Below, in pieces: positions 1-37,203 of a stretch of DNA of 37,203 nt. The notes under the pieces are model-generated. The model was not told where the DNA came from, made no database searches, and saw only the letters and a program-made list of their open reading frames with translations. Position 1 is the stretch's first letter, and every line of letters begins with the position of its first letter. The translations under genes and the position numbers were made by a program. The stretch comes from Lacipirellulaceae bacterium (GTDB taxonomy: Bacteria > Planctomycetota > Planctomycetia > Pirellulales > Lacipirellulaceae): assembly GCA_036271295.1 (NCBI GenBank), contig DATBAY010000533.1:1-37203 (forward strand), in the 5' to 3' direction.

Positions 1-1364
1 AGCAGATGCAGCATCGTCGCTTGCAGATCATGAACGTGGACCGGGTTTTCGGTGATATTGTAGCTAAAGTCGTCGGTCGCACCATAAGTCATGCCGGGCC
101 GAACACCCGCGCCCGCCAGCCAAATCGAGAAGCACCGTGGGTGATGGTCGCGACCGTAGTTGGTGGCTGTTAGTGCGCCTTGCGAATAAACGGTGCGCCC
201 GAATTCGCCACCCCAGACGAGGAGCGTGTCATCGAGCAGGCCGCGTTGTTTAAGATCTTGAACGAGCGCCGCCGATGGTTGATCGGTAGCCGAGCACTGC
301 TTTGCGATGTTGACCGGCAATTCGTTGTGCTGATCCCAACCCATGTGGAAGAGCTGCACGAAGCGCACATCGCGTTCGATAAGCCGACGAGCGAGCAGGC
401 AATTGCGAGCATACGTACCAGGCTTGCGAACTTCGGGACCGTACATGTTGAGAATGTGCTCCGGTTCGCCGGAGATATCAGTCAGCTCGGGCACGGCGGC
501 CTGCATGCGAAACGCCAGCTCGTACTGCGAAATTCGTGTTTGGATTTCGGGATCACCGATGCTGGAAAAACTATCCTGATTGAGCGCCGAAAGGTCATCG
601 AGCATGTCGCGGCGCATCCCGCGATCGCACCCGGCCGGGTTCGCTAAATAGAGCACCGGGTCATTTCCGCCACGAAGCTTGACGCCCTGATACTGCGTAG
701 GCAAAAAGCCGCTTCCCCACAACCGGTCGTACAGCGGTTGATCGGCCGCGCGCGTGGGGTCTTTGGAAATCATCACCACGAATGCCGGCAAGTCTTCATT
801 CAGCTTGCCCAGGCCGTAGGCGACCCAAGCCCCCGCACTCGGCCGGCCAGCAAGCTGCGAACCCGTTTGAAAGAACGTGACCGCGGGATCGTGGTTGATC
901 GCCTCGGTGAACATCGAACGGACGATGCACAAATCATCGGCGATGCGGGCGGTGTGCGGAAGCAAATCTGAAATCCACGCACCTTGCTGACCGTGCTGGT
1001 GGAATGGAAAGATCGACGACGCCATCGGAAATGAAGACTGCCCCGAGGTCATCGTTGTGAGCCGCTGCCCCATGCGGACCGACGCCGGCAGCTCCTGGCC
1101 ACGCAAATCATTCAGCTTCGGCTTGTAATCAAGCGTTTCGAACTGGGACGGCGCTCCCGACTGAAACAAATACACGACCCGTTTGGCTTTGGGTTGAAAG
1201 TGAGGTTGCCGCGCCAGTTGGGCTGGTGCGGAAGTGCCCGGTGCAGACGCCGCCTTTGCCGGCACGCCGACAAGCGAACTCAGCGCGAGCCCGCCAAGAC
1301 CAGTGCTCGACCCTTTCAAAAAATGTCGCCGATTCAAAATCTGAGCTGCTTCAACGGCGTCCAT
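1..1364 (-). CDS. DUF1501 family protein (sulfatase/alkaline-phosphatase-like) with Tat-type signal; C-terminus cut by the window edge
   Basis: Absent from the ORF track because it runs off the window. Hand translation of the minus strand from the ATG at 1364 gives [30 protein letters not shown]... (twin-arginine RRHFLKG). The frame stays open to base 1 and ends ...[12 protein letters not shown]. It is colinear with the complete DUF1501 paralogs at 24062-25495 and 28774-30240 (for example ...HVHDLHATILHQLG). Confidence 0.9.
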
Positions 1365-1399
1365 AATCAACTCTCTCTGCGCAGGCAGGCTTTTTCGGA

Positions 1400-4300
1400 T
1401 TAATCCTTCGAGATCGCCTCGTCCATATTCAGCAGTATACTGGCGACCGCCGTGTGGGCTGCTAAATCGCATGTATCAAGCGACTTGTTTCGCGGGGATT
1501 CCCCCTGACTAATAAACTGTTCCGCCGAAGCGGGCGATTGGCGATACCGGTCCAAGTAATTCTGCAGACTAGCCCGAAGCGTCGTGAGCTCGCTCGAAGT
1601 CGGCGTTCGGCTCGTGGCGAGGCGGAATGCAAACGAGAGCTGCGAATCTGCCGAATTACCGCCCTCGGTCAGCATTCGCTCGGCCAGCTTTCTCGCCGCC
1701 TCGGTGTACGTTACATCGTTCAACAGCGCGAGTGCCTGAAGCGGTGTATTGGTTCGCGCACGTTTGACTTGGCAAATCTCCCAACTTGGGGCATCAAACG
1801 TAGCCATCGAAGGATGCGGAACCGTTCGCTTTCGATACGTGTACAAACTACGGCGATAAAGATCGGCGCCGTGCCCTTGGGTGTAGTCGTCGTGAGCGCC
1901 GCCGGCGAGCTCTTCCCACAAACCGGCCGGTTGATAGGGCATGACGGACGGACCGCCGATCTTGTCAACCAGCAAGCCACTCACAGCGAGCGCATCATCG
2001 CGCAGAGCTTCAGCCGGCAGACGATATCGCGGCCCCCGCGCAAGCAATCGATTTTCCGGATCACGATGGTATTCCTCCGGCGTCGCTTCGGCGCGTTGCT
2101 GGTAAGTGTTGCTCAGCACGATCAGCCGCTGAATGTGCTGCAAATCCCATCCGGATTGAACTAGTTCGGTGGCGAGCCAATCCAACAGCTCGGGGTGCGA
2201 AGGTGGCTCCGACTGTGCGCCGAAATTGTCCGACGTTTTCACGAGCCCAACCCCGAAATGCTGCTGCCACAATCGGTTTACAATGACTCGCGCCGTGAGA
2301 GGGTTCTCGGGACTTACAAGCCACTGCGCAAGTCCCAGCCGATTGCGAGGTGCATCCACCGGCAGCGGAGGCAGGACCGCGGGCACGTCTGGTTGAACTT
2401 CGTGATCCTTTTCCGGGTGATCGTATTGGCCGCGATGCAGAACGTACGTTGGTCGCCGCTCCTTACGCTCCTCCATCACCATGGCCATGGGAATTGCGGC
2501 ATTGTATTTCGCGCGTTCCTCTTGAACCGTTTGTAAGGCGTGCTGAATTTCGCGGCCCTTCACAGCAAACGGGTCATCGGACACGGCCAGTAGCAACTTA
2601 TCGAGCTGGTCTAGCATCGTCTTGGCTAGCCCATCAGGTTTGATGCTTTTCAGTTCGCGACGCAACGATGCCTGGAACAATGATTGCGATTCTGTCGGGC
2701 TCAGCGTGTGTTGGAAAAGCGTCACCTCGGCTACGGCGGCATGCAGCGGGCTATCGGCCGAACGCTGGCCAATCCGGAACGGTTGATCGGTCGCAGTCGA
2801 GCCCTTGAGCTTGTCCGCTTCGACTTCGACATTTTGTTTTTCGCCATTCACATAGAGCGCGATGCCCGCGGCTTTGCCGGAGCCGTCGTAGGTCGCCACA
2901 ACGTGCGACCATTCGTCGGCCGGCAGCGGCCGCGCGGTGAGCACTTTCATCGCGTTCGACGGCCAATCGACGATAATGTGCATTCCGACTTTATGATCGG
3001 CGAAGAGCGTGAGGTCACAACCGCGCGATCGCCGGGCACTGTCCATCCTGGATAGGATCGTGCCGGCGCCCTTTGGCTTGACCCACACGGCCCAGCTAAA
3101 CGGTTTATCTGCTGCTGGGAAATCAATGCCGGCGTAATCCAAGTGCTGCTTGCCCTCAAAGACCGGTGAGTCGCCGAATAAATCTGCTTCCCACTTCGGC
3201 GCGACCGATTTAGCATCCACGGCGACGACGCCGTTCGTTACCGCTACGTGAGCTATCGTGTCCGTCACTTTTTGTAAATCGATTCGAACAGCTTCCCCCG
3301 GTTCGTTTTGCGGCCGCGATTTCAGGAAGGCGTCCAACCAAGGCTGACGGTGTTTTTCTATATCTGCGTTGTGCTCGGCGAGCTCCTTGTTCAGGCCGGC
3401 AATCTTCGCATCGAATTCGGCCAGCTTCTTTTCGTTCTCTGGGGTCTCTGCCTTTACGACCGGCGGCACATTTCCGCGCGTCTCGGTGTAAACGCCCTTC
3501 TCGTTCACATTCCCGAAAAATGCGAACAGCTGATAAAACTCCTTCTGCGAAATCGGATCGAACTTGTGGTCATGGCATCGTGCGCAACCCACGGTTAAAC
3601 CCAGGAAGACAGTCCCCGTCGTTTCGACTCGGTCGACGACATTCTCCACGAACCACTCGTCCTCAATCGAGCCGGCTTCGGTTACTGTCCGGTGATTGCG
3701 GTTGAATCCTGTCGCGATTTGCTGCGCGAGCGTGTGGTTCGGCAATAGATCGCCCGCAATCTGGTCGACGACGAAATCGTTGTAGCGCATGTGCTCGTTG
3801 AAAGCATTGATAACCCAATCTCGCCATGGCGACATATTGCGGGAAAAATCGTTCTGGTAGCCGTTCGAATCGGCGAACCGCGCGCCATCCAGCCAATCGG
3901 TCGCCATCCGTTCGCCGTAATGAGGCGAGTTCAACAATCGGTCGACGATTCTTTCGTAGGCGTCAGGGGCGTCATCGGCAAGAAAGGCGTCGATCTCCGG
4001 AATCGACGGCGGCAGACCGATCAAATCGAAGTACAGTCGGCGAATCAGTCGTTCCTTGGTAGCACGCGGGGCGGGCTCGGTTCCCTCTACTTCCAGCCGT
4101 GCGATCACGAAATTATCGATCGGGTTTTGAACCAGATCAGATCGCTTGACGCTCGGCACATCGGGCCGCACCGGGGCGACGAACGCCCAATGCTTTTCAT
4201 ACTTCGCCCCTTGTTCGATCCAGCGCTGCAGTAAAGTGCGCTCCGCGTCGGAAAGTACCTTCTCGCTATCCGGCGGCGGCATCATCTCATCGGAATCTTT

Positions 4301-4585
4301 CGACATGATCCGATGGATGAGTTCGCTATCCGCCGGCTTGCCAGGCACAATCGCCTTCGCACCGGAATCCAGCTCACTCACTGCGGCATCTGGCCGGTCG
4401 AGCCGCAAGCCGGCTTTGCGACTGGCAGAGTCGGGGCCGTGGCATTTAAAGCAGCGATCGGAGAGGATCGGTAGGATATCGTGCCGATAGCCGACTTTGG
4501 CTTCTTCGGCTGGCGCCAAGCGTGCGCAGAGCACGATACCCGCAAATGCAAGGACAACTAAACGTGGCCGAGAACCCACGGTCAT
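1400..4585 (-). CDS. Secreted PSCyt1 / DUF1549 / LamG-like / DUF1553 (PSD1) multidomain protein with two CXXCH motifs
   Basis: 1061-aa ORF with an N-terminal hydrophobic signal. CFKCH (4439-4453) sits in the planctomycete cytochrome-c context [16 protein letters not shown]. An internal CARCH (3572-3586) sits in [12 protein letters not shown] central LamG/concanavalin-like stretch lies at about 2666-3193 (...[12 protein letters not shown]...LYVNGEK...). The C-terminal part is DUF1553-like ([40 protein letters not shown]). The stop is 35 nt upstream of the DUF1501 ATG. Confidence 0.9.
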
Positions 4586-4737
4586 GACTACCGCCGTACA
4601 ATGATCGGACCGCCCGAAGTGGAGCTCGATAAAAGGGCCCGACTCTCGGATTAATTGTAGTAGCAGGCGGGCCGTGGCTCCACCTCCGCCACGATGTCGC
4701 CTGCGGCAGGCCTAAACTGCGACGAAAGAAGAAGACC

Positions 4738-5223
4738 GTGCTAAATCGTTCGTCGGCAACTGTTCACGCCTATCCGATTGGGGCCGTATTCTCGCTCCTA
4801 TCCATCGCTATTTGCGTGTTATTAGCGGCCCTCTGGGTGCGAAGTTTTTGGTTGGAGGATCAGTTCGTCGTATATGCGACCAGTCAACGCTTTGTTGGAA
4901 TCGGGACCGCACCGGGAGGAGTCGATTTGGTTGTGGGAACCAAAAGCCGCTTTCCTCCGCGGGTCCGAGTCGTACAGTCGCAAGAAAAGGTAATTCATAC
5001 GCTCGCGAATATGGGGATAGCCTACCCGTCAAGGGTTTGGGCAAGATTTTATTTCGGTGCGGGCATACTCATCGTTCCGATTTGGTTTCTGATTCTCCTC
5101 TTCGCACTCGTTGCCGCAATACCCTGGGTACGATGGCTACGACGGCTTGGCGTGCGTACATTACTGCTTGCCGCCACGCTCATCGCGAGCGCGGTAGCTA
5201 CGATCTTCGCATTAAGTCGCTAG
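4738..5223 (+). CDS. Hypothetical small integral membrane protein
   Basis: 161-aa ORF with GTG start and several hydrophobic helices (AVFSLLSIAICVLLAALWV, ILIVPIWFLILLFALVAAIPWV, LLLAATLIASAVATIFAL). I recognise no family. The overlapping ORF 4812-5273 in another frame is Arg/Ser-rich and looks non-coding. Confidence 0.5.
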   Translation: MLNRSSATVHAYPIGAVFSLLSIAICVLLAALWVRSFWLEDQFVVYATSQRFVGIGTAPGGVDLVVGTKSRFPPRVRVVQSQEKVIHTLANMGIAYPSRVWARFYFGAGILIVPIWFLILLFALVAAIPWVRWLRRLGVRTLLLAATLIASAVATIFALSR

Positions 5224-5265
5224 TTGACCGGCACCGCGAATCATCGCTCGAGGCATTAGGCATCG

Positions 5266-6714
5266 TTGATTGAGCATCGTTCAGAGCTGAACGTAGCGCG
5301 GCACACTCGTGCCCAGGGGCTCGATGCGCTGCGTGGCCTGGCGATTCTCGCAATGTTGCTATCCGGCCAGCTTCCATTCGGTGAGAACTCGCTGCCGGCG
5401 TTCATGTACCATGCACAGGTGCCGCCACCCAAGCATGTGTTCAATGGCGATCTGCCCGGCATCACCTGGGTAGATTTGGTATTTCCACTCTTTCTATTCG
5501 CAATGGGGGCCGCGATTCCGCTCGCGCTGACAAGGCGAATTGAGCGCGATGAAAGCGGCTGGAAAATCCTTAGGTTCATTTTGGAGCGCGGACTCCTCCT
5601 TGCCTTTTTCGCGCTGTATGTGCAAGCGATCCGGCCAGGCACGATTAGCGATCATCCGACGGCGGCGACGCAGCTCATCGGCCTGCTAGGATTCGCGCTG
5701 CTGTTTCCGATCTTTACGCGGGTGCCGGAGGGGTGGCCAAGATCCTTACGATTGTCCATCCGGTTGGTTGGGTGGAGTGGCGCAATCGCGCTACTCACAC
5801 TGCTCCGGTATCCCGATGGCGGAGGTTTCTCGCTCTATCGCAGCGATATCATTATCGTTGTGCTGGCGAACATGGCAGTCTTTGGGTCGCTTTGCTGGTG
5901 GGCAACGCGGAGCAACCTGCTACTGCGATTAGGAATTCTGGGCGTGCTGCTCGCGATCCGTCTCTCGAACATGCCGACCGCCACGCCGGGCTGGGTCAAT
6001 GACCTCTGGATGTGGTCTCCGGCGAAATGGATCTATCAACTTTACTACTGCCAATACTTGTTCATCGTGATCCCTGGGACCGTAGTCGGAGATATGCTGC
6101 TAGCCTGGATGAAAGGTGATTCCACGTTGCAAAGACGTAGTTGGTCGTGTTCTCGGCTGGCGAGCATCACTGCACTGATGCTCGTTATCGTCGGAGTAGA
6201 ACTCGTCGGACTCTACGCACGTTGGCTTTGGTCGACGACTCTCATGACGTTCACGCTGTGCGGCTGCGGCACTTGGCTGATGCGAAATCCGGTAGATGAT
6301 ACCGAGAAATTGTTTCAATCTCTCTTTCATTGGGCGATCTACTGGCTCGTCTTGGGAATGTTCTTCGAGCCGTATGAAGGGGGCATCAAGAAAGACCATC
6401 CGACGCTGAGCTATTATTTCGTTACGACCGGCTTGGCTATCTGCCTACTGATTGCTTTTACTGTCGTTCTGGACGTATTGAACTATCGACGCTGGGCGGT
6501 GCTCCTGATCGACAACGGCCAGAATCCAATGATCGCTTACGCAGGAATCAACAACTTAGTGTTGCCGATTCTCGCGCTGACATCGCTCGACACGCTGCTA
6601 TCTAACTTCGCCAAGTCGCCCTGGGCCGGCTTTGCGAATGGACTCTTGATCACACTGCTCGTCGCAGTCGCCGTGAGTTTCTGCACCCGGCGGAAAATCT
6701 TTTGGCGAAGCTGA
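5266..6714 (+). CDS. Polytopic membrane protein, acyltransferase-3 / DUF1624 / DUF5009-like (heparan-alpha-glucosaminide N-acetyltransferase-like)
   Basis: 482-aa ORF (TTG start in the track) with many hydrophobic helices. The N-terminal motif GLDALRGLAILAMLLSG is typical of this acyltransferase superfamily. The assignment rests on this motif plus topology only. Confidence 0.6.
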   Translation: MIEHRSELNVARHTRAQGLDALRGLAILAMLLSGQLPFGENSLPAFMYHAQVPPPKHVFNGDLPGITWVDLVFPLFLFAMGAAIPLALTRRIERDESGWKILRFILERGLLLAFFALYVQAIRPGTISDHPTAATQLIGLLGFALLFPIFTRVPEGWPRSLRLSIRLVGWSGAIALLTLLRYPDGGGFSLYRSDIIIVVLANMAVFGSLCWWATRSNLLLRLGILGVLLAIRLSNMPTATPGWVNDLWMWSPAKWIYQLYYCQYLFIVIPGTVVGDMLLAWMKGDSTLQRRSWSCSRLASITALMLVIVGVELVGLYARWLWSTTLMTFTLCGCGTWLMRNPVDDTEKLFQSLFHWAIYWLVLGMFFEPYEGGIKKDHPTLSYYFVTTGLAICLLIAFTVVLDVLNYRRWAVLLIDNGQNPMIAYAGINNLVLPILALTSLDTLLSNFAKSPWAGFANGLLITLLVAVAVSFCTRRKIFWRS

Positions 6715-6728
6715 GGCTCCCCAAAGAC

Positions 6729-8726
6729 TCATTGAGCAGGTGCGGCCATCACATTCACTCGCAACTGCGAAATCGCCTGCGGCGAGTGATAGACGCGCTC
6801 GGTTGCCTTCTGAAAATCCTTTTCACTTGCCTGATTGATATCGCAAAACGTTTGTGGATTGCGATCCACCAGCGGGAACCAAGAACTCTGAACCTGGATC
6901 ATGATCCGGTGCCCGCGGCGGAAGGTATGGAAAACGTCGGGCATCGTCCAATTCACCGCGGCGGTTTCGCCTGGGGTGAATGGTTCTGGCTTTTCGAAGC
7001 TGTTGCGGAATTTGCCGCGCATCGGTTCGCCACGCACTAGCTGCTGGTAGCCGCCCAATTGGATGTTGGCAGGATTTGGATCGGGATTGGGAAAGTCGCC
7101 CGAATACACGTCGATCAGCTTCACGACAAAATCGGAATCTGTTCCCGAGGTGGAGACTTGCAGCTCAGCCGTCAATGGCCCGGCAAGCGTAACGTTTTCA
7201 GTGAGCTCATCGGTTTGATAAACGAGCACGTCTGGGCGCGACGACGCAAACCGTTGATCGTCGTCCATATATTCAGTCGTGCGGTGCAGCGCAATGTTCG
7301 GGATATATGGCACTGGTTTGGCGGGGTCGCTCACATACTCGTCGAATGTGATTGCTTCCGCATCTGTTGGCGCATCAAATGAAAGTCGGCCACCAGCATG
7401 CAGATAAAGCGACTTTTCGCTCGTATTCTTTGGCGGCCAAGAATCGAAACGCCGCCATTGGTTGGCGCCGGTTTCGAATACGTTGGCCTCAGAAAGGTTG
7501 AACTTTACCGCTTTCACGCCATCAGCGTTCTTGCCCTCGTCAGCCGATTTTTCACTCTTGTCAGCGTCTTTTTCGTCTCCCTTTAGGAAATGCTTGAGGA
7601 ACGGAAGCTCAAAATGTTCGCGATAATACTCCGCGGTCTTGGCATCGAACGCAACGTTACCCAGGTGATCCGCATCGGGACTCGACCATTGGCCATGCGA
7701 CCACGGGCCCATTACGAGAACATTGTAGATTCCAGGATTCTGGTTTTCGGTATCGCGGTAGGTCTTGAGTGTGCCATACAGGTCTTCCGCGTCGTACCAG
7801 CCGCCAACGACCATCACGGCGGCATGCACATTCTTTAAATGCGGACAATCGGTACGGGCCCGCCACCATGCGTCGTAATTTGGGTGGGCCATGATGTCAT
7901 TCCAAAACGGCACTTTACCGTGGAAAAACTTTTTATCGGCGTTAGCGACGGAACCTAGGTTGAGATAAAACTCGTAGCCATTGGGCGTCTTGTAATCGAA
8001 CTCTTTGAGCTTGTCGCGCTTTGGATCTTCGAGCTTTTGCTCGAAGTTGACGAGATAGCCAAATGTGTCGTTGAGAAAAAGCGCGCCGTTGTGATGGACG
8101 TCATCTCCCATGAACCAATCGCCCACTGGTGCTTGTGGCGACACGCACTTGAGCGCCGGGTGCGAGTCGATCATGCCGCACGCCGCGTAGAATCCAGGAT
8201 AAGAAATGCCCATCATGCCGACACGACCGTTGTTATTCGGCACATGTTTCACGAGCCAATCGATCGTGTCGTAGGCGTCGGTGGATTCGTCGGTATCTTT
8301 GGGGCCAGCGTGCTTATCGAGAATCGGCCGCACGTGCACAAACGTACCTTCGGAGGCGTACCTTCCGCGCACGTCCTGCTGGGCGAAGATGAACTTTTCT
8401 TTCGCATAGTAATTCAACGGTCCGCGCGGAGTCGGGCGCACATCTTCGCCATATGGCTTGAGCGAGTATGGCGTGCGCGTGAGCACAATCGGATACTTTT
8501 GGTCGTTGCTCTTAGGAATGTACATGGCCGTGAAAAGATGCACGCCGTCTCGCATCGGTATGTTGTATTCGTACTTGGTATAGTGCTCCTGCAAATAGGC
8601 GAGCTCAGGGGAAACTGCTGCCTTCGCGGGAACCACCGCAAATAGAGCGGCAGTGAAAACAAATAAGGTTGGCGCCCAAGCGAAATAAGGCGGCGGCGAC
8701 TTCGCTCGTCGTGATCGCGTAATCAT
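6729..8726 (-). CDS. CocE/NonD family hydrolase (peptidase S15, X-Pro dipeptidyl-peptidase-like), secreted
   Basis: 665-aa ORF with a signal peptide (...LFAVVPAKAAV). Family-typical strings are TRTPYS, GISYPGFY (GxSYxG nucleophile elbow) and GPWSHG, and there is a long C-terminal beta-rich domain. Confidence 0.85.
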   Translation of the reverse strand: MITRSRRAKSPPPYFAWAPTLFVFTAALFAVVPAKAAVSPELAYLQEHYTKYEYNIPMRDGVHLFTAMYIPKSNDQKYPIVLTRTPYSLKPYGEDVRPTPRGPLNYYAKEKFIFAQQDVRGRYASEGTFVHVRPILDKHAGPKDTDESTDAYDTIDWLVKHVPNNNGRVGMMGISYPGFYAACGMIDSHPALKCVSPQAPVGDWFMGDDVHHNGALFLNDTFGYLVNFEQKLEDPKRDKLKEFDYKTPNGYEFYLNLGSVANADKKFFHGKVPFWNDIMAHPNYDAWWRARTDCPHLKNVHAAVMVVGGWYDAEDLYGTLKTYRDTENQNPGIYNVLVMGPWSHGQWSSPDADHLGNVAFDAKTAEYYREHFELPFLKHFLKGDEKDADKSEKSADEGKNADGVKAVKFNLSEANVFETGANQWRRFDSWPPKNTSEKSLYLHAGGRLSFDAPTDAEAITFDEYVSDPAKPVPYIPNIALHRTTEYMDDDQRFASSRPDVLVYQTDELTENVTLAGPLTAELQVSTSGTDSDFVVKLIDVYSGDFPNPDPNPANIQLGGYQQLVRGEPMRGKFRNSFEKPEPFTPGETAAVNWTMPDVFHTFRRGHRIMIQVQSSWFPLVDRNPQTFCDINQASEKDFQKATERVYHSPQAISQLRVNVMAAPAQ

Positions 8727-8868
8727 CGAGTTTGTTCCATTGGTCCTGTTGCCACTTCCAGCCGATGGGTTCAGCTTAATCTCGAATCGCTCGGAGCACC
8801 AATTCTGACGTCGACCGGAGCGAATTGCGCCGCCCGCAATTGTGCAGTGAATAAATTAGCGCGTTCGC

Positions 8869-10713
8869 CTAACGTGCAAATGGCCGAAGAACAATTCCTG
8901 CTGCCAGAAGCGACATCAATTGCAGCGTTGTCGAAGGTTCGGGCACCGCGGCGCTGCCAATGCCGCCCCCGCCAGCCGCGCCGAGCGCGCCAAAGTTGGA
9001 ACGCCAAAGATCGTAGTCGGCGGCATCAACGACGCCGTTGAGGTTGGCGTCGGCGCGCAGATCTGTCGAAGATCCGGCCGTGTCGCGCCAAATTGCATAA
9101 TCGCGGGCGTCCACGATGCCATCCTGATTGAAATCTCCCGTCAGAGGGGCGGCCAGGTTCACGAGCCGCATGTTGTCGAAGTAAATAGAGGCCGCGTCCG
9201 TTCCCCAGTTGCTGTTGAGAGCTAAGTAGATGTTGTACGACGATGCCCCAGCTGGAAGCCCAGACCAGCTTGTGAGCGGAATCGCAACATGCAGTGTTTG
9301 GTTGGTGCGCCCGTTGGTGCCGCCCAGGCTGTCGACTTGCGACCAAGTACCGGACGCGGTCTGGATCGCGATGGATTCGTTGATGAACGTTACGCCGGCG
9401 TTTTGAGGAATCGAGGCCGTGTTGTACGTGACATCGAACTCGAGACGATAGTTGGCACGGTTGTCGGCTAACGCCAACGCTAGAGCACTGAGTTGAGCAC
9501 CGGTGAGTGTAATGCCAGCGTCCCAATTGAATCCGCTTCCCGTTTGGGTGACAGCCATACTGTGGGTGCCGGCGGTTGCCCCCGTGGTCGACTGGCCGAC
9601 GGATGCGGGCTTGCTGTTCGCAAAGTTAGCAAATTGCCAACCTTCAAGATTGTTTTCCCAAGAGAACAACGTTTGCGTCGGCGAACCGTGAGGCGGTGGT
9701 GACGGTCCGGAACCGCCGTAATACTGCTGTAAAATGGCTTGCGCCGGTTTGTTCTGTGGCGTATAGCCGGCATCGCTCGTGCCTCCGGCATACGGATTCG
9801 TTTCCCAGCTCCACCAAAAGGCGCCGTCCCACCAAGGCTTGGTGTTCATCACCGACAGCAATGCGTGATACGAATCAGCTTGTTCTTGCAGATCAACCGT
9901 CGGCGTACCAGGAACACCGTACGGCGCCTGCGCCGCGCCGTCAGCCGATTGATAACCCACTTCGGTGAACAAAACTTGTTTGTTCGACAGCCCACTACTG
10001 TTCCGCCAGGCGTCGATCGAGTTGGCCTGATTCTGCCAGGCGGTTGTGAGACCAGCCAGCGTGGTGCTGTTTTGTGTCGCGATAGGAAAGTAAGCGTCAA
10101 TGCCAATGTAATCGAGCTGGTTCCACCACGGCACATTCTGGTAACCGCCAATATTCTGGCTAAGCGGACCCCAATTCGCAGCGTAAGTCAGCTTACCGCT
10201 GTATCGCGAACGCATGTTCGAAATGAGGTTGGACCAATTTGCGTTATTGGAAGACTCTTCCAATGTGTTCATCTCACAGCCGATCGAGAGCAGTTCCACT
10301 CCCTTTTGCTGGGCCAAGTCTGCAAAGCTGCCAATGTAGTTCGTGTAGTTTGAAAACCATTGGTCCTTGTTGCTCGGGTCGATGTAGGCGCGCCACGTCC
10401 CGGCCGAGTCAGAAACATCCAACATCGGCTTGAGTAGCACCTTCATGCCGAGGCTGTGGATCGTGTCGATGGCGTGAGCAACGGAGCTCATTGTCGAACT
10501 GTATCGAGAGAAATCTGCGGCCATCGTATTGGCAGTCGTAGAACTCTGGAACCACCAGAAGTTCAGCGCGACCGTATCGGTGCCCACCATCGACATATTG
10601 AGAAGCGACTGGTCGGAGCCGGCGCTAGAGAGCACGTCGCTACCAAAGGACGTGTACGACATGCCCTGGTACGCCGGCGCAGCCAGCGCCCTGGAAGCGA
10701 ATGCTCCCACCAC
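8869..10713 (-). CDS. Secreted clan GH-A-like glycoside hydrolase with CBM-like beta-sandwich, two dockerin-like Ca-loop repeats and a PEP-CTERM anchor
   Basis: 614-aa ORF. The TIM-barrel-like N-terminal half has candidate acid/base and nucleophile Glu residues (LLSIGCEMNTLEE, VLFTEVGYQS). The middle module runs LFSWENNLEGWQF...IYFDNMRLVN. Dockerin-like repeats are DFNQDGIVDARDYAIWRD and DANLNGVVDAADYDLWRSNFG. The C-terminus is VPEPS (8932-8946) plus a hydrophobic helix and basic tail. The true start is probably upstream of the GTG at 10713 (see findings). Confidence 0.8.
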   Translation of the reverse strand: MVGAFASRALAAPAYQGMSYTSFGSDVLSSAGSDQSLLNMSMVGTDTVALNFWWFQSSTTANTMAADFSRYSSTMSSVAHAIDTIHSLGMKVLLKPMLDVSDSAGTWRAYIDPSNKDQWFSNYTNYIGSFADLAQQKGVELLSIGCEMNTLEESSNNANWSNLISNMRSRYSGKLTYAANWGPLSQNIGGYQNVPWWNQLDYIGIDAYFPIATQNSTTLAGLTTAWQNQANSIDAWRNSSGLSNKQVLFTEVGYQSADGAAQAPYGVPGTPTVDLQEQADSYHALLSVMNTKPWWDGAFWWSWETNPYAGGTSDAGYTPQNKPAQAILQQYYGGSGPSPPPHGSPTQTLFSWENNLEGWQFANFANSKPASVGQSTTGATAGTHSMAVTQTGSGFNWDAGITLTGAQLSALALALADNRANYRLEFDVTYNTASIPQNAGVTFINESIAIQTASGTWSQVDSLGGTNGRTNQTLHVAIPLTSWSGLPAGASSYNIYLALNSNWGTDAASIYFDNMRLVNLAAPLTGDFNQDGIVDARDYAIWRDTAGSSTDLRADANLNGVVDAADYDLWRSNFGALGAAGGGGIGSAAVPEPSTTLQLMSLLAAGIVLRPFAR

Positions 10714-10850
10714 CGCCAGCGCCAGAATGAGAAATGCCCGATTTATGAAAAAACTCCCGTGGCCAGAGCTGCCAAGCGGCCATTATAGCGAGCTGCCTGC
10801 GAATTGCCCAAAAGAATCGCCGAGCGGCGAGGCTTTACGCACCGAACCGA

Positions 10851-13800
10851 CTAGACAGGTTCGACTGGGCTTGGCATTTTTTCGGCTGCTTGAAGTTGGT
10901 GCGGAGCGATGATCGGTTTGTCTCCGGTTAACTTGCGAATCACCGCGTAAAACACGGGAGTTACGAACAACCCAAATACGGTAACACCAATCATGCCATA
11001 GAATACAACCGTTCCCAGTGCCTGTCGCATTTCCGCCCCTGCACCGGTCGCCACAAGCAACGGCAACACGCCCAAAATAAATGCAAAGCTGGTCATCAGA
11101 ATTGGCCGCAAGCGCAACCGCGCGGCGTTAATTGCCGCCCGGCCAGCGCGCAGTTCTGGATCGTGCTCTTGCTGCTGCTTCGCAAATTCCACGATAAGCA
11201 CTGCGTTCTTCACACTCATGCCCGCAAGCACAACGAACCCGATTTGGGTAAATATGTTATTGTCGTGCCCCGTGAGATACACACCCGCGATGCCGCACAG
11301 CAAGCACATCGGCACGATCAAGATGATTGCCGCCGAAAGCGCGAAGCTCTCGTACTCGGCCGAGTGCGTAAGGAAGACGAATAGAACGCACAGTGGGAAA
11401 ATGTACAGCGCCGTGTTACCGGCAGTCTCCTCCTGGTACGCAAGCTCGGTCCACTCGTAGCTGAACCCAGCAGGCAAGACCTTCTTGGCGAGATTGCCCA
11501 TAATCTCAATTGCCTGCCCGCTGCTGACGCCAGGCGCGCCCGCCCCGTTGATTTCGGCGGAGGGATAAAGATCATATCGATTGATGCGGTCGGCATCCGC
11601 AATGTCTTTAAGATCCATTACCGTGCCGAGCGGAACCATATCGCCAGCATTGTTGCGCGTTTTCAGCTGCGCCACATCCGACGCCACCGCTCGGAAAGGC
11701 GCATCGGCTTGGGCAATCACTTTATACGTGCGGCCTAAGTAATTAAAATCGTTGATGTAGAAGCTGCCCATATTCACCTGCAGCGTCTGGAAAATATTCG
11801 TAACCGCTACATTCTCTTTCTTCGCTTTTACACGATCGACGTTCGCCCACAATTGTGGAACGCTGGCGCGGAATGAGCTGAATGTCGCCGCGATACGAGG
11901 ATCTTTACCGGCTTCGGCAATGAGCGCCTGCGTGGCAGCCTCGAGTTGCTGTGGCGTTGCATGCCCGGAGCGGTCCTCCACTTGCATTTTGAAACCACCC
12001 GCTTGTCCAATGCCTTGCACTGGCGGCGGCAGAAGCACGAGCGAGAACGCCTCTTGGATATGACTGTATTCCTGATTCAAATATGCGGAGATCGCTTTCG
12101 CAGACTGCTCCGGCTTGCCGTTGCGCTCTGAAAAGTGCTTGAGCGGCAAAAAGATCACGGCCGCATTCGTTTGATTCGTCCCCGTCAGCAGGTTAAGGCC
12201 AGTGACTGCAAACGTGCCCTCGATGCCCGGCCTTTTCATCGCGATTTCAGACATGCGAGCCAAGACTTCATTTGTGCGATCAATCGACGAGGCATCAGGC
12301 AACTGCAGCGCCACGATCAAGTAGCCCTGATCTTGCGCGGGAATGAATCCAACGGGAACTGTCTTAAAGCCCAAATAGGTCACGAACAAAAGACCGGCAT
12401 AAACGGCGAGGACCAGGACGGAAAGCCGGACCGCGTAATGAAGAACACTAACATAGGCGGCGTTCAACTTGTCTAAGCCGAAGTTGAACAATCGGAAGAA
12501 CCAGCCTAGCGTTAGATCAACGAATCGGGTCAACAAATCGCGCTTGGCGGTGTGCGGCTTAAGAATCAATGCGGCAAGCGCGGGACTGAGTGTCAACGAA
12601 TTGAAAGCCGACAATAACGTCGAGAACGAAATCGTCAACGCGAATTGGCGATAGAACTGCCCCGTAATTCCACTGATGAACGCCACCGGGACGAAAACGG
12701 CCGTGAGACCGCATGCGATAGCAATGACGGCCGGCGTCACCTCTTGCATGGCGCGGTAAGTCGCATCGCGCGGCGAAAGGCCAGCTTCGATCCAACGATC
12801 GACGTTTTCCACCACGACGATGGCGTCATCCACCACGATGCCGATCGCGAGCACCAAACCGAACATCGAGAGGTTGTTCAGCGAGAAGCCAAACACGGCC
12901 ATCACGCCGAACGTGCCCACAATCGAAACAGGAATCGCGAGTAGCGGCACGATCGACGCGCGCCAATTCTGGAGAAATACCAACACGACGAGCGCGACGA
13001 GCGCGATCGCCTCGAGCAGCGTTTTCACAACGTCTTGAATACTGTCGCGAACAAACGTGGTCGTATCATAAGGAATCGCGTAATCGACACCGGTAGGAAA
13101 ATTCGCCTTCAGTTCTTCGAGTTTTTTGTAAATTGCATTTGCAGTGGCAATCGAATTGGACCCAGGCAACTGAAACACGCCGATGCCAACCGCAGGCTTA
13201 CCGTTGAAGTGAGTGTTCGTCGTGTAGTCGGCGGCGCCCAAGTCGATGCGAGCCACGTCCTTCAACCGCGTGACGCTTCCATCGGCGCCGGTCTTAATAA
13301 CGATGTCCGCGAACTGCTGCGGTTCGACAAGCCGGCCTTGCGCATTGATTGTGTATTGGAACGGCGTTGTACCCGCGGGCAACGGCGGCCCGCCGACGAT
13401 TCCCGCTGCCACTTGAATATTCTGCTCCTGAACCGCGGCAATTATGTCTTCCGCGACAATTTTCCGAGACGCCATCTGTTCGGGATTCAGCCACAACCGC
13501 ATCGAATAATCGCGGGCGCCAAAGATCACGAGGTCGCCAACGCCCGGCAGGCGTGCCAGTTCGTCTTTAACTTGCAGCGTCACGAAATTGCTCAAGTACA
13601 GCGGCTCGCGGCTGTTGTCTGGTGAATAAACCGCGATACCCAATGTGATATTCGGCGAGGCCTTCTTCACAACAATGCCGGCCCGCTGTACGTCTTGCGG
13701 CAACAGCGGCTGGGCAATGGCCACGCGATTTTGCACCTGCACCTGGGCGATATCGAGGTCCGTTCCCAGCTTGAACGTGACGGTCAGAGTCATCGTGCCG

Positions 13801-14060
13801 TTGTTCGTGCTCTGGCTAGACATGTAAATCATGCCTTCCACGCCGTTGATCTGCTCCTCGATGGGCGTCGCGACCGTTTCGGCAACTGTCTTCGCGTTGG
13901 CGCCGGGATAGTTGCAAGTGACGGTCACCGTCGGTGGTGCAATATCCGGATACTGCGCAATCGGGAGTGTGAAGATAGAAATAGCGCCCACGATTACCGT
14001 GACAATCGAAAGCACGGCCGCGAAAACGGGGCGGTCAATGAAGAAGTAGGCGAATTTCAT
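10851..14060 (-). CDS. RND efflux transporter permease, HAE1/AcrB-like
   Basis: 1069-aa ORF. The N-terminus MKFAYFFIDRPVFAAVLSIVTVIVG...PIAQYPDIAPPTVTVT is AcrB-like. Layout is the 12-TM RND type with two large periplasmic loops. The ATG overlaps the upstream adaptor stop (ATGA at 14057-14060). Confidence 0.95.
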   Translation of the reverse strand: MKFAYFFIDRPVFAAVLSIVTVIVGAISIFTLPIAQYPDIAPPTVTVTCNYPGANAKTVAETVATPIEEQINGVEGMIYMSSQSTNNGTMTLTVTFKLGTDLDIAQVQVQNRVAIAQPLLPQDVQRAGIVVKKASPNITLGIAVYSPDNSREPLYLSNFVTLQVKDELARLPGVGDLVIFGARDYSMRLWLNPEQMASRKIVAEDIIAAVQEQNIQVAAGIVGGPPLPAGTTPFQYTINAQGRLVEPQQFADIVIKTGADGSVTRLKDVARIDLGAADYTTNTHFNGKPAVGIGVFQLPGSNSIATANAIYKKLEELKANFPTGVDYAIPYDTTTFVRDSIQDVVKTLLEAIALVALVVLVFLQNWRASIVPLLAIPVSIVGTFGVMAVFGFSLNNLSMFGLVLAIGIVVDDAIVVVENVDRWIEAGLSPRDATYRAMQEVTPAVIAIACGLTAVFVPVAFISGITGQFYRQFALTISFSTLLSAFNSLTLSPALAALILKPHTAKRDLLTRFVDLTLGWFFRLFNFGLDKLNAAYVSVLHYAVRLSVLVLAVYAGLLFVTYLGFKTVPVGFIPAQDQGYLIVALQLPDASSIDRTNEVLARMSEIAMKRPGIEGTFAVTGLNLLTGTNQTNAAVIFLPLKHFSERNGKPEQSAKAISAYLNQEYSHIQEAFSLVLLPPPVQGIGQAGGFKMQVEDRSGHATPQQLEAATQALIAEAGKDPRIAATFSSFRASVPQLWANVDRVKAKKENVAVTNIFQTLQVNMGSFYINDFNYLGRTYKVIAQADAPFRAVASDVAQLKTRNNAGDMVPLGTVMDLKDIADADRINRYDLYPSAEINGAGAPGVSSGQAIEIMGNLAKKVLPAGFSYEWTELAYQEETAGNTALYIFPLCVLFVFLTHSAEYESFALSAAIILIVPMCLLCGIAGVYLTGHDNNIFTQIGFVVLAGMSVKNAVLIVEFAKQQQEHDPELRAGRAAINAARLRLRPILMTSFAFILGVLPLLVATGAGAEMRQALGTVVFYGMIGVTVFGLFVTPVFYAVIRKLTGDKPIIAPHQLQAAEKMPSPVEPV

Positions 14061-15382
14061 TTACGCGTGGCAGGCACCGGGCGAGTCGCAGAGGGAGGCT
14101 GATTGCCCTCGTTGGGTTTGGATTGTGAAGACGTTGCATCGTTGCTGGGCGCCATGCCCGCGATATCTACCCCAGGATCGGAGAAATCCGCTTCGTTCAC
14201 CTTGATATCAGTTTCGATCGGATTCACCACCGAGCCAGGTCGGGCATGCATCTGACCGTTGATCACCACACGATCCTCGGGCCCGATGCCAGAAACGACC
14301 GATCGTAGCCCGCCGAAGAGAGCACCGAGCGCAACCGGGCGGACGCTTACTTTGTTTTCTTTATCAACCACCAGCACATCACGCTGACTCTGGTCATTGC
14401 CAATTGCCGTATCCGGAACGAGCACAGCGTGATATCGACCGCTACCCGGGATCCTCAGTCGTGCAAACAAACCTGGAATGAGTTCACCCGACTTATTCTC
14501 CAACACACCACGAATGCGCTGCGTGCCGGTCGTCGTATCGACGTGGTTATCGACAAAATCGATGACGCCTTTGTGCGGATAACCGGTTTCATTTCCCAGT
14601 TGCACGTAACAAGGCACTCTTCCGCCGCGCGTGCTCAGCAGCGCGCGTTCCTTGGCGAGCTTCACATACTTCAAGACCGAGTTTTCATCCACATCAACGT
14701 AGCACCAGATCGGTGATACGGATTGAACGGTCGTCAGCATGGTCATTTGGCCCATGGCCGTGCCGCCCATGACAAGATTTCCGACCGTCACGGCCTTATT
14801 GCTCACACGCCCATCGATCGGCGACAAAACACGACACCACTCCAAATTCAGTTGACTGAATTCTTCTGCCGCTTTCGCAGCAGCCAGCGCCGCCTTAGTC
14901 TGTTCTACGACCGCCCCCGCGTTATCTAGCTCTTGCTGCGAAACAGCGCCCGGATTGCTCTTCTTCAACGTAGAGACTCGCTGATAAGTAACGTTAGCAA
15001 TGGCAAGAGTGGCCTCCGCTTTCTGCTCGTCCGCGATCTTCGAATTCAAATCGGCCTTGAACGGCCGATCATCAATCAACGCTAGCAAATCGCCCTTCTT
15101 AACGATCGAACCTTCTTGAAATGGCATCTCTGTAATCAACCCGCTGACACGGGCAGCCACGTTCGCCACCTCGGGCGCTTGAAGATAACCTGTGTACGTA
15201 TCCCACTCGACCACGTCTTTCTCCACCGGGTGGGCAACGCTGACATCGGCCGGTGGCGGAGCCGATGCGACTGGGCTTTGTTTATGACACCCGACCGCAC
15301 TGGTTACGACGAGCGCGACCAGGCTCGCAAATCGCAGCCATTCGGCCCGCCGCACCAAACTTTCTCGCAATGGTTTACACAT
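14057..15382 (-). CDS. RND efflux periplasmic adaptor (membrane fusion protein), probable lipoprotein
   Basis: The track ORF is 14057-15628. I prefer the ATG at 15382, giving MCKPLRESLVRRAEWLRFASLVALVVTSAVGC (lipoprotein-type signal). It has a coiled-coil hairpin region (ADEQKAEATLAIANVTYQRV ... AALAAAKAAEEFSQLNLEW) and a beta-barrel region typical of HlyD/AcrA-like adaptors. It is translationally coupled to the RND gene. Confidence 0.9.
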   Translation of the reverse strand: MCKPLRESLVRRAEWLRFASLVALVVTSAVGCHKQSPVASAPPPADVSVAHPVEKDVVEWDTYTGYLQAPEVANVAARVSGLITEMPFQEGSIVKKGDLLALIDDRPFKADLNSKIADEQKAEATLAIANVTYQRVSTLKKSNPGAVSQQELDNAGAVVEQTKAALAAAKAAEEFSQLNLEWCRVLSPIDGRVSNKAVTVGNLVMGGTAMGQMTMLTTVQSVSPIWCYVDVDENSVLKYVKLAKERALLSTRGGRVPCYVQLGNETGYPHKGVIDFVDNHVDTTTGTQRIRGVLENKSGELIPGLFARLRIPGSGRYHAVLVPDTAIGNDQSQRDVLVVDKENKVSVRPVALGALFGGLRSVVSGIGPEDRVVINGQMHARPGSVVNPIETDIKVNEADFSDPGVDIAGMAPSNDATSSQSKPNEGNQPPSATRPVPATRK

Positions 15383-15491
15383 GATTATTCGATCGCCCCA
15401 GCGATTATTCTTATCGACGAGCCCGCCGCTTTTTGAAACACGCGGGCTTTGATGTAGCAGAGAGTCAATTCCGGCAGTTGGTTCAGCTAGC

Positions 15492-15929
15492 TCACACGAT
15501 GTTAGATTTTGCGGCCCGACGTCTACTCGATGGAACGAGACGGCGCGAATCCGCCGTACGTCCACGCCCAACTGCCTTTTTGACGCGCTTCTTCGACGAA
15601 GCTTCGCACTCTTTTTGGTACGCCTCAAGAATGGCTTTCACCATTGCGCCGAATTTTTCGGCGATGTCCTCGCAGCGCACCCGATTCTGCAACTCGACCC
15701 CCCGCCGTTCACTGCGAACGAGACCAGCCTCGCGCAGAATTTTGAAGTGTTGCGACAACGTCGATTTCGGCAACGGTGTCGACTTGACGTTCGCAAACGT
15801 GGTGCAGTTCTTGGTGCAATCGGCACTTAACAACTGCATAAAGATCTCCACCCGCACCGGATCTGAAAGGGCGTACAAAACGCCCTGCACGGTGATCTCG
15901 TCTGGATGCGGATGGTAGATAGGCCTCAC
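15492..15929 (-). CDS. ArsR/SmtB-family winged-helix transcriptional regulator with a basic C-terminal tail
   Basis: 145-aa ORF with GTG start. ALSDPVRVEIFMQLL ... LSQHFKILREAGLV matches the ArsR HTH pattern. It is first in line and co-directional with the adaptor and RND genes. Confidence 0.85.
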   Translation of the reverse strand: MRPIYHPHPDEITVQGVLYALSDPVRVEIFMQLLSADCTKNCTTFANVKSTPLPKSTLSQHFKILREAGLVRSERRGVELQNRVRCEDIAEKFGAMVKAILEAYQKECEASSKKRVKKAVGRGRTADSRRLVPSSRRRAAKSNIV

Positions 15930-15961
15930 GCTTAAAGTTTAGGTCTCCATGGCGGCTTTGT

Positions 15962-15998
15962 CCAATAGTTCACAAAACGTGGACTATGGAACTATTGG
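15962..15998. promoter_or_regulatory. 10-bp perfect inverted repeat (CCAATAGTTC-N17-GAACTATTGG), candidate ArsR operator
   Basis: Read directly: left arm 15962-15971, right arm 15989-15998. It lies 33-69 nt upstream of the ArsR GTG (15929) in the 185-nt gap to the esterase gene. ArsR/SmtB repressors typically bind imperfect or perfect inverted repeats over their own promoter. Confidence 0.35.
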
Positions 15999-16114
15999 CC
16001 AGTATTAGCAAGCAGATTCCTAAAATTGGCCTGCTCCAGCCTAATTACCCCAACGAAATAAGTCACCCAGCGAAACCCCCCTCCGACCGCAGCTAAGGCA
16101 GGCGGGTAATCCCT

Positions 16115-17266
16115 CTAGTTGGGCGCGGGCTTTTCACCGCCCGATGCGCTCTTACCAGCCGCGCCATGGAAGTCCTTCCACAGCCATTCGAGTGCTTCGG
16201 GAAGCGTCTGTTGCTTTACGCTTCCTTCGCAATGGCCCGCGTTGCGGACAAACACGAACTGGTATTGGTAGCCCTTTTCGGCCAGCGCCTTGGCCAAATT
16301 CTCGTTGGCCACCACCCAATCGTGCATGTTGTCGTGCATCGAGTTGGGATTCAAAAGATCTCGATCGCCAACCTCGAGCCAAATCCGCAACGGCTTTGCC
16401 GGGCTGTTCGGAATTAGATGTTCGTGAAACTCCCAAGCGCCGTGCGGCGTTTCCGAATTGTGTGGCCACTGTTGATTTACATAAGTACCGGAATACGTGA
16501 GCACGCGGTGATAAAGCTCCGGGTGATACCATGCCATCGCCAAGGCGCAAGATCCTCCCGAGCTGCAGCCCATGGTCGCTCGGGCATTCGGGTCATTCGT
16601 CAGCTTCACGTTGCATTTCGATTCAACGAACGGCAGCACTTCTTTCTCGACGAACTCCGCGTACTTGCCAGACATCGTGTCGTACTCAAGGCCCCGCTCA
16701 CTGCCTTGCGCATCGCCGCTGCCATTGCCGATTGAAATCGCGATCATCGCCGGAACGCGATGCGCCGCGATCAAGCTATCCAATGCGGTGAACATTAGCT
16801 GGTCAGGCCCATCCGCCCCCACGATGAATGGGGCGTTAGTGCCTGTCACATATTGCTTCGGAACATAGACCGTAACTTTTCTGGTGTAGGGTGCCGGATG
16901 ACTGGTCATAACAACGAGCTTGGCTGGATCGTCTGGATCCGCCGTGCCGAACGTGTTCTGCTCCCGCGCTATCCCGGGATAGATCTTGCTGTCGGTAGAA
17001 TCCATCTTGAGACTGAAAATCTCGCCCCTGGGCACGCCCTCGGCCGCGGTCATTTCCGGCGCGCGTTCATGCGTCGGCCCAACGATAAAGTTGCCTTCCC
17101 GATCCACCGGAGGCACCTGCCCGTCAGGCAGCTCTTTGGCGTCGACGTATCCCGGCGTATGCGGATCGCGCGTCGGCGGTGTCGGTCGACCCGCCGCGGA
17201 CGATGGCGCCCTTACAACAGCTAGAAAAGCAAGCGACAACATTGCAATCGGAAGCTTCGTTTTCAT
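16115..17266 (-). CDS. Secreted alpha/beta-hydrolase esterase (putative esterase / enterochelin-esterase-like family)
   Basis: The track ORF is 16115-17410. I prefer the ATG at 17266, giving MKTKLPIAMLSLAFLAVVRAPSSAAG (signal peptide). The serine elbow context is MGCSSGGSCALAMAWYHPELY, and it ends FVFVRNAGHCEG. Confidence 0.8.
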   Translation of the reverse strand: MKTKLPIAMLSLAFLAVVRAPSSAAGRPTPPTRDPHTPGYVDAKELPDGQVPPVDREGNFIVGPTHERAPEMTAAEGVPRGEIFSLKMDSTDSKIYPGIAREQNTFGTADPDDPAKLVVMTSHPAPYTRKVTVYVPKQYVTGTNAPFIVGADGPDQLMFTALDSLIAAHRVPAMIAISIGNGSGDAQGSERGLEYDTMSGKYAEFVEKEVLPFVESKCNVKLTNDPNARATMGCSSGGSCALAMAWYHPELYHRVLTYSGTYVNQQWPHNSETPHGAWEFHEHLIPNSPAKPLRIWLEVGDRDLLNPNSMHDNMHDWVVANENLAKALAEKGYQYQFVFVRNAGHCEGSVKQQTLPEALEWLWKDFHGAAGKSASGGEKPAPN

Positions 17267-17346
17267 TCGACCCAGTGTACCGCAATTCTGTTTACAATGT
17301 GGCTTTACGAGCGGTGATCCTAAACCTCGATAATTCAGCCTTTGGC

Positions 17347-18057
17347 ATGAAGTATTTCGTCGGCACGAGTGGCTACTCTTACGCGGCATGGAAAGGCATT
17401 TTCTATCCACCCAAATTGCCTGCCAAGGAAATGTTAGGTTTTTATAGTGAGCATTTCTCGGCGGTTGAAATCAATGGCACTTTTCGCAAGCTGCCAAAGC
17501 TGGAGGCTGTGAAATCTTGGATCGAACAGGTGCCCAAGGGCTTTCGCTTCACGCTGAAGGCGCCGCAAGCGATTACACACTTCAAACGCCTGAAAGAGGC
17601 TGAAGGAATCACAAACGAATTACTGACTCTGGCAAAAGCTATCGGCAAGCGCCAAGGCCCCGTCTTGTTTCAGCTGCCGCCGAACTTCAAAAAAGACTTG
17701 CCGCGCCTTGACGCTTTTCTGACCATGCTGGATGGCCGCGCTCCCTGCGCATTCGAATTCCGGCATGCAAGTTGGTTCGATGATGAAGTGTTTAACTGCA
17801 TGAAGACGCACCGGTGCGGCCTGTGTATCGCCGACGCCGACGATCTTCCTCAACCTGAGTTCGTAGCCACTGCTAATTGGGCGTACCTCCGACTTCGTCG
17901 CGAGAAATATACCGCCAAACAACTACAACTCTGGATCGACAAACTGCTCGCAGCCAAGCTTCGAGAGGCCTATGTATTCTTCAAGCACGAAGACACCGGC
18001 AGCGGTCCCAAGCTTGCCACCCGTTTCATCAAGCTGGTCGACTCCTTGGATAAGTAA
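17347..18057 (+). CDS. DUF72 (UPF0759) family protein
   Basis: The track ORF starts at 17179. The ATG at 17347 gives MKYFVGTSGYSYAAWKGIFYPPKLPAKEMLGFYSEHFSAVEINGTFRKLP, the canonical DUF72 N-terminus. The 56-aa extension would overlap the divergent esterase gene. Confidence 0.85.
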   Translation: MKYFVGTSGYSYAAWKGIFYPPKLPAKEMLGFYSEHFSAVEINGTFRKLPKLEAVKSWIEQVPKGFRFTLKAPQAITHFKRLKEAEGITNELLTLAKAIGKRQGPVLFQLPPNFKKDLPRLDAFLTMLDGRAPCAFEFRHASWFDDEVFNCMKTHRCGLCIADADDLPQPEFVATANWAYLRLRREKYTAKQLQLWIDKLLAAKLREAYVFFKHEDTGSGPKLATRFIKLVDSLDK

Positions 18058-18105
18058 TACCGCCGACTACGACGCAAGTCTTGTAATTTGCAGCGCGAGG
18101 TCCGA

Positions 18106-21100
18106 ATGACATTGAGTAAGCTAAGTTCCGCCGTATTGCCGTTAGCGCTCGCGTGCTGCTTTTTTTCACTGTTAAAGGCGGATCCAACCGCGTCCCCCAA
18201 GCCTGTAATATCACTCGAAGCCGAGCTGGCCGCAAAAGCAATTCAAGTGCCCGCTGGCTTCACCTTGAAGACCGTCGCCAGCGAGCCCAATTTGGCGAAT
18301 GGTGTTTCCTTTTGCTTCGACCCGTCCGGTCGAATATTTGTCGCCGAAACCTATCGCGTTGGCAAAGGAATCGAAGACGATCGCTCCCACATGGATTGGC
18401 TGGACGATGATCTCGCCTGCCAAACGGTCGCCGACCGCCGCGCATACCTCATCCGGCATCTCGGCGACAAAGTTCACAAATTTGAAGAAGCCAGCGAGCA
18501 GGTACGCCTTCTGGAAGACCGCGACGGCGACGGCCTCTACGAAACTTCATCGATCTTCTCGACGGGCTACAAGAACATCGAGGATGGAACCGCGGCCGGC
18601 GTGCTTTGGCACAACGACCGTTTACTCTTTACTTGCATACCGTCGCTGTGGGAACTCCGAGATCGTGACGGTGATGGCAAAGCCGAAGAACGCCGCGCGC
18701 TGAGCACCGGCTATGGAGTGCGTACCTCCTTCTACGGCCACGACTTGCACGGCCTCTGCAAGGGACCTGACAGCAGAATCTATTTTTCGATCGGCGACCG
18801 CGGTCTGAACGTTCAAACGCCAAACGGCGTGATTGTAAATACAAATTCGGGCGCCGTGCTCCGCTGTCAGCCAGATGGCAGCCAACTGGAAATCTTCGCA
18901 ACAGGACTACGCAATCCCCAAGAACTCGCATTCAACGAATTCGGCGATCTATTCACGGTCGACAACAACTCCGATTCCGGCGACAAGGCCCGGCTTGTTT
19001 ACATCGTCGAAGGCATGGATGCCGGCTGGCGGATGCCCTATCAGTATTTGTCCGATCGCGGACCGTTCAATCGCGAAAAAATTTGGGAACCGCAAAACGA
19101 TGAGCAACCGGCTTCGATCGTTCCCCCAGTAGCCAACATCACCGATGGCCCCTCTGGATTGGTTCACTACCCAGGCACCGGCCTTCCCAAGACTTACGAT
19201 GGCGCATTCTTCGTCGTTGACTTTCGCGGCGCCCCAGCAACAAGTGGTATCCGTGAGTTCTATACCGAGCAGCAAGGCTCAACGTATCGTCTCACGAAAT
19301 ACAAAACATTTGTCAGCGGCGTGCTCGCGAGCGATTGCGATTTCGGCCCCAATGGCGATTTCTACATTCTCGATTGGGTAGAGGGCTGGGTTGGACCTGG
19401 CAAAGGGCGTATCCACCGCGTGACGTCTGAAGATCCCGACGCCGTTAAACAGCGGGCAGAAATGCAAGCTGCGATGCGGAAAGTGCCTTCCGCATCGGTC
19501 CGTGATCTAATTGCACTGTTAGGGCATCCCAATATGCGGGTGCGTCAGGCTACCCAGGAACGACTTGTCGCAATCGGTGAGGCTGCAACTTCATCATTGA
19601 AAACATTGGTCGCCAATAACGATGCGCCTCTTTTCGCTCGAATCCACGCGATTTGGGCGCTCGGCGAAGTCGCCGAAAATAAGCCAGAGCTTTTCGAGTC
19701 CATCGCCCTTCTCTGCGACGACAAGAATCTAGAAGTGCGAGCCCAGGCTGCCCGAACGCTGGAGCGAGCTGCGAAGAGCAGCGAAGATGCACGCCAACAC
19801 TTGGGCCATTCGCTAATACCTCTGCTCGCAGACGCGTCGCCGCGAGTTCGTTCCTTTGCCGCAATCTCGCTCGGAAAGTTGCGCGATACGCACGCTGCGA
19901 CACCGCTGATGCAAATGGCCGCCAAAGATGGCAATGACCCGGTTCTGCGCCATGCCATCGCGAGGGCGCTTTCCGCCGTTCAATCCGATGCCGACCTCGC
20001 CGCGGCTGCCACCGGCGCAAATGACGCCGAGCGACTTGTTCTCGTAGTCGCATTAGGAAAACAAAAATCTCCGTTGGTCGCTAAATTCTTGAAAGATTCC
20101 TCCGATCGCATCGTGCTCGAGGCCGCGCGCATCATTTGGGATACTCCGATTCCAACGGCAAGCGCTCAACTGGCAGCGCTGATCGATCAAGTTCCACCAA
20201 CTTCCGATCCGCTTGCCAGGCGAGTCTTGGCCGCGAATATTTCCGGGCGATCGCCAGATAACCTGCGCGCAATCATCCGCTTCGCTTATCAGCCTCAGAT
20301 GAGCGACACGCTGCGAGATTTGGCGTGGAACCAAGTTCGCACGTGGGCCGCACCATCGTCGCGCGATTCAGTAGACGGAGACTGGCGGCCACTCGAAGCT
20401 CGCCCAAAGACGGACGTCGTAAACGCCCTGCGCGAAGCGATGCCGAAACTCACAGAAGTTGCCGCAACGAATCCCGGCGGTTTAATCCTGGCCGCCGAGT
20501 TCGAAATCGAAGACGCCTACCATCCGCTCCTCGCCGTCCTCGCGAACGATGCACAACCCGAAGCCACGCGGGCTACCGCACTCTCCGCATTCGCAAAGGC
20601 TCCTGATTCAATCGCCCATCAAGCAATTGAGACCGGCCTCAAATCACCCCACGAGTCCGTTCGTGTTGCAGCGCGCAAGTTGTGGGCCGACCGCTTTCCT
20701 TCGGAGGTTGTCGATCAGCTGCAAGAAACGCTCGATTCTGGCGTCGTTCATGAGCGTCAATCTGCTCTCGATACGCTCGCTGGGCTCCGTACGCCGCCGG
20801 CAAATGCTGTAGTCGAGAATTGGCTTGAGCGATTGGAACGCGGGGAGTGTCCTGCCGCGCTTCAAATTGAAGTACTCGATGCGGCCGCAAAATCCAACGA
20901 TGCTCATTTGGTGGAGCGTCAAAAACAGTTCGTCGAGAAGCTCGCTGGCGAAGGCCCCCTCAAAAAGTTCTCCGGATGCTTGGACGGCGGCGACGCCGAG
21001 CGCGGGCGCAAGATTTTTGATACAAACGATAAGCTCGCGTGCCGCCGCTGTCATTCGACGAAGCCGGGCGAAACGCTGGTTGGACCGTGCCTGGCAAACG

Positions 21101-21444
21101 TCGGCGGTCAACGCAAAGCGGAAGAGATTCTCGAATCCATCGTGCTCCCCAACGCCAAGATCTGCGAAGGTTTTGATACGGCAGTCCTCCAACTCGATTC
21201 GGGAAAGGTCGTCACAGGCATCATTCGGCATGAAACCGCTTCGAAAATCGAACTCGTGGATGCCGCAGCGAAAACAGTCATCGTCGATCCATCGACGGTC
21301 GAAAGCCGAGTCAAAGGCAAGTCGGCCATGCCCGAGAATCTGATCGACCAAATGACGCAGCGCGAACTGCGCGATCTGGTGGCGTTTCTATCGCAGTTGA
21401 AAACCAGCGAACCGACCGCCACGTCGAATTCCGGCGCCAAGTGA
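18106..21444 (+). CDS. Secreted fusion protein: dehydrogenase-like beta-propeller + HEAT repeats + C-terminal c-type cytochrome domain (Pirellula/Verrucomicrobium type)
   Basis: The track ORF starts at TTG 18088. The ATG at 18106 gives MTLSKLSSAVLPLALACCFFSLLKA (signal). The N-terminal part (FTLKTVASEPNLANGVSFCFDPSGRIFVAE...DRDGDG...) matches the putative membrane-bound dehydrogenase domain family. HEAT-like repeats follow (HPNMRVRQATQERLVAIG, LEVRAQAARTLERA, ASPRVRSFAAISLGKLRD). The C-terminal domain has CRRCH (21040-21054) and a downstream KSAMP. Confidence 0.9.
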   Translation: MTLSKLSSAVLPLALACCFFSLLKADPTASPKPVISLEAELAAKAIQVPAGFTLKTVASEPNLANGVSFCFDPSGRIFVAETYRVGKGIEDDRSHMDWLDDDLACQTVADRRAYLIRHLGDKVHKFEEASEQVRLLEDRDGDGLYETSSIFSTGYKNIEDGTAAGVLWHNDRLLFTCIPSLWELRDRDGDGKAEERRALSTGYGVRTSFYGHDLHGLCKGPDSRIYFSIGDRGLNVQTPNGVIVNTNSGAVLRCQPDGSQLEIFATGLRNPQELAFNEFGDLFTVDNNSDSGDKARLVYIVEGMDAGWRMPYQYLSDRGPFNREKIWEPQNDEQPASIVPPVANITDGPSGLVHYPGTGLPKTYDGAFFVVDFRGAPATSGIREFYTEQQGSTYRLTKYKTFVSGVLASDCDFGPNGDFYILDWVEGWVGPGKGRIHRVTSEDPDAVKQRAEMQAAMRKVPSASVRDLIALLGHPNMRVRQATQERLVAIGEAATSSLKTLVANNDAPLFARIHAIWALGEVAENKPELFESIALLCDDKNLEVRAQAARTLERAAKSSEDARQHLGHSLIPLLADASPRVRSFAAISLGKLRDTHAATPLMQMAAKDGNDPVLRHAIARALSAVQSDADLAAAATGANDAERLVLVVALGKQKSPLVAKFLKDSSDRIVLEAARIIWDTPIPTASAQLAALIDQVPPTSDPLARRVLAANISGRSPDNLRAIIRFAYQPQMSDTLRDLAWNQVRTWAAPSSRDSVDGDWRPLEARPKTDVVNALREAMPKLTEVAATNPGGLILAAEFEIEDAYHPLLAVLANDAQPEATRATALSAFAKAPDSIAHQAIETGLKSPHESVRVAARKLWADRFPSEVVDQLQETLDSGVVHERQSALDTLAGLRTPPANAVVENWLERLERGECPAALQIEVLDAAAKSNDAHLVERQKQFVEKLAGEGPLKKFSGCLDGGDAERGRKIFDTNDKLACRRCHSTKPGETLVGPCLANVGGQRKAEEILESIVLPNAKICEGFDTAVLQLDSGKVVTGIIRHETASKIELVDAAAKTVIVDPSTVESRVKGKSAMPENLIDQMTQRELRDLVAFLSQLKTSEPTATSNSGAK

Positions 21445-21481
21445 ATCGCTCCACTTGCCGCTGATTGTTAGCCGCGATGAC

Positions 21482-22948
21482 CTAGTGCGATTCGTCCGCG
21501 AGCGGCGTCGTATCTGCCTGGAATTTGTACTCCCATTCATCGAAGTACAAATTATGCCCATCGATCTCGATCTCGCCGCGCTGAAAATCGGTCGGTTCAC
21601 TGCGGAAGCTGGTCTTCGGCGGCTCCAACTCGCGCCCGTAGTCAAGATTCACGATCAAGCGATAAGGATCGATATGCCCACAAAAAAAGTCGCGTACCCG
21701 CGGATCGGAATGATCGCGAACTCCATAGGAAGCATCGGCCGGCAACCAACCCCACGGTTCAATGTAAATCTCTGACCAGTCATGCATGTTGAGATCGCCC
21801 GGCTTCGTTTGCCAGCCAGACTGCCAGCGTGCCGGAATGCCCGCCGCTCGGCACAGCGTAATAAAACTCGTTCCCTGCACACCGCAATCGCCGCGGCGAG
21901 CGGTAAGACCTTTCACCGACAAGCTCGGAATAATGCAGTATTCATTCTCCGCGCACCACGGAACGTTTTTCGATATCCAACGAAAGACCCGTCGCGCTTT
22001 CTCCAGCGGATTCTGCTCGTCGCCGATAATCTCTTTCGCAAGTTGCTTCACTTCCGGCGTGAACACAATATGCGGCGGCCGCTCGGCCGTAAACTCGCGA
22101 TAGATATCGCCGTTCGTGTCGTACGGCTTTACCTTGGCCGGATCGAGCTTCGGGCAATACGCACTCGTCAGATAATCGAACACGATCTTGAAGTGCGGTG
22201 CTTTGCTCGCGTCTGAAATCGTTTGCTCGAAATAAATCGTCCGCTGCGGAGCATCCTTCGAAGCAATCTTTCCATCGGGCGGATCGCTGCTGATGAGTTT
22301 CACATCATGCTGCTGGCGATATTCCTGCGGAAACGGCAACCACGCGCGAACCTGTGCGCCGGGCTTCACCCGAGGATTGTTGTCACGCACCGTGAGCTCG
22401 TAAGTAATGTGATGCTTCACCGGATAAACCATCGGGTCGCTCGAAGCCGCCGACAGCTTCACCAGTTTTTCCACGAGCGCGGTCGTGTTGAAGTCCTTCT
22501 TCGCTTCAATATGCTGCTGCCGTTGCTTCGCCTCTTTGCTGAAACGAAACAAGTTCGGCACCGCCCGCGAAAAATAGCGCGGCTCACCATCGATCATTCG
22601 AAAATTCAGGTTCCCCTCTTTCCGCCAACGCTCGACGTCGTCTTTGGTCGCATCGGGCACACTCTTCTGAATTTCCACGAACACCTGTTCGTTCGTCAGC
22701 GGGAAGTCCTGCCGAGTGCGGCGTAAAACCTCCAACTGGATTGCCGCTTCGTCGTTGGTGATCGGAGCGTCCGGATTCGCAATCTGTGACTTCAGCAGCT
22801 TTTCCGCTTCGGAGAACTTCCCGGCAGAAATCAGCTTGTCGACTTGCGACTTCTGACTTGGCTCAGATTGCTTCGCACCTAGTGAACACATGACGAACAC
22901 CGCACCCACGAAAAACACGGTAGCCGGACTAATAGCTCGAACGGACAT
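21482..22948 (-). CDS. Secreted transglutaminase-like (papain-fold Cys-His-Asp) domain protein
   Basis: The track ORF is 21482-23038. I prefer the ATG at 22948 (MSVRAISPATVFFVGAVFVMCSLGA). The core motif is RRGDCGVQGTSFITLCRAAGIPARWQSGW, followed by HDWSEIY, and the N-terminal region is helical. Confidence 0.8.
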   Translation of the reverse strand: MSVRAISPATVFFVGAVFVMCSLGAKQSEPSQKSQVDKLISAGKFSEAEKLLKSQIANPDAPITNDEAAIQLEVLRRTRQDFPLTNEQVFVEIQKSVPDATKDDVERWRKEGNLNFRMIDGEPRYFSRAVPNLFRFSKEAKQRQQHIEAKKDFNTTALVEKLVKLSAASSDPMVYPVKHHITYELTVRDNNPRVKPGAQVRAWLPFPQEYRQQHDVKLISSDPPDGKIASKDAPQRTIYFEQTISDASKAPHFKIVFDYLTSAYCPKLDPAKVKPYDTNGDIYREFTAERPPHIVFTPEVKQLAKEIIGDEQNPLEKARRVFRWISKNVPWCAENEYCIIPSLSVKGLTARRGDCGVQGTSFITLCRAAGIPARWQSGWQTKPGDLNMHDWSEIYIEPWGWLPADASYGVRDHSDPRVRDFFCGHIDPYRLIVNLDYGRELEPPKTSFRSEPTDFQRGEIEIDGHNLYFDEWEYKFQADTTPLADESH

Positions 22949-23133
22949 TGTCAGCCCCAACAGATTTAGGAGAAACTCAAATGGCTGTCTGACTAGCATA
23001 CGGCACGCCGACTCCGCTGAAAAGCAATTCGGCCACAACCGTCCGGCGAAACGACGGCCAGCCGCCTTCCAAGTACAATCGTTACCAGCCGTCCGGCGAT
23101 CCTTTTTCTTAAAGCTCGGAGCGAACGACGTAT

Positions 23134-24030
23134 ATGATAAAGGCCCTCCTGCCCCTTGCGATTACAATCACGGCCGTTTGGTGGAATGCCGCCTCGCTAG
23201 CCGATGAGAACGCCGGCGGTGTGGCGCGGGGCGCAGCCTTGCATCATTCCTACGGAACTTACGCCGGCGAACTACGCACCGCCAACGGCCACATGGACGA
23301 CGCCCGGCTCCTCACCGAACTCGGCGAATTGCACGCCAACACCTACAACTGGCTGATTTCCCGTGCCAACACCGACTGGGAAGATCTGCACAAATTTTTG
23401 CCGCTCGCAAAGACGCATAACATAAGAGTGTGGGTTACACTCTTACCGCCCTCCGAATCGGCCCCGAAAACCAAGCACAACTCCGAGCCATACCGACTGG
23501 ACTACGAACGCTGGGCGGCCGAACTCGCCGAACTCGCCTCTCGCGAGCCGGCCCTCGTCGCTTGGAGCATCGACGACTACGCCTACAACCTAAAAACGTT
23601 TACGCCCGATTACATGGAGAAAGTCATCGCCGCCCAACGTGCAAAGAATCCGAACTTCGCCTTCGTTCCGTGCGTCTACTACAAACAGGCAACTCCCACG
23701 TTTGCAGAACGCTACAAAAAGTTTTGTGACGGTATTCTGTTTCCCTATCGCAGCGAATCAACGACCGCTGGCTTCCAAGACGCCGAGTCCGTCGTTCCCG
23801 AAGTGAAATCACTGAAGCAGCTGTTTGGCGAAGACTTCCCCATCATCGTCGACATTTACGCGACCAAACATAGTCGCCTAGGTCCGTCCACGCCGGAGTA
23901 TGTCGAACAAGTAATGGAACTCGCCCAGCCAGTCGCAGATGGCATCCACATTTACCGCCATCAAAACAAGCTCGATCCCAACGAGCGGCCGAAGTTTGAC
24001 ATCATCCAACGCGTGATGAGCTCGTGGTAG
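23134..24030 (+). CDS. Hypothetical secreted protein, possibly TIM-barrel glycosidase-like
   Basis: 298-aa ORF with a signal peptide (MIKALLPLAITITAVWWNAASLA). The alternating pattern (IRVWVTLLPPSE, LVAWSIDDYAYN, FPIIVDIYA) suggests a beta/alpha barrel. I recognise no family, so the functional label is weak. Confidence 0.5.
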   Translation: MIKALLPLAITITAVWWNAASLADENAGGVARGAALHHSYGTYAGELRTANGHMDDARLLTELGELHANTYNWLISRANTDWEDLHKFLPLAKTHNIRVWVTLLPPSESAPKTKHNSEPYRLDYERWAAELAELASREPALVAWSIDDYAYNLKTFTPDYMEKVIAAQRAKNPNFAFVPCVYYKQATPTFAERYKKFCDGILFPYRSESTTAGFQDAESVVPEVKSLKQLFGEDFPIIVDIYATKHSRLGPSTPEYVEQVMELAQPVADGIHIYRHQNKLDPNERPKFDIIQRVMSSW

Positions 24031-24051
24031 CGCCGCTTGTCCACCACGAGT
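24022..24051. terminator. Hairpin between convergent genes (8-bp stem CTCGTGGT / ACCACGAG, 14-nt loop); possible bidirectional terminator
   Basis: Read directly: arms at 24022-24029 and 24044-24051. It overlaps the TAG stop of the 23134-24030 gene and sits just before the stop of the convergent DUF1501 gene (24062). There is no U-tract on either strand, so function is uncertain. Confidence 0.2.
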
Positions 24052-24061
24052 GATGCGTCGG

Positions 24062-25495
24062 CTACGCGATGATCTCTGTAACGACGCGCGCCGGCTCGAC
24101 GCCAATCAGCCGCTGGTCGAGTCCTTGAAACTTATAAGAGAATGTAAGCGGATCGAACCCAAGCTGGTGCAGGATCGTCGCATGAAGATCGTGCACATGC
24201 ACCCGATTCTTGGTGGCGTTAAATCCGAAATCGTCACTCTCACCAATGGTCACGCCCGGCTTGATGCCGCCACCAGCCAGCCACATCGTAAAACAGTTCG
24301 GGTGATGGTCGCGGCCATCGTTACCGCCCCCTTGGACCATCGGCGTGCGGCCAAACTCGCCGCCCCAAACGACCAGTGTTTCATCCAGAAGACCACGCTG
24401 CTTGAGATCTTTAATTAGCGCCGCGCACGCCCGATCGGTCGTGGCGCAATTTTCCTTGATGTCGTGCGTAAGATTGCCGTGCTGATCCCAAGCCTCGTGA
24501 AAAATCTCCACGCACCGCACGCCGCGCTCCACCAAACGCCGAGCCAACAAACACGTGGCCGCGAACGAAGGCTTTCCGGGCTCCGCACCGTACATTTTGA
24601 GAACGTGCTCGGGCTCGCGCGAAATATCAATCGCATCCGGGGCCTCGGCCTGCATGCGATACGCCATCTCGAACGAATTGATCCGCGTCGCAATCTCCGG
24701 ATCGCCCACCTCGGCCAAGTGCTGACGATTAAGCGCGTTTACAGTATTGAGCGAATCCCGCTGCAGCTCACGATCGACGCCAGCCGGATTCGATAAATAC
24801 AACACGGGGTCGCCGCTCGTCCGAAACGTTACGCCTTGGTAAACCGTCGGCAAGAACCCGCTGCCCCAATTCGAATTGCCGCCGCTAGGCCCCTTCTTAC
24901 CGGTGCTGAAGACCACAAACCCCGGCAAGTTCTGCGTTTCGCTGCCCAAACCATAGAGCGTCCACGCGCCGAGGCTCGGCTTGCCGAACTGCTGCGAGCC
25001 CGTGCTCATCAGCATTTGGCCAGGCGCGTGGTTGAACGCGTCCGTCACCATCGATTTTACGATCGCGATATCGTCCACCACTTCGCCCAGGTGCGGCAAC
25101 AGTTCGGAAAGCTCTGCACCGCATTGGCCGTGCCTGGCAAATTTGAACTTCGGCCCCAGCAGTTTCGAATTCGGGTTGATGAACGCGGCCCGATAACCTT
25201 TCAGTAATTCGGCCGGCGGCAACGTGCCGTCGAACTTCGCAAGCTGCGGCTTGTTGTCGAACAGTTCTAAATGGCTCGGAGCGCCGGCCATGAACAGGAA
25301 TATAACGCTCTTCGCGCGCTGCCGAATCGGCGACGGTTTCACTGCCAGCGGATCCGCCGCGGCCCGCGCTGCGCTGACTCCCGCCAGCTGCCCCAGCGCA
25401 ATCGCTCCCAAACCGACGCCACATTCCTTCAGGAACCAACGTCGTGCCAGCGCTTCTGGCCGGATGTTCGCGTAGAGATGATCTTGGCAGCTCAT
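24062..25495 (-). CDS. DUF1501 family protein with Tat-type signal
   Basis: The track ORF starts at TTG 25516. The ATG at 25495 gives MSCQDHLYANIRPEALARRWFLKECGVGLGAIALGQLAG (RR motif). The whole length is colinear with the other two DUF1501 copies (SVIFLFMAGAPSHLELFD, GGEFGRTP, DHHPNCF, HVHDLHATILHQLG). Confidence 0.9.
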   Translation of the reverse strand: MSCQDHLYANIRPEALARRWFLKECGVGLGAIALGQLAGVSAARAAADPLAVKPSPIRQRAKSVIFLFMAGAPSHLELFDNKPQLAKFDGTLPPAELLKGYRAAFINPNSKLLGPKFKFARHGQCGAELSELLPHLGEVVDDIAIVKSMVTDAFNHAPGQMLMSTGSQQFGKPSLGAWTLYGLGSETQNLPGFVVFSTGKKGPSGGNSNWGSGFLPTVYQGVTFRTSGDPVLYLSNPAGVDRELQRDSLNTVNALNRQHLAEVGDPEIATRINSFEMAYRMQAEAPDAIDISREPEHVLKMYGAEPGKPSFAATCLLARRLVERGVRCVEIFHEAWDQHGNLTHDIKENCATTDRACAALIKDLKQRGLLDETLVVWGGEFGRTPMVQGGGNDGRDHHPNCFTMWLAGGGIKPGVTIGESDDFGFNATKNRVHVHDLHATILHQLGFDPLTFSYKFQGLDQRLIGVEPARVVTEIIA

Positions 25496-25525
25496 GATCG
25501 GTCCATCTTCCCGCAACGATTGTTG

Positions 25526-28500
25526 TCACTCGTTCGTAATTGTCTCGTCCAAATTCAAAATCACACGCGCCACCGCCGTCCACGAAGCCAATTCGCCCGG
25601 CGAAACTCCGTTCGGCATTTTCATGGCAAGCTTCTGTTTACCCTGTTCACCATCGGCCAAAAGCGGCCACGGATCTTCACCAGAACTTGTGAATCGCTGC
25701 CGCTCTTGATTCAGAAAATCCTCAAGCACGCGCAGCTCCTGACCGTGTGGCTCGCGCGAAACGCAGCGCTTCATCGCAGCATCAATCCGATCCTCGTCCG
25801 TCGGCGCAGCATTTCGCAGAACCGTCAAAGTCAACGCTCGCGCACACTCGACGAAAATCGGCTCGTTCAGCGTCGTTAGCGCTTGCAACGGCGTATTGGA
25901 TCGCGCCCGACGAGCACAGGCGACCTCGCCCACCGGCGCATCGAAATTCTGCAGCATCGGATACGGCACGGATCGGAATCGGAACGTGTAAAGACCCCGA
26001 CGATAACGATCGGGCCCAGTTGCAACTTTCCAGGTCTTCGGTCCGTAGCTTGCCGGCGGTTTGAACAGGAATTCCGGAGCCGGCGGAAAAACACTCGGGC
26101 CGCCTATTTTGTCATCCAGCAAACTACTAGCCGAAAGCGCGACATCCCGCACAATCTCCGCGTCAACGCGGAATCGCGGGCCGCGCGCGAGTAAACGATT
26201 ATCGGGATCTTGCTCCAGCAGTTGTGGCGTAACTGCGCTCGATTGCTGATAAGTCGCCGATGTGACAATCAGGCGGTGAATATGCTTGAGGCTCCAATTG
26301 TGATCCATCAACTCGACGGCCAACCAATCGAGCAATTCCCGATTCGAAGGCGGATCGCCTTGCATCCCGAAATCTTCCGGCGTGGCGACCAATCCTTTGC
26401 CAAAATACGCCTGCCAAATGCGATTCACAATCGATCGCGCCGTCGTCGGTGAACGCCGATCGACCAGCCATTTCGCAAAATCTAGCCGAGTCGGAGGCTG
26501 ATCGCTCTTCGCCGACTTTTCGAGCGGATGCAGAAACGCCGGCACGCCGCGTTCCACTGCCTCGGCCGGTGCGAGAAAGTTCCCTCGCTCTAACCGATGC
26601 GTCGTTCGCATCTTCCCACGTTCGGTTAGAGTGAGCTGCGTCGTCCCCTGCGGATGGCTCTGCCACAGTGCCTCGATCCGTCGGTTCTGCTCTTCCCACT
26701 CAGGAACGGTTGTCCGCCAATACTCGAAGACCTTTTGCGTTTCCTCGGCCGTTCGCTGCTCAGGACCGCGATCCACAATCGCCCGCACGTCACTCGGAAG
26801 CGGGTCGGCAACCGCGTTGTCGGCCGACGTCACTGCAAATCGGAAACGCCCCAAATTATTCGTTTGGTTGTCGTCACTGTTCCAACCACCATGATCCTGC
26901 ACCAGCTTGAACGTAAGCCGCACACCTCCGGCCGACTCAATCGGCTTATCGAATTCGAACACAGCCTTGCGCGGCACGTTACTGCGTTCGGGACCAATGT
27001 TGATTCCCCAAGCCGTAAGATTGTTCCCATCCGTCGCAAACTCGATGGGCCCCGTCACTCGGCGCTTGCCGCTTCGATCTTCGAACGCTTTCTCTAACTC
27101 GCGTTCCGGTGGATTCACATCCGCAGTGGCTTTCGCAATTTGAAGATTACGCTTTTTCTCGGGATGATCGAGCGGCGCCGCCTCGACATTAAACTCCGTC
27201 AACGCGCACGTCCCGAAGATCGACCGCCCCGGCCCGCCATGAGGCAGGCTCGGATCATTCATCAACTCCAGCCGCACCGCAGAAACGCGCGGCAACTTCG
27301 TCTCGCAAGTAAACTCCGTCGAAAATTTTGTCGGCGCATAACCGGCCGCCAAAATCGAACCGTCGTCCAACACATAATGCTTTTGATCGCCGGATGCTTC
27401 TTCCGGTGGACTGACGACCGTCCAGGTCGGCTGATTCTTGCGGACCGTCTTCTCCCACTCCGCCATGCGCTGCTGCCAGTCAGGACTGTCCGCTTGAAGC
27501 TGATCCTCGATCCGCCGAATGACATCCCCAGTCGCCTGCCATTCGCTTTGCTGCTCAGCAGTGTAGACGCTCGTCTGCGACTCATAGCAGTTATTGAGGA
27601 ATGCAAACATCTGGTAGTACTCGGTCTGCGTCAGCGGATCGTACTTGTGGGTATGACACTGCGCGCACTGAATCGTGATCCCCAAAACACCCTTGCCGAT
27701 CGCGTCCATCCGGTCGTACATCGCTTCCATTCGGAACTGCTCAGGATCAATGCCGCCCTCTTCATTGATCATGGAATTCCGCAGAAAGCCCGTCGCGACC
27801 TTGTCGTCCTGCGTCGCGTGCGGCAACAAGTCACCCGCGATCTGGTCGATAACGAATTTGTCGTACGGCAAATCCTGATTCAGCGCATTGATCACCCAAT
27901 CGCGATACATCCATACGAAGCGTGGCTTGTCCTTCTCAAAACCATCGGAGTCGGCATAGCGAGCGACGTCCAACCATACCCGGCCCCAACGCTCACCAAA
28001 ATGTGGCGACGCCAGCAACCGCTCGACCGCATCCTCGTAACCGTTCCCACTCGCATGCGATTCGAATTCTTTAAGCTCATCCAGCGTCGGCGGCAAACCA
28101 ACGATGTCCAAAGACAACCGCCGAATAAGCGTCGAAGTTGCCGCCCGCGGCGAGGGCTCGAGCCCCTCCTTCTCAAGCTTCGCAAGTACGAACGCATCGA
28201 TCGGATTGCGGACCCAGCCCGAATTCTTAACCGCGGGCACCGCCGGCCGCTGCGGCGCAACGTACGCCCAATGCGGCTCGTACTTCGCGCCATTCTCGAC
28301 CCACGTTCGCAGCGTTTTGATTTGCTCCGGCCGCAGCGTCTTTCCCGAGTCCTGCGGCGGCATCCGCTCATCCGGATCGTCGCTCGTAATCCGCTTAACT
28401 AACTCACTGTCGCCCGGGTGATCCGCATCGATGACAGCTTCAGCGCCGTGCATCTTCCCCACGCTTTTCCAAACATCCAAGCGTAAGTCCGCTTCGCGAT

Positions 28501-28681
28501 CCTTTGGATCCGGACCATGGCAACGGAAGCAATTGTTAGAAAGAATCGGCCGCACGTCGCGATTGAAATCGACGGACGCCGCCGGCTCAGCCGCCACAAT
28601 TACGCTGACGTTCCAAATGGCCGTTAGCAATGCGACTACAACCAGGCAAAATATGCGAAAGTAAATCATCCGCCGCTGCAT
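25526..28681 (-). CDS. Secreted PSCyt1 / DUF1549 / unassigned central module / DUF1553 (PSD1) protein with two CXXCH motifs
   Basis: 1051-aa ORF with an N-terminal hydrophobic signal. CFRCH is at 28517-28531 ([16 protein letters not shown]). Internal CAQCH is at 27653-27667 ([11 protein letters not shown]). The central beta-rich module is at about 26822-27424 ([32 protein letters not shown]). The C-terminal part is DUF1553-like ([40 protein letters not shown]). Confidence 0.9.
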   Translation of the reverse strand: [1051 protein letters not shown]

Positions 28682-28773
28682 GCTCGATTCGATGCGAACA
28701 ATTGACCGTACTGCATTATAGTCGCGATCCCGAATGCATCCGAACGATTGGGGGTTTGCCGCCTCGCCTAACG

Positions 28774-30240
28774 TTACACGATCAAATCCATCACCGGCTG
28801 GCCTTTTCCGTCCTTTGTCACGTAAAAAGGCCGCCGCTCTACATCAAACGAAGTCTTGGGGCTGATTCCCATCAGGTGCATGATTGTCGCATGCATGTCT
28901 TCGAGTGACACTGGATTTTTTGTCACCAGGCACGGTCGTTCAACAGCCGTCTCGCCATAGAGGAATCCGCGCTTCGTCCCGCCGCCAAACATCAACACCG
29001 ACGCCGATCCCGTGAAATGCCGATGCAACCCGTAGTGAATCGGCTCCTTTAAAACGTCCGTCTTTGCACGCGACTGATCCTTCGCCGTGCTTCCCGGAAC
29101 ACCTTCAATCATCATGTCGCGACTGAATTCGCTTGCCAGAACCACCAGCGTGCGATCCAACAAGCCGCGATCTTCCAGATCGTGAATCAGCTGTGCCACC
29201 GGGCGATCGACATCCCGCTTCATTTGCTCCGCCGTCGCGTGACCATTCTCATGCGTGTCCCAATGCACGAACGGAATATACTCCGTCGTCACCTCGACAT
29301 ACCGCACGCCCGATTCGACCAACCGCCGCGCCAGCAAGCACCCGCGGCCAAAGTCGCTGGTACCGTACTTGTCGGCCGCTTCCCTCTTTTCCAACGACAG
29401 ATCGAACGCCGCCTTTTCCTTCGAGCTCAAGAGCCGATGCGCCGAATCAATCGACCGCAACATCGACTCCTGCTGATAATCACTCGCGTACCGCGTCTGC
29501 GGGCTCTCCTTGACCATTCGCTCAAACATTCGGTAGCGATTCTCAAAGCGGCCAGCATTCATTCCCTTCGGCGGACGAACGGCGAGCATCGCATCTTCCG
29601 CCACCGGCAAATTGAATGGCCCATATTCGGAACCAAAGAACCCGCCTGTCGTGAACGACTTCAGTTCTTCCGACTCACCATTCCCTTCCAGCCGCTGCCC
29701 AATGTTGATAAACGGCGGCATCACTGGGTTGAGCGGCCCCAACACCCGCGCCATCCAAGCGCCAATGTGCGGCGCCGCAACCGTTTGCGGCGGAACGTAA
29801 CCGGTATGCCAATGATATTGATGCCGTGAATGCAGAATGTGCCCCAGATCCGGCAGCACGTGCGAGCGAATGAGCGTTCCGCGATCCATGACACTCGCGA
29901 TATTCTCGAGCCCCTGACTAATCTTGATGTTGTCGACCGCCGTATCGATCGCTGGGAAAGTGCTCATCACCTTCTCGACCGGCAATCCCACTTCAAAAGG
30001 CTGGTAGCGCTTCGGGTCGAACGTCTCGGGCGCCGCCATGCCTCCCGCCATCCACAGCAAGATGCACGAATCCGCTTTCGCGATCGGGTGCTCAATCTTT
30101 TCGCCAACCGGGTCAGCCAACAGCGGTCGCGGCTCGCCCGCCATCATCGCCGCGGCGCTGGCCGCCGCCATTGCTCGCAAAAAATCGCGCCTTGTGCTCG
30201 CCGCGCCGGTCCGTGTCGTCGATTGAGTTGAGTGTGTCAT
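28774..30240 (-). CDS. DUF1501 family protein with Tat-type signal
   Basis: 488-aa ORF. MTHSTQSTTRTGAASTRRDFLRAMAAASAAAMMAG is a twin-arginine signal. It is colinear with the other DUF1501 copies (ILLWMAGGMAAPETFD, ASEFSRD, LEDMHATIMHLMGI). A GGAG lies 7 nt upstream of the ATG, inside the 26-nt gap to the upstream gene. Confidence 0.9.
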   Translation of the reverse strand: MTHSTQSTTRTGAASTRRDFLRAMAAASAAAMMAGEPRPLLADPVGEKIEHPIAKADSCILLWMAGGMAAPETFDPKRYQPFEVGLPVEKVMSTFPAIDTAVDNIKISQGLENIASVMDRGTLIRSHVLPDLGHILHSRHQYHWHTGYVPPQTVAAPHIGAWMARVLGPLNPVMPPFINIGQRLEGNGESEELKSFTTGGFFGSEYGPFNLPVAEDAMLAVRPPKGMNAGRFENRYRMFERMVKESPQTRYASDYQQESMLRSIDSAHRLLSSKEKAAFDLSLEKREAADKYGTSDFGRGCLLARRLVESGVRYVEVTTEYIPFVHWDTHENGHATAEQMKRDVDRPVAQLIHDLEDRGLLDRTLVVLASEFSRDMMIEGVPGSTAKDQSRAKTDVLKEPIHYGLHRHFTGSASVLMFGGGTKRGFLYGETAVERPCLVTKNPVSLEDMHATIMHLMGISPKTSFDVERRPFYVTKDGKGQPVMDLIV

Positions 30241-30266
30241 ATAATAGCTCCGCTTTCACATTTCTT

Positions 30267-32201
30267 TCAGCGTATGATTTGATACTCGGGCAGCATGATG
30301 ATCACCCAGAGCAAATCCTCAACCCCTTGAGCCGACGCCGGCCTACCAATGAGTTCGACAGCGTCCTTCCGCTCTGCGGCAGTAGGCAGTCGCGACAGCG
30401 CCGCTTCATAAAGTCCATCGACGACCGAAGCACCGTCATCTCCGGCAAATTCTTTGAGAACCGCCGGTGCGCCACGATCAAGCGTCTTCGCAAGCAGCGC
30501 ACTGTTGGATAGATCCAACGCTTCGAGCGTCGTCAACATCGAAGGTCGGTCCGAAACAACCTGCTCGCGATTCGGCCGCCCCAGCGACCGCATCAAGGGA
30601 TCGCACGCCACGAGCGCTGCCCGATACGATGTGCGTCCCGGTTTTTCATCCACCGTGAGAAAAGCACCCACACTCTTATGCGGTTTCGACGGCCCCGTGT
30701 TCGTGAGCTGCCAAAGCGCATCGGTAAATTCCTCTGCCGTCATTCGCTTGGCGAGCGGCCCCGCGTAAACGAATTTTTCCCCCGTCGGCTGGGAATTGAG
30801 CGCTAGCGACTCCGATTGATACGCGTTCGACGTCGCAATCAATCGGATCGTCTTCTTTAAGTCGAAACCATGATCGCTCAAATCGACGGCCAGATAATCC
30901 AACAAATCAGTACTCCAGGGCGCCGTCTGCATTGCGTCAACCGGATACACGATCCCACGCCCCATCAAACGATGCCAAATACGATTCACAATCGTCCGCG
31001 TAAACCGACCGTTCTCGTGATCGGTCATTAACTTCCCCAGCTGCTTTAACCGCTCGTCCTTCGGCGCAGCAGGATCGATCTGGCCCAGCTCTGGGAATAA
31101 CCACGCTGCTTGCGCCATCTTTCCCGTCGGTTTATCACAGCGATTAATTTCGAGCGGGCCATCGGCATAAATCGCCGCCAGACCGTAAGTCTCCGATAAC
31201 TTCCATCGATCGATGAAACTGTCGTGACACGACGCACACTTCATGTTCAGCCCGAGGAACACTTGCGACACATTCTGGGCAAACTGAACTTCCTGCTTCT
31301 GACTCGCATTAACGTTCCCGCGCCATTTGATGCCACGAATAAACCCCGCCGATTCCGGCGCAGGCGCAATTAACTCCCGCGCGAACTCATCATAGGGCTT
31401 ATTATTCAACAACGAGTTGTATAACCAACTGCTAATTTGCGTGCGCCCGCCATCGATATAGCCGGTCCCTTGATAATCGTTCCGCAGCAAATCATTCCAA
31501 AACGACAGCCAGTGCTCGGCATACGCCTGATTGTTCGCGAGCAATGCATCAACGACCTGCTCACGTTTGTCAGGATCTTGGCTACTGAGAAAAGCGTGCA
31601 GCTGCTCGCTCGTCGGCAGCAACCCGACAAGGTCCAAATAAACACGCCGCAGAAACGCCGCGTCACCAAGAGCAGCCGGTCGCTGGACATTATGCTCCTT
31701 CAAATAAGCATCCAGAATGCGATCAATAGGATTCGCCCGCCCCTCACTAACCGCGGGCAACTCCGGCCGCCGCGGTTTAAGCGGTGGTTCGTAGTCCATC
31801 GCCGAAAATGTGAATCCCGCATCCCACGGTGCCCCAGCGTCGATCCATTCTCGCAGCGTTGTGACGTCGTCCGCACTCAGCGGAGGCTTGTCTTTCGGCA
31901 TCCGCTCATCTTTGTCCTCGGAAGTAACAAGATCGATGAGACGCGAGTCCCCCGCATGTCCAGCCGAAACCGCCCCGCCATCGAGCAGCGACTCACGCGA
32001 ATTCAGTGAGAAATCCCCCTCGTGCCTCCGCCCGCCATGACATTCAACACAATGCTGCCGCAATATCGGTACAACGCGATGAGCAAAATCGAATTCGGCG
32101 CCAACCGCCACATCGGCGAAGAATAGCCCTGAGAACGCAACGCCGCAGCCAAGGATTGCCGACCCCAACAGCGAGAAGCGATAATAAAAGTCAGCCCGCA
32201 T
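30267..32201 (-). CDS. Secreted PSCyt / DUF1549 / DUF1553 protein, short form without a central insert, two CXXCH motifs
   Basis: 644-aa ORF with an N-terminal hydrophobic segment. CVECH is at 32037-32051 (ILRQHCVECHGG). Internal CASCH is at 31224-31238 (CASCHDSFIDRW). The C-terminal part is DUF1553-like (RIWHRLMGRGIV, SLGRPNREQVVSDRPSMLTTLEALDLSN). Confidence 0.9.
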   Translation of the reverse strand: MRADFYYRFSLLGSAILGCGVAFSGLFFADVAVGAEFDFAHRVVPILRQHCVECHGGRRHEGDFSLNSRESLLDGGAVSAGHAGDSRLIDLVTSEDKDERMPKDKPPLSADDVTTLREWIDAGAPWDAGFTFSAMDYEPPLKPRRPELPAVSEGRANPIDRILDAYLKEHNVQRPAALGDAAFLRRVYLDLVGLLPTSEQLHAFLSSQDPDKREQVVDALLANNQAYAEHWLSFWNDLLRNDYQGTGYIDGGRTQISSWLYNSLLNNKPYDEFARELIAPAPESAGFIRGIKWRGNVNASQKQEVQFAQNVSQVFLGLNMKCASCHDSFIDRWKLSETYGLAAIYADGPLEINRCDKPTGKMAQAAWLFPELGQIDPAAPKDERLKQLGKLMTDHENGRFTRTIVNRIWHRLMGRGIVYPVDAMQTAPWSTDLLDYLAVDLSDHGFDLKKTIRLIATSNAYQSESLALNSQPTGEKFVYAGPLAKRMTAEEFTDALWQLTNTGPSKPHKSVGAFLTVDEKPGRTSYRAALVACDPLMRSLGRPNREQVVSDRPSMLTTLEALDLSNSALLAKTLDRGAPAVLKEFAGDDGASVVDGLYEAALSRLPTAAERKDAVELIGRPASAQGVEDLLWVIIMLPEYQIIR

Positions 32202-32236
32202 GCCTTTCCCGCCTGGTTACCGTGTAAACGTTTATT

Positions 32237-32809
32237 ATGCTCCTGCCGAAACTACGCGGCAACCAAGTCAAGTTGGCAAAAAACGTCATTAGAAATGACG
32301 ACCTCGTGACAAAGACGCCCTCCCAAGCTTCGAAAAGCCGTCCAACTATCACGATCGAAGTCCGTCGCGAAGATATCCTTTCCCCTACCGCGCAGCTTCT
32401 AATCCACTCGCTGAATTCCGAGCTTGAATCCCGGTATCCCGAAGAAGGTGCAAACTTCTTCCGCTTAGATCCCGACGAAGTCGCCGCAGGCCGCGGTGGT
32501 TTTTTCGTCGCCTACGCGGATGGCCATCCCGTCGGCTGCGGAGCGATCCGCTGGATTGACTCGGACGCTGCCGAAATCAAACGCATGTATGTCGCCCGCG
32601 GTAATCGTGGCGGCGGCATCGGCGGAAAGATTTTGGCCGAGCTCGAAGCGGAAGCCGCCCGCTTAGGCATCCGACGCATCGTGCTAGAAACCGGCCCCCG
32701 CCAGCCGGAAGCAATCGCGATCTACAAGCGTGCCGGCTTCGCCGAGATCCCACTCTTCGGCGAATACGTCGATCCGCGATATAGCCTCTGCATGGCCAAA
32801 AACGTGTAA
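32237..32809 (+). CDS. GNAT family N-acetyltransferase
   Basis: 190-aa ORF. The acetyl-CoA motif A is MYVARGNRGGGIGGKILAELEAEA, followed by IVLETGPRQPEAIAIYKRAGF. The real start may be the in-frame GTG at 32306 (VTKTPSQ...), since GNAT cores usually begin near ITIEVRRED. Confidence 0.85.
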   Translation: MLLPKLRGNQVKLAKNVIRNDDLVTKTPSQASKSRPTITIEVRREDILSPTAQLLIHSLNSELESRYPEEGANFFRLDPDEVAAGRGGFFVAYADGHPVGCGAIRWIDSDAAEIKRMYVARGNRGGGIGGKILAELEAEAARLGIRRIVLETGPRQPEAIAIYKRAGFAEIPLFGEYVDPRYSLCMAKNV

Positions 32810-32958
32810 CCATCGTGATAGCTTCGCTATCGTCGCAGTCGCACGTCGCCATCACCTTGCGGGCAATGCCGTGAATCTCTAACCTGCCCACCTCGAACTG
32901 CCGAATTCCGATAATAGCGATTGCAATGCGCGCTGGCCGACGATCGGCTCACATGCCC

Positions 32959-32965
32959 AAGGAGG
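32959..32965 (+). promoter_or_regulatory. Shine-Dalgarno-like AAGGAGG 4 nt upstream of the GTG start of the nuclease gene
   Basis: Read directly: ccAAGGAGGggctGTG, with the GTG at 32970. This supports the GTG start chosen in the ORF track. Confidence 0.5.
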
Positions 32966-32969
32966 GGCT

Positions 32970-34109
32970 GTGCCAAAGTCTTATCCACTATTCTTGGTTG
33001 CCTTGATCTCGGCCGGCGGCTGGTATTTCACCAAAGGCCCGGGCCAAGGAAAACTTGGCGAAGTCGCTACGGCCGTCTTGAAAGGCCAGTACAACCAAAT
33101 CCCACAAATCCTCGCCGGTCCTAGCACTCAGCCCGGCGGTTTTGCCGGCTACTCGCAGCCTTCGAGTTACCCTACCTATCAGTCGCAGCCCGTCTCAACG
33201 CAGACATCCGCAAACTACGGTTCGTACACACCTCAACCCGTAGCCCCGGCGCCGCCAGGTCCCGCGCCGCCAGCGCCCATGTTCGGCGGACCCGCGATCC
33301 GCATCGCCTCGTTCAACATTCAAGTCTTCGGCGAAGCTAAGGCCTCTAAGCCGTACGTCATGCAGACGCTGGCTTCGATCATTCAAAACTTCCACGTCGT
33401 CGCGATCCAAGAAATTCGCACCAAAGACGACTACTTCATCGACAACTTCCTCCGCACGTACGTCAATACAAACGGCAAGACGTACGATAAGGTTGTCGGC
33501 CCCAGAATGGGCAAGACGGTTAGTAAAGAACAGTACGCCTTTTTGTACGACACGTCTGCAATCGAAGTCAACAAGAACAGCATCTACTCGGTGAATGACC
33601 CCGATGGCCTGCTACAACGCCCGCCCCTCGTGGCGATGTTCCGAGTTCGCGGCCCGCCGCCGGACCAAGCGTTCACCTTCGTGCTGATCGACATGCACAC
33701 CGAGCCCGATCGCGCCGTCGCCGAATGCGATACCCTTGCGCAAGTCTACCAGTCTGTCCGACGCGCCTCGGGCGGTGAGGATGATATCATCATCCTGGGC
33801 GATCTCAACACCGACGATCGACACCTCGGTGGCCTAAGCCAAATCGACGGCGTCCGCCCCATCGTCCGCAGTACATTCACCAACACTCGCCAAAACGCTC
33901 AGTACGATAACTTCATCGTCCACGCGCCTTCCACGACTGAATTTACAGGTAAGTGGGGGGTCTTCAACTTCCAAAAGATGTATAACCTCTCACTCGAGCA
34001 GGCGCTTCAAGTGTCTGATCACTTCCCCATTTGGGCAGAATTCAGCGCCTACGAAAGCGCTAGCCCGGGCCGCATCGCCGAGCGCGATACCGGCATTCGC
34101 AATCAGTAA
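32970..34109 (+). CDS. Membrane-anchored DNase I family nuclease (endonuclease/exonuclease/phosphatase fold)
   Basis: 379-aa ORF with an N-terminal TM helix (YPLFLVALISAGGWYF) and a P/Q/S/Y-rich linker (about 33117-33284). From about 33294 the domain is colinear, from my memory of the sequence, with bovine DNase I: IASFNIQVFGEAK / AAFNIRTFGETK, VAIQEIR / VLIQEVR, KEQYAFLYD / KERYLFLFR, IDMHTEP / VALHSAP, LGDLNTD / MGDFNAD, QYDNFIV / AYDRIVV, VSDHFPIWAEF / ISDHYPVEVTL. Confidence 0.85.
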   Translation: MPKSYPLFLVALISAGGWYFTKGPGQGKLGEVATAVLKGQYNQIPQILAGPSTQPGGFAGYSQPSSYPTYQSQPVSTQTSANYGSYTPQPVAPAPPGPAPPAPMFGGPAIRIASFNIQVFGEAKASKPYVMQTLASIIQNFHVVAIQEIRTKDDYFIDNFLRTYVNTNGKTYDKVVGPRMGKTVSKEQYAFLYDTSAIEVNKNSIYSVNDPDGLLQRPPLVAMFRVRGPPPDQAFTFVLIDMHTEPDRAVAECDTLAQVYQSVRRASGGEDDIIILGDLNTDDRHLGGLSQIDGVRPIVRSTFTNTRQNAQYDNFIVHAPSTTEFTGKWGVFNFQKMYNLSLEQALQVSDHFPIWAEFSAYESASPGRIAERDTGIRNQ

Positions 34110-34184
34110 CCAATTGCCTCGCTCGCTCGCCGGCGCCAATTCGCGGCCAGCCTTCTTCGCGCCATTGCCGCAAACTCGCTGCAT

Positions 34185-34199
34185 TGGCATACACGCTGC
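34185..34199 (+). promoter_or_regulatory. Candidate sigma-54 (-24/-12) promoter TGGCAT-ACACG-CTGC
   Basis: Read directly. GG (34186-34187) and GC (34198-34199) have the canonical 12-nt register of TGGCAC-N5-TTGC, with two mismatches at less conserved positions. It lies 18 nt upstream of the GTG at 34217 and 90 nt upstream of the ATG at 34289 of the sigma-54 activator gene. This is a single by-eye hit, not scored against a matrix. Confidence 0.35.
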
Positions 34200-34288
34200 G
34201 GTTTAGCCCACGCTGAGTGGCAATTCCAACCCGGCCCCCGCTGGTGTACCATGCAATTACGGGCATTTTGCCAAATCCGGGCGCTGCT

Positions 34289-36154
34289 ATGACGGTTACC
34301 AGCCGAGGACTCTACGCTTACCTGACGATCCTCACGGGCAACCGCGCCGGCACCAATTTTCCGCTCGATGCTCGCCGCAACACGCAGATCGGCCGCGGCA
34401 CCGATTGCCATATTTCGCTGCCCGACCCGCTCTGCTCGCGCGTCCACGCGACTCTCAGCTTCACACCCGATGGCTGGGTCATCCGCGATGCCGAAAGCCG
34501 CAACGGCACGCTCGTCAACGGTCAGAAAATCGACGAAGCCACGGTCGTTGATGGCAACACGATCCGGGTCGGCTCCGCCGAATTCGAATTCCACGAGTCG
34601 GAAGAACCGCCGACTGCAAAAGGCGATGACCCGCAGTTGATGCAAACGATCGTGCAAGACCTGCCGATCGCCGTCCAAGAATCGCACGAGGACGCCCTCG
34701 CCGGCCTGCCCAGCACTGAGCAAGTGAAGGAACTGATGCTACTCTATCAGCTGTGCATCAAACTGCTCGGCTGCGGCGACCCGAATCGCGTTCTCGAAAG
34801 CGCACTCGACCTGCTGCGAAAACGTACGAACGCCTCAGTTGTGGGCTTCCTATCGGTCAGTGACGAGGGCAACCTGCAACCTAAGATCGTGATTCCGCGT
34901 GATGCGGCAAACCGCGTCAACCTTAATCAGTCGCTGACCGAGCTCGTTTCGCGCCAAGGACACGCGGTCTGGGTCGCCAACCAGTCTTCGAAAGAAGGCA
35001 CTCAAGACCTCGGCCACTTCGCCGACGCCGTCTGCGCCCCGCTCGTCCGCCGCAATGAAGACGGCGAACGCACGACACTTGGAGCAATCCACGTCTACCT
35101 TGAAGATGGCCGATTCCGACAATCTGATTTCGACTTCATCATTTCGGTCGCCAACATCGTCGCCATCGCGCTCGTGCGGGCCCGTGCTCTCACAACGCTG
35201 CAAAGCGACTACCAACGCTTAGTCGAAAAATCGCCTGGCCACGACGAGCTCATCGGCAACTCACCGTCGATGCGCGATCTCAAATCAAAGATCAATCGCG
35301 TCGCCCGCGCGCCCGGCTGCGTCCTCGTCCGTGGCGAAAGCGGCACCGGTAAGGAACTCGTCGCCCGCGCCGTACATCGCACCAGCCCACGCGCCGATCG
35401 GCCCATGGTCTCCGTCAACTGTGCCGCCATCCCCGGCGATCTGATTGAAAGCCAACTCTTTGGCCACAAGGCGGGCTCTTTCACGAGCGCCGATCGCGAC
35501 CATATCGGCTTCTTCCAACAAGCCGACCTCGGCACGCTCTTTCTCGATGAGGTTGGTGAGTTGACGCTCGAAGGCCAGGCAAAGCTGCTCCGCATTCTCG
35601 AAGGCCACCCCTTCCTGCCCGTCGGCGCCACCGAGGAAATTACGGTCGACGTGCGCGTCATCGCCGCCACAAACCAAAATCTCCAAAAGTACGTCCGCGA
35701 TAAGCGCTTCCGTGAGGATCTCTATTACCGCCTTAGCGTCTTCGAGCTATACCTGCCGCCGCTCCGCGATCGCGGCGACGATATCAGCCTGCTCGTCGAT
35801 TTCTTCCTCGACCACTTCCGTCGCCTCCATGGCCGCCCGAATCTTGGCCTCACCGACGTCGCCCGCAAAATGCTGCTCGATTACCGCTGGCCCGGCAATG
35901 TTCGCCAGCTCCGCAACGTCCTCGATAGCGCCGTCGTGCTGGCCGACGAAGAATCGATCCGTCCCCATGACCTCGCGCTTCGCGATTCCGGCAGCAGCGA
36001 ACTCGAAACACTCCGCATCGATGAGTGGGAAAAACGGCTGATTACCGAGGCTCTCAATCGCACCTCCGACAACGTCCCCGAAGCCGCTAAACTGCTAGGA
36101 ATCGGTCGGGCCACGCTCTATCGCAAAATTGAGCAATATCACATCGATCGATAA
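34289..36154 (+). CDS. FHA - GAF - sigma-54-interacting AAA+ - Fis-type HTH transcriptional activator (bacterial enhancer-binding protein)
   Basis: The track ORF starts at GTG 34217; I prefer the ATG at 34289 (MTVTSRGLYAYL...). FHA: IGRGTDCHISLPDPLCSRVHATL...RDAESRNGTLVNGQKI. The GAF-like region is about residues 170-330 of the track ORF. Walker A GESGTGKE is at 35333-35356, Walker B is LFLDEVGEL, and the L1 loop GSFTSA is at 35474-35491. The C-terminal HTH is AAKLLGIGRATLYRKI. Confidence 0.9.
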   Translation: MTVTSRGLYAYLTILTGNRAGTNFPLDARRNTQIGRGTDCHISLPDPLCSRVHATLSFTPDGWVIRDAESRNGTLVNGQKIDEATVVDGNTIRVGSAEFEFHESEEPPTAKGDDPQLMQTIVQDLPIAVQESHEDALAGLPSTEQVKELMLLYQLCIKLLGCGDPNRVLESALDLLRKRTNASVVGFLSVSDEGNLQPKIVIPRDAANRVNLNQSLTELVSRQGHAVWVANQSSKEGTQDLGHFADAVCAPLVRRNEDGERTTLGAIHVYLEDGRFRQSDFDFIISVANIVAIALVRARALTTLQSDYQRLVEKSPGHDELIGNSPSMRDLKSKINRVARAPGCVLVRGESGTGKELVARAVHRTSPRADRPMVSVNCAAIPGDLIESQLFGHKAGSFTSADRDHIGFFQQADLGTLFLDEVGELTLEGQAKLLRILEGHPFLPVGATEEITVDVRVIAATNQNLQKYVRDKRFREDLYYRLSVFELYLPPLRDRGDDISLLVDFFLDHFRRLHGRPNLGLTDVARKMLLDYRWPGNVRQLRNVLDSAVVLADEESIRPHDLALRDSGSSELETLRIDEWEKRLITEALNRTSDNVPEAAKLLGIGRATLYRKIEQYHIDR

Positions 36155-36188
36155 CGCGCAACGGCGCTCAGGTACCGAGGGTCGGTCT

Positions 36189-37203
36189 ATGAGAAGTATT
36201 GCTTTCAACTGGCTGCTCATCTGCCTGTTCGTAAGTACCGCAGCCGCGGCCGAAAACTGGAGTCGCTTCCGCGGTCCCAACGGCGCTGGCCAAAGCGACG
36301 ACAACCAAATTCCAACAACGTGGCGACCTACGAACTTCCTTTGGAAGCAGCCGCTCTCCGGCATCGGTCACAGTTCGCCCGTCATCTGGAATAAGCAACT
36401 GTTTCTCACCTGGGCCGATGCCTCGACCGGCGCCCAAACGGTCGCCGCCTTCGACGTCGATACCGGCGCTAACTTATGGCAAAAAAAATTCGAAGCCTCT
36501 AAGTATCATATCAACGACCTGAACAGTCTCGCTTCGAGCACACCCGCTGTCGACGCCCAGTCTGTCTACGCCCTATGGCTAAAAGACGGCAAGGTGATAC
36601 TCGCCTCCGTAGACCACCAAGGCGAAGAGCGCTGGCGGCAGGAGATCGGCCCCTTCAATGAAGTGCACGGCTTTGGCATTTCGCCGATCGTGGTTGACGA
36701 CCTCATCTACGTGAACCGTTCCAGCGGCGCGGAGAGCGCCATCACCGCGTTCGACCGTACGACTGGCGCCGTTCGATGGAACGTGTCGCAAGACGCGGGC
36801 ACGACGTCTTTTTCCACACCCTGCCTTTTGGATCCAGATGCCGAGCACAAAGTCTTACTCGCCGCCAACACGTCCTCCGGCCTCCTTGCCCTTGATGCTC
36901 TCACCGGCAAAATCCTCTGGCAAGTATTAAAGGACGATCTCGATCAGCGTTGCGTCAGCTCGCCTATCGTTGCCCCCGGCTTGATACTCGTCGGTTGTGG
37001 TCAGGGTGGCAACGGGAAAGCCGTGTTCGCCGTCCGGCCGCCGGACGGCGCCTCGCCGCCTCAAGAAGTGTATCGCCTCAAGCAAAACACTCCACAAGTT
37101 CCCACACCAGTAATTGCCGGCGACTTGCTGTTCGTCTGGAGTGACCGCGGCGTAGCCTCGTGCTACGATCTCGCCACCGGCAAACAACACTGGCGTCAGC
37201 GAA
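36189..37203 (+). CDS. Secreted PQQ-like (BamB-like) beta-propeller repeat protein; C-terminus cut by the window edge
   Basis: Absent from the ORF track because it is open-ended. Hand translation from the ATG at 36189 gives MRSIAFNWLLICLFVSTAAAAENWSRFRGPNGAGQSDD...SSPVIWNKQLFL...AFDVDTGANLWQKKF...AFDRTTGAVRWN...ALDALTGKILWQ...CYDLATGKQHWRQR. The frame stays open to base 37203. The repeated xxDxxTGxxxW pattern is typical of PQQ-like propeller blades. GAGGG lies 7 nt upstream of the ATG. Confidence 0.8.
   Translation, partial: MRSIAFNWLLICLFVSTAAAAENWSRFRGPNGAGQSDDNQIPTTWRPTNFLWKQPLSGIGHSSPVIWNKQLFLTWADASTGAQTVAAFDVDTGANLWQKKFEASKYHINDLNSLASSTPAVDAQSVYALWLKDGKVILASVDHQGEERWRQEIGPFNEVHGFGISPIVVDDLIYVNRSSGAESAITAFDRTTGAVRWNVSQDAGTTSFSTPCLLDPDAEHKVLLAANTSSGLLALDALTGKILWQVLKDDLDQRCVSSPIVAPGLILVGCGQGGNGKAVFAVRPPDGASPPQEVYRLKQNTPQVPTPVIAGDLLFVWSDRGVASCYDLATGKQHWRQR

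What the first reader, a model, noticed from the sequence alone, without database searches (positions are those of the whole stretch)
24062..32201. Two back-to-back copies of a two-gene cassette: di-CXXCH DUF1549/DUF1553 protein followed by a Tat-exported DUF1501 protein
Seen: four co-directional minus-strand genes are packed with gaps of 26 nt (30241-30266), 92 nt (28682-28773) and 30 nt (25496-25525). The order is large protein, DUF1501, large protein, DUF1501. Each large protein has a Sec-type N-terminus and two CXXCH motifs. Each DUF1501 protein has a twin-arginine motif (RRDFLRAM, RRWFLKEC). The 92-nt gap carries a perfect TATAAT on the coding strand (28720-28715), 33 nt before the ATG, so each pair may also have its own promoter. 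Established: PSCyt1, DUF1549 (PSCyt2), DUF1553 (PSD1) and DUF1501 are strongly expanded in Planctomycetota and Verrucomicrobiota, and DUF1501 belongs to the alkaline-phosphatase/sulfatase-like fold. To my knowledge no biochemical function has been shown for the pair. Inference: the strict order, tight spacing and different export routes (Sec plus periplasmic heme attachment versus Tat export of a folded, possibly metal-loaded enzyme) suggest an obligate two-component periplasmic machine. One possibility is a heme-bearing substrate-recognition or redox subunit working with a hydrolase. This is my best candidate for an undescribed system in the window.
Basis: partly seen in the sequence, partly recalled or inferred. 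Interest (0 to 1): 0.7.

Follow-up and report, generated by a model that had tools for sequence, protein, structure and literature searches.

The report
Known planctomycete cytochrome–DUF1501 gene pairs
The four genes are real, but they are two anciently diverged members of a cytochrome-plus-DUF1501 gene module first described in planctomycetes and verrucomicrobia in 2012, and its biochemical function is still unknown.

Summary
Four co-directional minus-strand genes run A1 (PSCyt1-PSCyt2-PSD1, 644 aa), B1 (Tat-signal DUF1501), A2 (same domains plus a beta-sandwich insert, 1051 aa), B2 (DUF1501). The gaps, CXXCH motifs, RR motifs and TATAAT are as stated.

- The pairing is not undescribed. Kamneva et al. 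2012 (PMC3542564) reported the DUF1501 + PSCyt1/PSCyt2/PSD1 module and the same Tat-plus-cytochrome inference. I found no published function.
- The two pairs are not copies. They share 28-30% protein identity and belong to separate, deeply conserved ortholog groups.

New here:
- The order A1-B1-A2-B2 recurs in five other Pirellulales contigs.
- B1 is 67-91% identical in the 80 best of at least 582 related stretches found in species-representative genomes of Planctomycetota and Verrucomicrobiota. It carries invariant His-rich motifs.
- A1 sits directly upstream in 57 of 75 testable loci.
- A directly precedes B 58 times, against 5.6 ± 2.2 when gene order is shuffled.
- The pair also occurs, intact, on plasmids of Gammaproteobacteria and Bacteroidota.
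- DUF1800→DUF1501 pairs in other phyla have the same order.
- The DUF1501 proteins keep a His/Asp/Glu cluster but lack the sulfatase nucleophile motif.

Most likely these are two-subunit periplasmic metalloenzymes with a haem partner. That is inferred, not shown.

The parts
30267..32201 (-). A1: Sec-type N-terminus, then PSCyt1 (res 51-104), PSCyt2/DUF1549 (158-346) and PSD1/DUF1553 (387-617). This is the short form with no insert.
   Evidence: Orthologs lie upstream of B1 in 57 of 75 loci.
32037..32051 (-). A1 first CXXCH (CVECH), the haem-attachment motif of the class-I-like cytochrome c domain. The conserved RMP Met is at 31893-31907.
   Evidence: Kept in 56 of 56 A1 orthologs. The PSCyt1 profile matches FoxE at E = 3.9e-4.
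31224..31238 (-). A1 second CXXCH (CASCH), at the end of PSCyt2. The motif KCASCHDSF is invariant in orthologs.
   Evidence: C/C/H are invariant across 20 diverse A proteins.
28774..30240 (-). B1: Tat-signal DUF1501 protein of an ultra-conserved subfamily.
   Evidence: 67-91% identity in the 80 best loci, out of at least 582 related stretches found in species-representative genomes.
30178..30192 (-). B1 twin-arginine motif RRDFL.
29803..29841 (-). B1 His-rich motif HILHSRHQYHWHT, specific to the subfamily. A second motif, HYGLHRHF, lies at 29014-29037.
   Evidence: Invariant or nearly so in 83 sequences.
28682..28773 (-). B1-A2 intergenic gap with a perfect TATAAT at 28720-28715. It is a candidate internal promoter.
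   Evidence: TATAAT also in the same gap in L001 and L004. The generic promoter scan is not above shuffles, and the gap sequence is not alignable between loci.
25526..28681 (-). A2: the long form. Cytochrome c domain, helical PSCyt2, coiled coil, beta-sandwich insert, helical PSD1.
   Evidence: AlphaFold model with pLDDT 77 and pTM 0.70.
28517..28531 (-). A2 first CXXCH (CFRCH). The Met of DERMPP lies at 28355-28375.
   Evidence: (C51, C54, H55, M107 and P108 invariant).
27653..27667 (-). A2 second CXXCH (CAQCH).
26828..27421 (-). A2 beta-sandwich insert (res 421-618) with no Pfam match. It resembles a carbohydrate-binding module or lectin only weakly.
   Evidence: Model. Foldseek hits to CBM27, CBM29 and ConA-type lectins have E about 0.07-0.1.
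24062..25495 (-). B2: Tat-signal DUF1501 protein of the canonical PVC type.
   Evidence: The top 120 database clusters are 77-94% identical.
25430..25444 (-). B2 twin-arginine motif RRWFL.
24302..24490 (-). B2 conserved core motifs WDQH (24479-24490), GEFGR (24347-24361) and GRDHH (24302-24316). This is the candidate metal site.
   Evidence: H156, D337, H339, E380, R383 and H397 are invariant or 33/34 in 34 diverse DUF1501 proteins. The GEFGR Glu aligns with the sulfatase SD[HN]G metal Asp.
1400..4585 (-). A3: a third PSCyt1-PSCyt2-Laminin_G_3-PSD1 protein in the window.
1..1364 (-). B3: a third DUF1501 gene, 35 nt downstream of A3 and truncated by the window edge. It carries an RRHFL motif.

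Best explanation
Each A-B pair most likely encodes a two-subunit enzyme of the periplasm.

B (DUF1501) would be the catalytic subunit. It has an alkaline-phosphatase/sulfatase-superfamily scaffold and is exported folded by the Tat pathway. I propose it carries a metal centre built from the universally conserved residues H156, D337, H339, E380, R383 and H397 (B2 numbering).

A would be exported by Sec and receive c-type haem at one or both conserved CXXCH motifs. Its large helical PSCyt2/PSD1 body, plus a variable beta-sandwich in long forms, would dock B and hold the substrate. The N-terminal His/Met cytochrome c domain would pass electrons to or from B's metal site.

The four genes are two anciently separated paralogous pairs. 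A1-B1 is a core pair conserved across Planctomycetota and Verrucomicrobiota. A2-B2 is a Pirellulales-type pair. In this lineage they are kept together as one unit, probably transcribed from a promoter upstream of A1, with an optional second promoter before A2.

Shown: domain content, motifs, conservation, gene order and superfamily membership. Inferred: complex formation, haem and metal loading, redox coupling, and the substrate, which is unknown and possibly derived from glycans.
For: - Domain architecture and export signals.
- A directly precedes B 58 times against 5.6 ± 2.2 when shuffled.
- The pair stays intact after transfer to Catenovulum (gap 6 nt), Chondrinema (gap 1 nt) and the Singulisphaera plasmid, which carries A-B-A-B.
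- The A1-B1-A2-B2 order recurs in L001, L002, L004, L005 and L006, with different flanks in L001, L002 and L004.
- B1 is 67-91% identical across two phyla, and A1 lies upstream in 57 of 75 loci.
- Both CXXCH motifs are kept in 56 of 56 A1 orthologs and in all 20 diverse A proteins. The Met-Pro of the RMPP motif is also invariant.
- PSCyt1 resembles the FoxE and hydrazine-synthase haem domains.
- DUF1501 matches sulfatases at the C-terminal core (hhalign probability 95.5%; PDB profile hits). Foldseek hits go only to LtaS, sulfatases and YejM.
- A conserved His/Asp/Glu/Arg set is present in 34 diverse DUF1501 proteins.
- No terminator-like site falls in the intergenic gaps.
- TATAAT lies in the B1-A2 gap in 3 of 6 loci.
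- DUF1800→DUF1501 pairs in Ensifer, Thermus, Rhizobium and Chondrinema have the same partner-first order.
Against: - No interaction was tested.
- The B2 model is poor (pLDDT 57), and its active-site loops are the least confident parts. The metal site therefore rests on conservation alone.
- B1 lacks an adjacent A gene in about 24% of loci, mostly Verrucomicrobiaceae and Prosthecobacter.
- No invariant second axial ligand was found for the second CXXCH.
- No neighbouring gene family is consistently linked that could point to a substrate. Sulfatases occur in 11 of 80 loci and GFO/IDH/MocA oxidoreductases in 8 of 80, and both families are expanded in these phyla anyway.
- To my knowledge, redox chemistry is unknown for this fold.
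Confidence: 0.4

Rival explanations
1. B is an ordinary non-redox hydrolase of the sulfatase, phosphatase or phosphodiesterase type. A only targets it or binds its substrate, like a carbohydrate-binding subunit. The haems would be structural or act as redox sensors.
For: - Superfamily membership.
- A3 has a Laminin_G_3 domain, and A2 has a beta-sandwich weakly resembling a carbohydrate-binding module.
- Glycoside hydrolases and sulfatases lie nearby in Catenovulum and in several loci.
- To my own knowledge, the Tat-exported phosphatases PhoD and PhoX show that Tat export does not imply redox chemistry.
Against: - The sulfatase Asp-Asp and CxPxR motifs are absent.
- No residue is conserved at the canonical nucleophile position.
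- The His or Asn of the SD[HN]G motif is replaced by Phe.
- The cytochrome c domain with its Met ligand is invariant across all A proteins, which would be costly for a purely structural role.
Confidence: 0.25
2. A and B are independent periplasmic proteins that are merely co-regulated. A would be a stand-alone electron-transfer cytochrome, and B an unrelated Tat substrate. No complex would form.
For: - B1 occurs without an adjacent A gene in about 18 of 75 loci.
- One A gene in L001 has no B gene downstream.
- A and B use separate export routes.
Against: - The order and orientation are strict (58 against 5.6).
- Gaps are 1-30 nt.
- The pair is retained after horizontal transfer into other phyla.
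- The parallel DUF1800→DUF1501 pairing is hard to explain by co-regulation alone.
Confidence: 0.15
3. B is a catalytically dead binding protein. The A-B pair would then be a periplasmic sensor or capture device, for example feeding ECF sigma-factor signalling or uptake, rather than an enzyme.
For: - There is no canonical nucleophile.
- An ECF-type sigma factor and a heavy-metal sensor lie next to the Ensifer DUF1800-DUF1501 pair.
- A sigma factor lies near the Singulisphaera pairs.
- An ECF sigma factor was suggested as regulator of a PSD1 protein in R. baltica (PMC2754498).
Against: - The polar His/Asp/Glu/Arg cluster is invariant across distant DUF1501 proteins, which is typical of a working metal site.
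- B1 is 67-91% identical across two phyla.
- Regulator genes are not consistently adjacent.
Confidence: 0.1

Closest known systems
DUF1501 + PSCyt1/PSCyt2/PSD1 conserved gene module of Planctomycetes, Verrucomicrobia and Lentisphaerae (Kamneva et al. 2012, PMC3542564)
   Same: The two protein types, domain order, twin-arginine and signal peptides are the same. So are the optional LamG-type domain and the taxa. The published inference of a membrane-targeted, electron-transport-related system of unknown function also matches.
   Different: Nothing essential differs. New here are the split into a near-universal A1-B1 ortholog pair and a Pirellulales A2-B2 pair, the conserved four-gene order, the active-site residue analysis and the A2 structure model.
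DUF1800→DUF1501 two-gene pairs of Proteobacteria, Deinococcota and Bacteroidota (noted in PMC5122149)
   Same: A Tat-signal DUF1501 gene lies immediately downstream of a larger, mostly helical partner gene with a gap of 2-52 nt. The DUF1501 core residues are shared.
   Different: DUF1800 has no CXXCH and no cytochrome domain. Homology between DUF1800 and PSCyt2/PSD1 was not demonstrated: hhalign probability is at most 2.4%, and the score of 25.1 compares with decoys at 16.3 ± 3.0, maximum 23.7. DUF1501 proteins partnered with DUF1800 keep GGxDGL and RSHF motifs that the PVC type has replaced.
Alkaline-phosphatase superfamily enzymes (S1 sulfatases, LtaS/YejM, NPP)
   Same: The core fold is shared, as is the C-terminal strand-loop motif carrying a metal-binding carboxylate.
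   Different: There is no Asp-Asp after strand 1, no CxPxR or Thr/Ser nucleophile motif, and Phe replaces the His/Asn ligand. Export is by Tat, and the protein has an obligate-looking partner gene.
Class-I-like c-type cytochrome domains (FoxE of Rhodobacter ferrooxidans, PDB 5MAB; haem domain of the hydrazine synthase alpha subunit, 5C2V)
   Same: The N-terminal CXXCH and downstream RMPP Met motif are shared. Profile matches have E = 3.9e-4 and 0.023.
   Different: Here the domain is fused to about 500-900 residues of helical PSCyt2/PSD1 that have no counterpart among solved structures.

Membership tests
PVC DUF1501/PSCyt-PSD1 module (Kamneva 2012) | DUF1501 protein, often with a twin-arginine signal | tested here: met
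   B1 2e-74 and B2 2e-159 to PF07394. RRDFL and RRWFL motifs are present, and B1 passes TIGR01409.
PVC DUF1501/PSCyt-PSD1 module (Kamneva 2012) | Adjacent co-directional protein with PSCyt1/PSCyt2/PSD1 architecture | tested here: met
   A1, A2 and A3 all show this domain order, and each is followed by a DUF1501 gene after 26-35 nt.
PVC DUF1501/PSCyt-PSD1 module (Kamneva 2012) | Conserved adjacency across Planctomycetes and Verrucomicrobia | tested here: met
   58 observed against 5.6 ± 2.2 shuffled in 80 loci from both phyla.
c-type cytochrome (PSCyt1 domain) | CXXCH haem-attachment motif plus a distal Met ligand | tested here: met
   C51, C54, H55 and M107-P108 are invariant. The profile matches FoxE at E = 3.9e-4.
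c-type cytochrome (PSCyt1 and PSCyt2 motifs) | Covalently bound haem in the mature protein | not testable with these tools
   This needs haem staining, a pyridine haemochrome assay or mass spectrometry. No invariant distal ligand was found for the second CXXCH.
Alkaline-phosphatase / sulfatase superfamily | Shared alpha/beta core fold | tested here: inconclusive
   All significant Foldseek hits are to LtaS, sulfatases and YejM, but TM-scores are only 0.3-0.4 and the model has pLDDT 57. Sequence-profile support is good for the C-terminal half only (hhalign probability 95.5%).
S1 sulfatases | Asp-Asp after strand 1 and a C/S-x-P-x-R nucleophile motif | tested here: not met
   B proteins have MAGAPSH or MAGGMAAPE after strand 1 and no CxPxR. 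No residue is conserved 4-5 positions before the invariant His156.
Tat substrates | S/T-R-R-x-F-L-K-type motif followed by a hydrophobic stretch at the N-terminus | tested here: met
   R18 and R19 are invariant in 34 of 34 DUF1501 proteins. TIGR01409 scores B1 at 18.0 against a cut-off of 16.7. Export itself was not tested.
DUF1800-DUF1501 module | Partner protein belongs to DUF1800 (PF08811) | tested here: not met
   A1 and A2 give no PF08811 hit even at E up to 10. Profile-profile comparison is not significant. Distant homology is not excluded.
Recent tandem duplication | High DNA or protein identity between the two cassettes | tested here: not met
   Protein identity is 28-30%. Only short coding-motif DNA matches were found.

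The most novel reading that the evidence does not exclude
The A-B pairs could be redox-coupled periplasmic enzymes. In this reading, an alkaline-phosphatase-fold subunit that has lost the canonical nucleophile works through a His-rich metal centre. Electrons would reach or leave it through the partner's c-type haem. To my knowledge, that chemistry is unknown for this fold. The A1-B1 pair, with B1 about 70% identical between Planctomycetota and Verrucomicrobiota, would be a near-universal housekeeping version. The A proteins would be haem-decorated descendants of DUF1800. That would unite the PVC module with the widespread DUF1800-DUF1501 pairs as one ancient two-component system.
Probability: 0.15. 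Interest if true: 0.75.

Novelty: new member of a known kind. Interest (0 to 1): 0.35.

Why it matters
PSCyt/PSD1 and DUF1501 genes occur in dozens of copies in many planctomycete and verrucomicrobial genomes; each of the PSCyt2 and PSD1 domains is represented 41 times in R. baltica. No experiment has yet touched their function. The present window adds no new kind of system. The comparative work does single out one ortholog pair, A1-B1, that is nearly invariant across two phyla and has distinctive His-rich motifs. That pair is a far better first target for genetics and biochemistry than a random paralog. If the pair proved to be a redox-coupled enzyme on an alkaline-phosphatase scaffold, it would explain a large block of unassigned genes in abundant aquatic and soil bacteria.

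Tried and rejected
- **Recent tandem duplication:** rejected. Protein identity is 28-30% and there are no DNA repeats.
- **Solved-structure relatives by sequence:** none for B2. For A2, only the cytochrome c domain matches.
- **Fold search with the A2 model:** no credible match for the helical PSCyt2/PSD1 parts. The beta-sandwich gives only weak hits to carbohydrate-binding modules and lectins.
- **B2 model:** too poor (pLDDT 57) to read active-site geometry.
- **Homology of PSCyt2/PSD1 to DUF1800:** not demonstrated. Pfam gives no hit at E up to 10. hhalign with richer profiles finds only a 29-53-residue segment at probability 1-2.4%. Its score of 25.1 is just above 30 column-shuffled decoys, which reach 23.7.
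- **Conserved third gene near A1-B1 as a functional clue:** none. The most frequent neighbours are sulfatases (11 of 80 loci) and GFO/IDH/MocA oxidoreductases (8 of 80).
- **Alternative upstream partners where A1 is missing:** the upstream genes are unrelated (RNase R, DUF1571, a GntR-type regulator, an NPP-type phosphodiesterase, a WD40 giant protein) or have no Pfam match.
- **Riboswitch or other RNA family:** none in the window.
- **Generic sigma-70 promoter and terminator scans:** not above shuffles.
- **B1-A2 intergenic region:** does not align between loci.
- **Literature search for a function of DUF1501, DUF1553, DUF1549, PSCyt or DUF1800:** nothing biochemical.
- **Cluster look-up for named orthologs:** uninformative.

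Full report
**Observation.**

The four minus-strand ORFs are present as described:

| Gene | Coordinates | Length |
|---|---|---|
| A1 | 30267-32201 | 644 aa |
| B1 | 28774-30240 | 488 aa |
| A2 | 25526-28681 | 1051 aa |
| B2 | 24062-25495 | 477 aa |

- Database gene calls agree for B2. For A2 they start four codons later.
- Pfam gives PSCyt1, then PSCyt2 (DUF1549), then PSD1 (DUF1553) for both A proteins, and DUF1501 for both B proteins.
- Each A protein has exactly two CXXCH motifs. Each B protein has an RRxFL motif near its N-terminus. B1 passes the curated Tat-signal model.
- The TATAAT lies at 28720-28715.
- The window holds a third pair that was not in the finding: A3 at 1400-4585, with a Laminin_G_3 insert, and B3 at 1-1364, cut by the window edge.

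**The two pairs are not copies.**

- A1 and A2 are 30% identical. B1 and B2 are 28% identical.
- Repeats at the DNA level are limited to short coding motifs.
- A1 is a minimal form. A2 has about 365 extra residues between PSCyt2 and PSD1.
- Each gene belongs to its own tightly conserved ortholog group. The 120 best database clusters are 77-94% identical for B2 and 62-84% for A2.

**Conservation of the arrangement.**

- Contigs carrying B2 orthologs show the same order, A1-B1-A2-B2, in L001, L002 and L004, with different flanking genes. The order recurs in L005 and L006. All five are Pirellulales-type contigs.
It gave 582 confirmed relatives.
- The 80 best are 67-91% identical to B1. They come from Pirellulales, Gemmatales, Planctomycetaceae, Isosphaeraceae and Phycisphaeraceae. 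They also come from the verrucomicrobial groups Prosthecobacter, Luteolibacter, Akkermansiaceae, Chthoniobacteraceae, Opitutia and Limisphaerales.
- Against 1.84 billion representatives clustered at 50% identity, only about five full-length relatives score 45-57% identity. Everything else is much more distant or fragmentary. B1 is therefore one narrow, very conserved branch of the family.
- An A1-type gene lies directly upstream of B1 in 57 of 75 loci that have enough flank (56 counted automatically plus L078, which was mis-scored).
- The exceptions are mainly Verrucomicrobiaceae and Prosthecobacter. There the upstream genes are unrelated or have no Pfam match.
- Over all 80 loci, A immediately precedes B on the same strand 58 times. 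Shuffled gene order gives 5.6 ± 2.2, with a maximum of 13 in 2000 shuffles.
- The pair also occurs, still adjacent, on plasmids of Catenovulum (Gammaproteobacteria) and Chondrinema (Bacteroidota). A third is a Singulisphaera plasmid that carries A-B-A-B.

**Literature.**

- Kamneva et al. 2012 (PMC3542564) described exactly this module. It comprises DUF1501 proteins, often with twin-arginine signals, next to PSCyt1/PSCyt2/PSD1 proteins. Some of those carry Laminin_G_3 or F5/8 type C domains.
[quoted passage not shown] - He et al. 2017 noted that PSCyt2 genes sit next to a family of unknown genes, and suggested a link with carbohydrate use.
- Full-text searches for the DUF, Pfam and domain names found no biochemical characterisation up to 2026.
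- The 2025 Pfam and 2026 NCBIfam copies still give no function.

**What the A proteins look like.**

- The AlphaFold model of A2 has pLDDT 77 and pTM 0.70. It shows, in order:
  - an N-terminal hydrophobic helix;
  - a small cytochrome c domain (about residues 39-130);
  - an all-helical PSCyt2 domain ending in the second CXXCH;
  - a coiled-coil segment;
  - a beta-sandwich (421-618);
  - an all-helical PSD1 domain.
- A profile of the family matches the dihaem iron oxidase FoxE (E = 3.9e-4) and the haem domain of the hydrazine synthase alpha subunit. Both matches cover only the PSCyt1 region, including the RMPP segment whose Met is the likely distal ligand.
- C51, C54, H55 and M107-P108, and the C-x-x-C-H of the second motif, are invariant in the alignments that include all three window proteins. 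They are also kept in 56 of 56 A1 orthologs.
- The helical domains have no counterpart among solved structures. The beta-sandwich gives only weak hits to carbohydrate-binding modules and lectins.

**What the B proteins look like.**

- The B2 model is poor (pLDDT 57), and its active-site loops are the weakest parts. Even so, all significant fold hits are to alkaline-phosphatase-superfamily enzymes: LtaS, sulfatases and YejM.
- Profile-profile comparison with sulfatases taken from the fetched loci aligns the C-terminal half at 95.5% probability. It places the Glu of GEFGR on the metal-binding Asp of the sulfatase SD[HN]G motif. The neighbouring His or Asn ligand is Phe in DUF1501.
- In 34 diverse DUF1501 proteins, including six partnered with DUF1800, these residues are invariant or 33/34: R18, R19, G71, H156, D337, H339, E380, R383 and H397.
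- The sulfatase Asp-Asp and CxPxR motifs are absent, and nothing is conserved at the expected nucleophile position.
- The PVC-type proteins also replace the generic GGxDGL and RSHF motifs by GxPSxLE..FDxKP and xNH.
- B1 has, in addition, the invariant motifs HSRHQYHWHTGYVPP and HYGLHRHF.
- A metal site is therefore likely, but classical covalent catalysis of the sulfatase or phosphatase type is not supported.

**Relation to DUF1800.**

- Distant DUF1501 genes on Ensifer, Thermus, Rhizobium, Neorhizobium and Chondrinema replicons each lie directly downstream of a DUF1800 gene. This pairing was already noted in PMC5122149.
- The partner-first order is the same as in the PVC module.
- Homology between DUF1800 and PSCyt2/PSD1 could not be shown. 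There is no Pfam hit.
- hhalign recovers only one short segment, LLDxLAxxFxxxGxDLKxLxRxIxxS against VxxLAxxFxxTxGDLxxVYxALxxS, at 1-2.4% probability.
- Its score of 25.1 compares with 16.3 ± 3.0 (maximum 23.7) for column-shuffled decoys. This remains a lead, not a result.

**Transcription.**

- No terminator-like site falls in the three gaps. The generic promoter scan finds no more sites than in shuffled sequence.
- A perfect TATAAT occurs only three times in the whole window on both strands. Yet it is present in the B1-A2 gap of the window, L001 and L004, at 45, 45 and 86 nt before the A2 start. It is absent in L002, L005 and L006, where the gaps are longer.
- The gap sequences do not align between loci.
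- No Rfam family matches anywhere in the window.

**Interpretation.**

- The most economical reading is a two-subunit periplasmic enzyme. B is a Tat-exported metal-dependent catalytic subunit. A is a Sec-exported, haem-bearing partner that binds substrate and relays electrons.
- A1-B1 would be a core pair and A2-B2 a lineage-specific second pair, kept in one operon-like unit.
- What is shown: architecture, motifs, conservation and gene order. What is inferred: the complex, the cofactors, the redox coupling and the substrate.
- Main weaknesses:
  - no interaction test was possible;
  - the B model is poor;
  - B1 is orphaned in about a quarter of loci;
  - no genomic neighbour is informative.
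- Rival readings are listed with their tests. They are a plain hydrolase with a targeting subunit, independent co-regulated proteins, and a non-catalytic sensor or capture pair.

**Verdict.**

The finding is real and well observed, but it is a new instance of a gene module described in 2012, not an undescribed system. Its function remains an open question. The useful additions here are three. A1-B1 is identified as an almost invariant pair across two phyla. The canonical sulfatase-type catalytic motifs are shown to be missing. The gene order parallels that of the DUF1800-DUF1501 pairs.

Noticed in passing
window 1400-4585 (-) and 1-1364 (-): A third pair of the same module lies here. A3 is a PSCyt1-PSCyt2-Laminin_G_3-PSD1 protein of 1061 aa. 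A DUF1501 gene with an RRHFL motif follows 35 nt downstream and runs off the left edge of the window.
   Followed up: partly
window 28715-28720; L001 and L004 B1-A2 gaps: A perfect TATAAT occurs only 3 times in the 37-kb window on both strands. Yet it lies in the B1-A2 intergenic gap in 3 of 6 syntenic loci, at 45, 45 and 86 nt before the A2 start. The gaps themselves do not align.
   Followed up: partly
L089 3073-5600; L093 2705-5318; L088 1000-4202; L090-L092: DUF1800→DUF1501 pairs with the same partner-first order occur in Ensifer, Chondrinema, Thermus (DUF1800 split by an IS982 element), Rhizobium and Neorhizobium. Chondrinema carries both DUF1800- and DUF1553-partnered DUF1501 genes on its plasmids.
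   Followed up: partly
L038, L060, L062, L064, L069-L071, L082 (Prosthecobacter / Verrucomicrobiaceae): The ultra-conserved B1 ortholog has no adjacent PSCyt/PSD1 gene here. In L082 and related Prosthecobacter loci a thioredoxin-like (Redoxin/AhpC-TSA) gene and a Peptidase_S15 gene follow it. Whether A1 is encoded elsewhere in these genomes is unknown.
   Followed up: partly
L085 (Catenovulum adriaticum plasmid pCadTS8_1) 8698-15871: The DUF1553-DUF1501 pair sits in a gammaproteobacterial megaplasmid among GH43, GH115 and GH98 genes. A hypothetical gene and a further 'c-type cytochrome domain-containing protein' follow it. This suggests transfer of the module together with polysaccharide-degradation genes.
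   Followed up: no
window 18088-21444 (+): An 1118-aa protein combines DUF7133, a glucose/sorbosone-dehydrogenase-like beta-propeller, HEAT repeats and a weak C-terminal cytochrome c match. The same gene, next to a transglutaminase-like gene, recurs in L004, so synteny extends beyond the four genes.
   Followed up: no
window 23134-24030 (+): A 298-aa ORF lies between the transglutaminase-like gene and B2. It has a hydrophobic N-terminus and no Pfam match. In L004 this position is occupied by a sulfatase gene instead.
   Followed up: no
window 32201-32237: Only 35 nt separate the A1 start codon from the ATG of the divergent GNAT acetyltransferase ORF (32237-32809). The GNAT domain begins at residue 69. 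The real GNAT start may therefore be further downstream, or the two promoters overlap coding sequence.
   Followed up: no
window 5266-17410 and 34217-36154: Surrounding genes include a DUF5009 protein, an S15 X-Pro dipeptidyl peptidase, a GH113 with a dockerin domain, an AcrB/HlyD-type efflux pair, an esterase, and a sigma-54 activator with FHA and GAF domains. None of these is conserved next to the module in other genomes.
   Followed up: partly
A1 orthologs in L010, L012, L014, L018, L023 and others: About 20 A1 orthologs are 800-880 aa rather than about 640 aa. Their N-termini are normal, and they have no insert at the two junctions checked. The extra 170-240 residues therefore lie elsewhere, probably within or after PSD1. 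This was not examined.
   Followed up: no
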